Source of the DNA: a virus
Strand: one strand, 5' to 3'
Virus record (IMG/VR): IMGVR_UViG_3300028131_000005
Location: 14,890 to 78,889 of that record
DNA length: 64,000 nucleotides
Positions 1 through 64,000 of the stretch are shown here, piece by piece. The translations under genes were made by a program, and so were the position numbers. The notes below the pieces were generated by a model. It did not search any database and had not been told where the DNA came from. It saw only the letters and a program-made list of their open reading frames with translations. Within the stretch, counting starts at the first letter, position 1. Every line of letters starts with the position of its first letter.

Positions 1-630
1 AAATCTTGTATGCGATTTGAATCTAAGTCTAAAAAATTGTCTTATAAAGACCTTATGGAAGAAGACAGAATTGCAGTACTTTTAGCAATTAGAGACCTTA
101 CTTTTCCAGAGCCGGAAAACAAAATCATTGTAAAGGCCGAGAATAGTTATGGTGAATCTAGAGAAGTTGAAGTAGCTACACAAAACTTTACTGCGAATGA
201 AATTCCAGAAGAGATTGAAAAATACTATGACACGGTTTCAAGATGTTTTAGAATTCAAACTCGTTCTTCTGGTGAAATTCTAATGAGACCCCCATCTATT
301 GGAGTTATGGAAGAAGTTACTAAGTATATTAGAACTCAACAAGAAACTAAGAAAAGATGGGACCAGGCATTTATTCAAATTTTACCTTATATTCAATTAG
401 ACTGGAGAGGTTTCGGTTCAAAAGAAATCTTTAATAGTGAAATTGAATTCCAGGGTTGGAATGAGAAGAAGTACATGGTAGTATATAGATTAGCAGAAAA
501 AATGAGAATCGGTGCTCAACCAGAAATGGAAGTAAACATCGAGGGTGAGGACGTTATGGTCCCTCTCGATTTCCCAGGTGGAGTCAAAGGCCTTTTCATT
601 ATTTCAGATCTCGCTGGAGAACTTCTTTAA
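1..630 (+). CDS. Baseplate hub / tail assembly chaperone (T4 gp26-like), 5' partial
   Basis: Frame is open to the window edge; DRIAVLLAIRDLTF motif resembles gp26-like chaperones; lies upstream of a gp51-like ORF and the tape measure gene. Confidence 0.5.
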   Translation, partial: KSCMRFESKSKKLSYKDLMEEDRIAVLLAIRDLTFPEPENKIIVKAENSYGESREVEVATQNFTANEIPEEIEKYYDTVSRCFRIQTRSSGEILMRPPSIGVMEEVTKYIRTQQETKKRWDQAFIQILPYIQLDWRGFGSKEIFNSEIEFQGWNEKKYMVVYRLAEKMRIGAQPEMEVNIEGEDVMVPLDFPGGVKGLFIISDLAGELL

Positions 631-877
631 GGCTAAATTCTATCTGGGTTTCCATTTGCATCTCCAGCCTAGTGAAATCGATGCTCTTGATTTTTATGAA
701 TATCAGTATTATGTACAAAATCTTACTGAACATCTCAAGAAGCAGAATAAAGAAGAGCAGGAGCAAAACGAACAAATGCAGGAACAGTACAGCACACAAA
801 CTCCTAAGGTCCCCAAAATGAGTGACTATGGAATGAAAATGCCTAAAATGTCTGGTATGAAAATGCCTAAGTTTTAG
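545..877 (+). CDS. Baseplate hub assembly chaperone (gp51-like) or frameshifted extension of the upstream chaperone; true start unclear
   Basis: SLENFFKAKFYL...SEIDALDFYEYQYYV resembles gp51-like proteins; no ATG precedes the conserved part. Confidence 0.5.
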   Translation: MRTLWSLSISQVESKAFSLFQISLENFFKAKFYLGFHLHLQPSEIDALDFYEYQYYVQNLTEHLKKQNKEEQEQNEQMQEQYSTQTPKVPKMSDYGMKMPKMSGMKMPKF

Positions 878-905
878 AGATATATAATAAAAATACTTAA
901 AAACG

Positions 906-3900
906 TTGGCAAAACCATTCGCATCTCCATTCGAGAAATTATCAGGAGATAATCAAAAAGTAATAATTGAACAGCTTTCCCCAGGAGGAGAGCTGTTCAG
1001 TTTATTTGAAGAAATTCTAAAGCAGCTTCAAGGTACTGAAGAGAGAATAGAAAAAGACGAAGCCAAAACTAAAGTAAGTTTATTTGCCGGTTTAACAATG
1101 AAAGAGGCCATTGCCTGGAAACTTCTAGGTGAAAAAGGTCTTCAAGCGGTAGGTAAAGGTCTAGGTGCTATCGCCGAAGTTATAGATGGTATGCAAACTG
1201 GCGGTAAAGAAGCCAAAGAAAAAATGGATGCTATCGCAACCGGTATCGAAGCTGTAATGGGTATAGCCCCTAAAATTCTTAAATTTGCTATTCTTTTAAC
1301 ACTTGCTCTACCTTTCCTTATGGTTGCAATATTGGTAGTTCCACTTGTGGCAGTTCTGATGTTAGGTATTATGTTCGTAATGTCAATACTTAATAAATTA
1401 GCTGAAAATTCAAAAGAAGCCTATAAATCTATGGCTCTTTTAGGAGATGTTGGAGATGCCATTTTTAAATTTGGAGGAATGCTAGCACTTTCATTACTAG
1501 TATATCCATTTGCATTACTCGCATTAGTTGTCGTAATACCAACACTGTTATTAATGTTGGGCGCTCTTACTTTAATAGGGCGTTTAACAGACAAAGAGGC
1601 GTTAGAAAAACTCAATGGTCTAAAAGATCTTGGGATATCAATACTCTTATTTGGTGCTGCTATAGCTCTAAGTGGGCTTGTATATACGTTCGCACTTCAG
1701 GCAATGCCCATTGTTTTAGGTGTAATACTTGGATTTGCATTAGTATTCTTTTTATTAGATAAAATAGGTTTTGTAAAATCAGTGAATAAATCTGGTGAAG
1801 CATTACAAAAGGTAGGTATAGCCATATTAGTATTAGGTGCCGCTTTATTTATTTTTGGACTATTATTTCCACCAACAAAAGAAACTTTTCAAACTTTAGG
1901 ATTTACAATGCTAGTGCTTGTAGGCGTTGCATTTGCGATGTGGCTAGTTGGAAAAATGTATAAAAAAATGAAAAAAGGTGCAATAGGCTTAGCTCTGACT
2001 GGACTTGCCATTGTAGTATTAGCATATGCTATTAAAAAATTCCATAAAGCATTACCTCCAAACCCATGGGAATTCTTTGCTCAATTAGGAGTAGCACTTG
2101 TAGGTTTAGGTGTAATAATGTGGGGTTATGGAAAGAAATGGAAAGAAATAGGATACGGAGCACTAGTACTTGCAGGTACTGGAATAGCACTTGCAGTTAT
2201 GGGATGGGGAGTTAAATCAATGGCAGACGCCTTAAATAGTACTGGAAATCCTTGGATGTTTATGGCTGAACTTGGAGTATTTCTTGTTGGAATGGGAGTT
2301 ATGGCAGCCGGTTGGGGTGCAGCATCTGTATTAATAGGATTAGGAGCCGCAGCAATGGGAGCTACTGGATTAGCATTGAAAGCTGTATCTTTTGGACTTA
2401 AAGGCTTTGTACCTATATTTGCAGGAAAAGAATGGAAAGCAATGGTAGGTACTCACCATCAATCTAAAGGTATTTTGGGGATGGGTGCAGGACCAGTATC
2501 TAATTTTCAAACTTTAATGGAAGCAATTGGTTATGGTTTTGCATGGAACCCGATAAACTCTGCTATGATTTTAGCAGGAGCTGTAGCATTAGGTGCTGTT
2601 GGTTTAGCATTGTCACCAATAGCAAAAGGTATAAAAGCAATGATGCCTGTATTTAAAGGAAACGGTTGGAGAGATATGATTTCCACTAAAGGAAACCCAA
2701 AATCAGGAGGTTTTATGGGAATAGGAGCGTCAGCACAAACAAATATTCAACTTTTAATAAATTCATTAGGAGAAGCATTCAAATTTGGTTTCGGTTCTAT
2801 AAATATTGGAGCTGGAGCTGCAGCAATGATTGTTGTGGGTAATTCTTTAATAAAAATAGGTAAGGGTATTGCCGATTTCATGAAGCACAAAATAGATAAA
2901 AAAGTAGCCAAAAATATTTCTGTTATGGTAGAGTCTATAGCAGGTGCATTTGGTAGAATTGGTAAAAAATACGGAGGTGCTGGTTTCTTTGGTTTAGGAG
3001 CCGGTGCTTTATATGATGGTATTCAATCAACAATGGGAATGGGAGAAGCTTTAACAAGTATCGCAAAAGGTATGAAAGCCGTTTCAGTACTTAGATTCCC
3101 AACTTATGGAGACCCTAATGACCCTGGAAAAATAACTGAGTATATAACAGTTGACAAGGGTGCTATGAATAAAATTTCAGCAAATGTTGCTATGATGGTA
3201 GAAAGTCTAGCAGGCGCATTTGGTAGAGTGGGTAGAATGTTTCCTAATAAACCAAAATCAGGTTTATGGGGTTTCTTAGGAGGAACTGACAACCCTGTAA
3301 AAACAGGTATTCAATCTGTTTCCGGTATGGGTTCTGCACTTGGTGGAATTGCCGAAGGTATGAAATCCTTTTCAACTCTTAAATTTCATAAATATGATGA
3401 CCCTTCAAAACCTGAGAAAATAACAGAGACAATTGATTTAACCAAAGGAGATGTACTTAAAAAAGTAACTGACAATATAGTTATGATGGTTGTTTCTTTA
3501 GCAGGAGGTTTTGCAACAATAGGTAGAAGATATCCAAAGAAAAAACACAAGGGCTTCTTTGGTACAACTTATACGACTACAGGTCCGGTAGGTGTTGGTA
3601 TCGAGCAATCTTCTGGTATGGGTGGAGTTGTTGCTGGAATTGGTGCGGGCTTAAAAGACTTTTCAACACTTAAATTCCCAGTATATGAAGGAACTAAAAT
3701 CAAAGAATATATTGATTTAACAAAAGGAAATGTTCTTAAGAAAGTAACTGCAAACATCGTAGATATGATTTTATCACTTGCTACTGGTTTTGGTAATGTT
3801 GCTAGAAGATTCCCTAGAAGAAAATATAAAACTTGGTGGGGCGCTACTAGATACGCACCAGATGGAAAAGTTGGTGAAGGTGTTAAGCAAGCATCCGGAA

Positions 3901-5546
3901 TGGGAGGAGTAATATCAGAACTTGGTAAAGGTTTAAAAGACTTTTCAACTCTTAAATTCCCGGAATATAAAGGTAAAAAGTTAGTAGGGTATACTTCTTT
4001 AACCAGTGGAGGTATGCAAAAGGTTACAGATAATATCGTTGACATGATCGTTTCTCTTATGGACGGTTTTGGTAGAATAGGTAAGAAATATCCTTTCAAA
4101 AGAGCGTCTGGTCTCCTAGGAGAAATGGGTATTAATAATACAGGTGATGTAGGTGCTGGTATTGCACAGGGTAAATATTTAGGTAGAGTACTGGGAAATC
4201 TTGCAAGAGGTATTAGCTGGTTTGCCATATTGAAATTCCCTAGATATAAAGGTAAAAGAATTGTAGGTTATGACACAATGACAGGAGATGCTCCTAAGAA
4301 AGTGGCTAAGAATATATTCCAGATGATTTATTATCCAATGGATGCATTTGGTAGAATAGGTAAGAAATATCCAATGGGTCCACCAAAAGGACTTTTTGGT
4401 TCACGGCTATCAGGACCAGCTGGTCAAGGTATATCATCAGCAAAATATTTAGGAAGAACTTTAGCAACAATAGCAATGGGATACGCATATATGGCTAAAC
4501 TTAGATTTCCTGAATATGGTGACCCTTCACGTCCAGATAAAATAACAGGTTACAAAACTTTAGCAGGAGATAATTTAAAGAAATTAGGTAAAAACATATA
4601 CATGATGATTTATTACCCAATGGATGCATTTGGTAGAATAGGTAAGAAATATGGCGGAGATGACACAATGTTTGGCTTCAAAGTTGGACCTCCTAAAAGT
4701 GATGTTTCGAAAGGTATGAATCTTGCAAAAGGTTTACCAATGGCTTTAGCTTATGTATTTGCTGGAATAAAAGGAATAGTAAAGGACCCTTCTGTAGTTA
4801 AACTTGGTAGTATTGCAGCACGTACTATGAAAGAGATGGCACATGCTCTTTTAGGTTTTGATAAAGTAGGTTCATTTAAAATAATGTTTTTAGGAAAAGC
4901 AGTACGCTTCTTTTTAAAATCTTGGCAAGATGGTGTCAAAGGTTTAGGAGCTCTTTTAAAATTCCAAAGATTAGGAAGAACTGCACATGCATTCCAAAGA
5001 ATGGCAGACGCATATACTCAAATAGGTGAAGTAGGGCCATTTGCCCACATGGGAATTAATAAAATGATAAAAATAGCACATGCTGCTAAATTAACAGAAA
5101 CTGCAAAAAGTTTTAGATCGATCGCAATATCTTATGGTAAAATACAGGAGACTTCTCAAAGAATGAATTTAGAAGCCCTTGAAAAATCAACAGAAATGTT
5201 TAAAGCACTTGCATATCTTACTGAAAATGGAGGAGAAGATGCAATGGCTACGCTTGGTGATAGTTTAATTGAAGCAGTTAAAGAACTTGCATCTATGATA
5301 GCCAATTTTGAACAAACTGTAGAAGATGCTAAAGAATCAAACCAAGAGTTAGGTACTCAAATTGAAAAATCAAGCACTGCTATGACAGAGATGCCAGCAT
5401 GGATGGCTAACCAACCAACACCTATTGGAGAACCAGAACCTCAACCAGCTCCGGCTGTAACACCTGCAGGAGGAAACATGCAAGAATTAATAGATATATT
5501 GACAAGTGGAGAAGCTATTATAAGAGTAAAAGAACCCATGGGTTAA
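906..5546 (+). CDS. Tape-measure-like tail protein (1546 aa)
   Basis: Long Ala/Gly-rich helical protein with many hydrophobic segments and seven ~93-aa repeats; follows tail chaperones; TTG start. Confidence 0.65.
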   Translation: MAKPFASPFEKLSGDNQKVIIEQLSPGGELFSLFEEILKQLQGTEERIEKDEAKTKVSLFAGLTMKEAIAWKLLGEKGLQAVGKGLGAIAEVIDGMQTGGKEAKEKMDAIATGIEAVMGIAPKILKFAILLTLALPFLMVAILVVPLVAVLMLGIMFVMSILNKLAENSKEAYKSMALLGDVGDAIFKFGGMLALSLLVYPFALLALVVVIPTLLLMLGALTLIGRLTDKEALEKLNGLKDLGISILLFGAAIALSGLVYTFALQAMPIVLGVILGFALVFFLLDKIGFVKSVNKSGEALQKVGIAILVLGAALFIFGLLFPPTKETFQTLGFTMLVLVGVAFAMWLVGKMYKKMKKGAIGLALTGLAIVVLAYAIKKFHKALPPNPWEFFAQLGVALVGLGVIMWGYGKKWKEIGYGALVLAGTGIALAVMGWGVKSMADALNSTGNPWMFMAELGVFLVGMGVMAAGWGAASVLIGLGAAAMGATGLALKAVSFGLKGFVPIFAGKEWKAMVGTHHQSKGILGMGAGPVSNFQTLMEAIGYGFAWNPINSAMILAGAVALGAVGLALSPIAKGIKAMMPVFKGNGWRDMISTKGNPKSGGFMGIGASAQTNIQLLINSLGEAFKFGFGSINIGAGAAAMIVVGNSLIKIGKGIADFMKHKIDKKVAKNISVMVESIAGAFGRIGKKYGGAGFFGLGAGALYDGIQSTMGMGEALTSIAKGMKAVSVLRFPTYGDPNDPGKITEYITVDKGAMNKISANVAMMVESLAGAFGRVGRMFPNKPKSGLWGFLGGTDNPVKTGIQSVSGMGSALGGIAEGMKSFSTLKFHKYDDPSKPEKITETIDLTKGDVLKKVTDNIVMMVVSLAGGFATIGRRYPKKKHKGFFGTTYTTTGPVGVGIEQSSGMGGVVAGIGAGLKDFSTLKFPVYEGTKIKEYIDLTKGNVLKKVTANIVDMILSLATGFGNVARRFPRRKYKTWWGATRYAPDGKVGEGVKQASGMGGVISELGKGLKDFSTLKFPEYKGKKLVGYTSLTSGGMQKVTDNIVDMIVSLMDGFGRIGKKYPFKRASGLLGEMGINNTGDVGAGIAQGKYLGRVLGNLARGISWFAILKFPRYKGKRIVGYDTMTGDAPKKVAKNIFQMIYYPMDAFGRIGKKYPMGPPKGLFGSRLSGPAGQGISSAKYLGRTLATIAMGYAYMAKLRFPEYGDPSRPDKITGYKTLAGDNLKKLGKNIYMMIYYPMDAFGRIGKKYGGDDTMFGFKVGPPKSDVSKGMNLAKGLPMALAYVFAGIKGIVKDPSVVKLGSIAARTMKEMAHALLGFDKVGSFKIMFLGKAVRFFLKSWQDGVKGLGALLKFQRLGRTAHAFQRMADAYTQIGEVGPFAHMGINKMIKIAHAAKLTETAKSFRSIAISYGKIQETSQRMNLEALEKSTEMFKALAYLTENGGEDAMATLGDSLIEAVKELASMIANFEQTVEDAKESNQELGTQIEKSSTAMTEMPAWMANQPTPIGEPEPQPAPAVTPAGGNMQELIDILTSGEAIIRVKEPMG
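2880..4800 (+). repeat. Seven ~93-aa internal repeats in the tape-measure-like protein (approximate bounds)
   Basis: (A/G)FGRIGKKY-type motif at about 2946, 3216, 3507, 3786, 4065, 4344 and 4626; LKFPxY recurs; near-identical 48-nt stretch at 4323 and 4605. Confidence 0.8.
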
Positions 5547-5592
5547 ACTTTTTTAGAATTTCGCATATAACATATAAATAAAAATAAAAAAT

Positions 5593-5829
5593 ATGTCAAA
5601 ATTATCCGAAACAGTAAAGTACAAATCAAGTACGGTAAAATCATCTCATTATAATTTTAACGATTACACGTTAGAGGTTATGTTTAATACTGGTGCAGTA
5701 TACGAATATAAAATGGTGCCTATCATAAATTATGAATTTTTTAGAGATGGTTTGTCAACTGGAAAGTCATTCAATGAATACATTAAAAATTTAGAAAACA
5801 CTAAAATCTTTCAGGAAGAATGTCTTTAA
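5593..5829 (+). CDS. KTSC domain protein
   Basis: SSTVKSSHY...LEVMFNTGAVYEY..VP...S.GK.FN.YIK pattern. Confidence 0.8.
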   Translation: MSKLSETVKYKSSTVKSSHYNFNDYTLEVMFNTGAVYEYKMVPIINYEFFRDGLSTGKSFNEYIKNLENTKIFQEECL

Positions 5830-6020
5830 TCAGAGAAACTGCATTTTATAACGACAGCAATATTACAGGTTCAGCCTATAATGTATCTAATAAAAAACTA
5901 TCGGTAATATTTAAAGATGGACATATAGATGAAGTTCAGTTAAGCGATAAACAAGAATACGATTTTTTCAAAAAACATGAAAATCAATCAAAGGCATTAG
6001 AATATATAAAGAAAAAATAG
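5820..6020 (+). CDS. KTSC-like protein (divergent paralog)
   Basis: SNITGSAYNVSNKKLSVIFKDG pattern. Confidence 0.5.
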   Translation: MSLIRETAFYNDSNITGSAYNVSNKKLSVIFKDGHIDEVQLSDKQEYDFFKKHENQSKALEYIKKK

Positions 6021-6024
6021 TAAA

Positions 6025-6156
6025 ATGGCAAGATTAACTTCATCAAACGAAAAAGTACAAAAAACAAAAAGACCAGGAGTGCATTCTAAAAACAACACAT
6101 CTAGGTCTAAAGAATCTAAAAACTATAAAAAGAAGTACAGAGGACAGGGCAAATAA
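6025..6156 (+). CDS. Small basic protein (43 aa) ending KKYRGQGK
   Basis: Read manually: MARLTSSNEKVQKTKRPGVHSKNNTSRSKESKNYKKKYRGQGK; fills the intergenic gap. Confidence 0.6.
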   Translation: MARLTSSNEKVQKTKRPGVHSKNNTSRSKESKNYKKKYRGQGK

Positions 6157-6285
6157 CCCGGTTACATGGACTTACCTACTAAAATGGCCACATTAACAGC
6201 AGTTCTTGCATTTTTCGTAATAGGCTTTGCCTTAAACCACATTGACAAAAAGTGGCCAAATAAATAAAACTTTTTTAAAAAAAAG

Positions 6286-6335
6286 TCACTCCGAATTTTT
6301 TTATGTCGTTTATTATTGTTATATTTATACTATAA
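6286..6335 (+). promoter_or_regulatory. Class I (putative early) promoter motif
   Basis: Copy of the 8-fold ~50-bp motif CACTCCAGATTTTTTTATGTCGTTT-N-TTATATTTATACTATAA. Confidence 0.7.
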
Positions 6336-6357
6336 TTAATTAATCAAAACAATAACA

Positions 6358-6645
6358 ATGACAAATTTAGAAAACGTTAAAGATTTCATTAGAACAGCTA
6401 ACCGAAAGGAGCTAAATGAAATTAGAACTATTTTTAACAGAGCAGTAACTCTTGTTCAGGAAGAAGAAAAAAGCCAATTCAAAATTGGAGATAAAGTTAC
6501 AATTGTTCACGAAAGCAGAGACCCAGAAGAGGTTTTTGTAATTGAAAGAATCAATAGAAAAACTATCTCAGTAGTTGAATATTCAACAAACCCTTTTGCA
6601 ACACAAAAATTCAAAGTATCACCTAACCTTTTAAAATCATTATAA
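6358..6645 (+). CDS. Hypothetical protein
   Basis: ORF directly after a class I motif. Confidence 0.6.
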   Translation: MTNLENVKDFIRTANRKELNEIRTIFNRAVTLVQEEEKSQFKIGDKVTIVHESRDPEEVFVIERINRKTISVVEYSTNPFATQKFKVSPNLLKSL

Positions 6646-6646
6646 G

Positions 6647-6853
6647 ATGTCAAAGAAAAAATCATTTCCAATATTTACAATAATATTTCTAATATTTCTA
6701 ACTTTAAAACTGGCTGAAATAGGACAGGTAGCTGCTTGGTCATGGTGGTGGATAACCGCACCCTTATGGCTACCTCTTACAGTAGGATTATTCGTAATAG
6801 GATTAACAATCACAGTAGGCGTAATTATAGCCTACATAAATAGTAAATTATAA
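6647..6853 (+). CDS. Small membrane protein
   Basis: Two hydrophobic segments, WSWWWITAPLWLP motif. Confidence 0.6.
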   Translation: MSKKKSFPIFTIIFLIFLTLKLAEIGQVAAWSWWWITAPLWLPLTVGLFVIGLTITVGVIIAYINSKL

Positions 6854-6873
6854 ACCCTTAAAAACCAAAAATT

Positions 6874-7335
6874 ATGCCATGTTCAGATGCAGGAGCCTAC
6901 GATTATTTAGATGACCACAGGACTCAAAGACAATTAGATGAAAACGAAGCTCTTCGAAAAGAAGTTTTAAGACTTGAAAAACGATTAGAAGAATCTAAAA
7001 CTGAAAAAGAATTAAAGCTTGAAGCAGAACTTCAAACTGCAAAAATAGCAGCTAAAGATTTTGCACAAAGATTAAATAAGACAACAGAGCTTTTATGTAA
7101 TGCAACCTTTATATTATTTGAAGAAGGATATTTACATGTAAAACCAAAACTTCAAGAATGGTTTAACAATCATACCGAAGAAGACGCAAGAAGAATGAAA
7201 ACCGATTTAGATAAAATAATGAAGCGTAAAAACGGTACTATTCAAAGTCTTATTAAATGGTACGAAACCCTAGATGCAAAAGAGCAATGGGTATTTGAAA
7301 CTCATAAAAATTTTAAAGGATATAAATTAAACTAA
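6874..7335 (+). CDS. Hypothetical coiled-coil protein
   Basis: ORF within the tightly packed plus-strand run. Confidence 0.6.
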   Translation: MPCSDAGAYDYLDDHRTQRQLDENEALRKEVLRLEKRLEESKTEKELKLEAELQTAKIAAKDFAQRLNKTTELLCNATFILFEEGYLHVKPKLQEWFNNHTEEDARRMKTDLDKIMKRKNGTIQSLIKWYETLDAKEQWVFETHKNFKGYKLN

Positions 7336-7336
7336 A

Positions 7337-7537
7337 ATGGAAATAACATTAAACAGAAAACACACAATAGACCAGATAGAATGGGTAACAACTGAATTCG
7401 AATGGCCAGAAGTAATGAGAAAGGAATGGGTTTCTTTTTTAAGAAGTAAAAATATCCAAAAATTAAAAGATTTAGAAAGTTTGCCCATGAAAGAATTAAA
7501 CGAAATATATGGAGAAGCATATACATTATTAACATAA
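7337..7537 (+). CDS. Hypothetical protein
   Basis: ORF with A-rich start context. Confidence 0.5.
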   Translation: MEITLNRKHTIDQIEWVTTEFEWPEVMRKEWVSFLRSKNIQKLKDLESLPMKELNEIYGEAYTLLT

Positions 7538-7550
7538 AAATAAAATAAAA

Positions 7551-7745
7551 ATGAAAAACATTTTAAAATACAAATTATTCGCACTAGTACAAATGATCGC
7601 TTTATTCAGTCTTCCAGTAATTATATACGGCCAATGGATCGAACCTTACAGCCTTGAAAACAACATTTGGATAGGAATTAATGGAGCAGTATGGTTACAC
7701 TTTTTAGACCGAGCACGAAATGGTCTACCATCGAAAAAATTTTAG
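7551..7745 (+). CDS. Small membrane protein
   Basis: Hydrophobic segments. Confidence 0.5.
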   Translation: MKNILKYKLFALVQMIALFSLPVIIYGQWIEPYSLENNIWIGINGAVWLHFLDRARNGLPSKKF

Positions 7746-7747
7746 AA

Positions 7748-8086
7748 ATGAGAAAGATACTACAGAAAATAGCATGGAAAACAAATAATTGGACTACTAA
7801 AATAAGTTTATTCAGTATTTATTTAGGTGGAGATAATCAAAAATTTGGATTTCAGATACTTAACATAGATAGAGGATTTATATGGTCAGGCTCTCTATTC
7901 GAAATCACATGGCATTTCCCAACAATTACACATGCTGGAGAACTAACAATCGATATTTTATTTTTATTTAAAAAATGGAATTATTGGTGTATTAATATGG
8001 ACGAAAGAGTTCTATGGGGTTCAGGACTCAGTAGATGGGAGAGAATTAATAGGTATATTCATGATAAATTAAATCAACTAAGATAA
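7748..8086 (+). CDS. Hypothetical protein
   Basis: ATG at 7748 avoids overlap with the upstream gene. Confidence 0.5.
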   Translation: MRKILQKIAWKTNNWTTKISLFSIYLGGDNQKFGFQILNIDRGFIWSGSLFEITWHFPTITHAGELTIDILFLFKKWNYWCINMDERVLWGSGLSRWERINRYIHDKLNQLR

Positions 8087-8103
8087 AAAAAAGTGAAAAT
8101 AAA

Positions 8104-8153
8104 TCACTCCAGATTTTTTTATGTCGTTTATAATGATTATATTTATACTATAA
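8104..8153 (+). promoter_or_regulatory. Class I promoter motif (upstream of ligase)
   Basis: TCACTCCAGATTTTTTTATGTCGTTTATAATGATTATATTTATACTATAA. Confidence 0.7.
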
Positions 8154-8186
8154 CAAATTAATAATAACCTTTAAAACCTTTAAAAT

Positions 8187-9497
8187 ATGCTAGATAGATT
8201 ACAGCAATTCGTAGAGAGAAGTAACTCAACAAACTCAAACACTGATAAATTAAATGTCTTAAGAGACTATATATCAGACCAGGAGGTCCTTCAAGCCCTT
8301 AGGTATGTATATTCTCCATTTAAACAGTATTATGTTACTTCAAAAAATCTTAAAAAGAGAAGTGATCTGGTTAGCCCCATAGGAAATCAATTCGGTACTA
8401 TATTTACCCTATTAGATACTTTAAATGATCGAGTTATTACTGGACATGATGCAATTGCAGCAGTAAACAGATTCATTCTCGAGAACAGACAATATGAAGA
8501 CCTTATTTATAACATCTTCGACCGGAATCTTAAGACCCGTTCTACAACTTCAATGATTAACAAAGTTGTACCAGGTTTGGTTCCAACATTCGATGTAGCA
8601 TTAGCCGCAACCTATGATGAGAAAACCAAAAAGAAAGTCAATCTTGATTCTGATGAATGGTACCTTTCTAGAAAATTGGACGGAGTCAGATGTTTAGCAT
8701 TCTTCGATAATTTCGGAACTGTTACTTTCAAAAGTAGAAGTGGCAAACCATTTGAAACACTTGGAAATGTAGCCAAAGAACTTGAAAAACTGAAACTCTA
8801 CAACACCGTGATGGATGGAGAGATTTGCATCGTTGATGAAAATGGTGATGAAGATTTTCAATCAATCATCAAAGAAATCAAAAGAAAAGACCACACCATC
8901 GAAAACCCATTATTTCAAATTTTCGATATGATATCTTTAGAAGACTTTGAGAATAAGACTTCTAGGGAAAAATTAAGTGAGAGACTTGATAATCTTTGGC
9001 TCGTAATGGAAAGACTAGAAGACGCACTAATATACAACAGAGTACTTGAACAAGACCTCTTAACCAGTTGGGATATGTTTGAGTCTAAGATGGACCTTGC
9101 CGTTCAAAGCGGTTGGGAAGGTCTAATGCTACGAAAAGACGATAAGTACCAAGGAAAACGCAGTACTGATATCTTAAAGGTAAAGAAATTCTATGATGAA
9201 GAATATATCGTCGTAGACGTAGAGAACTCCCCCAATCGTGTAATTGTCGATGGACTTGAAGTGGAAGAGATGATGCTAAAGAACGTCATCATAGAACACA
9301 AAGGAAATAGAGTACAGGTTGGAAGTGGTTTCACAATCGATGAGAGAAGAAACTATTTTGAAAATCCTAATAAAATTTTAGGTAAGACCATAACTGTTCA
9401 GTACTTTGAAGAGACTACAAATCAAAATGGCACCCATTCATTGAGGTTCCCAGTGATTAAAGCAGTCTACCAAAACGGAAGAGTTGATTACGTATAA
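8187..9497 (+). CDS. lig: ATP-dependent DNA ligase
   Basis: KLDGVR adenylation motif, DGEI, EGLMLR, LKVKKF, OB-fold VGSGF and LRFP. Confidence 0.93.
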   Translation: MLDRLQQFVERSNSTNSNTDKLNVLRDYISDQEVLQALRYVYSPFKQYYVTSKNLKKRSDLVSPIGNQFGTIFTLLDTLNDRVITGHDAIAAVNRFILENRQYEDLIYNIFDRNLKTRSTTSMINKVVPGLVPTFDVALAATYDEKTKKKVNLDSDEWYLSRKLDGVRCLAFFDNFGTVTFKSRSGKPFETLGNVAKELEKLKLYNTVMDGEICIVDENGDEDFQSIIKEIKRKDHTIENPLFQIFDMISLEDFENKTSREKLSERLDNLWLVMERLEDALIYNRVLEQDLLTSWDMFESKMDLAVQSGWEGLMLRKDDKYQGKRSTDILKVKKFYDEEYIVVDVENSPNRVIVDGLEVEEMMLKNVIIEHKGNRVQVGSGFTIDERRNYFENPNKILGKTITVQYFEETTNQNGTHSLRFPVIKAVYQNGRVDYV

Positions 9498-9510
9498 ACC
9501 AAAAACAAAG

Positions 9511-9597
9511 ATGATTAGAATAATATTTATAATAGGAGTGGTAATTTTGGGAGTAACCTTTATTTACGCTTTAAAAGACTTTAACGATTCTCTATAA
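9511..9597 (+). CDS. 28-aa single-TM micro-protein
   Basis: MIRIIFIIGVVILGVTFIYALKDFNDSL; tandem paralog follows. Confidence 0.55.
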   Translation: MIRIIFIIGVVILGVTFIYALKDFNDSL

Positions 9598-9613
9598 ACC
9601 AAAAACAAAGAAA

Positions 9614-9700
9614 ATGATGACAACAATATTTATAATATTAGTGGTATTAATGGGAATAGCCCTTATTGCCGGTATATATGACAACGATTCACTAAAATAA
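9614..9700 (+). CDS. 28-aa single-TM micro-protein (paralog)
   Basis: MMTTIFIILVVLMGIALIAGIYDNDSLK; same upstream TAAACCAAAAACAAAG. Confidence 0.55.
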   Translation: MMTTIFIILVVLMGIALIAGIYDNDSLK

Positions 9701-9710
9701 AACAAAGAAT

Positions 9711-10142
9711 ATGAGCAAAGAAATTATTATAGAAGCTTTAATTGCAGCATCAAAGTGGGGTGAATGGGCTTATGACTCAAAAGAAAGAGAAAGACAGGGT
9801 AAAACTAATCTACAAGACTTTAAGAAATGGAGAAGAGAGATAATGGAAGATATTTACAATGACTATATAAACCATGCTGATACAGACAGTTTACTCAGCT
9901 TAATCACAAAGCAATACGGCCCAATACTACCTGATTTTGATATCAATAAACCTTTATTAATGGTTTATGTAGATCATGAAGAACCCTTTGTATATACAGG
10001 AACAGGACCAGAATTGTTAGAAATTTGTAAGGAGTTGTTTCCAGACAATTGGGAGGATTCACAAGGAAGTGACGAGTCGTTTATAGAATGGTTCACTAAT
10101 GAGCTATCCCGCGGAATAACTTGTGCATTTTATGAATTATAA
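9711..10142 (+). CDS. Hypothetical protein
   Basis: ORF track. Confidence 0.55.
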   Translation: MSKEIIIEALIAASKWGEWAYDSKERERQGKTNLQDFKKWRREIMEDIYNDYINHADTDSLLSLITKQYGPILPDFDINKPLLMVYVDHEEPFVYTGTGPELLEICKELFPDNWEDSQGSDESFIEWFTNELSRGITCAFYEL

Positions 10143-10329
10143 GACACTCAAAAAGTATTTAGATAAAAACCAAAACAAAGATGAGTAAAGAAGAAAGATA
10201 CACTGATAAAGAAATGTTACAAAGAACTAAAGTAAGTCAATTACCAGATCATTGGACTATACTAGATATAATTGAAGCATACGATGAACATGTGATTGGT
10301 CATTTACAAACAATTAAAGAATCAAAATC

Positions 10330-10872
10330 ATGATTTGCAGAAAATGTAGCGAAAGTATTCCACAAGGAAGGGCAGATTTAGGTTACTCTGTTTGTGTTGA
10401 ATGTTCAGAAGTAGAAAAGTATGGCTGCGTCGATGTTGTACAGCACAAGACTGGAAATACAATCGAAGTACTTTCTAGAAAAGATGCAGAACAGGCAAAC
10501 AAATTAACTCAAAGGACTGGGTTTGGAACTCTAAGAAGTTTAAGATCTGGAACTAGTTCTAAAAAAGAAAAGCTGACATCTGGAAAATGTTGTTCTACTG
10601 CTTTTGTCGGAAACGAAAAAAGTTTCGAAAAAGTCGGAAAGGATTGCATGTTGTGGGTAGAACTTGAAGATTGGGAAAAGGTAACCTATACTCTTCAAAG
10701 GGCCTTAGATAAAAGAGACATCTCAAAAGGACAATGGAATCAATTGACTAAGATATTTAAAGAGTTTATGCCGAAAAAAGAAAACAAAGTGCAAAAAACG
10801 ACTATAAAACCTGTAGATGAAGAAATTAGCCATGCATTTAAAAATTGGCGCAATTCAAAAATTTATAAATAA
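10330..10872 (+). CDS. Protein with TraR/DksA-type C4 zinc finger
   Basis: CRKCSESIPQGRADLGYSVCVEC matches CxxCxxxIPxxR...CVxC. Confidence 0.6.
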   Translation: MICRKCSESIPQGRADLGYSVCVECSEVEKYGCVDVVQHKTGNTIEVLSRKDAEQANKLTQRTGFGTLRSLRSGTSSKKEKLTSGKCCSTAFVGNEKSFEKVGKDCMLWVELEDWEKVTYTLQRALDKRDISKGQWNQLTKIFKEFMPKKENKVQKTTIKPVDEEISHAFKNWRNSKIYK

Positions 10873-10885
10873 AAGTGAAAATAAA

Positions 10886-10935
10886 TGCCCTCAGATTTTT
10901 TTATGTCGTTTTTTATTCTTATATTTATACTATAA
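10886..10935 (+). promoter_or_regulatory. Class I promoter motif (upstream of NAD operon)
   Basis: TGCCCTCAGATTTTTTTATGTCGTTTTTTATTCTTATATTTATACTATAA. Confidence 0.7.
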
Positions 10936-10947
10936 CAAATTAACAAT

Positions 10948-11805
10948 ATGATACAACTCAACTTATATCCAAATCAAAAAAAAGGAATCGACTACGAAAT
11001 TTATAAATTTCCAGATGGTCAACAATCTATTAAAATAGAAGATTTTGCATTTCAGCATGATGTTTTAGAGGTAGAAATTGTAAGCCCTTTTACTTCATTC
11101 CTAGATTTAGAATTAATAATCTGTGCTAACCAAGCCCTTAAAGAAATGGGAGTTCAAAAAGTCAGTTTATATACCCCATATTTCTTAGGTGGTAGAAGTG
11201 ATAGAAAATTCGAAGAAGGAACTTCAAACTATTTAAAAACAGTAGTTTGTCCAATTATTAACAGTCAAAACTTTGATAGAGTTACTGTTTTAGACCCACA
11301 TTCAGATGTAATAGAAGCGTGTCTTAATAACTTCAAAGGAATCGATACTCTTGATTTTGCTGATCAGGTTTTAAAAGATGTAAAAGACCAATATTACCCA
11401 ACATCGGAATACCCAGTGGTACTTGTATCTCCAGATGCAGGAGCTCTCAAAAAAGTATTCAAAATTCAGAAAGCTACAAAGATTGAAAATCTTGTAATTG
11501 GCTCTAAAAATAGAGATGTTAAAGGTCAAATAACACATACTTCTATTTCAGGACTGAAAGACATAAATATCTCAAACGCAACCTATGTTATCTTTGATGA
11601 TATATGCGATGGAGGTAGAACCTTCCTTGAACTTGCTAAAGTTATAAAAAAAGAAAAAGAAAATGCTAGAATAGTTTTAGCAGTAACACATGGTCTCTTT
11701 ACTAAAGGTCTTCCGATCGAACATGTCGACCATGTATACACCACAGACTCTATTGTTCGTGAATTTGAATCAAAGAGTCTTACTATTATAAATTGTAACA
11801 AATAA
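10948..11805 (+). CDS. Ribose-phosphate pyrophosphokinase-like protein (candidate ADPR-PP synthetase, Adps)
   Basis: FPDGQ, PYFLGGRSDR, DPHS, SPDAGA, DDICDGGRTF and THGLF motifs of the PRS family; adjacent to a NAMPT-like gene. Confidence 0.85.
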   Translation: MIQLNLYPNQKKGIDYEIYKFPDGQQSIKIEDFAFQHDVLEVEIVSPFTSFLDLELIICANQALKEMGVQKVSLYTPYFLGGRSDRKFEEGTSNYLKTVVCPIINSQNFDRVTVLDPHSDVIEACLNNFKGIDTLDFADQVLKDVKDQYYPTSEYPVVLVSPDAGALKKVFKIQKATKIENLVIGSKNRDVKGQITHTSISGLKDINISNATYVIFDDICDGGRTFLELAKVIKKEKENARIVLAVTHGLFTKGLPIEHVDHVYTTDSIVREFESKSLTIINCNK

Positions 11806-11816
11806 ACCTATATAAT

Positions 11817-13334
11817 ATGAAAATGAATAGCTTATTTTTAACAGATGGTTACAAAACAGGACACCATCAACAATATCCAAAAGGAACAAACACTGTTTAT
11901 TCCAACTGGACACCAAGAGGAAACAAGTACGCACCGAGAGGTTGTGATAAAGTTGTTTCATTTGGACAACAAATGGTAATTCAATGGTTAGTAGACCATT
12001 TCAATGAAAACTTTTTTAGTCAGCCTAAAGAAGAAGTTTGTGGCCAAATGAAAACTGAATTGTCAATGTACTTAAATACAGACTATGATGTAACTCATTT
12101 TGAAGAACTTCACGATTTAGGTTATCTTCCTATTGAAGTGAAATCTATAGAAGAAGGAATTGAAGTTCCTTTAAGAGTTCCAATGTTGACAGTGCAAAAT
12201 ACTGGAAACTTTGGATGGTTGACTAACTTTTTAGAGACTATTTTCTCTAACATGTTATGGCAACCAATGACTTCAGCAACAATCGCTTTATTATATAAGC
12301 GAATTTTAACTGAAGGTGCTTTAAAAACGGATAAAGATGCAATTGGTTTCGTAGACTTCCAAGGACATGACTTTTCTATGAGAGGAATGGGAGGATTTAT
12401 GAGTACCATCTTAAGTGGACTAGGACACGCTGCCGCATTTAGTGGAAGTGATTCTTTGCCAGTTATTGCAGCAGCCAGAAACTACTATGATGAAGATGGT
12501 TTTATCGTCGGTTCAGTAAACGCTACAGAGCATTCAGTAATGTGTGCTGGAACTAAAGGAGATGAATTAGGAACCTTTAGAAGATTGATGGAGACTTATC
12601 CAACAGGAATATTAAGTATTGTATCTGATACTTGGGACTTATGGACAGTAGTCACTGATTATTTACCAACTTTAAAAGACGAAATCATGAGTCGAGATGG
12701 TAAAATAGTTATTCGACCTGACAGTGGAGACCCAGTAGATATTCTTTGTGGATATAACTCTCTTACGACAGACGAGTTCAAGGGCAAGGCAATCACTGTG
12801 GGTGATGCACATCCTGCTAATAAAGGTTTAATTGAACTTTTATGGGAAACCTTTGGAGGAACCACAAATTCACAGGGTTACAAAGTCTTAGACCAGCATA
12901 TTGGAGCAATTTATGGAGATAGTATTACTCCAGATCGAGCAAGACAAATTATTGAAAGACTTGCTAGAAAAGGATTCGCTTCTACAAACGTAGTTCTAGG
13001 TATTGGAAGTTACACTTATCAGTACAACACTAGAGATACATTTGGTTTCGCGATGAAAGCAACCTATGTTGAAGTTGAAGGAAAAGGAAGAGAAATCTTT
13101 AAAGACCCTATCACAGATGATGGAACCAAAAAATCTGCAAAAGGTTTATTACATGTAAGTAAGAACCCAGAAACTGGAGAACTAGAACTAAGAGATATGG
13201 TTTCTAGAAAAACAGAAGCAGAAGGAGAATTGAAAACTATCTTCAAAGACGGTAAATTCTACAATAGAACTACCTTAACTGAAGTTAGAAATAAAATCTC
13301 TAACTTAATTACAAACCCTAAATTGGTTAAATAA
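11817..13334 (+). CDS. Nicotinamide phosphoribosyltransferase-like protein (candidate Namat)
   Basis: TDGYKTGH, HDFSMRG, ATEHSVM, VSDTWD, IRPDSGDP, YGDSIT, KDPITDDGTKKSAKG. Confidence 0.9.
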   Translation: MKMNSLFLTDGYKTGHHQQYPKGTNTVYSNWTPRGNKYAPRGCDKVVSFGQQMVIQWLVDHFNENFFSQPKEEVCGQMKTELSMYLNTDYDVTHFEELHDLGYLPIEVKSIEEGIEVPLRVPMLTVQNTGNFGWLTNFLETIFSNMLWQPMTSATIALLYKRILTEGALKTDKDAIGFVDFQGHDFSMRGMGGFMSTILSGLGHAAAFSGSDSLPVIAAARNYYDEDGFIVGSVNATEHSVMCAGTKGDELGTFRRLMETYPTGILSIVSDTWDLWTVVTDYLPTLKDEIMSRDGKIVIRPDSGDPVDILCGYNSLTTDEFKGKAITVGDAHPANKGLIELLWETFGGTTNSQGYKVLDQHIGAIYGDSITPDRARQIIERLARKGFASTNVVLGIGSYTYQYNTRDTFGFAMKATYVEVEGKGREIFKDPITDDGTKKSAKGLLHVSKNPETGELELRDMVSRKTEAEGELKTIFKDGKFYNRTTLTEVRNKISNLITNPKLVK

Positions 13335-13351
13335 AAATCATAGATAAATAC

Positions 13352-13380
13352 AGCAGAGTGAAACTATTCACTCTGCTTTT
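13352..13380 (+). terminator. Intrinsic terminator after the NAD operon (overlaps a class II motif)
   Basis: AGCAGAGTGAA-acta-TTCACTCTGCT followed by TTT. Confidence 0.7.
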
Positions 13381-13391
13381 ATATTAAAAAT

Positions 13392-13661
13392 ATGCATTTA
13401 AAAGAACAAATAACATACGTTAAAAAAATTGTAGGTAGTTGCAAAACAGAAGAACAAAAAACTGTAGCAACTTCTTGGGCTGAAAAGTGGGCCAAAAGAA
13501 CACAAAAGATATTCCCAAACGTCATAGACAATTGGGTAGATTTATTTATAGAGGTTATGCAAGTTGACTGTGCATGTTCAACTGGAAAAGTTGTTAAGTC
13601 ACATAACCCAAAATGTAGTTATATGAATGAAATTTTTGGAGAAGATGTGGGAGAGAGATAG
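13392..13661 (+). CDS. Hypothetical protein
   Basis: ORF track. Confidence 0.5.
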   Translation: MHLKEQITYVKKIVGSCKTEEQKTVATSWAEKWAKRTQKIFPNVIDNWVDLFIEVMQVDCACSTGKVVKSHNPKCSYMNEIFGEDVGER

Positions 13662-13914
13662 TAGACTTTTAATGGCTTTCCTTTTATTTCTTTTAGGAGT
13701 AATTCTTTTAGCTTCATGCGGAACCAGAGTAGTTACAATAAAAGAACAGATTCCTGTAACTTATAACTATGAAATAGAGACTCCACATTATAATTTAAGT
13801 GGAGCTTGTTTTCCTCAAAAAACATTGCGATTTTCTTATAAAGATACGGTAGAATTAGAATATGAATATGTTAGAAATATTAACAGATATATAAGGAGAA
13901 ATGGCAAAAAATAA
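13627..13914 (+). CDS. Putative lipoprotein
   Basis: Hydrophobic stretch ending in a LASC lipobox. Confidence 0.5.
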   Translation: MKFLEKMWERDSRLLMAFLLFLLGVILLASCGTRVVTIKEQIPVTYNYEIETPHYNLSGACFPQKTLRFSYKDTVELEYEYVRNINRYIRRNGKK

Positions 13915-14224
13915 AAAGAGCGTGAAGACAATTAAAGTAATGAAAGAAGAGTATAAAACTCTTAAACCTGGTGAGTTCAGACATGTTATTTTAGAGAACT
14001 TTTTCTTTGGTTTAAGTGGAGCTATCATAGTTCCATTTATTGCTGTAAGACTAGATATTGCAGTTCTTATTTGTTACATGATTCATTACTTCTATATTAG
14101 CAAGGTTATTAACAGACCTAAATACGTTACCAGTCTTGCAAAGTTTCTATTATTCCCTATTCCTACTGCACTAGGAGGGTTCACAGGATACAAATTAGCA
14201 TATTATATAAGTACACTACTATGA
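13901..14224 (+). CDS. Membrane protein
   Basis: Three hydrophobic segments. Confidence 0.55.
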   Translation: MAKNKKSVKTIKVMKEEYKTLKPGEFRHVILENFFFGLSGAIIVPFIAVRLDIAVLICYMIHYFYISKVINRPKYVTSLAKFLLFPIPTALGGFTGYKLAYYISTLL

Positions 14225-14403
14225 CAAAACAAAATACACAGAAAGACTACGAGCATGTTAATTTAATTCTTAAAGAAGCAGAAAAGCACGGTTTAAGATG
14301 GGAAGTAGAGAACACGGCTACAAAAATAATAAAAGAATACCCAACTATGGAAATAGTAGATGCGTTCACCCATGCATTTAATGATTGGGTAAAATAAACT
14401 AAA

Positions 14404-14592
14404 ATGGCAAAATTAATAAAAACAGTAATAATACAAAAAACAATTACTTACGAGGCAGATCTTTCTAAGCAAGAAATAGAACAGTACCTGGAAAATGAAG
14501 ATAGCTGTGTACTATTTAATTTTGAAGAAACTGACTGTAAAGAAAGACAAACTGAATGGGTAAGAATTTACACGGACCAAACACCATATTAA
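14404..14592 (+). CDS. Hypothetical protein
   Basis: ORF track. Confidence 0.45.
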   Translation: MAKLIKTVIIQKTITYEADLSKQEIEQYLENEDSCVLFNFEETDCKERQTEWVRIYTDQTPY

Positions 14593-14762
14593 ATGACAAG
14601 AAAGGAATATGAAAATCAGCTTAATTCATTATTAGAGCAGATTCAAGAATTAGAAAAAGTACCAGGAAAAAGATCTTCTGAAAAAGTAAGACAACTAAGA
14701 ACCGAAGTAGCAAGAACTAAATTAGAAAATTTAAAGTTTTCTAATGTTTTACGCTAAGTGAT

Positions 14763-14788
14763 AAACTATTTTTAACTTTTTTATATAA
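14763..14788 (+). promoter_or_regulatory. Class II promoter motif AAAC-N16-ATATAA (representative of 14 copies)
   Basis: Same arrangement at 5545, 13361, 14763, 20545, 21012, 21297, 25128, 27661, 34113, 39561, 49941, 53495, 61860 and 63030. Confidence 0.65.
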
Positions 14789-14793
14789 TACAC

Positions 14794-15267
14794 ATGAAAC
14801 TTATTTTAGTAGGAAAAGCAGCAGCAGGAAAAGATTATTTAAGAGAAAGATTAGAACATAAATCTTTTATTTCTGGTGTAAGTCATACAACACGTCCTCC
14901 AAGAAAAACAGAAACAGACGGAGTAGACTATCATTATACTACAGAAGAGAAATTTAAAGAGCTTATAGATTCTGGAGAAATGTTAGAACACATGATATTT
15001 AAAGGAACCTATTATGGTTTAACAAGAGAAGAGTTTGATAAAGGCGACATACTTATTATGTCTCCAGAAGGTCTAGAACTTTTACCAGAAGATATTAAAA
15101 AACAATGTATGATAATCTATTTAGATATCGAACCAACTACCAGATTAGTCCGATTAATCTTACGCGATGATAAAAACGATACATTAGAGCGTAGATTTGA
15201 GGCAGATGAAAAGCAATTTAAAAACTTTGAAGAATTCGATTTAAGGGTAACGAATTCCGAATTTTAA
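14794..15267 (+). CDS. gmk: Guanylate kinase-like protein
   Basis: P-loop GKAAAGKD, SHTTRPPRKTETDGVDYHY, YYG. Confidence 0.85.
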   Translation: MKLILVGKAAAGKDYLRERLEHKSFISGVSHTTRPPRKTETDGVDYHYTTEEKFKELIDSGEMLEHMIFKGTYYGLTREEFDKGDILIMSPEGLELLPEDIKKQCMIIYLDIEPTTRLVRLILRDDKNDTLERRFEADEKQFKNFEEFDLRVTNSEF

Positions 15268-15301
15268 AGATATATAACTAACACCCTAAAATTTATATTA
15301 A

Positions 15302-15850
15302 ATGTCAAAACTAGAAGACTTAAAAACAAAAAGAGATGAACTAGAAGCTGAAGCAACAAGATTAGCTGAATTAGAAGCATCCAAAATTTTCACAGTAGAA
15401 ATTGATGATGTGAAAATGATTAAAACAATCCAAGACCACCTTAACAAAGGTTACACATGGACTACAAAAAATGCAGCAATTATCGTAACTTTATACGATA
15501 AATTGAAAACTGAAAGAACTCGAATCACTAAAGAATTTGCTGAACTCGAAACAGACCAAGAGGTTGCTGATTATCAACCAGTTCTAGAGTTAAAAGCATA
15601 TGAGCTTAACGGACTTTACCAAGCCCTATTGAATGTAAATGGCGAAGGTATTGAAAATGCTAGAAAATTCATTAGAATGCTAACATTAGTAGGAGAATCA
15701 GTTACAACAGCAATGACTGAAATGTCAGAGTCTAATAAAGTCATGACTGATTTACATGTAGAACTAAATGACGTTGATGGAACTATCCAACATTTAGAAG
15801 ATGCAGAAAACAGAGAAGAAGTCGAACCAACGTTAACTAGCGAGGGATAG
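15302..15850 (+). CDS. Hypothetical acidic coiled-coil protein
   Basis: ORF preceded by GATATATAA at 15269. Confidence 0.6.
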   Translation: MSKLEDLKTKRDELEAEATRLAELEASKIFTVEIDDVKMIKTIQDHLNKGYTWTTKNAAIIVTLYDKLKTERTRITKEFAELETDQEVADYQPVLELKAYELNGLYQALLNVNGEGIENARKFIRMLTLVGESVTTAMTEMSESNKVMTDLHVELNDVDGTIQHLEDAENREEVEPTLTSEG

Positions 15851-15857
15851 GATTTAT

Positions 15858-16385
15858 ATGGAAGGTAAAACTTATATAACATCAAACATGCAACTTGGAA
15901 GGCCTTCTGCCATTGGAAAATGGAAACGGCCTTTCAAGAATGTTGATGAAATGACAGAAACTCTAATTAAGAATTGGAATGATACTGTTACGAACAGAGA
16001 CGTTGTATATCATTTAGGTAACTTTGCATGGGACCCTAAAACAGCTTACGATTCAGTAATGGCTCTTAATGGCCGAGAAATTTATTTTATTCAAGCAGAA
16101 ACAGATGCTCCTTTATTAGAGCTTTGGCAAAAAGATACGCTACCTGAAAAAGTCAAAATTATTGATGACGTCTGTTTTGATGCTGAAAAAAACAGAGTTT
16201 ACTCATATTGGCCTTTAAAGGAATGGAAAAACAAATCCAAGGGATCTTATAATATTATTGGGTATCCAAATAGAAAATACAAAACTAATCCCAAAAATAA
16301 AGTTATTAATTGCAGCGTAGAGCAATGTAACTATAAACCACAAGATTTAGAATCAATACTAGGTCTTCTCAATGAAATAGGATAA
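15858..16385 (+). CDS. Calcineurin-like metallophosphoesterase homolog with substituted metal ligands
   Basis: TSNMQLG / RPF..VDEM.E.LIKNWN..V / YHLGNF align with the TSDxHFGH / YHLGDF motifs; GNHD is absent. Confidence 0.65.
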   Translation: MEGKTYITSNMQLGRPSAIGKWKRPFKNVDEMTETLIKNWNDTVTNRDVVYHLGNFAWDPKTAYDSVMALNGREIYFIQAETDAPLLELWQKDTLPEKVKIIDDVCFDAEKNRVYSYWPLKEWKNKSKGSYNIIGYPNRKYKTNPKNKVINCSVEQCNYKPQDLESILGLLNEIG

Positions 16386-16402
16386 AAAAAATTGAAAATA
16401 AA

Positions 16403-16452
16403 TGCCATAAAGTTTTTTTATGTCGTTTATTTTTGTTATATTTATACTATAA
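16403..16452 (+). promoter_or_regulatory. Class I promoter motif (upstream of sigma factor)
   Basis: TTTTTTTATGTCGTTTATTTTTGTTATATTTATACTATAA. Confidence 0.7.
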
Positions 16453-16470
16453 TTAAAAAACATAAAAAAT

Positions 16471-17070
16471 ATGAAACAAGCGACTTACAGAGAATTAGGA
16501 GAAAACTTCTACAACACACGAACAGAAAAAGACTATAACAAGCTCTATTTAAGAGTTAAACCAGGTCTAAAGAATTACATATTCAAAATGGTAAAAGACA
16601 GCGAAGTGGCTGAAGATTTACTTTCTAATACTCTAGTAAAATTGTGGACTAAAATAGACCAATACAATCCAGAATGGCAAATCACAACTTGGTTATATAA
16701 AATTGCATTCAATGAGTCTCTTGCTTATATTAGAGAAAGAAACAAAAAGTCTTCTCTAGATGGAATGAGAGATGCTGGAGTTCAGCTTTCAAGCAGTGGA
16801 GTTGTTAATGATTCTATCTCAGGTCTAATTGCAAGTTTTGAACAAAAAACTGAAGAAGACTTCATTATGGAAGATGAAGAAATCATGGACCAGTATTATG
16901 GAGCTCTTAAAGCAATCAATGATTTAAAGCCAATGTATAAAGGTATCATGGAAGACCGTCTTATCAAAAACATGAAATATGAAGATATTGCAGATAAGCA
17001 CAACGTTAATCTTCAAACTGTTAAAAACAGAATTCGTAGAGGTAAAGTATTAATCGCAGAAAATATTTAA
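16471..17070 (+). CDS. ECF-type RNA polymerase sigma factor
   Basis: Region 2 AEDLLSNTLVKLW...TTWLYKIAFN; region 4 MKYEDIADKHNVNLQTVKNRIRRG. Confidence 0.88.
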   Translation: MKQATYRELGENFYNTRTEKDYNKLYLRVKPGLKNYIFKMVKDSEVAEDLLSNTLVKLWTKIDQYNPEWQITTWLYKIAFNESLAYIRERNKKSSLDGMRDAGVQLSSSGVVNDSISGLIASFEQKTEEDFIMEDEEIMDQYYGALKAINDLKPMYKGIMEDRLIKNMKYEDIADKHNVNLQTVKNRIRRGKVLIAENI

Positions 17071-17072
17071 AA

Positions 17073-17258
17073 ATGGATAAAGATTTAACAGAAAAAGAAG
17101 TAGAGATGTTAGTAAGATTAAACTCTAGAGCTATGAAAATAATTTTAATAGAAGAGCATTTCTTAAAAAAGAAATTAAGAATCGATACTAAGTACTTAGA
17201 TACTCTTACGACAAAAGAAATAGACGAAATACTAAACACTCATTGCATTGAAAAATAG
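17073..17258 (+). CDS. Hypothetical protein
   Basis: ORF track. Confidence 0.45.
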   Translation: MDKDLTEKEVEMLVRLNSRAMKIILIEEHFLKKKLRIDTKYLDTLTTKEIDEILNTHCIEK

Positions 17259-17443
17259 TAAACTCATAAAAATAACCTATTATGTTTCAGGAGAAACTTC
17301 TATCATAGAAGTAGAGGCTTTAACAGAAAGTTCTTTAGAATTTTATATGGAACAATATCAAAGAAATAGAGAAGCTTTTAAGTGGGAAATTGTAGAAAAT
17401 AAACAGGATATATAATATTCACTCAGAATATACATTGTTTAAA

Positions 17444-18337
17444 ATGAAAAATTGCATTGTACGCATACTTGGTAACGATCTTAGCGGTATTCATGGAGAA
17501 AATCAAACTTTTTCAAATTTAGAATTTACATTAACACACGAACAAGATTTCCAAAACACTGATAAACTCTATATTCTAAATAGGATTGTAAATAAAGAAA
17601 AGCGCAAAAGAATAATCAATCTTTTAAATAAATACAACACTGATTATCTAGAGATAAAATTTTTAAAAGAAGATTTCGATAAATGGTATGAAATTGAAGA
17701 TGTTTGTAAAAAATGGAGTGATTCAAAAACACTTAAAAATATTTTAAAAAATAAATATCGACAAAGAGAGATTTATGAAAGTCTCAAATACCTAAATAGA
17801 TACGTTATTAATATTAACGGTGCTAGAAATTTTGCGCTTGACTATTGCAAAAAGAAATATAAGTGGAGCTTTATTTTAGATTCTAATTCATTTTTACTAG
17901 AAGATTTCAATAGTATCTTAACAAATGTAGACAGCAGTGTCGAATATATTGCTATTCCACAGATAAGAATTCATTCAAATGATGACATATTTTTACCAGA
18001 AAAACTAAATAAATATCAAAAGAAAGAACCTCAATTGATTTTTAAAAACACATCAAAGATTACTTTTAATTCAAATATGACATATGGCGTCGGCGATAAG
18101 GCAGAACTTCTTAGAGTTTTAAATATTCCTGGAATTTGGGATATTTGGAAAAATAGCGATGTACTATTTGGTATTAAAGACAGGCCAAAGGAAGACGTCA
18201 AACACTTAATTACAGGTAGGATAATACGCCTTAGCCATTATAATAAAACCATGGATGATTCATATACCAATTTTTTAAATAGATTAAGCGGTTTATTTAA
18301 TTTAATAAAAGAAATTAGAGAAGGAAAATATGATTAA
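17444..18337 (+). CDS. Putative glycosyltransferase-like protein
   Basis: NGARNFAL followed by ILDSN resembles GT-A elements; first gene of the sulfotransferase cluster. Confidence 0.4.
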   Translation: MKNCIVRILGNDLSGIHGENQTFSNLEFTLTHEQDFQNTDKLYILNRIVNKEKRKRIINLLNKYNTDYLEIKFLKEDFDKWYEIEDVCKKWSDSKTLKNILKNKYRQREIYESLKYLNRYVININGARNFALDYCKKKYKWSFILDSNSFLLEDFNSILTNVDSSVEYIAIPQIRIHSNDDIFLPEKLNKYQKKEPQLIFKNTSKITFNSNMTYGVGDKAELLRVLNIPGIWDIWKNSDVLFGIKDRPKEDVKHLITGRIIRLSHYNKTMDDSYTNFLNRLSGLFNLIKEIREGKYD

Positions 18338-19022
18338 AAATTATACAATTTATGGCGAAAGAGCCTCTGGAACTTCTTTTTTAGAGGAAGCAATAAATTA
18401 CAATTTTAATATTGAATTAACTTGGGATTTTGGCTGGAAACATTTTTTTGGCCATGACCAATTAATAAATACCAACGAAACTTTATTTATAGGAATTGTT
18501 AGAGACCCACATGAATGGCTTAATAGCCTTTATAAGAAGCCATGGCACTTAGAATATTATACTGACATTTACGGATTTTTAAACGATGAGTTTTTTAGTA
18601 TCAATAATGAAAATACAAAGTGGCAACATCTTGAAGAAAATGTTAAGGGAGTTACAAAAAAACTAAATTCTGAAATTATCGAAGATAGAAATATTAAAAC
18701 AGGAAATAGATATAAAAATATATTTGAGTGCAGAGAAGTTAAGTTAGATTATTTATGTAATACTATGCCAAGTTTAGTCGATAACTATATTTTAATAAAA
18801 TATGAAGATCTTAGAGATGATTACATAAACACTTTAAAAAATATAGAAAATAAATTTAAAATAAAAAGAAAGCACCACAATATCGCCAAAATCGAATATT
18901 ATAAAAAGAATAAAAGTAAGAAGTTTATTAAATCAAATAATGTTCATTATATAGACATCGACTTTATTAGAAGGCATGGATATTTTAATTCTAATACAGA
19001 AAAAAAACTGGGATATTCATGA
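18330..19022 (+). CDS. Sulfotransferase-fold protein
   Basis: YGERASGT (PAPS-loop-like), WKH, IVRDP..WL.S, IKYEDL. Confidence 0.7.
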   Translation: MIKNYTIYGERASGTSFLEEAINYNFNIELTWDFGWKHFFGHDQLINTNETLFIGIVRDPHEWLNSLYKKPWHLEYYTDIYGFLNDEFFSINNENTKWQHLEENVKGVTKKLNSEIIEDRNIKTGNRYKNIFECREVKLDYLCNTMPSLVDNYILIKYEDLRDDYINTLKNIENKFKIKRKHHNIAKIEYYKKNKSKKFIKSNNVHYIDIDFIRRHGYFNSNTEKKLGYS

Positions 19023-19819
19023 ATTTAATTTACTATTATCATTTACCTAAATGCGCCGGAACTTTCATTGCTAGGAATTTGCAACAAAACGCTGATAGCA
19101 ATATTCATCCAAAAAGCCCATATTTAGAATCAGAAATAGAATTACTCAAAAATAATAAAAATCTAAAAGATAAAACAGGAAAGAGTATTTGTTACAATTT
19201 TAATAGACTTCCTGTTTCATCTCTTAAAGATCTCGGAGTAAGAAATGAGTGTAGTAGACAAATAAACGATTTTTTAGACAATATAATTAATAGCAGATTC
19301 GATACTGTCTATGTTCATCATCACATGGGATATCCTGGTATATTTGATTTAAAAGATAAATTAATAAAATTAAGAACAGCTGTTGAATCCACCGGCGGTA
19401 AACTTTTTCTTTTTACATGTATTAGAGAAACTGTAAGTTTTATAGAATCCAAAATTAATTATCAAGCAAATAACAGAAATAACGATACAGATATTCAAAG
19501 ACAAATAAAAACAAAGTCTCAACATAATGCACAGTCCAAATATCTATTACATAATCATTCTAATTTATGGCCACATCAAAAAATAGATATTATGCAAGAA
19601 GACGTAATAGAGACTTATGATTTTTTAGATAAAGTTTACACCACAAAAAATGTAAATTCTATAAAAAACGATATTAGCTCTATAATAAATAAAGAAATAG
19701 TATGGGATACGACTAGAAAGAATGTATCTACTAAAACATATGAAATACCGAAAGAGCTATATACTCAATTAAGAGAATTGAATCATATAGATTCTTTTAT
19801 TTATAAAAAATACGAATAA
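19019..19819 (+). CDS. Sulfotransferase family protein
   Basis: YHLPKCAGT, TCIRE...S, N.Q..Y and LN.ID..IY motifs. Confidence 0.7.
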   Translation: MNLIYYYHLPKCAGTFIARNLQQNADSNIHPKSPYLESEIELLKNNKNLKDKTGKSICYNFNRLPVSSLKDLGVRNECSRQINDFLDNIINSRFDTVYVHHHMGYPGIFDLKDKLIKLRTAVESTGGKLFLFTCIRETVSFIESKINYQANNRNNDTDIQRQIKTKSQHNAQSKYLLHNHSNLWPHQKIDIMQEDVIETYDFLDKVYTTKNVNSIKNDISSIINKEIVWDTTRKNVSTKTYEIPKELYTQLRELNHIDSFIYKKYE

Positions 19820-19821
19820 AA

Positions 19822-20541
19822 ATGAAACATATTGCTATCATATCTTATGGTTGTTCTGGTACAAATGCTATTGTTGACCAATTATTAAACAATTCTAATT
19901 TTTGGTTTCATGAGAATAAAGAGCCTTTAAATGTTAATAGAGAACATTATAATGGTTATCTTAAAGATGGAGATGCTCACTGGTACAATGACCATATTAG
20001 TAAAATGATAAAATCTGCTGAAAAAGAAGGAAAGCTTCTTTTAATACATATTAAACCAATGCATTTTTTAGGTCTTAAAGTTGACCTCCGCGAAGGTATA
20101 GAAATGCTATCAGATAAATTTGACTTTGTAACAATCAAAAGAAATAATTATTTAGCCATACTTTCAAGTGGACATTTTAAAAAAGCTAGAAAAATAAAAG
20201 GTTCAAAAACAGTAACAATTGATGAAAATAAAGTTAAATCAATTTTTAACATTTTCCAAAGAATGGATCTGACAAACATCGCTATTCAAGAATATACAAA
20301 ACCAAACACCATACACATTGATTATGAAAAGGAGTTAAATGTTGACACTAGAAATGCAGCAGATAAAATAACCAAGTTTTATAATATTTTTGAAGATTAC
20401 AAATATGAACGAAAAAGGCATAATTTTCATGCTAAGAAAAATCAATGGTCAAATATTTTATTAAAAGAAAAATTAAATAATTTTAAAGATATTGAAAAAG
20501 AACTTTATGGAACTATTTATGAGTGGATGTTAAAAGAGTAA
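19822..20541 (+). CDS. Stf0-like sulfotransferase
   Basis: SYGCSGT loop, EP, KRNN....S, IDYE. Confidence 0.55.
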   Translation: MKHIAIISYGCSGTNAIVDQLLNNSNFWFHENKEPLNVNREHYNGYLKDGDAHWYNDHISKMIKSAEKEGKLLLIHIKPMHFLGLKVDLREGIEMLSDKFDFVTIKRNNYLAILSSGHFKKARKIKGSKTVTIDENKVKSIFNIFQRMDLTNIAIQEYTKPNTIHIDYEKELNVDTRNAADKITKFYNIFEDYKYERKRHNFHAKKNQWSNILLKEKLNNFKDIEKELYGTIYEWMLKE

Positions 20542-20589
20542 GTAAAACAAAATAAAAAAAGGATATATAATAAAACAAAAAGAAAAACA

Positions 20590-20895
20590 ATGGCAGAAAA
20601 AGAACACATATTAGATACTATCTTAAATACGGTTAGAGAATCATTAACCGAAGAAGTCAAAATATTTTTAGCTAGGGATGGAGAAGATAACGAAGTTTTA
20701 GCAGTTGAAACAAAAGATTGGCAGAAAGGTCTTTCAATCGATCAGCTAGTTAACAGTTATGGAACTCTTAGAATCTATCAAACAGATTCAGAAGAAGAAG
20801 CAATTCAACAATTAGCTGCAAGTATTAGATTTTCAATCGATAATATGTTGAAAGAAGAACTTCCTTCTGACGCTGAAAAAGAAGATAAAAAATAA
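20590..20895 (+). CDS. Hypothetical acidic protein
   Basis: ORF after a class II motif. Confidence 0.55.
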   Translation: MAEKEHILDTILNTVRESLTEEVKIFLARDGEDNEVLAVETKDWQKGLSIDQLVNSYGTLRIYQTDSEEEAIQQLAASIRFSIDNMLKEELPSDAEKEDKK

Positions 20896-20901
20896 CCGTT
20901 C

Positions 20902-20975
20902 GGGGGATTAGCTCAGCTGGCTAGAGCACTTGCCTTGCACGCAAGGGGTCATCAGTTCGACTCTGATATCCTCCA
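20902..20975 (+). tRNA. tRNA-Ala(TGC), CCA not encoded
   Basis: Cloverleaf: GGGGGAT/ATCCTCC acceptor, TGC anticodon, TTCGA T-loop. Confidence 0.95.
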
Positions 20976-20979
20976 CAAC

Positions 20980-21006
20980 AAAGCTCTATTAATTTAGGGC
21001 TTTTTT
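20980..21006 (+). terminator. Intrinsic terminator
   Basis: AAAGCTCTA-ttaatt-TAGGGCTTT followed by a T run. Confidence 0.65.
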
Positions 21007-21063
21007 GTTTTAAACAAAATCTAAAAACCTTATATAAAAACCATAACTTTTAAAATTTAAAAA

Positions 21064-21258
21064 ATGAGTGAACGAGAAGTAATGTTAGAACTATTAGAAC
21101 AATTACAAGTTACATTAAATGATGTACAAGAAGATGCTACAAAATTTAGTGAAAAAGGAAACAAAGCAGCTGGTACTAGAGTACGTAAGCAAATGCAAAC
21201 AATTAAGACATTGGCTCAAAACGTAAGAGTTGCTGTTTCAGAAGCAAACAAGGCTTAA
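21064..21258 (+). CDS. Histone H1-like (Hc1-family) small protein
   Basis: KGNKAAGTRVRKQMQ motif. Confidence 0.75.
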   Translation: MSEREVMLELLEQLQVTLNDVQEDATKFSEKGNKAAGTRVRKQMQTIKTLAQNVRVAVSEANKA

Positions 21259-21273
21259 TTGAAGTTTTAATTT

Positions 21274-21296
21274 AAGGGGCTTAACGGCCCCTTTTT
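21274..21296 (+). terminator. Intrinsic terminator
   Basis: AAGGGGC-ttaacg-GCCCCTT followed by TTT. Confidence 0.75.
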
Positions 21297-21327
21297 GAAC
21301 AAAATCTAAAAAGCATATATAATAAAT

Positions 21328-21813
21328 ATGAAACTTATAAAGAATTACATACTTTACCCATTCTTACACTGGTTTGGCTTTTTTCAAGAAATGAGAATTT
21401 GGCTTTTGTTTATGAATAAATCAAAGTCTAATAGAGAATTATTAGAAAAAAATGAATTAAGAGTAGATTGGATAGGAAGAGTTTACGGAGTTGTAAATGT
21501 TCCTGATGAAGTTTTAGGCGCAGCTGAAGAAATTCAACAAGCATATGTTTTAAAAGAAATGGGAAGATTTGGTTCTGTAATGACTGAGTTGAATCTTTCA
21601 AATATTGTATATCCTCAAATGCAAGAAATTAAAGGATCTGGCGCATATTTAGTTATATTTTGGCCAGTACTTGATAAACTTGATTTGATGTCAATTCTTT
21701 TAAATATATTGGGTTCTTCTGCATGGCTTTTTGCGAATTATATAATTATAAAACTTATTATGAAAACAGGTGTTTTATCAATTATCTGGGACTTTATATA
21801 TAATTTATTGTAA
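21328..21813 (+). CDS. Hypothetical membrane-associated protein
   Basis: C-terminal hydrophobic segments. Confidence 0.55.
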   Translation: MKLIKNYILYPFLHWFGFFQEMRIWLLFMNKSKSNRELLEKNELRVDWIGRVYGVVNVPDEVLGAAEEIQQAYVLKEMGRFGSVMTELNLSNIVYPQMQEIKGSGAYLVIFWPVLDKLDLMSILLNILGSSAWLFANYIIIKLIMKTGVLSIIWDFIYNLL

Positions 21814-21928
21814 AATATGGAAGATTTAAAAAAATACGCAGACGAAATTTCTTTTAGGTTATTGGCAACTAGAAATCACGAAGATTACGAATGGCTTTTA
21901 GAAATTTTAAAAAAAGTTAGAGATAATA

Positions 21929-22120
21929 ATGCTGATAAAAGTAAAGAAGATTGATATAATCAAGGAGTTTGAGGTAGAAGTAGAAGGAGAAACCTTTATT
22001 TTTAAAATCGTAAGAAATGGTAATGCAGTATCTTACTTTATAGATAACCTGCCTTATGACCCTAAATCGCCATTTCATGATGAATTCATGAATCATTGGC
22101 CAAATTCATTTCAAATATGA
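21929..22120 (+). CDS. Hypothetical protein
   Basis: ORF track. Confidence 0.45.
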   Translation: MLIKVKKIDIIKEFEVEVEGETFIFKIVRNGNAVSYFIDNLPYDPKSPFHDEFMNHWPNSFQI

Positions 22121-22878
22121 TAGAAGAAATAAAAAGAGTCTATAAAGAAGACGGAAAACGTTTTTATGAAGTGACTCAAGATGGTAAAGTTATAGCAACT
22201 TTGCCCTCAGTAACAACCGTTATGGGCTCTATGGCTGATAAGTCTGGCCTAGAAAAATGGCGGCAAAGGGTTGGTGAAGAAGAGGCTGATAGAATCAGTA
22301 AACTTTCGATGAATAGAGGGACCATCATGCACCGACTTATAGAATTATATAAACCCCTGCCAGGTTCACCTCAAGAAAAGAGAGATTATTTAGAAGACAC
22401 TGCAGCAAAAGATTCAGAAGTTATAGAAATAACAGATCTTGAAAATGGACAGCTTTACTATAATGAGGCTTGGAAAATGTTCGATAAGTTCTGGTACAAT
22501 AATAGTAGATTTTTTGGAAAGGTTGATGAAGTTCTAGAATCAGAAAGATTTTTATGGACTGTCAAAGGTGGTGAATTCGCTGGAACCCTGGATAATGTAT
22601 CAAGATTAAAAGATGGTACTGTAAAAATCATTGACTATAAAAACTCTAGAAAACCTAAAAGAAGAGAATGGATTCAAGATTATTTCAGACAGACTGCAGC
22701 CTATTGGATTGCTTATTGGGATAGAACTGGAATAAAAGCAGATGGTGCTGAGATATGGATAGCCAATGAAATAGATTTAATGCCACAATGTTTTGAACTC
22801 ACTAAGGATGACTTAGAATATTATTATAAGAGTTTCATGGAGATAAGAAAAGCTTTCCGTGACAAATTTAATTATTAA
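22117..22878 (+). CDS. PD-(D/E)XK (Cas4-like) exonuclease
   Basis: PSVTTV, RGTIMH, GTLD, IIDYKNS, Q.AAY; ATGA overlap start. Confidence 0.85.
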   Translation: MIEEIKRVYKEDGKRFYEVTQDGKVIATLPSVTTVMGSMADKSGLEKWRQRVGEEEADRISKLSMNRGTIMHRLIELYKPLPGSPQEKRDYLEDTAAKDSEVIEITDLENGQLYYNEAWKMFDKFWYNNSRFFGKVDEVLESERFLWTVKGGEFAGTLDNVSRLKDGTVKIIDYKNSRKPKRREWIQDYFRQTAAYWIAYWDRTGIKADGAEIWIANEIDLMPQCFELTKDDLEYYYKSFMEIRKAFRDKFNY

Positions 22879-22913
22879 ATTAGATATATAACTTATTAAA
22901 AAAAAATAGAACT

Positions 22914-23216
22914 ATGAATAAATTCAATCAATTTTTTAAAGAACACGGAATAAAAGTACTTTGTGTGCTTTTACTCTTAAATTATTTCAAGTCATGTTCA
23001 ACTTCAAGATCTGTAGCTAGAGTAGATGAAAACATCGAAGTGGTAGATAATAAAGTTGAAGAGATTAGAAAAGAATTCGGAGAGAAAATCATATCAGCTC
23101 CAGAAATGATAGAGATTATTAAAAACACTCCAGCATGGAGAACTCTAGAAATAGAAGAATTAAGTGACAAGAATAGAATTCCAATTAATTCTTTTAAGAA
23201 TAAAGAAGAAAACTAA
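22914..23216 (+). CDS. Hypothetical membrane-anchored or lipoprotein-like protein
   Basis: N-terminal hydrophobic stretch followed by Cys. Confidence 0.5.
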   Translation: MNKFNQFFKEHGIKVLCVLLLLNYFKSCSTSRSVARVDENIEVVDNKVEEIRKEFGEKIISAPEMIEIIKNTPAWRTLEIEELSDKNRIPINSFKNKEEN

Positions 23217-23830
23217 TGAAACCAAGTTTAGTAAGAAAATTCATTATAGGAATATTTTGTTCACTTTATATCCTAGTATCATTAATATCAACTGTCCACG
23301 TTATTGACTTTTTTGAAATAGCAAACCCAAGTTGGATGGCGATAACCTTAGCAATAGCTTTTGAAATTGGAGCAGCAGCTTCTTTAGCCTCTCTTGTTAT
23401 TTTAGACAAGATGAATAAAAGTTTAGTTTGGGCCCTTTTTATAGCAATTACATTAATGCAGATGCAGGGAAATCTTTATCATGCATTTACCCATATCGGA
23501 GACTATACCCAATGGTCAGAATTGTTTTGGTTATCTGAAGAAGAGCCATTATTTCAAAAAAGAGTCTTTTCACTTGTTGCTGCTGGTATTTTACCTTTAG
23601 TCGCTTTAGGGTTTATTAAGTCCTTAGTAGACTATATTAAACCAGGAGAGACTGAAGAACTTAAAGAAGAGTTAGACGATATTTTAGATCCTCCAGGAAA
23701 TCCAGAATACATGCCACATGATTTTGAATTATATCCAGAAGAGTCTGAAATAGACCCTCTAGATATTGCTACTAAGGAAAATGAAGATAATAAAAGGTCT
23801 AATATTTTAAAAGAAGAGGATGATAAATGA
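23216..23830 (+). CDS. Multi-pass membrane protein with acidic tail
   Basis: Four hydrophobic segments. Confidence 0.6.
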   Translation: MKPSLVRKFIIGIFCSLYILVSLISTVHVIDFFEIANPSWMAITLAIAFEIGAAASLASLVILDKMNKSLVWALFIAITLMQMQGNLYHAFTHIGDYTQWSELFWLSEEEPLFQKRVFSLVAAGILPLVALGFIKSLVDYIKPGETEELKEELDDILDPPGNPEYMPHDFELYPEESEIDPLDIATKENEDNKRSNILKEEDDK

Positions 23831-24248
23831 TATAGGTTTTAGATTACCTGATCTGTATTTAACAAAGCCGATAGAAAATAATTCTTTAAAAAATATTAAA
23901 GATGAAAGCTTCACAGTTATCAAAAGAATCTTTATGATAAAAAGCGAAGTTAACTCAGATTATTATTTTATGGACTTAGACGTATCTTCTGGCTTTACTC
24001 TTTCAGCTAGAATAATACCCAACTACATTATTGCTGGAAGTGCTGCTAAACAATTAAAAAATGCAGCCATAAAAAATCAGAACACAGAAGCCCCTCATTT
24101 TAGAATAAAAGTATCTCTTTATAAAATAAATGAATATAAGCAAATTTGGAAGTTTGAACATTTTACTAAAAATGAAAGTGAAATATATAAAACAATAAAA
24201 CAAATAAAAGAACACTTGAACTATGAGCTCAAAAAATATAATTCTTAA
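23820..24248 (+). CDS. Hypothetical protein
   Basis: ORF track. Confidence 0.5.
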   Translation: MINDIGFRLPDLYLTKPIENNSLKNIKDESFTVIKRIFMIKSEVNSDYYFMDLDVSSGFTLSARIIPNYIIAGSAAKQLKNAAIKNQNTEAPHFRIKVSLYKINEYKQIWKFEHFTKNESEIYKTIKQIKEHLNYELKKYNS

Positions 24249-25128
24249 ATTTGGAAGCGAAGGAGAACTTGTTGGAATACTGCAAGGAATCTTAGGTATC
24301 AGGGTAGATAATCACTTTGGTAAATTAACACACACTGCGGTAACAAAATTCCAAAAATCAAAAAAATTAGCAGCAGATGGCATCGTAGGTCCATTAACAT
24401 GGAAGTCTTTAGGATATGACCCAATAGAATTTGAATTAGACACTGATAGGTCTTCATACGAAAATTGGATAGAAAAATATCATCTTCCAAAAGGAGAATA
24501 TATTCATAAAATAACTAATAAAGAATGGATAATGCTGCACCATACAGCAGGAAGACATAACCCTTACAAATGTATAGACCATTGGGCTAGAGATAGCAGA
24601 GGTAGAGTAGGTACCAATTATGTAATTGGCGGTACGTCTTCAAATGGAAAAGATACAAAACATGATGGTAAAGTCTTAAGAGCAATTGATGATGAGTACT
24701 TTGGATGGCATATAGGAAAAGGTGGAATCTATGCACTTAAAGAAAATTCAATAAGTATAGAAGTTTGTAGTGCAGGTGGTTTAAAGCAGAAAAATGGAAA
24801 ATGGTACACTTGGTTTAAAGAAGAAGTTGACCCAAGTCAAGTTTGTATTTTAGACAAACCCTTTAGAGGATATAAAGCATTCCATAAATATTCAGAAGAA
24901 CAAATAAAATCTTTGAAAGCACTTTTAATATTTTTAGGAGAAAAGCATTCAATCAATATAAAAGAAGGAATGGCAGCAATGCTTCACTCAAACGTTAATG
25001 CATTTGAATGGAATAAAGCAGTATGTGAAGGTAAAATAAAGGGAATCATAAATCATACAAATGTCAGAAAAGATAAAAGTGATATGTTTCCACAGCCAGA
25101 ACTTATAGAAATGCTATTAAGTCTTTGA
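24223..25128 (+). CDS. Endolysin: peptidoglycan-binding domain plus N-acetylmuramoyl-L-alanine amidase
   Basis: LQ..LG..VD..FG..T..AV..FQ....L.ADGIVGPLTW; LHHTAG, WH, SISIEVC, H...R.DK.D..P. Confidence 0.88.
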   Translation: MSSKNIILKFGSEGELVGILQGILGIRVDNHFGKLTHTAVTKFQKSKKLAADGIVGPLTWKSLGYDPIEFELDTDRSSYENWIEKYHLPKGEYIHKITNKEWIMLHHTAGRHNPYKCIDHWARDSRGRVGTNYVIGGTSSNGKDTKHDGKVLRAIDDEYFGWHIGKGGIYALKENSISIEVCSAGGLKQKNGKWYTWFKEEVDPSQVCILDKPFRGYKAFHKYSEEQIKSLKALLIFLGEKHSINIKEGMAAMLHSNVNAFEWNKAVCEGKIKGIINHTNVRKDKSDMFPQPELIEMLLSL

Positions 25129-25158
25129 AACTAATTAAATAAACCTTATATAATATTT

Positions 25159-25353
25159 ATGGAAAATAAAGAAATGACATTACAAGAAGCAGTAAAAGTT
25201 CTACATCAAGTTGCAGAATTAGCTCAAAAAGCTGGAATACTTTCGATGCAGGATGCAGCATTAACATTTAGCGCAGTGAATGTAACTACTAAAGAAATAT
25301 TGAATAACTTTCCAGTTGACAAAAAAAGTGACCCTGCGTTAGCTGAATCATGA
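25159..25353 (+). CDS. Hypothetical protein
   Basis: ORF after a class II motif. Confidence 0.5.
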   Translation: MENKEMTLQEAVKVLHQVAELAQKAGILSMQDAALTFSAVNVTTKEILNNFPVDKKSDPALAES

Positions 25354-25547
25354 ATCAGGAAGTTAAAGAAATATTAGATAATATCAATAAACTTCAAAAA
25401 GAACTAGAAGCAATTCAAGAAAACTGTACCCACGAAGAATACAATATTGAATTGATAGAGGGAAGTTTAAGAAAAGTCTGTAAGGCTTGTAAGAAAAACA
25501 TAGGATACGCTAGTCAAGAAGACTTGGCAGGATCGGGATATATATAA
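25350..25547 (+). CDS. Small Cys/His (zinc-binding-like) protein
   Basis: CxH...CxxC. Confidence 0.5.
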   Translation: MNQEVKEILDNINKLQKELEAIQENCTHEEYNIELIEGSLRKVCKACKKNIGYASQEDLAGSGYI

Positions 25548-25558
25548 AAAACAGCATT

Positions 25559-25846
25559 ATGAAAAATAATATAAATAAATTCTTAGAGCTTTTTTCAGAC
25601 TTTGATTTAGTAGTAACAAAGTCCGGTAAATATTCAGAATCAGATGAATATTATAGAGAAGTTGTAGAAACTGAATTAACTCTTTCTGAGCAAGACCTTA
25701 AAAGAAATATTAAAAGATTAGAAAAAGAATACTCTGCCGCTAAAAGAGCATGGAAAGCTGGTAAATTACAAAGAGAAGAACTTTTTGATTATGAGTGGAG
25801 ATTATATGAGTTAAAAGAAGAACTCAAAAAAATCCAAGGTGAATGA
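25559..25846 (+). CDS. Hypothetical protein
   Basis: ORF preceded by GATATATATAA. Confidence 0.5.
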   Translation: MKNNINKFLELFSDFDLVVTKSGKYSESDEYYREVVETELTLSEQDLKRNIKRLEKEYSAAKRAWKAGKLQREELFDYEWRLYELKEELKKIQGE

Positions 25847-26148
25847 AAGAACTTGTTTCAAGTCACATTATAGAGTGGGCATTAATTGCCCTTTCTGCAT
25901 TTTTAGGATTTGCATTAAAAGACCTAATACAAAACTTTTTTATAGGACTTCAATTCTTATGGGGTCATGATTTTGATGTAGACGATATTGTATACATTAA
26001 AGGAAATAAAAAGGCAAGAATAGTCAGACAAAATATATGGAAGACAACATTTTATGTTTTTCCACATCAAAGAAAATTCATTATTCCAAACTCTATGCTT
26101 TGGAAACTAGACATAGAAAAACAATTACCCTTAAATAATAACGATTAA
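25843..26148 (+). CDS. MscS-like small membrane protein
   Basis: TM then FALKDLIQNFFIGL...F.VDD.V.I and IPNS, typical of MscS TM3 and beta domain. Confidence 0.6.
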   Translation: MKELVSSHIIEWALIALSAFLGFALKDLIQNFFIGLQFLWGHDFDVDDIVYIKGNKKARIVRQNIWKTTFYVFPHQRKFIIPNSMLWKLDIEKQLPLNNND

Positions 26149-26160
26149 ATCTAAAAACAA

Positions 26161-26433
26161 ATGTTAAGTTCTCTATTTTATGGCTTTTTTGGAGCCGCAT
26201 TTCTAGTATTTTTAAATTACATGGTCCTTAAAGTTTACAAGCAATTTCCTAAATATGGCATAGGACTTGTATGGGGAAGTCTAGGTATCAAACTTATATT
26301 TCTTTCAGGTTTTACTCTTATGATGAGAGAATTCATAAATCAACCAGTCATGTATGCCTTTCTTATTTTAGCAGGCGTTATATTTTCTAACATTCAAACT
26401 TTATTAACTTTAAATAAAAACGGTGATATATAA
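26161..26433 (+). CDS. Three-TM membrane protein
   Basis: Hydrophobic profile. Confidence 0.55.
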   Translation: MLSSLFYGFFGAAFLVFLNYMVLKVYKQFPKYGIGLVWGSLGIKLIFLSGFTLMMREFINQPVMYAFLILAGVIFSNIQTLLTLNKNGDI

Positions 26434-26439
26434 ACCGTT

Positions 26440-27027
26440 ATGAGCCCAAACGAGTTAAACGAAGCAAAACCCTATAAAGACAAAGGAAAGATTCTAGTGT
26501 TCGATCTTGATGACACCATTATAGTATCGGCAGCCAGAATCTGGGTAACCAATAAAACTACTGGTGAAAAGTTCTCTTTGACACCAGAAGAGTTTAACAC
26601 CTTTCAAAAGAAACCTAGCCAGATTTTAAATTTTGATGAATTTCAAAGTTTAGAAATTATGAAAGCTGGGAAGTTGATTAATTACTATTTCAAAATCTTT
26701 AAAGAAGCATATAGAAATAAAATAGCAATTGCTATTGTAACAGCAAGAGATGACCATAGAATGATTTATAGATGGTTAAAGGAGCATTTGAAATATCCAA
26801 TAGATTCAGATTTAGTTTTTGCTGTAAATGATAACGCACACCATAAATTTAAAGGTGATATTGCTGATAGAAAAAAGGAAGCATTTAGAGAAATTATTGA
26901 TAAAGGTTTTAATGACCTGCAATTCTACGACGACGATGATGCCAACTTAAGATTAGTAAAATCTTTAGAAGACGAATATCCAAATGTGACCATTTCTACT
27001 ATTAAGGCGAAAAAAGCACATAGATAA
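26440..27027 (+). CDS. HAD-superfamily phosphatase-like protein
   Basis: FDLDDT, IVTAR, K, FYDDD motifs; N-terminus MSPNELNEA. Confidence 0.75.
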   Translation: MSPNELNEAKPYKDKGKILVFDLDDTIIVSAARIWVTNKTTGEKFSLTPEEFNTFQKKPSQILNFDEFQSLEIMKAGKLINYYFKIFKEAYRNKIAIAIVTARDDHRMIYRWLKEHLKYPIDSDLVFAVNDNAHHKFKGDIADRKKEAFREIIDKGFNDLQFYDDDDANLRLVKSLEDEYPNVTISTIKAKKAHR

Positions 27028-27659
27028 TGAATAAAATACCCAGAATAATCCATCAAATATGGATTGGTCCAGACCCAATTCCACAACATTGCACGGAATT
27101 TTCAGAAGAAATGAAAAAAATGCACCCTGAATGGGAGTATCATTTATGGGGCAATGAACTATTTACAGAGTTATATAAAGATGACATCTTTTTACAAAAT
27201 TATATAAAAAATCCAAAGCTATACAAATGGGCGTATATAAGTGATAGGGTAAGGCTCCTATTATTAAGAGATTTTGGAGGAGTTTATGTTGATGTTGATT
27301 CGAAACCAATAAGACCTTTCGACATTATTTTAAATAAATGTAACGATGAGCATACTTTTTTTGCTGGAATTAAAAGAGTAAGATGGAACGACAAGGTTAA
27401 TGAAGAAAAAATGGGTTGGATTGTAGACTGTACTGTTTACGGCGCTGCAAAAAATTCTAGAACTATAAATTTAATATTAGGAACTTATAATAATGTTAAC
27501 TGGGCAAATGGTGGAAGAATGTTTAGCAATGAAATATTAAATAATATAGACACTGATATGCTGATTTTAAGTAAAGACTATTTTTATTCAAATAGTATTA
27601 ACGATAAGACAATTATTTTGCATGATGTAAATCAAACTAGACTTAATTCATGGAGGTAA
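27027..27659 (+). CDS. Glycosyltransferase, DXD sugar-binding (GT32/OCH1-like)
   Basis: IPRIIHQIWIG, SDRVR, GGVYVDVD. Confidence 0.88.
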   Translation: MNKIPRIIHQIWIGPDPIPQHCTEFSEEMKKMHPEWEYHLWGNELFTELYKDDIFLQNYIKNPKLYKWAYISDRVRLLLLRDFGGVYVDVDSKPIRPFDIILNKCNDEHTFFAGIKRVRWNDKVNEEKMGWIVDCTVYGAAKNSRTINLILGTYNNVNWANGGRMFSNEILNNIDTDMLILSKDYFYSNSINDKTIILHDVNQTRLNSWR

Positions 27660-27719
27660 TAAACTTTTCTGAATTTCATGTATATATAATATAATAAACC
27701 CTAAAAACATTTATTAAAG

Positions 27720-27893
27720 ATGGACAGAATTTCAGAAGAAGCCAAAACTTCTGAAATGAAACCAATTCAACCTCAGGAGGAGTTTGAAAAAACCTTACAA
27801 CAAGAAGATCTTTTCGGTATCTTCTTAAGCGAAGGTACAGATGATGAATCAGATGATGATATGTTTCTTTTCGGAGTAGGTGGCCCAGCTTAA
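27720..27893 (+). CDS. 57-aa acidic peptide in its own transcription unit
   Basis: Read manually; class II motif at 27661 and terminator at 27900. Confidence 0.6.
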   Translation: MDRISEEAKTSEMKPIQPQEEFEKTLQQEDLFGIFLSEGTDDESDDDMFLFGVGGPA

Positions 27894-27899
27894 AACATT

Positions 27900-27923
27900 A
27901 AGGACTCTAAGGAGTCCTTTTTT
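27900..27923 (+). terminator. Intrinsic terminator
   Basis: AAGGACTC-taag-GAGTCCTT followed by TTTT. Confidence 0.75.
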
Positions 27924-27924
27924 A

Positions 27925-27992
27925 TGCCCTCAGATTTTTACTTGTCGTTTATTATGATTATATTTATACTATATAAAATCAATATATAACTT
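27925..27992 (+). promoter_or_regulatory. Tandem class I motif and class III motif (AATATATAA-CTT-ATG) upstream of the CCA enzyme
   Basis: TGCCCTCAGATTTTTACTTGTCGTTTATTATGATTATATTTATACTATA then AATATATAACTTATG. Confidence 0.65.
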
Positions 27993-29147
27993 ATGAGAAT
28001 TAAACCAATAAATGAATTCATGAATATTTTAGAAGCACAGCAGAATCTAAAATTAAATGTACCAAAAGATGTTAAAGACCTTCATAAACTTTTTAAGAAG
28101 AATAAAAGGGAATTATACATTGTTGGAGGAGCTGTCCGAGATGCACTTCTTGGCCAAAAACCAAAAGACTTTGATTTAGCAACCGATGCTAAGCCAGAAG
28201 AGGTTATAAAAATCTTAAAATCTGGAGGAGTTCCAACAATTGGAGAAGTTGGTCATCAGTTTGGAGTTGTAATTGCAAAAACACCAAGTTTTGCAGAAGG
28301 AATGGAAATTGCTACATTTAGAGAAGACATTGGAAAGGGTAGAAGACCTGATGCTGTAGAATACTCAACAATAGATAAAGATGTTCTTAGAAGAGACCTT
28401 ACAATCAATGCGTTGTTTTACGATATTGAAAGTCAAAAAGTAGTTGACCTGGTAGGAGGAGTTGCAGATATTCAAAGTAACACAATTAGAACAGTTGGTC
28501 GAGCTCAAGAAAGATTTGATGAAGACCCATTAAGAAAATTAAGAGCATTGAGATTTGCAGGTAGAACAGGAAGTAAACTTGAAAAGAATACAGCAGAGGC
28601 TATAATTAGCGATAACAGCTTAGAAGATATCAGTAGCGAAAGAATTAGAGACGAGTTTAAGAAATCTGTAGAAAGCGCAAAGTCTGCCAAGTTCTACTTA
28701 GATATGGTTTCGGAATTTAGTCTTTGGGGAGTAATGTTTCCCGGCTTGGAAATCAACAAAACATTTTTAGATACTAATAATTGGCTTTTGCAAATTACTC
28801 AGTTGTTTGGAGATAACCAAGAAGAACTTCTTAAAAAAGAATTAAATAAGATGTCTTTTTCAAATCAAGAAATAGATACAATTATATTCTTTAAAAGATT
28901 TTTAGAACTTAAACCAGAAACTGCGTTTCAATTAAGTAAGGAATGGAAAATTGCAAAATTAGATAAAAAATTACTTTTAGAATTTTCTAAGATAAATAAA
29001 CTAGACCTTAAATTAGTAAAGGCATTCTTTAAATACAAACCTTCTACGAATGGAGGTCAAATAATGAAAGAATTTGGTCTTAAAGGTTCTGCAATTGGAG
29101 ATAAAATAAAAGAAATAGAAACAGAAAAATTTAAAAAATTACTATAA
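27993..29147 (+). CDS. cca: CCA-adding tRNA nucleotidyltransferase (class II) with leader MRIKPINEFMNILE
   Basis: VGGAVRD, DFDLAT, EIATFR, RRDLTINA, EDPLRKLRALRF, ERIRDE; poly(A) polymerase activity cannot be excluded. Confidence 0.85.
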   Translation: MRIKPINEFMNILEAQQNLKLNVPKDVKDLHKLFKKNKRELYIVGGAVRDALLGQKPKDFDLATDAKPEEVIKILKSGGVPTIGEVGHQFGVVIAKTPSFAEGMEIATFREDIGKGRRPDAVEYSTIDKDVLRRDLTINALFYDIESQKVVDLVGGVADIQSNTIRTVGRAQERFDEDPLRKLRALRFAGRTGSKLEKNTAEAIISDNSLEDISSERIRDEFKKSVESAKSAKFYLDMVSEFSLWGVMFPGLEINKTFLDTNNWLLQITQLFGDNQEELLKKELNKMSFSNQEIDTIIFFKRFLELKPETAFQLSKEWKIAKLDKKLLLEFSKINKLDLKLVKAFFKYKPSTNGGQIMKEFGLKGSAIGDKIKEIETEKFKKLL

Positions 29148-29149
29148 AA

Positions 29150-30679
29150 ATGGCACAATTAATAAATAAATTTGAAAAAATTAATAGGTTTAAAGCAGGC
29201 GTCGACGTTGACGTTGTATTATTGCAAGAACCTACTGTAGAAACAGGAATTGAAAAAAGTGAAGGACAAACCGGTATTTTTGTTCACTCAGAAGGAGGAG
29301 AATATTCCGTTTATTTTTACAACACAGATACTTCTTCATGGGAATTATACGGTGCGGTTTCAGCTGAAAATACAAGTATTAATTTACAGTGGGCTCCTCA
29401 TCACAGTGCAGTTGCATTTACTACAACTATTCCAGAACATGTTTTTAGAGTTGTAGGTTTATCTGGTGATATTATTATAGATAGCGACTTAACAGATGGT
29501 ATTAGTAGTGAGGGAGATTCACTAGTTGTTAGTCAAAATTCTTATGCATTGAAAACTGTACAATTAGCGGCTTCAGCTGCTGTAAATTCTTCAATACCTT
29601 CATCCGGTAAATCTAAATGGTCAAATTGGATGGGTCAGGCTCCAGGTTTTCAAGCTGGAAATATGGAATATGGCGGAGCTTCAACTTATGGCGAGGCTAC
29701 ACAGTTAACATTTCATAAAGAAGATGCAAATGGAGACGACCAATCAACATTTTTAGACCAATATTTAAACGCAAAATCTGGTCAAATTAAAACAATACTT
29801 GATGCCAACCCTGGACATAACAATGTTTACCAAATAGTAGGAGCAAGTATAGATGCTAATGGAAATTATGTATTTGATGTATATAATGTATCGTATGACC
29901 AGATAGCAGTTAACACAGGAAGTACTGAAGTATATTTTGTACTTGTAGGAGCTGAAGGTGCTAAAGGAGACGACGGCGCTGATGGAACTTCAGTAAAATA
30001 TGCAACTACATTTAACGGTCCACATTCACTAGGTGATGATAGAAATCCAGGTAATGTAACATTAGGTTCAGTAACTGTAGATACTGGTTTATCTTACCAA
30101 AGTGGTGATTATGCTATAGTATCTTTAGATGCTGGTCCAGATAATTTTGATATAGTACAAGTAACTTCATATGATAGTGCTACTGGTGTAATAACATGGA
30201 ATAACATTTATCAAAGTACACAATCTTCATTTAGTTCTAATTGGAATATCAACTTAACTGGTATACCAGGACTAAAAGGTGATGATGGTGCAACAGGACC
30301 TCAAGGACCTGCTGGGGCAGATGGAAACAATGCATATACAGATAGTGATGTTGCAGACTACCTTAATGGTAATTTAGATGGACATATTATTCCAAGCGCA
30401 AACGCACAATATGATTTAGGAAATGCAGAATATAAAATCAGACACCTTTTCTTAAGTGATAACTCAATGTATATTGGAGATACTTGGATAAAGGCCGAAG
30501 GCGATCAGATAAAAACGCCTAATCTACTTGTGGGTGATATTAACCTAAATAATGAAGGAAGAGAAAATGAAGTAGATGGTACTTCTGGACACTGGTCGAT
30601 TCAAGAAGGTTCTGACGATTTATTTTTAATTAATAGAAAAACTGGTAAGAAATATAAGTTTAATCTTACTGAAATGTAA
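29150..30679 (+). CDS. Virion fibre-like structural protein with short collagen-like repeats
   Basis: GXY stretches; C-terminal WSIQEGSDDLFLINRKTGKKYKF domain of the kind seen in phage fibres. Confidence 0.65.
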   Translation: MAQLINKFEKINRFKAGVDVDVVLLQEPTVETGIEKSEGQTGIFVHSEGGEYSVYFYNTDTSSWELYGAVSAENTSINLQWAPHHSAVAFTTTIPEHVFRVVGLSGDIIIDSDLTDGISSEGDSLVVSQNSYALKTVQLAASAAVNSSIPSSGKSKWSNWMGQAPGFQAGNMEYGGASTYGEATQLTFHKEDANGDDQSTFLDQYLNAKSGQIKTILDANPGHNNVYQIVGASIDANGNYVFDVYNVSYDQIAVNTGSTEVYFVLVGAEGAKGDDGADGTSVKYATTFNGPHSLGDDRNPGNVTLGSVTVDTGLSYQSGDYAIVSLDAGPDNFDIVQVTSYDSATGVITWNNIYQSTQSSFSSNWNINLTGIPGLKGDDGATGPQGPAGADGNNAYTDSDVADYLNGNLDGHIIPSANAQYDLGNAEYKIRHLFLSDNSMYIGDTWIKAEGDQIKTPNLLVGDINLNNEGRENEVDGTSGHWSIQEGSDDLFLINRKTGKKYKFNLTEM

Positions 30680-30698
30680 AAAACCAAATATATAAGTT

Positions 30699-30929
30699 AT
30701 GGAAAAATGGAAACAAATATTCGAAGAGACATTAAATGAAGAAGTTAAGTCTCCTAAAGGCTCAAAAGCTCGTCAATTACAATTTATGTTAGATAGAGCA
30801 ATTAATCTTATAGATGAGAATTTAGACTACAAAGAACTTGCAGCTGCAGTTGCACTACAATTAGAAGATACTTATGGAGAACATAATTATAAGCCATTTT
30901 TAAAAGAACTAGAAAAGCAATTAAAATAA
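30699..30929 (+). CDS. Small protein with capsid-targeting-like leader (MEKWKQIFEETLNE)
   Basis: Leader plus AATATATAAGTTATG upstream. Confidence 0.6.
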   Translation: MEKWKQIFEETLNEEVKSPKGSKARQLQFMLDRAINLIDENLDYKELAAAVALQLEDTYGEHNYKPFLKELEKQLK

Positions 30930-31546
30930 TGAAGCATTTAAAAGAATTTGCAGCTTTTTCTAAGCAAGGAAAACATTTAGTTGATACTGCAACAGGACTT
31001 CCGTTAAAAGCACTTTCATTAGATGCAGTAAATGACAACATCACTGTGTTTTTTAATGAGAAGCAGAATATAATGTTTCCAGCTGGAAAGGTACTTGCAT
31101 ATTTTCATGATGAAAAATGGTTACCTTTATATGATGAAGGTAAAGCTGGAATTTTGATGTTTAACCCGATGAGAGGAAGTCTTAGTCAATATGGGGCGTC
31201 ACCTATCACAGATATTTGGAAAAAGAGTTATAATAAAAGAATTGAAAATTCAGAAATGATATGGTCTTGTATAGAGGGACAGGTAACTGAAGGATATCTT
31301 ATTATTGAAATGATGAGTACCAGACCAGGTTATAAGAGAAATAGCATTAATAAGAAAATGTTAGATGCCATTAGAAAAGACCATAAAGAGCCACTTGTTT
31401 GGGACTCTCCAACTGAGGACGGACTTAAATTCATAAAAAGTTATAGTGGAGATGATGCTAAGTTCTGGTTTGCTGGCAAATACGGAAGACCAAAGAACTT
31501 TTTAAAATTATACCCTGATGGGGAAGAAAGAGTTATAGAATTTTAA
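30929..31546 (+). CDS. GNAT-like acetyltransferase with MKHLKEF leader
   Basis: IEMMSTRPGYKRNSI (motif A-like) and SPTEDGLKF. Confidence 0.5.
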   Translation: MKHLKEFAAFSKQGKHLVDTATGLPLKALSLDAVNDNITVFFNEKQNIMFPAGKVLAYFHDEKWLPLYDEGKAGILMFNPMRGSLSQYGASPITDIWKKSYNKRIENSEMIWSCIEGQVTEGYLIIEMMSTRPGYKRNSINKKMLDAIRKDHKEPLVWDSPTEDGLKFIKSYSGDDAKFWFAGKYGRPKNFLKLYPDGEERVIEF

Positions 31547-31585
31547 AAACTCTTGAAAACTTTTTGAAATCTGGATGAAAATAAT

Positions 31586-31635
31586 TCACTCCAGATTTTT
31601 TTATGTCGTTTTTTATTGTTATATTTATACTATAA
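31586..31635 (+). promoter_or_regulatory. Class I promoter motif
   Basis: Near-identical to the 6286 copy, including the downstream TAATTAATTAATCAAAACAA. Confidence 0.7.
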
Positions 31636-31657
31636 TTAATTAATCAAAACAACAACA

Positions 31658-31972
31658 ATGAAAATGACACAAGAATTTAAAACACAAACATTAGGATTCG
31701 CCGGAACTATCTGTGAAGTACGGAGAGAAAAGTACGCAAACGGTCAAAACTGCCTAAGATTGGTAGATTCAGAAGATGGATTTACTTTTTGCACAGCATC
31801 TGTAGCCTTAGAACATGAGATGGTCAATATCGACGAGAATGATGTTATAATAAAAAACTATAGCGAGAACGAAGGTATTCTTACAGCACTAATAAATGCT
31901 GGTATTATTGAAGAACCACATAGAGCATTTTCATATAATTACGTTACATTATATGTTTGCAAATTAAAATAA
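31658..31972 (+). CDS. Hypothetical phage protein
   Basis: Y.NG..., IKNYSENEGIL.ALI.AGII motif. Confidence 0.6.
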   Translation: MKMTQEFKTQTLGFAGTICEVRREKYANGQNCLRLVDSEDGFTFCTASVALEHEMVNIDENDVIIKNYSENEGILTALINAGIIEEPHRAFSYNYVTLYVCKLK

Positions 31973-32141
31973 AAATTATGAAACAGTACACTCAATTGTC
32001 AATAAATGAAAAAATACAAATTAAGCAATATGCTATTAATTTATATGGTAAGAGGTGGCATACAGCAGTACCTAATTTTATTAACAGATTAAATGAGTTA
32101 CAAATTCACACAATTTTAAACTAAAAATAATTGAAAATAAT

Positions 32142-32191
32142 TCACTCCAGATTTTTTTATGTCGTTTATAATGATTATATTTATACTGTAG
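32142..32191 (+). promoter_or_regulatory. Class I promoter motif
   Basis: TCACTCCAGATTTTTTTATGTCGTTTATAATGATTATATTTATACTGTA. Confidence 0.7.
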
Positions 32192-32225
32192 TTAACAATT
32201 AATAATAACCTTTAAAACACACAAA

Positions 32226-32444
32226 ATGAACCAAACAATTCAACACTTTTTAGACCAAATAAGAAAAGGTCAATATAAAGCAGCAGCTCAAATTTACTTT
32301 AATAGAGCGTATCAGTACAAAGCAGAATTCGATGAAATCCTAAATAACTGTTTTCTCGATCCTTATTATAACGGCGTAAAAGAAGTTGTTATGTTAGAAC
32401 TAAGAAATTTAGAATCTTACGGAGAATATAACGACCAAATATAA
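32226..32444 (+). CDS. Hypothetical protein
   Basis: ORF after a class I motif. Confidence 0.55.
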   Translation: MNQTIQHFLDQIRKGQYKAAAQIYFNRAYQYKAEFDEILNNCFLDPYYNGVKEVVMLELRNLESYGEYNDQI

Positions 32445-32449
32445 TAGAC

Positions 32450-32665
32450 ATGATCAGAAAGAAACAACCCAACAGAGAAATCATCATAGACCTAACAGGT
32501 CCAGATGGAAACGCATTCGTACTACTTGGAAAGGCTAGAAGACTGGCTAAGCAACTAGGAATACCACATCAACCAATCGAAGACGATATGATGTCAGGAG
32601 ATTATGAAAACCTTTTAGAGGTATTTGATAAAAACTTCGGATCATTCGTAATTTTAGAAAGATAA
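32450..32665 (+). CDS. Conserved-looking phage protein (DLTGPDGNAF motif)
   Basis: IDLTGPDGNAFVLLG...M.SGDYENLL.VFD. Confidence 0.6.
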   Translation: MIRKKQPNREIIIDLTGPDGNAFVLLGKARRLAKQLGIPHQPIEDDMMSGDYENLLEVFDKNFGSFVILER

Positions 32666-32682
32666 TTTAAAAACAAATAAAA

Positions 32683-32871
32683 ATGATAAAAGAAAGATTA
32701 GTATCAGTAGAAGAGAGACAATCGATTTTAGATCGAATTCAAACGGCATTAGTAGTTGGTAATTATCCGACTTCAGCTAACGACCCTCTTATGAAAGACT
32801 TACAAAGGTTGATAACAGATGCAACCGAAAAAGTAATTAATAAAAGACTTAATAATTTAAAAATCAAATAA
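32683..32871 (+). CDS. Hypothetical protein
   Basis: ORF track. Confidence 0.45.
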   Translation: MIKERLVSVEERQSILDRIQTALVVGNYPTSANDPLMKDLQRLITDATEKVINKRLNNLKIK

Positions 32872-33196
32872 AAACAGAAACCATGAAAAAAGAACAACAA
32901 TTAGACGACACCTCAATTTTTAAGCTTATTAAGGAGCTAGCTAAGAAGTATCCAAATGATGCAGATTTAGGAGGCGCAATACGACTAGCAATTATTAACA
33001 CAAAACCAATATTATGATAACATTCGGAGCATACTTTTTAATGGGTTCATCAATACTTTTAATGGGTATTGCAATAGGTTCCCAAAGAGAAAACACAAAA
33101 TGTCAGAAAAAATTAGGCATGAGCCATAAAGAATGGCAAGATCTGTGGGAAGAAGAAGATTTCACAGAAAGATATCAAAAACTTAATAAGTAAATT

Positions 33197-33439
33197 ATGG
33201 AAGACCTCAAATTCAAAAACATAGACCTAGCAGAAACGCTAAAAATATTAAAAACCATTTGCATGTATACTACAATAGCAATATTCTCATTATGGGCAAT
33301 GTACTCGGTAATATCATTCGCAGTATGGTTTTTTACAATGATGTTTCTCTATCCAACAATAGCACTGGTTGTTTTGTTAGGAGGATTCTTAGCAATGTTA
33401 GGAATTACAAGAATGATAGAAATTTACAATAACAAATAA
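33197..33439 (+). CDS. Small membrane protein
   Basis: Two hydrophobic segments. Confidence 0.5.
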   Translation: MEDLKFKNIDLAETLKILKTICMYTTIAIFSLWAMYSVISFAVWFFTMMFLYPTIALVVLLGGFLAMLGITRMIEIYNNK

Positions 33440-33596
33440 AAACAAAAACAAATGAAAATATTTTTAACTTTAATGGTATTCTGGTGTTTAACAATGACAG
33501 GATACTACTACATCACAGAACCAGAAGCAGCAGGCACAATTACATGGTGGGCAATGCTAACCCTATTTAATAATCAAAATCTAATAAAATTACATA

Positions 33597-34109
33597 ATGA
33601 AAAAAACGAAAAATAGATTAGAATACAGAATGTACGGATTGGTACCATATAACATTAGCCCAATTCAACAAGGAATTCAATTCGGCCATGCAGTAGTAGA
33701 ATATGGTTTAGAACATGGAAGAACACGTGTAATTAATGATAAAGTTTGTACTTATACTCAATGGGCAAGAAATGATAAGACATTCATTATCCTGAATGGT
33801 GGAACAACTAGTACCAATCCTGAATCTCCAGGTACATTGAATTACGCAGAATCTGAATTATATTCAATGGGTGTTCAATTGTCAACCTTCCATGAACCAG
33901 ATCTTGGAGACCAATTAACTGCCGTAGTCTTTTTAGTAGATGAGCGAGTTTGGAACAAAGAGAAATATCCTGAATGGGATGGAACTCATAGGGGCCAAAA
34001 GGTACAAACCGGTTTGGGCCCAATAGCACATTACAAAAACCTCTTTGGCGAGGATGCAACTTGGGTATTAGAAATGAGAGAATTCCTTTCTAGATTCAAA
34101 CTAGCCTAA
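33597..34109 (+). CDS. Peptidyl-tRNA hydrolase (Pth2-like)
   Basis: QGIQFGHAVVE, KTFIILNGG, FHEPDLGDQLTAV. Confidence 0.65.
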   Translation: MKKTKNRLEYRMYGLVPYNISPIQQGIQFGHAVVEYGLEHGRTRVINDKVCTYTQWARNDKTFIILNGGTTSTNPESPGTLNYAESELYSMGVQLSTFHEPDLGDQLTAVVFLVDERVWNKEKYPEWDGTHRGQKVQTGLGPIAHYKNLFGEDATWVLEMREFLSRFKLA

Positions 34110-34276
34110 TAGAAACATTTTAAAAACCGTTAATATAAAATATATGTTTAAAAACAAAAGAATATCAGAAGTGATGCCTCATCTAGAATCAGTTGCTAGA
34201 GACCATGGTCTTAAGTTGAATCTAGTTAGAGATTTTAAAATAGCAAAAAAACTTTTATTAATTAGATATTTGTCTT

Positions 34277-34765
34277 ATGGTAATTTTAAATAGAATAAAT
34301 CTTTGCCTTACTTTTTTATACATTCCACTTTTTCCAATTGGAGAAAACTTTAAATCTTCAATTGTTATTGAAAGAGAAGAGAAGATAGAAGTTGTAAAAG
34401 TTGTAGAGGTAATAGAAGAAGAATCAAATCTTTTAGAAGCAATGATTCAAGTAGAGAGCAGAGGAAATGAAGCTGCAGTTGGAGATACTCACATGGACGT
34501 TCCATCAATTGGAGTTTTACAAATTAGACCTATTATGGTTAAAGAAGTAAATAGAATTCTTGGAAAAGAAGTATATACTTTAAAAGACCGGGCTAGCAGA
34601 GAAAAATCAATTGAAATGTTTGAGGTTTGGAAATACCACCACCATAAAAATTCAAGCGATGAAAAAATAGCAAGATGTTGGAATGGAGGGCCCTTAGGAT
34701 ATAAATATTCAGGGACAGATCATTATTGGGCTAAAGTTCAATCGGAGATGCAAGTTAGTAGGTAG
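34277..34765 (+). CDS. Lysozyme-like / lytic transglycosylase with N-terminal signal or anchor
   Basis: MIQVESRG (catalytic Glu), GVLQI, ARCWNGGP. Confidence 0.75.
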   Translation: MVILNRINLCLTFLYIPLFPIGENFKSSIVIEREEKIEVVKVVEVIEEESNLLEAMIQVESRGNEAAVGDTHMDVPSIGVLQIRPIMVKEVNRILGKEVYTLKDRASREKSIEMFEVWKYHHHKNSSDEKIARCWNGGPLGYKYSGTDHYWAKVQSEMQVSR

Positions 34766-34840
34766 GTCCATGTAACCGGCCAGCATATAAAAACGCCACT
34801 AATAAAAAAGATATATAATTAATAAAAATAAATTAAGAAA

Positions 34841-36847
34841 ATGAGTAGAGTTTTAACGTCAGAGGCATTTATGTTAGTCAACGGTTTAGATATTCAACAT
34901 TCAGGAGAATGGGAAGATTATTTAGAAATGAATGCACAGATAAATGGTTTAACAAGGGAAGAATATGCAGCATACTATTTAAACACACAATGGCAAATGC
35001 AGTGTATGGAAAGTATTGTTACTTTATTTGAAGCTAAAAAAGTTACAAGAAAGCAATTAGATAAGGCTCTTGGCGAAATCACAAGAATTACTCAAGATTT
35101 GAAAGCAACCGTTCTTTTATGGAAAGATGCTAAAGAAAATGGAAATGGTGCTAAAGAAAAAGAACATTTAGATACTTTAAAGAAATTAAATGCTGAGAAG
35201 AAAGAAGCAGAGAAAGAAGTAGAAGGGTTTATTAAAGGACTTGATAAGAATGTAGAATTAGACATGTCAGAATCTGTTAATGAAGGTTTTAGCGCAAAAG
35301 AAAAATCTTCGGTCGAAGCTATTACAGTAGCTGTTGAAAATTGGTTAGGTGATTATGACAACGTTGAAGATTTCAGAGAGTTTGCAACCCATTCTACACA
35401 TAAAGATTCGAAAGAAAAGGAAAAGATAATAGCAAAAGCTTTATCTAAACTTCGAATCATGAATTTTGATGATGGTGAAAAAGAGCCACATGAGTATTTG
35501 ATTAAGAAAAAATCTAAAGAATTAACAAAACATATTGCAATGGAGCTTGGTCAAGCTTGGGAATCAAAAGTTAATGAAGGTACTGAAGTTACCAAAGATA
35601 TGTGGGACAAAGAATGGCCACTTAAAAAAGTATTTGGAAAAGAATACGAGGCTAATTTCGCAAAAAGAGTAGAAGCAGCAATGTCAAAAGCTAAAGACGA
35701 AGAACAAGCTGAAGAATGGGCTTATAAAAACTTTAAACAACTTCCAAACCCTGCAAAAGGAATGACTATCGAAGAATCTGTATTTAACGAAGCTAAATTT
35801 GTGAGCCACTATGCGCCTGGAGATGAATTTATGCGAAAAAAAATCAAAAGTATAGAATTGATTGATAAGAGAAAAGAAATTTATACTATAACATACGTAG
35901 ATGGAGAAACTCAAAATGTTCAAGCAGGTACAGGAATGCAATTTCACGTAAAACGACTTTTTGATGAATCAATTGTGAATGAGAAAAAAGGAGGCCCATG
36001 GCCAGAACAATTAGAAAAAGGTTTAACCCACTGGGGTCACAAAAAAGGAAGTCATGTCAGAGAACTTAAAACCCTTCCTTGTAGAATTGGAAGAAATGCA
36101 AATGATTATGGTGGACCTAACCATGCACAAGAACTTGCAGACCTTAATATGAAAGACCCAATGGTTAAGAAATTCTTTAAGCCTAAATTTAAAACTAGAG
36201 CAGATGGAAATTATGTAAATGACTATGTTGAACTAATTCCTAAAAAGGGTTATTTATATAAATTATTTGTAGGTACTGGAGGATTTGAATATTTCTGTTT
36301 AGCGATTAAGCCAGGAGAGGTTTACATATTTAGAAAATATGACCGAGCATATAACCAATATGAATATTTCCAGCATGAAGAAGGTATGTCAACAAGATCA
36401 GGAGTATTTGATTTTAAAAGACATAGAGAAGAAGAGCAATGGAAATGGAATAAACAAGAACCAGAAAGCGCTAGTCATATCGTAAAAGTTGGATGGGGAA
36501 TCATGGATATTGGTCTAGAGTATACTCAATTAGAACTTCCATTCGAGCATCTAAAAACTTATGAAAGTTTTGTTACTGAAAAAAAAAACCTAACTAGTGA
36601 AATTAAAGACGCATTAGAAAATGGTTTAGTTAATGTTGGAGGAGACAGGGTTAAAGTTTCTGTTACAAATAAAAACCAATATAAAATTTATCCATACGAC
36701 TCTCTTAGTGATGGTGATTGGACAAAAGCAGATTTACGAGATAATTTCAAAGATTTAGTTGACGACCTTAATTTTGCATTTAATGGGAAATACGCATTTT
36801 CACCAATTGATGTTACTAATAAAGAATGGATAATAGAATTACTCTAA
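34841..36847 (+). CDS. Modular putative virion polyprotein (668 aa) with ES(x)VNE linkers
   Basis: ESVNE, ESKVNE, ESVFNE, ESIVNE and HLKTYESFVTE separate unrelated segments; GATATATAA at 34810. Confidence 0.6.
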   Translation: MSRVLTSEAFMLVNGLDIQHSGEWEDYLEMNAQINGLTREEYAAYYLNTQWQMQCMESIVTLFEAKKVTRKQLDKALGEITRITQDLKATVLLWKDAKENGNGAKEKEHLDTLKKLNAEKKEAEKEVEGFIKGLDKNVELDMSESVNEGFSAKEKSSVEAITVAVENWLGDYDNVEDFREFATHSTHKDSKEKEKIIAKALSKLRIMNFDDGEKEPHEYLIKKKSKELTKHIAMELGQAWESKVNEGTEVTKDMWDKEWPLKKVFGKEYEANFAKRVEAAMSKAKDEEQAEEWAYKNFKQLPNPAKGMTIEESVFNEAKFVSHYAPGDEFMRKKIKSIELIDKRKEIYTITYVDGETQNVQAGTGMQFHVKRLFDESIVNEKKGGPWPEQLEKGLTHWGHKKGSHVRELKTLPCRIGRNANDYGGPNHAQELADLNMKDPMVKKFFKPKFKTRADGNYVNDYVELIPKKGYLYKLFVGTGGFEYFCLAIKPGEVYIFRKYDRAYNQYEYFQHEEGMSTRSGVFDFKRHREEEQWKWNKQEPESASHIVKVGWGIMDIGLEYTQLELPFEHLKTYESFVTEKKNLTSEIKDALENGLVNVGGDRVKVSVTNKNQYKIYPYDSLSDGDWTKADLRDNFKDLVDDLNFAFNGKYAFSPIDVTNKEWIIELL

Positions 36848-36912
36848 AATAATCCCATATCAAATCTATCTTAAATATATTTTAGATATATAAAAGAAAA
36901 GATAGATTGATT

Positions 36913-37290
36913 ATGCCAGACAAATCAAATGCTGAATTAGTAAAAGAATTAATTGATGCCTTTACGGACTTAAAGACTAAAATTGAAGACCCAAATAGAG
37001 TTTATTTAGAAAGTTCTATAAAACAGCTTATCGAAAACCAAAACGATATGAAGGAAGCTATTTCAGGTTTAAAGAAAGAAATCTTAAATCCATATAGTGG
37101 GGTTGTTGTAGAAACAATCAAAAACACAGAATTCAGACAGAAAATGGAAGAAAAGGGAGACCTTGGAATCGATCTATTAACAGAGCACAAAGAACTTATG
37201 AAGTGGAAAAGCCAAATCACAAAGATGGGATGGATGGTTATAACTACTTTATTAGGTATGTTGGCTTTTTTAATAACAGGAAACTTTTAA
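36913..37290 (+). CDS. Coiled-coil protein with C-terminal TM (possibly holin or lysis accessory)
   Basis: C-terminal hydrophobic helix. Confidence 0.45.
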   Translation: MPDKSNAELVKELIDAFTDLKTKIEDPNRVYLESSIKQLIENQNDMKEAISGLKKEILNPYSGVVVETIKNTEFRQKMEEKGDLGIDLLTEHKELMKWKSQITKMGWMVITTLLGMLAFLITGNF

Positions 37291-37291
37291 G

Positions 37292-37795
37292 ATGGTTGCA
37301 GATAGAATATCATTAATAACAATTTATAGGTCTCTTTTACCGATCGATAGAAATGACGGTAAAATAGAGTCTATTTTGTTGAATAGAAAAAACGACTATG
37401 GAACAAAATCAATTCCTAAGTTTAATTCATTAGAAGAACTTAAGGAATTTATAGATTCATTTTATCCATACGTACCAGCATCAAATTGTAATTGTCTCAC
37501 TAGTAATGAGGGAATATATAATTTAGTAAGTTTTAGTTTTAAAAACAAGGGAGAGCTTGTTTATGTAAACAATCTTCCAAATAGATTTGAAACTGCCAAA
37601 CCAGATAAAATCAATAATATTCATTTTAAAGGTTTAACTAAGATAAAATCTATAAATGTAGAACTTAATAAACTTTACGGAGAATATGTTTGTTTTCCTT
37701 ACATAGAATATGGTTACATTGGATGTGATTATATTGAGATGGTAACAAATGAAAGATACGACGACTTAATAACACTATACAAAAAAATAAAATAA
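37292..37795 (+). CDS. Hypothetical protein
   Basis: ORF track. Confidence 0.5.
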   Translation: MVADRISLITIYRSLLPIDRNDGKIESILLNRKNDYGTKSIPKFNSLEELKEFIDSFYPYVPASNCNCLTSNEGIYNLVSFSFKNKGELVYVNNLPNRFETAKPDKINNIHFKGLTKIKSINVELNKLYGEYVCFPYIEYGYIGCDYIEMVTNERYDDLITLYKKIK

Positions 37796-37797
37796 AA

Positions 37798-39228
37798 GTG
37801 AGTAAACCTTTAGACCAATACACAGCACTAGATTCACAAGCCTTTGCAGATAATATTCATAGAGAGGCTGACGGATACTGGAAACCAATTTATCCAAGTG
37901 AATTGAATAGACCCCTTAAACATGTCGAGGCGGACTATAACTACAAAGTTCTTACAGGAACTTTAGCAAATTATAGAATTTATCCATCTGCATTACCTCC
38001 TGGTTCTACAGGAGTTGCAGTAGAAGATTTTACTGGAGATGACAATAAATTCTTACAATTAAAATATGATGTCACAGAAGGTTGGTATTGGACTGTAGCA
38101 CCCGCTGCCGGAGTTTCAACAGATGAAAACGTAAAAATTTCAGCAGCTGATACAACTTCAGGATATTTAGAAGATAAGATTGTTGCTGGAGCAAACGTCA
38201 ATATTACTAAACAAAATACAGGTGCTAATGAAACTATAGAGATATCAGCATATACACCGCCTGCAAGTATAGGAACATTAACAACCAATGGTATTATTTC
38301 AGGTCTTATTACTAACTTTGCAGTTGGAACAAACCCTGAATTTGTAGATTGGAACGGAACATTAAGTCCGGCTTCAACTAATAATTCTGCTTTGCACATA
38401 CCTTTCGATATGAAAATAACGAAAGTATCTGTTAAGTATCTAGACACTACAGCAGCAAGTGTAGATGCAGCCTTCGATTATCAAATAAGTGTAGGTAAAT
38501 TAACTTCACCGGGCGCTTCATCGGATAATGCAAATTATGTAGATTATGCTGGTGGAAATAACGTTTTAAATTTAACTTTTGCAAATACAGATGGAAATCA
38601 TTTCTTTGAAGAGTCATCTGCAATTTCTCTTAGTGTAACAGCTGGAGATGTTTTAGTAGTTAGAGGTCATAAAGTCGCTGGTAATAATACAGGTGGAAGT
38701 AACGAAGAGGTAATGGTAACTGTAGAATATGAAAAAGACTACGATTATCTTTTATCTGGAGCAGCTGGACCTACTGGAGCAACAGGAGCAACTGGACCTG
38801 CTGGAGCAACAGGACCTGCTGGACCTGCTGGACCAACTGGACCAACTGGACCAGCCGGTTCTAGTTTAACAGGTACTTATACTTATACTCAAGCAGATTT
38901 ACTTGCAAACAATTTAGTAGATTTACTACCTGCACCTGCAGCAAATGAGTACTATAAATTTGAAATTACATTTGAATATCATTTTGGAACTACACCATAT
39001 ACTATATCCGGTTTCGGAAATGGAAATTTGTTGGTACCTAGTGCTAGGCTGGAATCTTTTGTTGGTGGAGTCATGTCAAGTGGAAGTGCAGATAAAGTCA
39101 TAGGATTCGCTACAGGTGCAAATAGCTTAGGTTCTGCTTTACAATTTCAATTGAAAACACCCTCTACACTGACTGGAGGAGATGGACAATTGATTATTAA
39201 AATATTTTACGATATAATTACATTCTAA
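37798..39228 (+). CDS. Virion structural / fibre protein with collagen-like repeat
   Basis: Eleven GXY triplets at about 38758-38860; Thr/Gly/Asn-rich beta segments; GTG start. Confidence 0.65.
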   Translation: MSKPLDQYTALDSQAFADNIHREADGYWKPIYPSELNRPLKHVEADYNYKVLTGTLANYRIYPSALPPGSTGVAVEDFTGDDNKFLQLKYDVTEGWYWTVAPAAGVSTDENVKISAADTTSGYLEDKIVAGANVNITKQNTGANETIEISAYTPPASIGTLTTNGIISGLITNFAVGTNPEFVDWNGTLSPASTNNSALHIPFDMKITKVSVKYLDTTAASVDAAFDYQISVGKLTSPGASSDNANYVDYAGGNNVLNLTFANTDGNHFFEESSAISLSVTAGDVLVVRGHKVAGNNTGGSNEEVMVTVEYEKDYDYLLSGAAGPTGATGATGPAGATGPAGPAGPTGPTGPAGSSLTGTYTYTQADLLANNLVDLLPAPAANEYYKFEITFEYHFGTTPYTISGFGNGNLLVPSARLESFVGGVMSSGSADKVIGFATGANSLGSALQFQLKTPSTLTGGDGQLIIKIFYDIITF

Positions 39229-39235
39229 ATAAGAG

Positions 39236-39562
39236 ATGGAAGAGTTCAATTTTGACAATTTTGAAGAATATAGTGAGAGCCAAGAAGAACTTTTAGAGAG
39301 GTCTATGGAAAATGGTTATAAAATTCTTTCAGGAGAGATAACAATCGATGAACTTTTATTTACAACCGGAATTATAGACTTGGTATATTTACCATTTGAC
39401 TTTTATAAGATGCTTTCAATGCAGAAGTTTGAAGAAGTAGTCCAAGAAGAAATGGTAAAATACTTTGAAGATCGAGAAGAATTTGAAAAATGTAAATTTC
39501 TATCTAACATGAAGTATTCAGATTATTCTAAACTTTTTAATGATTTTTATGATAGAATTTAA
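39236..39562 (+). CDS. Hypothetical acidic protein
   Basis: YFEDREEFEKC motif. Confidence 0.55.
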   Translation: MEEFNFDNFEEYSESQEELLERSMENGYKILSGEITIDELLFTTGIIDLVYLPFDFYKMLSMQKFEEVVQEEMVKYFEDREEFEKCKFLSNMKYSDYSKLFNDFYDRI

Positions 39563-39744
39563 ACAATAATACACATCACAAATATAACAACTATGGATAT
39601 TAAAAAAATACAAGAAAGATTAAGAGTATTAAAAGAAGAAATAACCATGGATTCATATTATGATGGATGGACATTAAAAGGTCTTATAAAGGAATATAAT
39701 GAAAAGAAAGCTTTGCTTGAAAACCTTAAAAATAATGAAGAAAC

Positions 39745-40248
39745 ATGAAACGTATCCTACTCCTACTTATTTTAATAACATCATTTATTACAAAATCTCA
39801 AACTATTAACTTTCATCCTAGTTCTTCTCCAGCAGAAATAGTTTTTTTAACTAAAGCAGCCCAAAAATATATTAATGACGATGATGTCACAATTATTTAT
39901 CAACCATACTCACCTTTAAATAGAGCATTTAACGGGGTAACTTATCAATATAATAAGTATCTTTATCAAATATCTTTATCTGTATTTAGAACCGATAATA
40001 TTCTAAGAACTTGGGCTTTATTTCACGAAGTAGGTCATATTATTGATTTCCACAAAGGCAGATTAGAACAAATGCCAATCCGATGGAAAGGAGAAGAATA
40101 TAAAGAATATTTAGATTGGAAGGATAGGCCATGGGAAAAAAGCGCTGAAAAACACGCTAGAAAATTATGGAAAGATATAATGGGTTTTCCAGCCCCTTTT
40201 GAACTTTTAAATTCTTCTGAGATAGAATTTAAGTGCGAACATAAATAG
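39745..40248 (+). CDS. Secreted zinc metallopeptidase-like protein
   Basis: Signal peptide; HEVGH followed by PWEKSA. Confidence 0.7.
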   Translation: MKRILLLLILITSFITKSQTINFHPSSSPAEIVFLTKAAQKYINDDDVTIIYQPYSPLNRAFNGVTYQYNKYLYQISLSVFRTDNILRTWALFHEVGHIIDFHKGRLEQMPIRWKGEEYKEYLDWKDRPWEKSAEKHARKLWKDIMGFPAPFELLNSSEIEFKCEHK

Positions 40249-40283
40249 GATATATAATATCATAATAAACATACTAATTAGTG

Positions 40284-43200
40284 ATGAAAAACAAATTTAT
40301 AAATGAAAACACATATTTAGATGCGTCTAATGATTTTGTAAAAGAATTAGAAAAATCAAAAATTTTAGCAGATAATATAGATGTTTCAGTTGGCCCTTCT
40401 CAATGGGGTAAACCAGGAGAACTTAGATTTAGAGACCATGTTACATTAAGAGCAGCTGGAATAGAAACTGAGTTATACGTAATACCTAGAGGAAGTTACA
40501 CTGAATTCGAATTATATACCGATACTGGATATGATACAGGAAGAGAAGTAAAAGTAGGTGATGCTAAGACTATTATTAAAGCAATGAAAAGATACGTTAA
40601 TAAAATGAATGAATCGATGGTTAATGAAGCTAAAGTCAAACTTCCTAAAGGAATTGTAAAGCATAAAGATATTCCAACTTGGGCTGGGTGGGTTGCACAG
40701 CATTCTGATGGAGAATGGACTTGGTACGAATCTTACCCTTTTGTCGTTAACTTTAAAGACGGTGGAGGTGCTTGGAAACAAGAAGAATCAGAAGGATATC
40801 AAATTTACACTGGAGTAAAAACAGACCCTAAAAACTGGAAAGAAGGCCCATATCGAGTAAGATATGATGGAGATGTTGTACTGAAAGAATCTAGACATGT
40901 AATGACATTAGAATCATTTGTAAATGAAGGTAAAGTTGATTGGAATATCATCGCAAAAGAAGTAGCAAATAGATTGAAAGAAGGTTCATGGCCATGGGCA
41001 ATTAAAAATGGCGTAGAAAATATAACCACTGAAAATATCGGAAGTGTTCTTATAAGCGGTGGATATACTACTACTTCTGGTGTCGAAAAAAATATAGGAG
41101 GTGTTATTGATAAAGTATTAGCTCTTGTCAAAGAATCATTTGTAAATGAAGAATTGCCTACACAAGAAATAGACCCAAATGCTTTTCAAAATCCTTACAA
41201 ATCAGATAAGAATTTCTTTAAAAGAGGTTATAAAGATGAAGAGGTAATGGACGATGTTGTTAAGACTAGACCTGTAAAAATACAAGCAAGCCAATTAAAA
41301 CCATCACAAGATGCAGTATATTTAGGAAAAGCACTTGGCATGGCTATTGGTGGTGTTGAAGGCGGAAATCTTGAAGCTGTTATATCACAAGACAATAGAA
41401 TCTTAGATGGTCATCATAGATGGGCAGCTACTATCTTTAATAACCCTAAAGCAAGGGTAGGAGGGGTTCAAGCAGAACTTAAAATTGGAGATTTAGTACC
41501 AGTTCTTAGACAAGCAGGAGATGCACTTGGAAATAAAAGAGGTCTTCCACCAAAAGGAGGAGACCAAAATATTTTCAAAGCAACTTTAGATGATGTCAAA
41601 GACGCTATATATGATGGTAAATATATGAATCCTCAGTTTTATAACAGAGATAAAGCAATTGCTTGGTTTGAAGAGCAAGGTGAAAAGAAAATACAAAGTG
41701 CATTGAATCTTTTACAAAGAGTTGGTCCTCCAGCTGGAGCTCCACCAAGAGCAGATATGCCTAAGATTGAACCAGAACAGGTTCAACAAGTTGCAAAAAA
41801 ACTACAAGGTGGTGCAATTGATGTAAGAGCACCCTATGTAAAAGAAGAGTTGAATCATTTAACTTCTTTAGAAAATTTTATAGATGAAAAGAAGCCAGGT
41901 CCAGATCCTTACATGACCGGTTTAAGTGATGGCGACGAAGAGGATAAAGAGGAGCAAATGAAAAAGCAGGCTGCCATGGACGATGACGATCCAAATGCAT
42001 ATAAAGATATGCCAGGAGACAAAGAGGCCAGAGAAAAAGGCGACATGAAGAAATCAAAACATACTAGTGCGTATCATAAAAAATTCAAGAAAGTTAAAAG
42101 TCTTGAAGAGTTTGCAAATGATTGGGCGGTTATTAAAGAGGGATATAATGCAGATGCAGTCGCTCAAAATGTTGTAGTTGCGCTAGACAGCGCTGCCCAA
42201 TTCTTTCCAAGATATCAACCTGCTGAAGCAGAAGCAGAAGTAAAAGATGTATTGAAGAAATATAAAAAACTAAAGGGTAAAAATGCTGAAAAAGCAGCTA
42301 AAGAGATAAGAAACTCTTTAGAAGATAGAGGTTTATTAGCAAATGATGTTTTACCATTAGATGTAGAAATAATCATTATGGATAACCTTAATGAATCTAA
42401 AGTACATGAAGCTGCAACTGATAGATTTTTACAATCAGCAGCAAGAAACTTAGCAAAACAGATGAGAGGAAAATCTGCTAGCAGGACAACTCTTAAGAAT
42501 CGATTAAATTCAATGCCATTGGCAAACATGCTTAAACCAGATGAATTGGAAAAGATTATTGATTATGCAATGGAGGAAATGGGATTAGCTGAATCAGTAA
42601 ATGAAGGTACAGATGATGTTGTGTTTACAATAGATGATGGAAATTTAGATAATAAATTTTTAATGACTAAAAGTCTTTCCAGAAATCTAGACTATCAACA
42701 TGACAGCGGAGACCAATATTATGTTTTACCAAAAAGAGATTTTGATAGATTAGAAGACTATGCAGATTCTCATGGTTATGATACAGACACTATTTATGTA
42801 ATTGAAGAATCAGTAAATGAAGAGAAAGACAATCTTTATTTACAACTACATAGAAAATATGCTCAACAAATCAAAGGACTTAAGGCTAAAAAGATTAAGA
42901 AATTAACTGACTTAGTAAGTGTACAAAGATGGTCGATGGAATATAGAGAAGACTATTTCGATATGGATAAAAAGAAAAAGAAAGAACTTTCAGCGGAATA
43001 TGATGAGGAAAGAAGGCTATTTAAGAAATATATGGCTAAAGACTATTCAGTAATGCTACCTAAAGGAACAGAAAGTCTTAGAGAATCCATCAATGAGGGA
43101 GAAATATCTGATACATTCGATCTTATTTTAGATACTATTAATAAGTATAAGAAAATAAAACCAGTAAAGCCATATTTTAATGCAGATAGAAGAATGGCAT

Positions 43201-43709
43201 TAAAATCTAAAGGACTTGAGAATTTAGAAGATATCCGTGACCATTTAGATAAAACTCTAAAAGATTTTACAGTTACGTCAATTTCTAAAGGCGATAATTA
43301 TCCTTCGCAAGAAAGTTTTAGAGTAATTAATAAAAATAGAAAAATTTATTCTATTGCAATGGACCTTAAGGAACCTGGAGAATTTGATATTACATACTCA
43401 GACTTAAATGAATCAGTTAATGAAGAGAAAGACCAAACTAACGATAAAAGCAAAATAGACGGTGAAGGTATAGAAACTGGTCTTAAGAAAAAGGCTGATG
43501 AAACTGGAGTTCCAATTGGAATTTTAAGAGTTATTATGAGAAGAGGAATGGCAGCTTGGAAAAGTGGTCACAGACCTGGAACTAATTCAACTCAATGGGG
43601 TTATGCTAGAGTAAATTCATTCTTAACAAAGGGTGATGGAACTTGGGGCAAAGCTGACAAAGATATGGCTAAAGAGGTAAGAGATGGTGGTCACGATAAA
43701 AAACTATAA
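40284..43709 (+). CDS. Large modular putative virion polyprotein (~1141 aa) with ParB/Srx-like and DUF5824-like modules and ten ES(x)VNE-type linkers
   Basis: LKPSQ...ILDGHHRWAA; C-terminal RGMAAWKSGHRPG...WGYARVNSF; repeated linkers. Confidence 0.65.
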   Translation: MKNKFINENTYLDASNDFVKELEKSKILADNIDVSVGPSQWGKPGELRFRDHVTLRAAGIETELYVIPRGSYTEFELYTDTGYDTGREVKVGDAKTIIKAMKRYVNKMNESMVNEAKVKLPKGIVKHKDIPTWAGWVAQHSDGEWTWYESYPFVVNFKDGGGAWKQEESEGYQIYTGVKTDPKNWKEGPYRVRYDGDVVLKESRHVMTLESFVNEGKVDWNIIAKEVANRLKEGSWPWAIKNGVENITTENIGSVLISGGYTTTSGVEKNIGGVIDKVLALVKESFVNEELPTQEIDPNAFQNPYKSDKNFFKRGYKDEEVMDDVVKTRPVKIQASQLKPSQDAVYLGKALGMAIGGVEGGNLEAVISQDNRILDGHHRWAATIFNNPKARVGGVQAELKIGDLVPVLRQAGDALGNKRGLPPKGGDQNIFKATLDDVKDAIYDGKYMNPQFYNRDKAIAWFEEQGEKKIQSALNLLQRVGPPAGAPPRADMPKIEPEQVQQVAKKLQGGAIDVRAPYVKEELNHLTSLENFIDEKKPGPDPYMTGLSDGDEEDKEEQMKKQAAMDDDDPNAYKDMPGDKEAREKGDMKKSKHTSAYHKKFKKVKSLEEFANDWAVIKEGYNADAVAQNVVVALDSAAQFFPRYQPAEAEAEVKDVLKKYKKLKGKNAEKAAKEIRNSLEDRGLLANDVLPLDVEIIIMDNLNESKVHEAATDRFLQSAARNLAKQMRGKSASRTTLKNRLNSMPLANMLKPDELEKIIDYAMEEMGLAESVNEGTDDVVFTIDDGNLDNKFLMTKSLSRNLDYQHDSGDQYYVLPKRDFDRLEDYADSHGYDTDTIYVIEESVNEEKDNLYLQLHRKYAQQIKGLKAKKIKKLTDLVSVQRWSMEYREDYFDMDKKKKKELSAEYDEERRLFKKYMAKDYSVMLPKGTESLRESINEGEISDTFDLILDTINKYKKIKPVKPYFNADRRMALKSKGLENLEDIRDHLDKTLKDFTVTSISKGDNYPSQESFRVINKNRKIYSIAMDLKEPGEFDITYSDLNESVNEEKDQTNDKSKIDGEGIETGLKKKADETGVPIGILRVIMRRGMAAWKSGHRPGTNSTQWGYARVNSFLTKGDGTWGKADKDMAKEVRDGGHDKKL

Positions 43710-43719
43710 TATATAAGTT

Positions 43720-44112
43720 ATGAAAAAAGTAGTATTATTTGAACAATTTGTTAATGAGAACATTAACAAAAGAATTCCGGAATTCGTAGAAAAAATTAAA
43801 AACGCGGAGACTGAATTCGATGCAAAAAATAAAAGGTCAGAGATACTTAAATTAGCTAAGAAATCTGGCGGAGAAACTATCGACCAAGATACTAAATTTA
43901 CCTATTCTCCAGATGGTGAAATATTTGTCGTATATAAATATGAAGACCAAGATGCAGTAGATGCCTGGTTATATAAGGGTGAAGGATCTGAAAAGTCTAA
44001 AGAAAATCTAGTAAAGTCTATGGTATATGCTGAAACTGGAAGACCCGGTTATAGAGTAATGTCAGATGGCAGTAAAACAAAGATAGGTAAACACGGAGAA
44101 ACAAAATATTAA
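43720..44112 (+). CDS. Leader-bearing protein (MKKVVLFEQFVNE)
   Basis: Leader; AATATATAAGTTATG upstream. Confidence 0.65.
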   Translation: MKKVVLFEQFVNENINKRIPEFVEKIKNAETEFDAKNKRSEILKLAKKSGGETIDQDTKFTYSPDGEIFVVYKYEDQDAVDAWLYKGEGSEKSKENLVKSMVYAETGRPGYRVMSDGSKTKIGKHGETKY

Positions 44113-44116
44113 GATT

Positions 44117-45208
44117 ATGAGCAAAGTAGTATTATTTGAAAAATTTATAGAAGAAAGGTCAAATGCCGGGAGAGCATGGCAAGGAAGATTAGATAACGTA
44201 GACGATTTAATGGCCTGGTTATATAGAAAAGATATTCTTTCAACACAGGATAAGATGGAAAAAGACAAGATATTTACCGGATATTATAGATTCTATAATG
44301 ACGGAGATACACCAGATTGGTTAAGAATAGATCGAAATGAAACTCCTGAAGAAGCATTAGAAGACGCTCTTGACAACTTTATTAAGGAAATACTTGCTAA
44401 ATATGCTGGTAAATATGATAGAAACACATTTAGATACGATACTCTGTTATCTCAATTAAATACTTTAAAAAGTAATTTGAAAGATACTGCTACTCCGCAG
44501 TTTTCTCAATACGACGTACATTCTTTTTTATATTTCTATAATAAAAATCCTAAAACTGGAAATGCAAAGTTTGATAAATCAGTTGTGCAGTTAGAAAAAT
44601 TATTTAAAAAATTCGAAAAAACAGCAGATGCTCAAATTGAAAAATATCTTAAAGATAGTAAAAAGAAAGAAGAATTTGGAGGAATATCTACAAATCTTAT
44701 TTTAGGTGCTAAAGTTGAGAAAATGCTAGATGCAGGAATATGGAATGACAAAAACAAAAAAGAATATAAAGATATAGTTGAAGTGGGTGATAGACTTTAT
44801 CAAATGATTGAAGAAATTATTGAAGGTATAAAAATGGCTCAGAAACTAGAAGAAGGTAATTATGAAGCATTAGACAAATCTACTTTAATTATGGAAAAGT
44901 CAAGTGGTAGAGACTTTATGAATTATGTGTTAGCACATAAAAAAGGAACAAGTGCTTTCAAACAATTTAAAATTTCAGATGAACATAGAAAAGAAATAAT
45001 AGATATGTGTATTGAAGTTATGGATGAAGTAGGAGATAAAGGTTCTTCTGTTCTTGGAAGCGGCTTATATATTAATGATGAAAAATTCTTAAGAGCATAT
45101 TCACAAGGAAATGTAGGACCTGAAAGAATTTACAATAAGGTTGAAGCATTTTTAAATAAAAACTATCCTAAATTAGATGTAAGAGTATCTAAAGGAAATA
45201 TGGACTAA
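44117..45208 (+). CDS. Leader-bearing protein (MSKVVLFEKFIEE), probably two modules
   Basis: Leader; YYRFYNDGD motif; internal LEEG...LIMEK junction. Confidence 0.6.
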   Translation: MSKVVLFEKFIEERSNAGRAWQGRLDNVDDLMAWLYRKDILSTQDKMEKDKIFTGYYRFYNDGDTPDWLRIDRNETPEEALEDALDNFIKEILAKYAGKYDRNTFRYDTLLSQLNTLKSNLKDTATPQFSQYDVHSFLYFYNKNPKTGNAKFDKSVVQLEKLFKKFEKTADAQIEKYLKDSKKKEEFGGISTNLILGAKVEKMLDAGIWNDKNKKEYKDIVEVGDRLYQMIEEIIEGIKMAQKLEEGNYEALDKSTLIMEKSSGRDFMNYVLAHKKGTSAFKQFKISDEHRKEIIDMCIEVMDEVGDKGSSVLGSGLYINDEKFLRAYSQGNVGPERIYNKVEAFLNKNYPKLDVRVSKGNMD

Positions 45209-45212
45209 GATT

Positions 45213-45794
45213 ATGAAAAAAGTAGTATTATTTGAACAATTTATAAAAGAAGCATCTAGGGGTAAATGGACTAAAATCGATCCTAAAAAAGATAAGGACC
45301 TAGATGACCATTTTTACGATTTAATAAATGTTGCATATGCTGAAATAGGAGGCCATGTTAAAATCAATAAACCAGAAGACGTATTTGCTGATAAAGACTG
45401 GACTTTTTGGAGAGGAATAGACCTTCATGGTTCTCCAGACTTAGACCTTATTATTTGGGGTAAAGATACCAAGTATGGCGTTAAATTTGCAGGAGTCGGT
45501 CATGATGGTGAAAGAGACAGCAGAAAAGAATACTTAAATCATAAAGGCAGCGACCTTAAAAAACTAGGATATTATGGTGAAGTCTCTGGTAAACTAGCAG
45601 AAATTTTACTAATTAAATATGGAGTTCCTGCAGTATCTGATGAAGCAGAAGTAGAAGCTGCTATTGGTGGTAAAAATGTCGAATGGCATGGACAACATCC
45701 TAAAGATAATACTATTCCTGGAAATGGATGGTACAGCAGAAAAATAGGAGGTCAGATGCATACTAAGATACTTGTAGGTAGACCTAAAATATAA
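45213..45794 (+). CDS. Leader-bearing protein (MKKVVLFEQFIKE)
   Basis: Leader DNA identical over 32 nt to that of 43720. Confidence 0.65.
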   Translation: MKKVVLFEQFIKEASRGKWTKIDPKKDKDLDDHFYDLINVAYAEIGGHVKINKPEDVFADKDWTFWRGIDLHGSPDLDLIIWGKDTKYGVKFAGVGHDGERDSRKEYLNHKGSDLKKLGYYGEVSGKLAEILLIKYGVPAVSDEAEVEAAIGGKNVEWHGQHPKDNTIPGNGWYSRKIGGQMHTKILVGRPKI

Positions 45795-45796
45795 AT

Positions 45797-46330
45797 ATGA
45801 AAGTTGTATATTTACATGGTCTAGAGTCAACATCAAGGCCATCGAATCCTAAGATAAAATGGTTAAATGCCAATTTTGATGAGGTATATGCTCCCCAAAT
45901 TGATTATAGAAATGAAAAGACTTTCAAAGACCTTTTAGGTAAAATTAAGTCAATGAACCCAGATCTTATTATTGGTTCTTCAATGGGCGGATATTTTAGT
46001 TATATTATTGGAAGTACTCTTAAAATTAAAACATGTCTATTTAACCCAGCAGTTCATAGTAGAAGTATGGAACCTGCAGTTGATGATTCTAATAAAAAAG
46101 GAAATCAAAATAATGTTTATTTAGGAGATAAAGATAGAGTAATTCCAGGAGATGGCGTTAAAAAATACTTTGCTTCACACGGCACGGGAACTTTTAAATA
46201 TAGTTCTTACAAAGGAGGACACAGAGTACCTTATAATGTTTTCACTTCATCAATTGCTGAAGTAGCAGGCATAAAAGAGTCTTTACATATAATGCTATAC
46301 GAAGAATATAACCAGAGTAAACTAAAGTAA
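45797..46330 (+). CDS. YqiA/YcfP-like alpha/beta hydrolase with leader-like motif at the C-terminus
   Basis: YLHGLES, GSSMGG nucleophile elbow, NPA, D and GGH; tail KESLHIMLYEEY. Confidence 0.8.
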   Translation: MKVVYLHGLESTSRPSNPKIKWLNANFDEVYAPQIDYRNEKTFKDLLGKIKSMNPDLIIGSSMGGYFSYIIGSTLKIKTCLFNPAVHSRSMEPAVDDSNKKGNQNNVYLGDKDRVIPGDGVKKYFASHGTGTFKYSSYKGGHRVPYNVFTSSIAEVAGIKESLHIMLYEEYNQSKLK

Positions 46331-46349
46331 CTTTAATAATATAATAGAT

Positions 46350-46889
46350 ATGAAATTTGTAAAATCATTCCAAGACTACAACAATGTATCAGAAGGTCTT
46401 AAACAACACGTAGAAGAGGGGTTAGATTTAACTAATTCTTTCTTTAGATTAGGAAGCGAGGCTTACACTAAATTGTTTGAAGAAGTAAAAGAATACTGGG
46501 ATAAAGGTAATATTATTCTTAAAGGACCTAGCGGTTGGATGGCAAAAAACCTAGAAGTAGGTAAAAAAGCTGTTTATAAACCAAGAGGTGGAAATCAAAT
46601 AAACGTAAAATTAGATAGTCCAGAAAGAGGAGGAAAGGCTAAATTTAGAGTTTATAGAAATAGTGGTAGAACTGACAAAGAGGGTAATATTGTTGCAAAG
46701 ATTGTTCAATGGGGCGATCCTAGTACTACTGTAAAAAATGACGATCCAGGTAGGGCTGCTAATTTTTGGGCTAGACATGGTTGTGATAAAAAGGAAAAGA
46801 TGAATCCTGATAAGGCTGGATTTTGGGCTTGTTATGGGCCAACTCTTTTTGGAAAGCAATTAGGTCTTAAATCAGATAACCCATGGTAG
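46350..46889 (+). CDS. Leader-bearing protein with DUF6321-like C-terminal domain
   Basis: MKFVKSFQDY leader; KFRVY...WGDP...DPGRAANFWARHGC...AGFWAC. Confidence 0.6.
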   Translation: MKFVKSFQDYNNVSEGLKQHVEEGLDLTNSFFRLGSEAYTKLFEEVKEYWDKGNIILKGPSGWMAKNLEVGKKAVYKPRGGNQINVKLDSPERGGKAKFRVYRNSGRTDKEGNIVAKIVQWGDPSTTVKNDDPGRAANFWARHGCDKKEKMNPDKAGFWACYGPTLFGKQLGLKSDNPW

Positions 46890-47239
46890 ATAAACCTTGT
46901 AAATGCCAAACATGTAAATGTGGTAAAGAAGAATGGGCTTCCATCGAAGAAAAGATGACTGACTTTACAAGACCTTTTACTGAAGACTTTATTGGCAAAA
47001 ATAAAATCATAAGGAAATTCGATCCCAAAGCAGAAGACCATTTATTCAAATGGCATATTGACCCAGAATCTAGAATTATAAAGGCAACAGAAGAAAATGA
47101 TTGGAAGTTTCAACTAGACAATCAATTGCCCGAAAAATTAGAAGTAAATAAATCAATATTAATTAATAAAGGAGAGTATCACAGACTTATTAAAGGTACA
47201 AATAAACTTGTTTTAGAAATAGAATTAATAGAAGAATGA
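46883..47239 (+). CDS. Cupin-like protein
   Basis: WHID..SR..., WKFQLDNQLP, EYHRLIKG. Confidence 0.6.
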   Translation: MVDKPCKCQTCKCGKEEWASIEEKMTDFTRPFTEDFIGKNKIIRKFDPKAEDHLFKWHIDPESRIIKATEENDWKFQLDNQLPEKLEVNKSILINKGEYHRLIKGTNKLVLEIELIEE

Positions 47240-47766
47240 AAAGATTCTGGAGATGTTTATTAGGTATTGATAAGAATGGATTTAAAAAATATAAAATCCG
47301 TAAAAATAGACATAGGTCAGTTTGGAGAGCAAGAACTACGAAAAAAACAAATTTTAAACTTCAGGTAATTTTTGATGAGACTGCAAAATACAAGTCTAAA
47401 GACCCAATAAACCAGTACGATATAAATAAATTATGGGGAATTAGTGATTGTGGTGAACACCACATGAGATGTTCTATTAGATTTGGTTGGAGATGGTTAA
47501 ATGGAAATTTAGAACTTCATTGGTTCAAACATGAGGGTAGTGAATTTATTTTCGAAAAAATAAAAAATATAGAAATTGACAAACCAGTAAATTTAGAAAT
47601 TGATATTATAGATGGTTTCTATGTTGTGACAGTCGATAGAGTTTCTAAATACACGCCTAGACCCTGTTCTGGCAATTACATTAAATATAAATTATATCCT
47701 TATTTTGGAGGAGATGAAACAGCTCCACATAATATCAATATAAAGATAAAAGAAATGGACTGCTAA
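47236..47766 (+). CDS. Hypothetical beta-sandwich protein
   Basis: INKLWG, SIRFGWRW, PYFGGDETAPH. Confidence 0.55.
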   Translation: MKRFWRCLLGIDKNGFKKYKIRKNRHRSVWRARTTKKTNFKLQVIFDETAKYKSKDPINQYDINKLWGISDCGEHHMRCSIRFGWRWLNGNLELHWFKHEGSEFIFEKIKNIEIDKPVNLEIDIIDGFYVVTVDRVSKYTPRPCSGNYIKYKLYPYFGGDETAPHNINIKIKEMDC

Positions 47767-47789
47767 TATTTTAACAGTCCATTCTTTTT
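47754..47789. terminator. Putative bidirectional terminator between convergent genes
   Basis: AATGGACTG...CAGTCCATT hairpin with T run downstream and A-rich sequence upstream. Confidence 0.55.
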
Positions 47790-47805
47790 AAGATTTATTC
47801 AGATA

Positions 47806-49290
47806 TCAATTAACTACTATCTTCTGAATTACAATGTTTTCTTTTATAATCATATAGATTCCAGTAGAAAGTTTATCAGGATTAACCTCTTGACCCATCA
47901 TGTTTATTATTTTAAGATTTTCTTCTTTAATAGTCTTTAAAACATTAGCCGGAGTACCTTCTCCATTAGATATGATTATTGCACTTGCATCTGAGTTTGA
48001 ATCTATTTGAGCATCTGGTTTAGATATGATAATGACGTCATCTATTGGTGATATTCCACCTTGTGAATTTTCAATATCTAAGTTTCTTTGAACTTGAGAA
48101 ACTGCGTATCCTGCATTTAATCTTCCAGCTCCCATTTGCCCTATATAATCAGGGTTTAAATCGTCTATATTTCTTGCAGTGAATCTTAGTATACTATCAA
48201 TTTCTTCATTAGTTATTGTAGGGTCTAAAGAAAGCATAAGACCAACTGTACCTGTAACCATAGGAGCAGCATAAGAAGTTCCGCTTCCGAATAGATACCA
48301 GTTAGGTGCTGCAGATAAAGGTACTACATAACCAGGAGCCATTAAATCTACACTTGCATTATGTTGGTGAGTTCCACCACTTCCATAAGTATTCCAGTGT
48401 TTATCATCAGCACCAACACTAGATACTGCGAATACATTTTCGAATGCTGCTGGGTAAACAAGAGCTTCAGAACCTCCACATGTTGAACCATTTCCGGCAG
48501 CTGCAACTAAAAATGTACCATTATCATATATTTCATTCATTGCGTCTTGAATATATTGATTGAACGTACATCCGCTAGTCCAACTCATATTTATAACTCT
48601 GTAACCTGAATATGAAGCTTCTAGAACTTCATTGTAGTTCATTCTATAAAGTGCAAGTTTAGAATTGTAACCATGGCTGGCAAGTCCTAAACCATTGGCA
48701 TTAAGTGGGTTATTGGTATTTCCAGCAGCAAGAATAGCAACTGCAGTACCATGACCTTGACTAGATGTATTTGTGTTATCATAATGAACTACCTTTCCTA
48801 CAATTTCTTCGTGATTTACAAAGTAATTTTGATCAGATATTGCAACAGTTGCAGAATCTCCTTTTGAGAAATTCCAAGCCTGCGCAGCGTTTGTTAATTT
48901 TAAAGGCCAGTGAGACCAATATCCAGGATCTGTTGGTGCTACTCCGTAATTATTAAATACCCCATAATCTATAGGTTCTTCTAATGATTTGTAATTAGGT
49001 CCAAATTCAACTCCTTTGATTCCTTGCATTTCTACCATACTTACATAAAGGTCATTTACGTCACAGTCACATTTAATTTCATAAACATTTAGAAGTCTTT
49101 CATTTCTAGATGCTGGTAATGCCTGTTCTATTGAAAGGTTATATTGAGCATCTAAAATCTGCCATTCTTCTTTTTCTGTTATTTGATTTGGATTTTTAAC
49201 TGTTGCCCACACTACGCCCTGTGCAAATGACATGGAAGTTAAGAAAATTGCTAATAATGATAGCGCTAAGGTTTTTACTGTTGTTTTCAT
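47806..49290 (-). CDS. Secreted S8 (subtilisin-like) serine protease with T9SS-like C-terminal domain
   Basis: Signal peptide; VAISD, HGTAVA, AAAGN, SGTSYAAP; C-terminal IINMMGQEV...LSTGIYMI. Confidence 0.88.
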   Translation of the reverse strand: MKTTVKTLALSLLAIFLTSMSFAQGVVWATVKNPNQITEKEEWQILDAQYNLSIEQALPASRNERLLNVYEIKCDCDVNDLYVSMVEMQGIKGVEFGPNYKSLEEPIDYGVFNNYGVAPTDPGYWSHWPLKLTNAAQAWNFSKGDSATVAISDQNYFVNHEEIVGKVVHYDNTNTSSQGHGTAVAILAAGNTNNPLNANGLGLASHGYNSKLALYRMNYNEVLEASYSGYRVINMSWTSGCTFNQYIQDAMNEIYDNGTFLVAAAGNGSTCGGSEALVYPAAFENVFAVSSVGADDKHWNTYGSGGTHQHNASVDLMAPGYVVPLSAAPNWYLFGSGTSYAAPMVTGTVGLMLSLDPTITNEEIDSILRFTARNIDDLNPDYIGQMGAGRLNAGYAVSQVQRNLDIENSQGGISPIDDVIIISKPDAQIDSNSDASAIIISNGEGTPANVLKTIKEENLKIINMMGQEVNPDKLSTGIYMIIKENIVIQKIVVN

Positions 49291-49322
49291 CTTTATATCT
49301 ATTTTAATTTATTTTTGTTTTT

Positions 49323-49424
49323 TTAAATTGTGCTTATAATAATAAGTCTTGTCAGTTGAAGCAGAAAGAGTATTGATATAAACAATGCTCCTCCTGCTTT
49401 TAAATCTTTTAATCTAGATTCCAT
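49323..49424 (-). CDS. 33-aa membrane peptide
   Basis: Read manually: MESRLKDLKAGGALFISILFLLQLTRLIIISTI, between two minus-strand genes. Confidence 0.4.
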   Translation of the reverse strand: MESRLKDLKAGGALFISILFLLQLTRLIIISTI

Positions 49425-49790
49425 TTAATTAATAACTATAACTTTTTTAGTACCGAATAAAGTATCTTTCTGATAAAATTTGGCAATGTAATTTCCTTCT
49501 AATAAGTTTTCAATTCTTACTTTTCTTCTGCCTTCTTCTATTTCTACAATTTTAGTTTGTCCAGTATCAGTGTTAAGTAACTCGACCGTTGTTATTTCTG
49601 CCCAGTCTTCCCATTCCATTTTTACTTCTGAAATAAAAGAAGGATTTGGGTAGATTCTAACTCTGAAGTTTTCTAACATGTTTGAAGATTCTACAACATC
49701 CGGTTTTTGAATAAAGTCATATTGACTCATTGCATTTCCACTTGTTAAAAGTGCTAAGGTTAATAGTGTTTTTGTAACGTTTCTTTTCAT
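49425..49790 (-). CDS. Signal peptide plus stand-alone T9SS type A sorting domain
   Basis: RIYPNPS...NTDTGQ...NLLEGNYI...KKVIV. Confidence 0.75.
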   Translation of the reverse strand: MKRNVTKTLLTLALLTSGNAMSQYDFIQKPDVVESSNMLENFRVRIYPNPSFISEVKMEWEDWAEITTVELLNTDTGQTKIVEIEEGRRKVRIENLLEGNYIAKFYQKDTLFGTKKVIVIN

Positions 49791-49899
49791 AATTTTAAAT
49801 AATTTATTTGTTTGATGTATCTATGTCAAACGTGCGCAATAGTTCCATATTTTAAGTGACTTTAACGTAAAAATAATACTTAAGTACTATAGTCATATA

Positions 49900-49935
49900 G
49901 ACATAAAGTATTAGTACCATATAATACTTTATGTC
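49900..49935. repeat. Perfect 14-bp inverted repeat in a divergent intergenic region
   Basis: GACATAAAGTATTA-N8-TAATACTTTATGTC. Confidence 0.8.
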
Positions 49936-49972
49936 ATTGTAAACTTTTCAATCAAATAGATATATAAATAGT

Positions 49973-50191
49973 ATGGAAGAACTATATGAAAAAGGATGGT
50001 GGTTACAAGTTAGCCCGCTAGCAAGAACCGTTCCTGAACAAGAATGGATTGTTGGTGTACTTAGAAAGGGAAAAGCCTCCTGGATAACAGAAGTTTGTAG
50101 CAGTGGGTTTGCCAATCCACAATCTGCTATTAAATGGGGAAAGGAGTGGATTGATACCTACAACATGACAAAAATGATAAAAAAATATTAG
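49973..50191 (+). CDS. Hypothetical Trp-rich protein
   Basis: ORF after a class II motif. Confidence 0.5.
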   Translation: MEELYEKGWWLQVSPLARTVPEQEWIVGVLRKGKASWITEVCSSGFANPQSAIKWGKEWIDTYNMTKMIKKY

Positions 50192-50196
50192 TAAAA

Positions 50197-50925
50197 ATGG
50201 CAAGAAGAAAGACAATTATTTGGGAAGGCTATGAATGGCAAATTGGAGAAAGATGGGGAATAATTCACCCAGAAAAACCAATATGCTACTATGATAAAGA
50301 CGCTGTTAAAATCAGCGAAGATGGTGAATTAGAACTATATACTCATTATAACCCTAGAAAATTCAAAGATAAAACTGTAAATACAGGAGTAGGTCTTATT
50401 AATTGTAAAGAAAAGTTCGAATATGGTAGATTTGATATTGATATTAAATTACCTAAAGGACCCCTTTTATGGCCAGCATTTTGGATGTGGTCTTATGAAT
50501 CTTGGCCACCTGAAATAGATGTATTTGAGGGATACTCTAATAAAAAGGGAAGTTACTTTAATTGGAACATCGATGCTCTTTGGGGTAATTTTTGGAATGT
50601 CAAAAGTAATTTACATTTAGGAGTTCAGCCAGATAATTACCAATATGGCGCAAAAAGACACTGGTTAGGATGGAAATGTCCAAGCGAAGATTTTCATAAA
50701 TACAGCGTTGAGTGGTTTCCAAATGAAGTCAATATATTATTCGATGATAGGCTTGTAAGAACCATCAAAGATGAAAAGACTTTAATGCAGTTAAGAGATA
50801 TGCCAATGAACATTATCATTAATACACATACTCAACCTGGATATCCTTCTGATGATAAAGAATTAGTCACAAAAATGGTTTGTAAGAATTTTAGATATTC
50901 TAAATTCTATCCATATAACCTCTAG
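50197..50925 (+). CDS. Glycoside hydrolase family 16
   Basis: YGRF, WPAFWM, EIDVFE catalytic motif, FHKYSVEW. Confidence 0.9.
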   Translation: MARRKTIIWEGYEWQIGERWGIIHPEKPICYYDKDAVKISEDGELELYTHYNPRKFKDKTVNTGVGLINCKEKFEYGRFDIDIKLPKGPLLWPAFWMWSYESWPPEIDVFEGYSNKKGSYFNWNIDALWGNFWNVKSNLHLGVQPDNYQYGAKRHWLGWKCPSEDFHKYSVEWFPNEVNILFDDRLVRTIKDEKTLMQLRDMPMNIIINTHTQPGYPSDDKELVTKMVCKNFRYSKFYPYNL

Positions 50926-50943
50926 TCTTCGGATATATACTTT

Positions 50944-51777
50944 ATGAAATTAAGCATCATCATGCAATCATATCTTGGAGATTATCCGGGAGCTAGGTCT
51001 AAACCTGAAGAAAAGTTTATTAGGGCTGTTTATTCAGTAATTGCACAGACTTCTCCTAATTGGGAATTGATAATAGTTTCAGATGGTTGTGAAATTACAG
51101 AAAGACTCTATAACACTCATTTTAAGAACTATAGAAATATTAAATTTAAAATGGTTGAAAAACCAGAAGAATCTAAAATGTATGTTTATTCTCTTTCTGG
51201 AGATAAATTCTATAGAGGAGCTCCAAGAAAAGAAGGAGTCAAAATAGCAACAGGAGATTGGATATGTTATTTAGACAGCGATGATATATTTTTAAGAGAA
51301 GGCGTTGACGATATTTTAAAGCAAATTCAACGAGCAGAAGACATGAAGTTGAACAAAACCAATCTAGAACTTAGATATATTTTCAATGAATGTATTATAG
51401 AAAATTTAGCATTGATGCAAATAGAAGATTTGATAGAGGCTAAGATTGAATCAGGTGTTGAATTAAAAAGAGACCATAAAAGAGAATCAATTGGATCACC
51501 TTTTGAAATAGAAGGACTTGAAGGTGTATGGCAATCTGTTAAAACTGTTTTTAGAGATAAAAGAGACCAAAAAGTTCTTCCAATTTCAACAGCACAATTT
51601 TTACATAAAAGAGGCTGGCCTGAATGGGAATGGGGAGACAGTAGTAGCAGCACAGTTTCAGAAGACAATGCTTTTATTAAACCAATAACATTAAAAGGAG
51701 AAGAAGCCAAACATGCTGGACTTCTACGCATAGAATATTATGTAAGATGTCACATGAAAGGGGTTTGGGACCTTTAA
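50944..51777 (+). CDS. Glycosyltransferase family 2
   Basis: SVIAQT..NWELIIVSDG, YLDSDD, ED. Confidence 0.85.
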   Translation: MKLSIIMQSYLGDYPGARSKPEEKFIRAVYSVIAQTSPNWELIIVSDGCEITERLYNTHFKNYRNIKFKMVEKPEESKMYVYSLSGDKFYRGAPRKEGVKIATGDWICYLDSDDIFLREGVDDILKQIQRAEDMKLNKTNLELRYIFNECIIENLALMQIEDLIEAKIESGVELKRDHKRESIGSPFEIEGLEGVWQSVKTVFRDKRDQKVLPISTAQFLHKRGWPEWEWGDSSSSTVSEDNAFIKPITLKGEEAKHAGLLRIEYYVRCHMKGVWDL

Positions 51778-51790
51778 TAAAATAAGAATT

Positions 51791-52963
51791 ATGAAAATAG
51801 GAATCACAATATCTTTTCATCAAACCAGCATTTTTAGTTCTGGAATAAATCAAAATGCTTTATATGTGGCAATGATGCTAGACAGGGCAGGACATAATGT
51901 TCATTTGATAACTTATCAAAGCAAAGCACCAATGATAGATGTTTTAGACGCTATCTCTGATTTGCCAAATGTAAAAGCAGTAGAATATAAAGAAAGTTTC
52001 GATAATTCATACGATGTAGTCCTATGTTTAGGATATAAGGTAGATGAATCTTTAGCAGCTAGATGGAGAAAACAAAATAAAGATATTAAACTTGTAACCT
52101 ATCAATGTGGAAATGATTTCATGACAGATATGGAAATGTCAGTCCATAATACAACGCCTGGAAGGGCATCTCACTATGACCAAACTACTCAAAAAGATGC
52201 TCAAGTAGATGCTGTTTGGACTATTCCTCAACACATTCAAACAAATGAGCACTGGATGGGCTACATGAAAAATACAGATAATGTTACAGTAGTTCCTTTT
52301 GTTTGGGACCCAATTCTTATTGAAAAATACTTTCAAAAATACAAGGGTGGTATTTATTCAAAAGACATGCCAGTAAATAAGTTTGCAGTTATGGAGCCAA
52401 ACCTCTCAGTAATGAAGAACTTTTTAATTCCATTATGTATTTTAGAAAAAGTAAATAAAGAAGAAGAGGTTGATAGTGTATATTTCTTAAGCACTGATAT
52501 CGTTAAAAAGTATGAAAGAACCAGGCAGCTACTTCTTTCTAGTTCTTTGAAAAAAGAAGGAAAGCTTTCTGCTGAATCTAGGCATCCAACTCCGAAAATA
52601 TTAACCAACTATGCACATTGTATAGTTTCTTGGCAGATGTTAAATGCCCTCAACTATCTTTATTTAGATGCTGCTTGGATGGGGTATCCTGTAATTCACA
52701 ACGCACACTTATGTCCTGATGTTGGATATTATTATGAAGGCTTTGATGTAGAAGAAGGGGCTAACAAGGTGAAAGAGGCAATGAATTCTCATCAAGAAAA
52801 TAGCGAACAATATCTTAAGAAGAATAGAGAGACAATAACAAGATATACTAGAAATAGCGAAAAGTTAATTCAAGACTACAACATGTTACTTGAAGACCTT
52901 GTTTCTGGAAACTTCAAGAAATACAATTACAGCATAGAAGATAATTCAATCACTCAAAAATAG
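51791..52963 (+). CDS. DUF2827-like putative glycosyltransferase
   Basis: IFSSGINQN, VPFVWDP, EPNLSVMK, NALNYLYLD...GYPVIHN. Confidence 0.65.
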   Translation: MKIGITISFHQTSIFSSGINQNALYVAMMLDRAGHNVHLITYQSKAPMIDVLDAISDLPNVKAVEYKESFDNSYDVVLCLGYKVDESLAARWRKQNKDIKLVTYQCGNDFMTDMEMSVHNTTPGRASHYDQTTQKDAQVDAVWTIPQHIQTNEHWMGYMKNTDNVTVVPFVWDPILIEKYFQKYKGGIYSKDMPVNKFAVMEPNLSVMKNFLIPLCILEKVNKEEEVDSVYFLSTDIVKKYERTRQLLLSSSLKKEGKLSAESRHPTPKILTNYAHCIVSWQMLNALNYLYLDAAWMGYPVIHNAHLCPDVGYYYEGFDVEEGANKVKEAMNSHQENSEQYLKKNRETITRYTRNSEKLIQDYNMLLEDLVSGNFKKYNYSIEDNSITQK

Positions 52964-52965
52964 AG

Positions 52966-53199
52966 ATGAGTAAAGAAGAGGACCTAGATAGAATCATAGA
53001 AATGGCATGGGAAGACCGTACTCCTTTTGAGGCTATTGAGCTTCAGTTTGGCTTGAAAGAAAATGATGTTAGAAAACTGATGAGGTCAAACCTAAAAGAA
53101 AGTTCATTTAAACTTTGGAGAAAAAGAGTAAAAGGTAGAAAAACAAAACATAGTAAAACAAGCGAATCTAAAAGGTTTAAATCTAAAAATCAAAAATAA
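52966..53199 (+). CDS. TIGR03643 / DUF2805-like protein
   Basis: RIIEMAWEDRTPFEAI..QFGL.E..V..LMR..LK.SSFKLWRKRV.GR.TKH. Confidence 0.85.
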   Translation: MSKEEDLDRIIEMAWEDRTPFEAIELQFGLKENDVRKLMRSNLKESSFKLWRKRVKGRKTKHSKTSESKRFKSKNQK

Positions 53200-53200
53200 A

Positions 53201-53250
53201 TCACTCCAGATTTTTTTATGTCGTTTTTTATTGTTATATTTATATTATAA
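53201..53250 (+). promoter_or_regulatory. Class I promoter motif
   Basis: TCACTCCAGATTTTTTTATGTCGTTTTTTATTGTTATATTTATATTATAA. Confidence 0.7.
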
Positions 53251-53267
53251 CAAATTAAACAAATAAA

Positions 53268-53486
53268 ATGAAAACGATTAAAATGATTTTAGGATTTACA
53301 GTATTTATGTCAGCAATTATTGCAATTATGTTAGCACCAGCTATGATTATGGCAACGTGTTTTGGATTGTCACAGACAATGTTTTTGATACTATTACTGC
53401 CTTGTTCTGCATTTGGATTCATAATAGGATTCTCGATAATGGTGAAGGTACTTGACATGGGTATCTTTGACGCACTATTAGACTAA
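53268..53486 (+). CDS. Small membrane protein
   Basis: Two TM segments. Confidence 0.5.
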   Translation: MKTIKMILGFTVFMSAIIAIMLAPAMIMATCFGLSQTMFLILLLPCSAFGFIIGFSIMVKVLDMGIFDALLD

Positions 53487-53701
53487 GATATTTTAAACAA
53501 AATTAAAGTTTCTTATATAATAAGTATAAAAATATAAATTATGAAAAACATAAGAAAACATTATCCAATAGCACTAGCATTTGTTAGTTTTTTATTCTCA
53601 GTATCACTTTGGTTCTTAGGATATAAAGATGAAGGAATGTTCGTTGGTATTTGGGTACCATCAATTTTAGGACTTGCTAACTATTTTAACACCTCAAAAA
53701 A

Positions 53702-53914
53702 ATGATAGAATCTATAATATTTGGAGTAGGTTTAACTATCTTTGTAACTTATTTGTACTTTCTTGTAAAGATGATAAACACATCTCATGAAAAACAAAGA
53801 GAAGAGTTTGAGAAAGACCCTGAAATTCAAAGTTGGAAAGTTCAAGCCATGAAGTCTATTTTAGAAGAGTTGGCTGATTCAGAAAATAGTAAAGAACTAG
53901 AAACTCAAGAATAA
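53702..53914 (+). CDS. Small single-TM protein
   Basis: N-terminal TM. Confidence 0.5.
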   Translation: MIESIIFGVGLTIFVTYLYFLVKMINTSHEKQREEFEKDPEIQSWKVQAMKSILEELADSENSKELETQE

Positions 53915-54097
53915 ATGGAACTGCTGATTTTTATTATAGGTGTTCTAATATTTTCAAGTTATGTTCTTTTCTCATTCACTGAAAAGGAAGAGAAAGAAGA
54001 AGTCATTAAAATAGATGACTTTATAGACTACGATGGTCATGGTAATTGGGGAAGATTTCCACCTAAAAAGAAAAAGCGTGAAAAAGAAAAAGTTTAA
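53915..54097 (+). CDS. Small single-TM protein
   Basis: N-terminal TM; DYDGHGNWGRF. Confidence 0.5.
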   Translation: MELLIFIIGVLIFSSYVLFSFTEKEEKEEVIKIDDFIDYDGHGNWGRFPPKKKKREKEKV

Positions 54098-54584
54098 TAA
54101 GAAGAAGTCAAGTTTCAGTTTACCTAAGGGCAAACAAATTGTCAAATCTAGAGAGAATGTAAAGATGGGAGAATGCGGCCATCCTACCGACATAGATATT
54201 AAAAAATTCTTAGATGACTTTTATAAACCTTCTTGGGTTTATAATTTAGAAACTCTTGTTAGAAGAGGAGAAAAGCTAAGGGCAGTAAAAGAATTCAAGA
54301 CTAAAGAACAGTGCGGATTAATGGTCGCTAAAGATGCAGTGGAAAAGTATATAGAAACAGGAAGATGGGACCATTATTTATTCCTTAGAAGACTAAGATT
54401 AGACCAAGCGTTTATGAATGCCACTAGCCTAGATTCAAATGGCTATAAAGAATGGTATAAAGTAAATAAAGAAAAGGCAAATAAGTCTTATTCAGAAGTA
54501 AATCAGCCGCTTTTTACAATGGACACTGTTTTTGCAGTTGCGCACGAATACTTAAATATAATTAGAAATGAGACAAGGTACTAA
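54033..54584 (+). CDS. Protein with ribosomal L7/L12 C-terminal-like segment (true start probably downstream)
   Basis: KLRAVKEFKTKEQCGLMVAKDAVE resembles KI.AIK.VR...GLKEAKD.VE. Confidence 0.5.
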   Translation: MVMVIGEDFHLKRKSVKKKKFNKKKSSFSLPKGKQIVKSRENVKMGECGHPTDIDIKKFLDDFYKPSWVYNLETLVRRGEKLRAVKEFKTKEQCGLMVAKDAVEKYIETGRWDHYLFLRRLRLDQAFMNATSLDSNGYKEWYKVNKEKANKSYSEVNQPLFTMDTVFAVAHEYLNIIRNETRY

Positions 54585-54789
54585 ACTTAAAGTTGGAGAC
54601 AGAGTATTAGCAAGATTTCTAGGAGAAAAGAAATATTGTGAAGTTGTTGAGGTACATGGCCAAAACAAGTATAAGATTGTATCAGTAGATGGAACCGTAT
54701 TTCCAAACTCCCCTTGGAGAAAAGATGCAGAAACAAATAAGAAAGGGCATATAACAGCCCCTTGGTTTATAGAAGAAAAACTAAAATGA
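54568..54789 (+). CDS. Small SH3/Tudor-like protein
   Basis: LKVGDRVLARF...EVVEV. Confidence 0.45.
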   Translation: MRQGTKLKVGDRVLARFLGEKKYCEVVEVHGQNKYKIVSVDGTVFPNSPWRKDAETNKKGHITAPWFIEEKLK

Positions 54790-55004
54790 ATATCAATAGA
54801 AAAAGACACCTATTAAAAACCATTACTTGGAGAATTATAGGTACCTTGGATACTATGTTAATAGCTTGGGTAATAAGTGGAGATCCATTAATAGGCTTTA
54901 GTATTGGAAGTGCAGAGTTATTTACAAAGATGATTTTATATTACATACATGAAAGAGTATGGTATAAATCTAGTTTTGGTATAAATAAGAATAAAGAAAA
55001 ATGA
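54786..55004 (+). CDS. DUF2061-like membrane protein
   Basis: RHLLKTITWRIIGTLDT...K.ILYYIHERVW. Confidence 0.85.
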   Translation: MNINRKRHLLKTITWRIIGTLDTMLIAWVISGDPLIGFSIGSAELFTKMILYYIHERVWYKSSFGINKNKEK

Positions 55005-55178
55005 ATAAATTATTTAAAATATTAACTTTTATTATGGCAGCAGCCATGAGTTTTTTCTCACCAGTTACAGCAAGTCATGGACAAGGTCAATGTTGTGCAG
55101 AATGTGTTATGAAAAGAGAAGACGAAATAGAAATTGTATACGAAGACGAAGATAATCAAGATGAGTAAATAACTCAAT

Positions 55179-55250
55179 GGCCCGTTCGTCTAGTGGTTAG
55201 GACATCGCGTTTTCATCGCGGAGACAAGGTTTCGATTACCTTACGGGCTA
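55179..55250 (+). tRNA. tRNA-Glu(TTC), CCA not encoded
   Basis: GGCCCGT/ACGGGCT acceptor; TCGCG-TTTTCAT-CGCGG anticodon arm; TTCGA. Confidence 0.9.
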
Positions 55251-55270
55251 CAAAGATATATAAAATACAC

Positions 55271-55347
55271 GGAGCGGTAGTTCAGCTGGTTAGAATATCT
55301 GCCTGTCACGCAGAGGGTCGTGGGTTCGAGTCCCATCCGTTCCGCCA
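55271..55347 (+). tRNA. tRNA-Asp(GTC), CCA encoded
   Basis: Canonical cloverleaf with GTC anticodon. Confidence 0.95.
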
Positions 55348-55354
55348 AATAATA

Positions 55355-55441
55355 GGAAGATTGCCAGAGCGGTCGAATGGACTTGACTTGAAATCAAGCG
55401 TACTTTCACGAGTACCGAAGGTTCGAATCCTTCATCTTCCG
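55355..55441 (+). tRNA. tRNA-Ser(TGA), CCA not encoded
   Basis: CTTGA-CTTGAAA-TCAAG anticodon arm, long variable arm, TTCGAAT. Confidence 0.93.
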
Positions 55442-55460
55442 CAAAAAATAAACACAGACT

Positions 55461-56501
55461 ATGAAGACCTTTTTACTATTCCTACTTATTTCTTTTTCAA
55501 GTATTAGTCAAACATTTACAGACACTGTCAAATTTGACTGTATGGAAGATTTTGATTGGGCTGGAAACTGGTACTTTTCAGAACCAACCACTGGATTTTT
55601 CACAAATGCATCAAAATCAGCACCGATATCAGCCGTTATTTATGGAACTGGAGGCGGAGCTGATGAATATGATTGGTACTCTTTACCAAACGTAACAGGT
55701 CTAGATCCTTTTAAAGAACATAAGATACAGATTAATTTAGGAGCATATAGATTTACTTCAACCGGAAGTACTTCTGGTGTAGATGCTGGAGACTATATAG
55801 AAGTACAAATATCTACAGATGGCGGTTCTAATTATTCTTCTGAGTTGAGAGTTACTGGTTTTAATAATGCATATTGGGACTATAACTCTGCAGTCGCAAG
55901 TGTTACTGCAGATGGAACTGTTGACATATTTACTCCAGCTTCAGGTGGTAATAGAACATCAACAGGTGACGGCTATTCAGTATTAGAAATATTATTACCA
56001 GCTGGAAATACTCAAGTTGCTGTAGATATTTTATCATTGGTTGATAGGGCAGGTGAAGAATGGTGGATAGATGATATTTATTTATTCTCTAGTACTAATA
56101 CACCATTAGCTGTAGAATTATTAGAATTTTCAGCACAACCACATCCTACGTATACTGATATAAAATGGTCAACTGCAAGTGAAAATAACTCTTCTCATTT
56201 TGAATTAGAAAAAAGCATTAATGGATATAATTGGAATAAAATCAGTACTATTCAATCTGCTGGTTTTTCATCTTCTAGAATAGATTATTCTCATAAAGAT
56301 TTAGATATTATTAATGGATATTCATATTATAGATTAAAAGAAATAGACTACGACGGAACTATTGAAATATTTGAAACAATACATATTAAACGTGATATAA
56401 TAAATGAAGAAAATTACTATGATTTAATGGGAAGACCTGTAAAGGAGACTTATAAAGGATTGGTAATTTCAAATAATGGTAAGTTACATTTTAATAATTA
56501 A
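55461..56501 (+). CDS. Secreted Bacteroidota-type protein with Ig-like domain and T9SS-like tail
   Basis: Signal peptide; PLAVELLEF...WSTASENNSSHFELEKS...YYRLKEIDYDG; YYDLMGRPV. Confidence 0.75.
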   Translation: MKTFLLFLLISFSSISQTFTDTVKFDCMEDFDWAGNWYFSEPTTGFFTNASKSAPISAVIYGTGGGADEYDWYSLPNVTGLDPFKEHKIQINLGAYRFTSTGSTSGVDAGDYIEVQISTDGGSNYSSELRVTGFNNAYWDYNSAVASVTADGTVDIFTPASGGNRTSTGDGYSVLEILLPAGNTQVAVDILSLVDRAGEEWWIDDIYLFSSTNTPLAVELLEFSAQPHPTYTDIKWSTASENNSSHFELEKSINGYNWNKISTIQSAGFSSSRIDYSHKDLDIINGYSYYRLKEIDYDGTIEIFETIHIKRDIINEENYYDLMGRPVKETYKGLVISNNGKLHFNN

Positions 56502-56672
56502 ATATGAAATCAAAATCAAAAGTAGCCAGTAAAATTAAAAAATCACTAGATTGTAAATACTGCAAAGAACCACAGCAAGTTCCAGAAAATGTATCTAAAA
56601 TTACATGCTGGAGATGTACAATGAAACTTGTAGATGGTAAAATGTACAAAACACTTGATTGATATATAAAGT

Positions 56673-57023
56673 ATGAAAAAACATCTTAAACTTTTTGAAG
56701 AATTCGTAGAAGAGAAGAAAAAGGCTAATAAGCCTAAGAAGAATACTGCTGCAAAAATGAAAGATGTAGATAAGAAAATCAAGAAATCTGTAAAGAAGGC
56801 AAAGACTGCTGTTAAAGACGTTGTAAAGTCTCAAGAAGAAATTAAAGGAGATAAAGCAACTCCAGAAGATAAAATGAGAGGAGCTCTTGCAAAGTTGCAA
56901 ACACAAAAGCATAAAGCAGAAATACAAAAACAGGCTATTAAAAAGCAAGAATTAGCTGTTAAGTCAAAAATACAGACTTTGAAGAAGAAAGAAAAGGCAA
57001 CTAAGAAATTAGAAGAAAAATGA
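56673..57023 (+). CDS. Lys-rich protein with leader (MKKHLKLFEEFVEE); possible internal DNA-binding protein
   Basis: Leader; GATATATAAAGTATG upstream; very Lys-rich. Confidence 0.6.
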   Translation: MKKHLKLFEEFVEEKKKANKPKKNTAAKMKDVDKKIKKSVKKAKTAVKDVVKSQEEIKGDKATPEDKMRGALAKLQTQKHKAEIQKQAIKKQELAVKSKIQTLKKKEKATKKLEEK

Positions 57024-57141
57024 AAAACAAATATAGAATCATCTGTAACGAAGTTACGTATGATTTCCACGATTTAAGCGGTGTAGAACTTAGTGTTGCT
57101 ATACTAAAAAGATTTAATATACCTTTTGAACTAATAGAATT

Positions 57142-57627
57142 ATGAACAAAGACCTAATTTACCGAGTACTAGCAATGGTATTAGGTATTGCGTGTCCCTT
57201 GATAATGATTAATTGGTTTCCAGAAGTAACATCACTTAGCGGTTTTTTTGAAACAGAAGCAGTTCCCTTGTTTATTATAATGAATGTGGTTACAGCCTAT
57301 TTCTTTTATCTTTTACCAAATTGGAAAATTTCAGGAGTTTTATTGTTTTTAGTAACTGCAGTTCCAGTACAGTATTATAAACATCTACATGATATTTTAG
57401 CAGTCTTATTTTTTGCATCATGTATCTTTGCTGTTTGGAAATCTAATAGGTACAGATTTCTCATCATTCCATTTATGATTTCAATATCTGTAATACCATT
57501 CAGCCTTTTATGGGCTGAAATATCTGGCATATATTCAATATGTGTTTTTCATACTTTAATGGTTTGGGAGAGAAACAGACTACAGAAAGAGAAAAAAGAA
57601 ATAGAATCTATAATAGAAGATATATAA
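57142..57627 (+). CDS. Multi-pass membrane protein
   Basis: Five to six hydrophobic segments. Confidence 0.6.
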   Translation: MNKDLIYRVLAMVLGIACPLIMINWFPEVTSLSGFFETEAVPLFIIMNVVTAYFFYLLPNWKISGVLLFLVTAVPVQYYKHLHDILAVLFFASCIFAVWKSNRYRFLIIPFMISISVIPFSLLWAEISGIYSICVFHTLMVWERNRLQKEKKEIESIIEDI

Positions 57628-57630
57628 TTA

Positions 57631-58641
57631 ATGAAAAGAATTAAACTCTTTGAAGAGTTCTTGAATGAATTTAAGTATGGAGATAAGTTGTTTGCAGATC
57701 CTGATACTCCGGAGTATGATGAAGGTAAATATAAGAAATGGATATCAGCCAAATATGGTGAATCAGAAACTGATACTCCAGAAGAACGCGAAGCGCTGAC
57801 ACAAATCTGTGATTATGTAGAACATGGTGACAAGTATTCCGCAAAACTGGCTGTAAAATTCATCAGACGACATGGAAAAAATCTAAAGAAGAAATTTGGA
57901 GAGATATTAGACCCTGAATATCAAAGAAAATTAGATACTATTTATAGAGGTGCTACTGGAAATCATGATTATATCGTTAAGGCAATTTGGAATGACAAAG
58001 ACTATCAGAAACGCATAATGCCAGGAGGAGACCTTTATAAATTTATTATGGAGAACCCTATTAATTGGTATTCTAAAATAGATGATTTTAGAAATACACA
58101 AGGAAGTTCAGGAGGCGTTGCCGCAGGTAATTACAATTGGGGAGGTAGTTTCTGGATTGGAATTAATGATGCAGGAGTTCAAACTTCTCAAAACAGTAGT
58201 GGTTTTTTAAGCTTCGCTACAGAATTAAGAGATGCTAGGTCTTTTTCTAGTCCTAAAAAAGCATTCGGAGATCCTGCTAAAAAGAGATGGCCTATAATTT
58301 CAGAAGTCGATTTTAATAAAGTTAGGGAAATAACATACATGAATCCTGAATGGATGAAAAACATCGGAGAGTATGATGAAAATGAAATATGGCTTCTTGG
58401 AAGCTCGTTTGATGCAAAAAGAATATGGGTTAGAAGTCCTTATCAAACAGGTATATGGGGCCCACAACATGCTTATTGGAAATCAGCATATCCAATAGCA
58501 AAGGCACTTTATTTTCAACATATAAATGCAGGTAAATTTGATGAAGCACTTAAAAAAGCTTTAACAAAAGATGGTAAATTATATGCAAAAGGATATCTTA
58601 GCGCAAAGGAAAAATCTTATATATTAACCCCTCCTAAATAA
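57631..58641 (+). CDS. Putative ADP-ribosyltransferase (R-S-E type) with leader
   Basis: IYRG, FLSFAT, ENE in order. Confidence 0.65.
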   Translation: MKRIKLFEEFLNEFKYGDKLFADPDTPEYDEGKYKKWISAKYGESETDTPEEREALTQICDYVEHGDKYSAKLAVKFIRRHGKNLKKKFGEILDPEYQRKLDTIYRGATGNHDYIVKAIWNDKDYQKRIMPGGDLYKFIMENPINWYSKIDDFRNTQGSSGGVAAGNYNWGGSFWIGINDAGVQTSQNSSGFLSFATELRDARSFSSPKKAFGDPAKKRWPIISEVDFNKVREITYMNPEWMKNIGEYDENEIWLLGSSFDAKRIWVRSPYQTGIWGPQHAYWKSAYPIAKALYFQHINAGKFDEALKKALTKDGKLYAKGYLSAKEKSYILTPPK

Positions 58642-58651
58642 AACGTTAGAT

Positions 58652-59659
58652 ATGAAAAGAATTAAGCTTTTTGAAGAGTTTCAGTATGGTAAAAGGTTAT
58701 TTGCAGACCCACAAACCGTTACAAATGCTACAGGCTCCGGTAAAAAATATAGTAGATGGTTAGCTAAAAATGGCGGAGAAGAAGAAGATACTCCCGAAGA
58801 AAGAGAAGCCCTTATGAATATCGCAGGTTATATTGAAGACGATGTTGAGCAATATGGTAAAGAGGCAGCTAAATTTCTTAATAAAAACGGTAAGTCTTTA
58901 AAAAAGAAATATCCTCAAATTTTAAATCCAACATACGATAAATCATACTTTGATGGTTCTACTATTTATAGAGGTTCTTCTATTCCGGTGGAAGAAATTG
59001 TAAAAGCGGCAAATAATGACAAGAAACATCAAAAAAGAATTATGCCAGGAGGAGACGTTTATAACTTCATTATGGATAACCCAAGAGATTGGTTATCAAA
59101 AATAGAAGACTTCATGAATACTCAAGATATTAAAAATGGAGATTATAGCGGTGCAGGTCCTAATTGGATACCTCTTAATGTTTCACAGGAAGTTAAGTCT
59201 CAAAATAAACAGGGTTTTTTATCTTTTACAACATCTCTTAGGCATGCCATGGCATTTGGTTCTGGTCAAGGAGTTATAAAAATGAAAGCAGGCAGATGGA
59301 ACACAATTACAGGAGTAGATTATAAAAAAGTAGAAGATAGAACCTATCTCAATCCAGCATGGACTACTGAAATATCTAGTTGGAGAGAAATGGAAGTATG
59401 GGTTCTTGGTAATTCCATACCGGCTCAAAGAATATGGGTGAAATCTCCATATTCAATAGGCATACATTTTCCAAGAAGTAATAATTACAAATTAGGGCAT
59501 CAGATAGCAAAAGCACTTTATTTTCAACATATAGACCCTGTAAAATTTGAAGAAGCATTGAAATCAAAAAGCATGGGTATTACAACGAATAAGATTGATG
59601 ATGAAAGGTGGTTTAAGGAATTAAAATTAGAATCTTTTATATTAAACCCTCCTAAATAG
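58652..59659 (+). CDS. Putative ADP-ribosyltransferase (paralog 2) with leader
   Basis: IYRG, FLSFTTS, EME; colinear with 57631. Confidence 0.65.
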   Translation: MKRIKLFEEFQYGKRLFADPQTVTNATGSGKKYSRWLAKNGGEEEDTPEEREALMNIAGYIEDDVEQYGKEAAKFLNKNGKSLKKKYPQILNPTYDKSYFDGSTIYRGSSIPVEEIVKAANNDKKHQKRIMPGGDVYNFIMDNPRDWLSKIEDFMNTQDIKNGDYSGAGPNWIPLNVSQEVKSQNKQGFLSFTTSLRHAMAFGSGQGVIKMKAGRWNTITGVDYKKVEDRTYLNPAWTTEISSWREMEVWVLGNSIPAQRIWVKSPYSIGIHFPRSNNYKLGHQIAKALYFQHIDPVKFEEALKSKSMGITTNKIDDERWFKELKLESFILNPPK

Positions 59660-59672
59660 AAATATATAAGTT

Positions 59673-60566
59673 ATGAAGAAGATTAAACTTTTTGAGGAGT
59701 TCTTACTCGAGTTCGATTATGGCAAACAATTATTTGCTGATCCGGATACCGTTGCTGGAACTGATAAATTCAAGAAGAAAGACTACACTAATTGGTTGAA
59801 AAGTATAGGTTCTAAAATTGAACCAGATACTGAAGAAGAGGAAGACATATTGCAAGACTTCATGGACTACTTTGAAAACGGCATAAAGATATGGCAAAGA
59901 CATATCAAGACTCTTATTGGGTTAAAGAAAAAATACCCACAAATGTTAGACCCTCAAGCCTATTTTGATTTTGACACGGCATATAGAGGTGCTTCAATGC
60001 CAATGGAACAATTTATAAGGATAGTAAATAATAATAAGGCATGGAAAACAAACATGATAAACGGTTATCTAAAGAAGTTAAAGGAAACTGACCCGGCATA
60101 CAAACCTGGACTCAGCGACTCTATTAAAACCAAAACAAAAATCAAACAGCAAAACTGGATAAAGAAATTTGTAGATGAAAAAGGTAAGCTGTTGCAAATA
60201 CATGACATAAAAGGAGAAACTTATCAATCTAGAGGCGATAAGGGTTTTATATCTCTTTCAACTAGCCCATTAGATGCAAAGAAATTCATGAAAGAGTATC
60301 AACTTGCACACATTGCAAAGGGAAGAATGCCAGTAGTCATACATGTTGATTATTCAAAAATAGCTAAAAAAGCGTTCATGAATCCTGAGTTTGTAGCAAA
60401 GCTGACAACATGGGAAGAGGACGAGTTTTTAGTAGAAGGTAGCGAATTACCTATCAAAGAAATTACTTTTCTCAATCCACTTACAGCATATTTATTCGAT
60501 GATAAAATTGATAGAGAAACTCAATTAAAAATATATAAAGCGCTTTTTGACTATGAAGAAGATTAA
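59673..60566 (+). CDS. Putative ADP-ribosyltransferase (paralog 3) with leader
   Basis: AYRG, FISLSTS, EDE. Confidence 0.65.
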   Translation: MKKIKLFEEFLLEFDYGKQLFADPDTVAGTDKFKKKDYTNWLKSIGSKIEPDTEEEEDILQDFMDYFENGIKIWQRHIKTLIGLKKKYPQMLDPQAYFDFDTAYRGASMPMEQFIRIVNNNKAWKTNMINGYLKKLKETDPAYKPGLSDSIKTKTKIKQQNWIKKFVDEKGKLLQIHDIKGETYQSRGDKGFISLSTSPLDAKKFMKEYQLAHIAKGRMPVVIHVDYSKIAKKAFMNPEFVAKLTTWEEDEFLVEGSELPIKEITFLNPLTAYLFDDKIDRETQLKIYKALFDYEED

Positions 60567-61011
60567 ACTTTTTGAGCAGTTCTTAAATGAAGCAAAGTAC
60601 AATGCATGGACTATGCCTGATAGAAAGATGCTTGCTCAAGAGTTTAGAGTAGAGCATGAAAAAAAGGGAAGAAGAAACTTTGCAACAGAAGAAGAATTTG
60701 TAGATGCTGTCACCAATGCTGAAATTATTGAAGTTGACAGTAAAATGGATAGAAAAATAGGTAATAGATCTGGAACAAAGGACTTTGATTCTCTACATAG
60801 CCTAATTTCAAATTATGCGTCATATCCTAAATATAGAAATGAAGATACTTTAAAGGACATGTACACAAGATTTGGTAATGGAAAACCAATGGACTATCCT
60901 ATAGTATTTAAAGATGAACATGGTAGAATGACTATATTTAGTGGCAACACCAGAATGGATATAGCATTTCAGATGAATTTTAATCCAAAGGTATTAATGG
61001 TGAATATATAA
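60553..61011 (+). CDS. ParB/Srx-like domain protein with leader (MKKIKLFEQFLNE)
   Basis: YPIVF...IFSGNTRM. Confidence 0.6.
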   Translation: MKKIKLFEQFLNEAKYNAWTMPDRKMLAQEFRVEHEKKGRRNFATEEEFVDAVTNAEIIEVDSKMDRKIGNRSGTKDFDSLHSLISNYASYPKYRNEDTLKDMYTRFGNGKPMDYPIVFKDEHGRMTIFSGNTRMDIAFQMNFNPKVLMVNI

Positions 61012-61014
61012 GAT

Positions 61015-61482
61015 ATGAAACACGTAAAACTATTTGAAGAGCTGATTAATGAGATTGGTGATGCTAGTGCAAAACCATATAAGCATAAACTACAACTAAA
61101 GAATGACTTCCGCGAATATCATGAATTTGAAACTGATTTAGGTACCCCTTATGAAGTCACATTTGACTTTGACGAAGATATGACAAAAAAGGAAATGTGG
61201 ACAGTAGTAGATATTAGTTTTGGTACAATTGAAAATGGAGACCTAAATAATGTTGTTGTAACTAATAAGGGTGAATTGTTTAGAGTAATGGCTACAATAG
61301 TAGATTTGACAAAGAAAGTTCTTAAAAAGAATAAAAATATAAAGTCGCTCTCTTTTACAGGTTCTAAAAACAAGGGAGATAACGATAGAAGACGAAACAA
61401 CATCTATATGGCATATATTAAAAAGCACTTAAAAGCGAAGAATGTAGAAGATGATGGAAATCAAATTATAGTAGACCTATGA
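61015..61482 (+). CDS. Leader-bearing protein (MKHVKLFEELINE), function unknown
   Basis: Leader; AATATATAAGATATG upstream; TNKGELFRVMAT...R.NIY. Confidence 0.6.
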   Translation: MKHVKLFEELINEIGDASAKPYKHKLQLKNDFREYHEFETDLGTPYEVTFDFDEDMTKKEMWTVVDISFGTIENGDLNNVVVTNKGELFRVMATIVDLTKKVLKKNKNIKSLSFTGSKNKGDNDRRRNNIYMAYIKKHLKAKNVEDDGNQIIVDL

Positions 61483-61856
61483 AAAGTATAAAATTATTTG
61501 AGGAATTTATGGAAGAAGGTTTTAGAGATAAACTAAAAGCAAGTAAAGATAAATTAGTTAAAAAGGCTAAAGAATTCGGAAAGGCTTTAAAAGAAGAAGG
61601 TAAAGAAACTAAAGAAGCATTCGATAAAGTCAAAGATTCTATTAAAAAAGGAGAAAAGCTTTCTGCTGAAGATAAGAAGATGATTAAAAAACAAATGGGA
61701 GATGTGTTAAAAACAGCAGGTCTAACAGCAGCTACTTTTTTACCAGGAGGTTTTATATACTTAGCGTTGACTCAAAATAAATACACTAAAGACTACACTT
61801 TACCATCATCATTCAAAGAATCTAACGACGATTCAGATCTAGATTATTTAAAATAA
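61479..61856 (+). CDS. Leader-bearing protein (MKSIKLFEEFMEE) with hydrophobic LPGG segment
   Basis: Leader; QMGDVLKTAGL...FLPGG (weakly LETM1-like). Confidence 0.55.
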   Translation: MKSIKLFEEFMEEGFRDKLKASKDKLVKKAKEFGKALKEEGKETKEAFDKVKDSIKKGEKLSAEDKKMIKKQMGDVLKTAGLTAATFLPGGFIYLALTQNKYTKDYTLPSSFKESNDDSDLDYLK

Positions 61857-61899
61857 TTGAAACAATTTCACTAGTTCGGTATATAAAATATAAAAATAA

Positions 61900-62196
61900 A
61901 TGCCAACCTTTAATAAAACCATATATTTTCCAGGCAAAAAATTTAGAGGAGAAATGTCCCAAACTTGGAAGTCAGACAATATAGTTTATGTAGAATTCGA
62001 AACCGAAGTAAGAGCATATGATGACATCAAATATCCAGGACTTTACGCCAATAAAATAATAGGTAAGATAAATCGAACTAATAACGAAGAAAAGATACAG
62101 TCAGTATGGCAAGGAGATATCTGTGCATGGAGGAGCACATCAAAAGTAGAACTTAAAAGACCAGATCCCACCAAAACAGACGATTTACCATTTTAA
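61900..62196 (+). CDS. Hypothetical protein with SSB-like DDLPF C-terminus
   Basis: ORF after a class II motif. Confidence 0.5.
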   Translation: MPTFNKTIYFPGKKFRGEMSQTWKSDNIVYVEFETEVRAYDDIKYPGLYANKIIGKINRTNNEEKIQSVWQGDICAWRSTSKVELKRPDPTKTDDLPF

Positions 62197-62205
62197 AATA
62201 TAAAT

Positions 62206-63027
62206 ATGCCAGAATTAGCAGAACTCAAATTAACCGCAGATTATATAAATCAAGAAGCAGAAGGTCGAGTCTTTCGTAATATTAGACACAACCCAGAGCA
62301 TAAATGGAAACCTTTAGAGCAGGCTAGTCCTAATTTTAAGATTAGGGCAGAAAGCCGCGGCAAAGAATTAATACTATATATGAATGACTATCCAGTAAAG
62401 ATGACAATGGGTATGTCAGGTTATTTTAGAGCAACTCTAAGTGGAAAGGAATATAAACATTCACACCTTATCTTTGAGTCTTCAGATGGCGTATCGCTAT
62501 CATTTGTTGATATTAGAAGATTTGGTAAATGGTGGCCAGGAAAAGGATGGTCAGAAGACCGAAGTCCAGATCCAACATTAGACTTTGAAGGGTTTGTAAG
62601 AAATATTAGAGAGAATCTACATAAGAAAGCGTTTGATAAGACAATAGCTGAAGTTCTCTTAAATCAAAAATACTTTAATGGTATTGGAAATTACCTAAGA
62701 GCAGAAATAATCTATAGAATTCCAGAATTGAGTCCTTTTATGGAAGCAAGAGAGGCAATAAGAAAATATCCAAAGGTTTTAGAACTTTGTAAATATATGC
62801 CTGAATTGGCTTATGTTAGTGGAGGTGGTAAAATCAAAGACTGGAATCAGACTGTAAATCAACCAACAATGTTCATGCAGTGTTATGGTAATAAAGATAT
62901 GGTTAGAGAAAAAGATGGGACAGGAAGAACTCTTTGGTACAGACCAGAACATCAATGGAAGAAAATAGAAGATGAGAAATGGGACTATTATTCAGGTCTA
63001 CCTAATCCATCTTTTTATCAAAAATAA
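62206..63027 (+). CDS. Fpg/Nei-family DNA glycosylase (endonuclease VIII-like, no zinc finger)
   Basis: MPELAE, RGKEL, GMSG, D.RRFG, LLNQ..FNGIGNYLRAEI (H2TH), GRTLWY. Confidence 0.9.
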   Translation: MPELAELKLTADYINQEAEGRVFRNIRHNPEHKWKPLEQASPNFKIRAESRGKELILYMNDYPVKMTMGMSGYFRATLSGKEYKHSHLIFESSDGVSLSFVDIRRFGKWWPGKGWSEDRSPDPTLDFEGFVRNIRENLHKKAFDKTIAEVLLNQKYFNGIGNYLRAEIIYRIPELSPFMEAREAIRKYPKVLELCKYMPELAYVSGGGKIKDWNQTVNQPTMFMQCYGNKDMVREKDGTGRTLWYRPEHQWKKIEDEKWDYYSGLPNPSFYQK

Positions 63028-63060
63028 GTAAACTTTTTAAGATAAATTTATATAACTAAT

Positions 63061-63282
63061 ATGAAAAAAGAAATAGTACAAAGAGGTGAAAGTTTCGGTC
63101 TTCTTCCTTTTGAATCAACGCTATATAGTACTGACAAAGGCGAAATAAGTTTATTAGCTCCATGTAAAGCTACATTCTACAATTTCGAAATATATTGTAC
63201 TGAAGGTTACTTATTTGATGATATAGAAAGATATAATACACTTGAAGATGCAGAAGCAAGAATAAAAGAATTATTAAATTAA
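63061..63282 (+). CDS. Hypothetical protein
   Basis: ORF after a class II motif. Confidence 0.55.
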   Translation: MKKEIVQRGESFGLLPFESTLYSTDKGEISLLAPCKATFYNFEIYCTEGYLFDDIERYNTLEDAEARIKELLN

Positions 63283-63484
63283 AAACGAACTATGAAATTT
63301 ATGTCAATTGAAATAGTAGGTTATGTATTTGCAGCAACTGCTATTGTATGTTTTTTAGCATATAGAACTTGGTCTAAAAGGGCTAATAGATAATAAAATG
63401 AAACGAATAATTCTCAAAATAGCTCTTTGGTTTTCTTACAAATTTCCAAAAAGAAAGAAGAAAAAGAGCATTTGGGATTTTTAA

Positions 63485-63617
63485 ATCGAGTAGGTGGAAT
63501 GGCATACACACCCCATAGATATATGGGACGGTCTAGGGAGAGGATAGGTTAATATAAGTCGACTTTTAAATATATTAACTAACACCGGCCAAACAGGTTC
63601 GAATCCTGTACTCGGTT
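63485..63617 (+). ncRNA. tRNA-like RNA with non-canonical anticodon arm and ~65-nt variable-region insertion
   Basis: Acceptor ATCGAGT/ACTCGGT, Leu-type D arm GTGGAATGGCATACAC, T arm ACAGG-TTCGAAT-CCTGT, internal 10-bp hairpin. Confidence 0.65.
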
Positions 63618-64000
63618 CTAATATTAACTAATTAAAATAAAAAATATGAAAATTCTTAAACTTTTAACAACTTTCGCTATCCTATTTATAGGTGTCACAT
63701 CTATCATGATGTTAGGAAAGTCAGACCTTGAAAACAATCTTTTAGGCTGGCTTTGGATAATTCCTTCTCAATTAGTTATTGCCCCTGCATATAACTACTT
63801 TAGAGGTATTATTTAGATAAATAAAACATGCAGGATTATACTTTATTCTTAAACTACTTTAACAAGCCGGTAGATTTATTAGAAAAGCAATTAGACTCTA
63901 TCTTAAAACAAACTCATCAGCCTGTATGTGTTATAGCATGTTTCTTAGGAACTCCAGATGGCGAATTGTTGAAATACTATAAAGAGTTTATATCTGAACA

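Follow-up and report, generated by a model that had tools for sequence, protein, structure and literature searches.

The closest described systems to the locus studied here are the internal proteins of phage T4 and the polyvalent proteins of phages and conjugative elements. The T4 proteins IPI, IPII, IPIII and Alt carry a capsid-targeting signal (CTS) that is removed by gp21 (Mullaney and Black 1996; PMC9026906, PMC3012670). Residues 4 and 7 of this signal serve targeting and residues 8 and 10 processing; gp21 cleaves after L/I-X-E, and an Asp at P1 blocks processing, not targeting (PMC9026906). Polyvalent proteins, described by Iyer, Burroughs, Anand, de Souza and Aravind in 2017, are large and virion-associated, with many unrelated domains (ParB/Srx-type ones included) in mosaic arrangement, and are predicted to accompany the DNA on delivery and to be split into functional units by processing (PMC5512222). 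P0001, an 1141-aa protein encoded in the 64,000-nucleotide stretch analysed here (the window), unites these two known ideas. Like polyvalent proteins, it has several unrelated domains and a mosaic architecture among relatives (eleven intervals, in permuted order). The initial annotation had taken such a polyprotein strategy to be undescribed at this scale: the combination was not found in the searchable literature, but both of its components are known (PMC5512222; PMC9026906, PMC10052503).

The ORF given by that annotation was confirmed, with its ATG and stop located, and all ten of the protease-site-like linkers it had listed, here called joints, are present where it had placed them (Table 1). 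The source of the gene is an uncultured marine giant phage. An identical protein cluster, P0002, is on record with 11 member sequences.

Table 1. Coordinates of the polyprotein gene, its joints and modules, and neighbouring features in the window
Feature	Positions (nt)	Strand	Residues	Remarks
Promoter-like motif (G)ATATATAA	40250..40257	+		27 nt upstream of polyprotein ATG
P0001 ORF	40284..43709	+	1-1141	ATG 40284, stop 43707-43709; alternative start GTG at 40281
N-terminal leader MKNKFINE	40284..40307	+	1-8	site 0, P1 = E8; pLDDT <50
Module M1	40308..40628	+	9-115	last part is joint NESMVNE
Joint NESMVNE	40608-40628	+	109-115	
Module M2	40629..40928	+	116-215	13-residue internal leader SRHVMTLESFVNE at 40890-40928
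Joint ESRHVMTLESFVNE	40887-40928	+	202-215	
Module M3	40929..41150	+	216-289	last part is joint ESFVNE
Joint ESFVNE	41133-41150	+	284-289	
Module M4	41151..41888	+	290-535	ParB/Srx-like (ILDGHHRW); leader LNHLTSLENFIDE at 41850-41888
Joint EELNHLTSLENFIDE	from 41844	+	521-535	
Module M5	41889..42122	+	536-613	charged DUF5824 first half; leader-like end FKKVKSLEEFAND, P1 = Asp
Joint KVKSLEEFAND..IKE	from 42090	+	603-619	
Module M6	42123..42410	+	614-709	last part is joint NESKVHE
Joint NESKVHE	42390-42410	+	703-709	
Module M7	42411..42605	+	710-774	last part is joint ESVNE
Joint ESVNE	42591-42605	+	770-774	
Module M8	42606..42821	+	775-846	last part is joint ESVNE
Joint ESVNE	42807-42821	+	842-846	
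Module M9	42822..43097	+	847-938	last part is joint ESINE
Joint ESINE	43083-43097	+	934-938	
Module M10	43098..43424	+	939-1047	last part is joint ESVNE
Joint ESVNE	43410-43424	+	1043-1047	
Module M11	43425..43706	+	1048-1141	DUF5824 C-terminal half
Second polyprotein	34841..36847	+		668 aa, like grammar; orthologue in G006 at 132449-134491
Three single-module genes	43720..45794	+		full leaders MKKVVLFEQFVNE, MSKVVLFEKFIEE, MKKVVLFEQFIKE

The joint motif matches P0001 ten times, against a mean of 0.02 and a maximum of 2 in 5000 protein shuffles. Across the 347 ORFs of the 79-kb contig, it was found in P0001, four times in the second polyprotein and once, weakly, elsewhere. By itself, [LIV]-x-E is not enriched in P0001 (24 observed, 17.7 expected), and therefore the claim of specificity rests on the extended motif, which is a candidate protease site. 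The joints read (V/I/L)-(N/T/D)-E, except those at 709 (V-H-E) and 613 (P1 = Asp). A logo of 446 distinct joints, found with a search pattern that put no constraint on P2, has Asn (59%) or Thr (17%) at this position, followed by A, E, G or K at P1' and by K at P2'. Codons at the joints vary, with all four TCN codons used for Ser, both GTA and GTT, and both GAA and GAG, so conservation acts at the peptide level.

The T4 genes ipII and ipIII, as read from T4 DNA, encode proteins that begin MKTYQEFIAE. Leaders in the phage lineage share this layout, with aromatics at 4 and 7, an aliphatic side chain at 8 and Glu at 10, as in MKSFKQYLAE and MKDYRHFLNE, and match the T4 load-then-cut signal at the level of sequence. 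They occur on the stand-alone homologues of M4, M5+M11 and M9, and on at least ten other genes of the window. The three long linkers, which had been read as copies of the N-terminal leader, are indeed copies over the full 13 residues, in which the initiator Met has become S, L or F. The short ESVNE joints retain just the two processing positions, aliphatic P3 and Glu P1. The N-terminal MKNKFINE of P0001 has F, I and E, without an aromatic equivalent to CTS residue 4; it aligns with the internal joints KESVINE and NESTINE of relatives in which M1 is internal. We know of no experimental precedent for an internal CTS.

The resemblance to the T4 internal proteins extends to the cargo: a leader of 10-13 residues with the CTS pattern stands on small proteins that are hypervariable and unrelated to each other, the lineage encodes an S77 protease, and the pieces are close in size to the mature T4 proteins. 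However, each T4 gene has a single leader and each protein a single cargo, whereas P0001 would hold up to eleven cargoes per polypeptide. Unlike in T4, the putative site is repeated internally, often as its processing half only (ESVNE); it has a strong preference for Asn at P2, and most joints have Val at P3, where T4 gp21 prefers Leu or Ile.

Comparison with relatives indicates where the chain is exchanged. Among the 404 internal ends of BLAST homology blocks between P0001 and 120 long relatives, 84% fall no more than 15 residues from a joint (29% expected), and each joint of P0001 coincides with a cluster of block ends. The order of modules varies among relatives that are 85-96% identical within blocks. 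The top-enriched 4-mers in the variable parts of the 120 long relatives are SVNE and ESVN (about 97x). The initial annotation had suggested searching for the modules as stand-alone leader-tagged genes, and these were found for M4 (hundreds of proteins of ~245 aa that stop just before residue 521), for M5+M11 (P0225, P0234, P0236 and P0238, of 183-196 aa) and for M9+M11 (P0203). Their N-terminal leaders, of 10-13 residues, align exactly with the internal joint and share its end point; the P1 Glu is retained in 38 of 45 M4 homologues. What stands ahead of a given downstream module differs between proteins: it may be an N-terminal leader, a long internal one or just ES-VNE. Judged by these alignments, the modules of P0001 are separable units, and internal joints and N-terminal leaders are positionally equivalent.

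The pieces between joints measure 65-246 aa. They had been described as about 11 unrelated modules; compared with each other, the eleven show no significant similarity, but M5 and M11 are the two halves of DUF5824. In the predicted structure of the chain, nine of eleven sites lie in segments of pLDDT<50 between confident domains (binomial P = 0.003), and all structural matches of P0001 are confined to single modules. The linkers had been expected outside folded domains: none falls inside a confident domain, but site 709, the sole site without a clear gap, lies in a low-confidence helix that AF2 predicts as continuous over 692-726 (pLDDT about 54). M1 is predicted as an alpha+beta domain at 9-111 (pLDDT 64-81), M3 as a helical domain at 216-283, M7 as a helical domain at 711-770 (pLDDT about 90, falling to 34 at residue 771) and M10 as a beta-sheet domain at 995-1040. 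AF2 confidence is low for M2, with a shallow alignment, and for M8, with an alignment depth of about 5; low pLDDT in M2, M8 and M9 may stem from shallow alignments and not from true disorder.

Homology ends bunch at 93-120 for the boundary of M1 and at 693-710 for that of M6, whose end joint corresponds to ES-VNE in P0003 and to ESVVTE in P0033. Against processing at 613 stands its P1 Asp, the residue that blocks in T4; an alternative cut in the M5/M6 region, after VIKE at residue 619 (nt 42140), is possible. M1 occurs elsewhere in the chain in P0004 and P0008-P0011, M8 likewise in P0004-P0008, and M10 is present in another context in P0017 and P0018. M2 follows M5 in the G006 orthologue, so the module order is permuted.

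When P0001 and each of its modules were scanned against Pfam and PHROG, DUF5824 was the only Pfam match (52.6 bits, cut-off 25), and no protease or peptidase domain was detected. The profile is split, with positions 1-61 in M5 and 63-123 in M11, 434 residues apart, and five modules are inserted between the halves. In the simplest two-part members of the family, both halves are joined by ES(V)V(T/N)E. M11 is the constant C-terminal end among relatives; at E<=1e-3 it matches 1785 clusters (50% identity), where it mostly occupies the extreme C-terminus of proteins of 92-1433 aa, and its atlas clusters are 100% viral. T4-like marine phages in culture also encode DUF5824 proteins, among them gp130 ('cytidyltransferase') of Pelagibacter phage HTVC008M and a protein of Methylophilales phage Melnitz, with a C-terminal domain 57-60% identical. 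HTVC008M likewise encodes an S77 protease, and in its gp130 the sequence ..DTVNE|E.. precedes the M5-like and M11-like parts. These cultured examples differ from P0001 in having few joints, none of them a strict ES(V/I)NE.

One module had been singled out for its DGHHRW motif, and ILDGHHRW is present in M4. Folded alone, M4 reaches a pLDDT of 92 and a pTM of 0.87. With this model, the best 10 Foldseek matches all belong to the ParB/Srx superfamily, at weak E values of 0.04-0.5, as do 20 of 20 VIA matches, at weak Z scores of 3.0-4.8; the alignments cover about 85 residues with rmsd 3.3-3.9. The matched proteins are ParB, Noc, Srx, Atu1540 or SbnI, and further down the Foldseek ranking ParB, Noc, Srx and SbnI appear again. 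The L-D-G-H-H-R-W stretch, a DGxHR-type pocket motif containing Arg, is invariant in 46 M4 homologues. Searched alone against Pfam, M4 had no match at E<=1, including to the ParB-like nuclease model, and its only PHROG match is the unannotated phrog_2859.

No prohead protease gene was found on the 79-kb contig, for which CheckV estimates 31% completeness. Relatives found via the tail sheath (56-80% identical), G006, G007, G008 and G010, encode an S77 (T4 gp21-type) protease; Tenacibaculum phage PTm1 encodes one too. In G006 and G010, whose sheaths are 76-80% identical, the order is portal, a small leader-tagged gene, S77 protease (phrog_207, PF03420) and major capsid protein. Judged by synteny, the contig of the window appears to begin just downstream of this block, which would place the protease gene just beyond its end, and an S77 protease for P0001's own phage is thus presumed from its relatives. 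The G006 and G010 protease carries a fused scaffold in which Y-x-E-(Y/H)-(I/L/V)-A-E recurs 6-9 times at 14-residue spacing, and their capsid proteins begin MANLINE|AEI, where T4 gp23 has SFLTE|AEI.

Since the joints match the T4 load-then-cut signal, P0001 probably enters the capsid and is cleaved into separate proteins for injection. We regard it as reasonably probable that this polyprotein is cargo loaded into the head and cleaved by the prohead protease, and that it was assembled from leader-tagged genes fused end to end; its packaging, cleavage and effector role are what we infer from the features above. P0001 would be made from its own promoter-like motif as a chain of eleven modules that fold independently and each follow a T4-type processing site (hydrophobic, usually Asn, Glu). 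It would enter the prohead core by means of MKNKFINE and the three complete 13-residue internal leaders, these leader-like elements mimicking the repeat, 14 residues long, in the scaffold of the phage itself. As the shell closes, the prohead protease (S77, gp21-type) would cleave after the Glu of each joint, freeing pieces that at 7-27 kDa are as large as T4 internal proteins. The freed pieces, one of them a presumed ParB/Srx-fold enzyme, would remain with the DNA and pass into the host on infection. Such a chain could have arisen when neighbouring leader-tagged genes fused end to end, their start Met becoming S, L or F, and would have been reshuffled at the joints between relatives. The initial annotation, which had proposed a gene packaged as a unit and cut by the prohead protease into small effectors, is partly supported in this interpretation; its checks, as far as they were computable, all turned out in its favour.

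P0001 could instead be an uncut multi-domain polyvalent protein that acts or is packaged as a single chain, the joints being leader leftovers that serve as spacers or recombination points. We consider this unlikely, though it deserves more weight than the other alternatives. Known polyvalent proteins have 2-15 domains, and some of them enter the virion without processing, for instance the N4 virion RNA polymerase (PMC5512222); short identities in joint DNA (an exact repeat of 20 nt at 40910 and 41132, which brackets M3, and GAATCAGTAAATGAAG, which occurs three times) could aid recombination. However, a scar or spacer would not hold aliphatic P3 and Glu P1 yet drop the targeting aromatics. The strong Asn/Thr bias at P2 over 446 contexts, the synonymous codon variation, which argues for peptide-level selection, and the joint between the DUF5824 halves even in the simplest members also speak against an uncut chain. 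Processing of polyvalent proteins is credited to a built-in zincin-like metallopeptidase, whereas P0001 has head-protease-type sites homologous to the capsid-targeting leader. The hallmark domains MPTase, MuF, virion RNAP, ART and PBECR were absent from its Pfam and PHROG scans, although poorly modelled modules may hide remote versions.

It is improbable that P0001 is cut as an accessory of the prohead core or scaffold, its fragments being degraded and expelled like those of T4 gp22, gp67 and gp68 or the long SPN3US propeptides. These T4 proteins, and inner-body or ejection proteins of phiKZ, 201phi2-1 and SPN3US, are cut at multiple sites by a gp21-related protease, after the Glu of a short motif (PMC9026906; PMC10052503; PMC5694885), and the products of T4 core proteins and giant-phage propeptides mostly exit the head (PMC9026906; PMC10052503). 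M5, highly charged and of low complexity, resembles the acidic T4 core peptides. The extra cuts in T4 and giant phages dismantle discarded scaffolds and propeptides, whereas the intervals of P0001 are folded, exchangeable modules that also exist as genes. Against this reading, most pieces are folded domains sized like the retained T4 internal proteins, one has a putative, enzyme-like ParB/Srx fold with invariant pocket residues, and the hypervariable module content among near-identical phages fits accessory cargo better than an assembly part. Least probable of all, and hardly to be expected, is that the joints serve another process, be it cleavage after injection by a host or other phage protease, internal translation starts or a mis-assembled run-on ORF. 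Processing after entry has been proposed for polyvalent proteins (PMC5512222), two joints contain Met (MNESMVNE, VMTLESFVNE) and T4 genes 17 and 21 use internal starts, but eight joints lack Met. Mis-assembly is unlikely given an identical ORF from several sequences and collinear or permuted relatives in many independent metagenomes. The motif recurs where N-terminal leaders of the lineage end, in the scaffold repeat and at the N-terminus of the capsid protein, which points to the head protease. RNA-virus polyproteins, finally, carry their own protease and encode replication or structural proteins, whereas P0001 showed no protease domain and its modules are accessory and variable.

If cleavage of the joints does take place in the head, sequence alone would suffice to list what a large and mostly uncultured group of marine giant phages packages and injects, and T4-style internal-protein genes would be seen to evolve as a protease-site cassette lets them fuse, split and shuffle. 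A concrete processing mechanism would then tie the T4 internal-protein paradigm to Aravind's polyvalent proteins, and a natural design rule for loading several foreign proteins into a phage head from one gene would follow: targeting leader, cargo, ESVNE, cargo, and so on. It is tempting to go further, at about even odds, and propose a plug-in cargo system in which scaffold repeat, leader and joints are one peptide code, anything behind the code is head-loaded and protease-released, and gene arrays fuse or split there by recombination. Sequence would then tell directly which proteins this widespread marine group injects, and one polypeptide would deliver a bundle of fixed stoichiometry with as many as about 17 effectors. 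Candidate functions of the modules, the ParB/Srx-like module first, are anti-defence and host takeover.

The gene neighbourhood holds related elements. The joints of the second polyprotein read ESVNE, ESKVNE, ESVFNE, ESIVNE and LKTYESFVTE. The three leader-tagged genes that follow P0001 are packed 4 nt apart, a layout from which end-to-end fusion would yield a polyprotein. The promoter-like motif occurs 30 times in the window (11.7 expected), 27 times on the + strand, and its copies lie mostly just 5' of genes, leader-tagged ones included.

Our analysis points to P0001, the polyprotein of the window, as a predicted cargo polyprotein that is probably loaded into the head and cut by the prohead protease at every joint. 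The ten linkers described in the initial annotation were all recovered where it had placed them. An extended joint motif (E-S, 0-2 residues, V/I, N/D, E, plus the long E-x-F-hydrophobic-x-E/D forms) was observed 10 times in P0001 against 0.02 expected (5000 shuffles). Across the contig's 347 ORFs it is confined to P0001, a second polyprotein with four copies and an orthologue in the related phage contig G006, and one weak occurrence elsewhere. Predicted cuts after the final Glu would yield an N-terminal octapeptide and, following it, M1-M11, eleven pieces of 65-246 residues, or 7-27 kDa. These pieces have no significant similarity to each other, which rules out tandem duplication as the origin of the repeated motif. 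The modules were thus rightly called unrelated, except that M5 and M11 are two halves of one family, DUF5824. All four TCN codons are used for Ser at the joints of P0001, so that conservation lies at the peptide level and purely DNA-level repeats are ruled out as their explanation. Among 446 distinct joints, the residue before the terminal one (P2), left free in the search pattern, is Asn in 59% and Thr in 17%. Exact or near-exact DNA repeats of 16-20 nt are also found at joints (AGAATCATTTGTAAATGAAG twice, GAATCAGTAAATGAAG three times), and could serve as recombination points for the exchange of modules.

Further information was obtained from 345 long relatives of P0001, retrieved in a search over 5.8 billion proteins; one database entry (P0002), recorded from several sequences, is identical to P0001. 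BLAST blocks shared with the relatives show 85-96% identity with partial query coverage, and their order differs by relative (in P0004, M8 is followed by M4-M6 and then by M1). Of the 404 block ends situated in the interior of both compared proteins, 84% lie at most 15 residues from a joint, against 29% expected, and each of the ten joints coincides with a cluster of such ends. In the variable parts of the long relatives, no 4-mers are more enriched than SVNE and ESVN (about 97-fold), and a single protein has anywhere from 0 to 17 putative sites. The same C-terminal domain ends nearly all long relatives among the matches listed.

Modules were also found as separate leader-tagged genes, for which the initial annotation had proposed to look, in three forms among the shorter proteins. 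M4 alone, in many clusters of proteins about 245 residues long, accounts for most of the 120 shorter matches listed. It begins with a leader of 10-13 residues (for instance MKDYRHFLNE, MKSFKQYLAE or MKNIKTYEEFINE) directly followed by the conserved module start, and its C-terminal end falls just ahead of the next joint of P0001. M5 plus M11 with a leader make proteins of 183-196 residues (P0225, P0234, P0236, P0238), and M9 plus M11 constitute P0203. The leader-terminal Glu, equivalent to E289 of P0001, is retained in 38 of 45 aligned M4 sequences. Depending on the protein, the same downstream module is preceded by an N-terminal leader, a long internal leader or a bare ES-VNE; likewise, the N-terminus of P0001, MKNKFINE, becomes KESVINE or NESTINE in relatives where M1 is internal. 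Each of the three long joints of P0001 is a full leader of 13 residues with S, L or F in place of the first Met, apparently the signature of end-to-end fusion of neighbouring genes. Directly downstream of P0001 lie three single-module genes, each with a full leader of its own, that remain unfused, with 4 nt between them. Another relative, P0123 (223 residues, on a contig of 6607 bp), shares 99% identity with P0001 over residues 1-221 and breaks off a few residues past joint 215, either through natural fission or because the copy is frameshifted.

The leaders resemble the capsid-targeting signal of T4. T4 ipII and ipIII start with MKTYQEFIAE, as confirmed on T4 DNA, and one gene of G006 starts with MKTYEEFINE. 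Counting from Glu as position 0, the leaders described here carry aromatic residues at -6 and -3 and an aliphatic residue at -2, a layout identical to that of the T4 signal. In the latter, residues 4 and 7 of the ten serve targeting, and residues 8 and 10 processing (PMC9026906). The short ESVNE joints retain -2 and 0 and have Ser at -3, and would thus have kept the processing half of the signal and lost the targeting half. T4 internal proteins, in contrast, have a single leader and a single cargo.

The main rival, in our view an improbable one, is that P0001 is a polyvalent protein that stays uncut, its joints serving as spacers or left over as scars. Polyvalent proteins carry many domains, and a built-in metallopeptidase has been proposed for their processing (PMC5512222). 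Weak points of cutting at every joint are the Val at P3, gp21 being described as cutting after L/I-X-E; the Asp at P1 of site 613, Asp at position 10 blocking processing of the T4 signal (both PMC9026906); and the helix at site 709. On the other hand, it is the processing half of the signal that the short joints keep. P0001 as a degradable core component is less likely; giant-phage head proteins do receive several cuts each, inside propeptides that are later discarded (PMC10052503). We keep to P0001 as a probable cut cargo. In the literature searched, including that on capsid-targeting sequences and polyproteins, we found no description of an arrangement of the P0001 type, with leader-derived protease sites punctuating a chain of exchangeable cargo modules.

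Processing of the joints by something other than the prohead protease is also less likely. Peptidase_S77 (PF03420) has no match on P0001's own contig or in G001-G005, five contigs reached via P0001 itself, and neither Gp23 (PF07068) nor the protease protein of Tenacibaculum phage PTm1 has one in G000-G004; these contigs are fragments or belong to more distant phages. The contig of P0001, an IMG/VR viral contig of which the window covers bases 14890-78889, measures 78.9 kb, with a CheckV completeness of 31%, which points to a genome of about 250 kb. By its tail sheath the phage groups with giant myoviruses of the PTm1/pT24 type (32-35% identity, and 45% with an uncultured phage of 462 kb). An S77 domain occurs in PTm1 and in four IMG/VR relatives found by sheath: G010 (sheath 80% identical), G006 (76%), and G007 and G008 (58%). 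In G006, portal (phrog_213), a leader-tagged gene of 114 residues, protease (phrog_207) and major head protein (phrog_138) follow one another about 13 kb upstream of the sheath. Since P0001's contig extends only 11.3 kb upstream of its own sheath, and is syntenic with G006 from there on, the phage's own protease gene should lie just past the contig end.

All four relatives encode the S77 protease as a fusion with a scaffold-like region that holds 6-9 copies of Y-x-E-(Y/H)-(I/L/V)-A-E at 14-residue spacing, a layout equal to that of the leaders and of the T4 capsid-targeting sequence. In the G006 fusion, the protease domain takes up the first ~210 residues, ahead of these repeats. The capsid proteins of the relatives start with MANLINE|AEI. 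T4 gp23, annotated as cleaved by gp21, reads ..SFLTE|AEI at residue 65/66, which we take to be its maturation cleavage site. Comparison of repeats, capsid start, leaders and joints reveals one motif common to all four, and the leader may act by mimicking the scaffold repeat.

AlphaFold2 modelling of full P0001 (57-row alignment, shallow for most modules; mean pLDDT 61) gave confident domains at residues 9-111, 216-283, 290-521 (above 90), 641-700, 711-770 (about 90), 971-1040 and 1058-1125. The joints were expected to lie between folded domains, and 9 of 11 sites do fall in segments with pLDDT below 50 (binomial P = 0.003); site 215 is borderline, however, and site 709 lies within a low-confidence continuous helix. 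Structural matches cross no joint. M4 folded by itself reaches pLDDT 92, and its ten top Foldseek matches and 20 of 20 VIA matches are to ParB, Noc, sulfiredoxin, Atu1540 or SbnI. With LDGHHRW invariant across 46 homologues, the ParB/Srx-like label first given to M4 is reasonable, although not proven, as the structural scores are weak (E 0.04-0.5; Z 3.0-4.8). A PDB sequence search with M4 gave no meaningful match, nor did Foldseek with the whole P0001 model give a significant one. VIA matches for M1 (CapZ- or Mediator-like, Z 6-7), M6, M7, M10 and M11 are in the chance range.

Pfam searches per module gave nothing over cut-offs apart from DUF5824, of which M5 and M11 cover profile positions 1-61 and 63-123; in P0001 five modules are inserted between the halves, which stand 434 residues apart. 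ES(V)V(T/N)E lies between them even in the minimal, two-part proteins. DUF5824 is in fact a pair of units separated by a site of protease type. M11, for which there are 1785 clusters at 50% identity, provides the family with its constant C-terminal end; it mostly occupies the extreme C-terminus of proteins of 92-1433 residues, and may act in anchoring or targeting. We found no mention of DUF5824 in the literature searched.

Coordinates of the features discussed (window positions unless a contig is named)
Feature	Coordinates	Strand	Remarks
P0001	40284-43709	+	1141 residues
DUF5824 halves of P0001	41889-42122; 43425-43706
Joint DNA repeats	40910-40929 and 41132-41151; 42591, 42807, 43410
Second polyprotein	34841-36847	+	668 aa; ESVNE, ESKVNE, ESVFNE, ESIVNE and full leader-like LKTYESFVTE
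Its orthologue	G006 132449-134491
At least ten more leader genes	56673-61856, 43720-45794, 30699, 27993	+ (56673-61856)	MK(K/R)(I/V)KLFE(E/Q)F(L/V/I)xE
Three tandem leader-tagged paralogues	57631-60566
CCA-adding-enzyme-like gene	27993		384 aa; GGAVRD motif; N-terminus MRIKPINEFMNILE
S77 protease-scaffold fusions	G006 85645-87543; L115 2712-4595; L116 3643-5565; L117 3202-5337	- (L116)	L115-L117, contigs of relatives
HTVC008M genes	L014 16799-17212, 18564-19643		starts MKSFKDFQNVNE and MKTFTDFS..
ATATATAA, examples	880, 17408, 34811, 36886, 40250, 43709, 56662, 57620, 59662, 61004
Signal-peptide-like N-termini	47806-49290, 49425-49790, 39745-40248	-, -, +	two opposite the otherwise + strand region
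UPF0227 (YqiA-like esterase) homologue	45797-46330	+	PF05728, E = 9e-13

Among cultured phages, the matches from tblastn of whole P0001 against 50,697 phage records were limited to the C-terminal domain, in HTVC008M, Melnitz and C48C1, and to weak ones in the ParB-like core. In PTm1, HTVC008M and T4, the strict ES(V/I/M)NE DNA pattern is either missing or no more frequent than in controls, and none of the cultured phages searched has exactly the joint grammar of P0001. HTVC008M, with genes that start with MKSFKDFQNVNE and MKTFTDFS.. and with ..DTVNE|E.. inside its gp130, could serve as a cultured system for the processing idea.

The window also holds 30 copies of ATATATAA, often GATATATAA(G), against 11.7 expected, 27 of them on the + strand and typically 5-30 nt ahead of a start codon. 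Given this excess, strand bias and position, ATATATAA is likely a phage promoter; its sequence is similar to that of the T4 late promoter, TATAAATA. The UPF0227 homologue lacks a leader and directly follows the three leader-tagged genes downstream of P0001. Finally, the signal-peptide-like N-termini suggest secreted or surface proteins and may hint at a Bacteroidota host.
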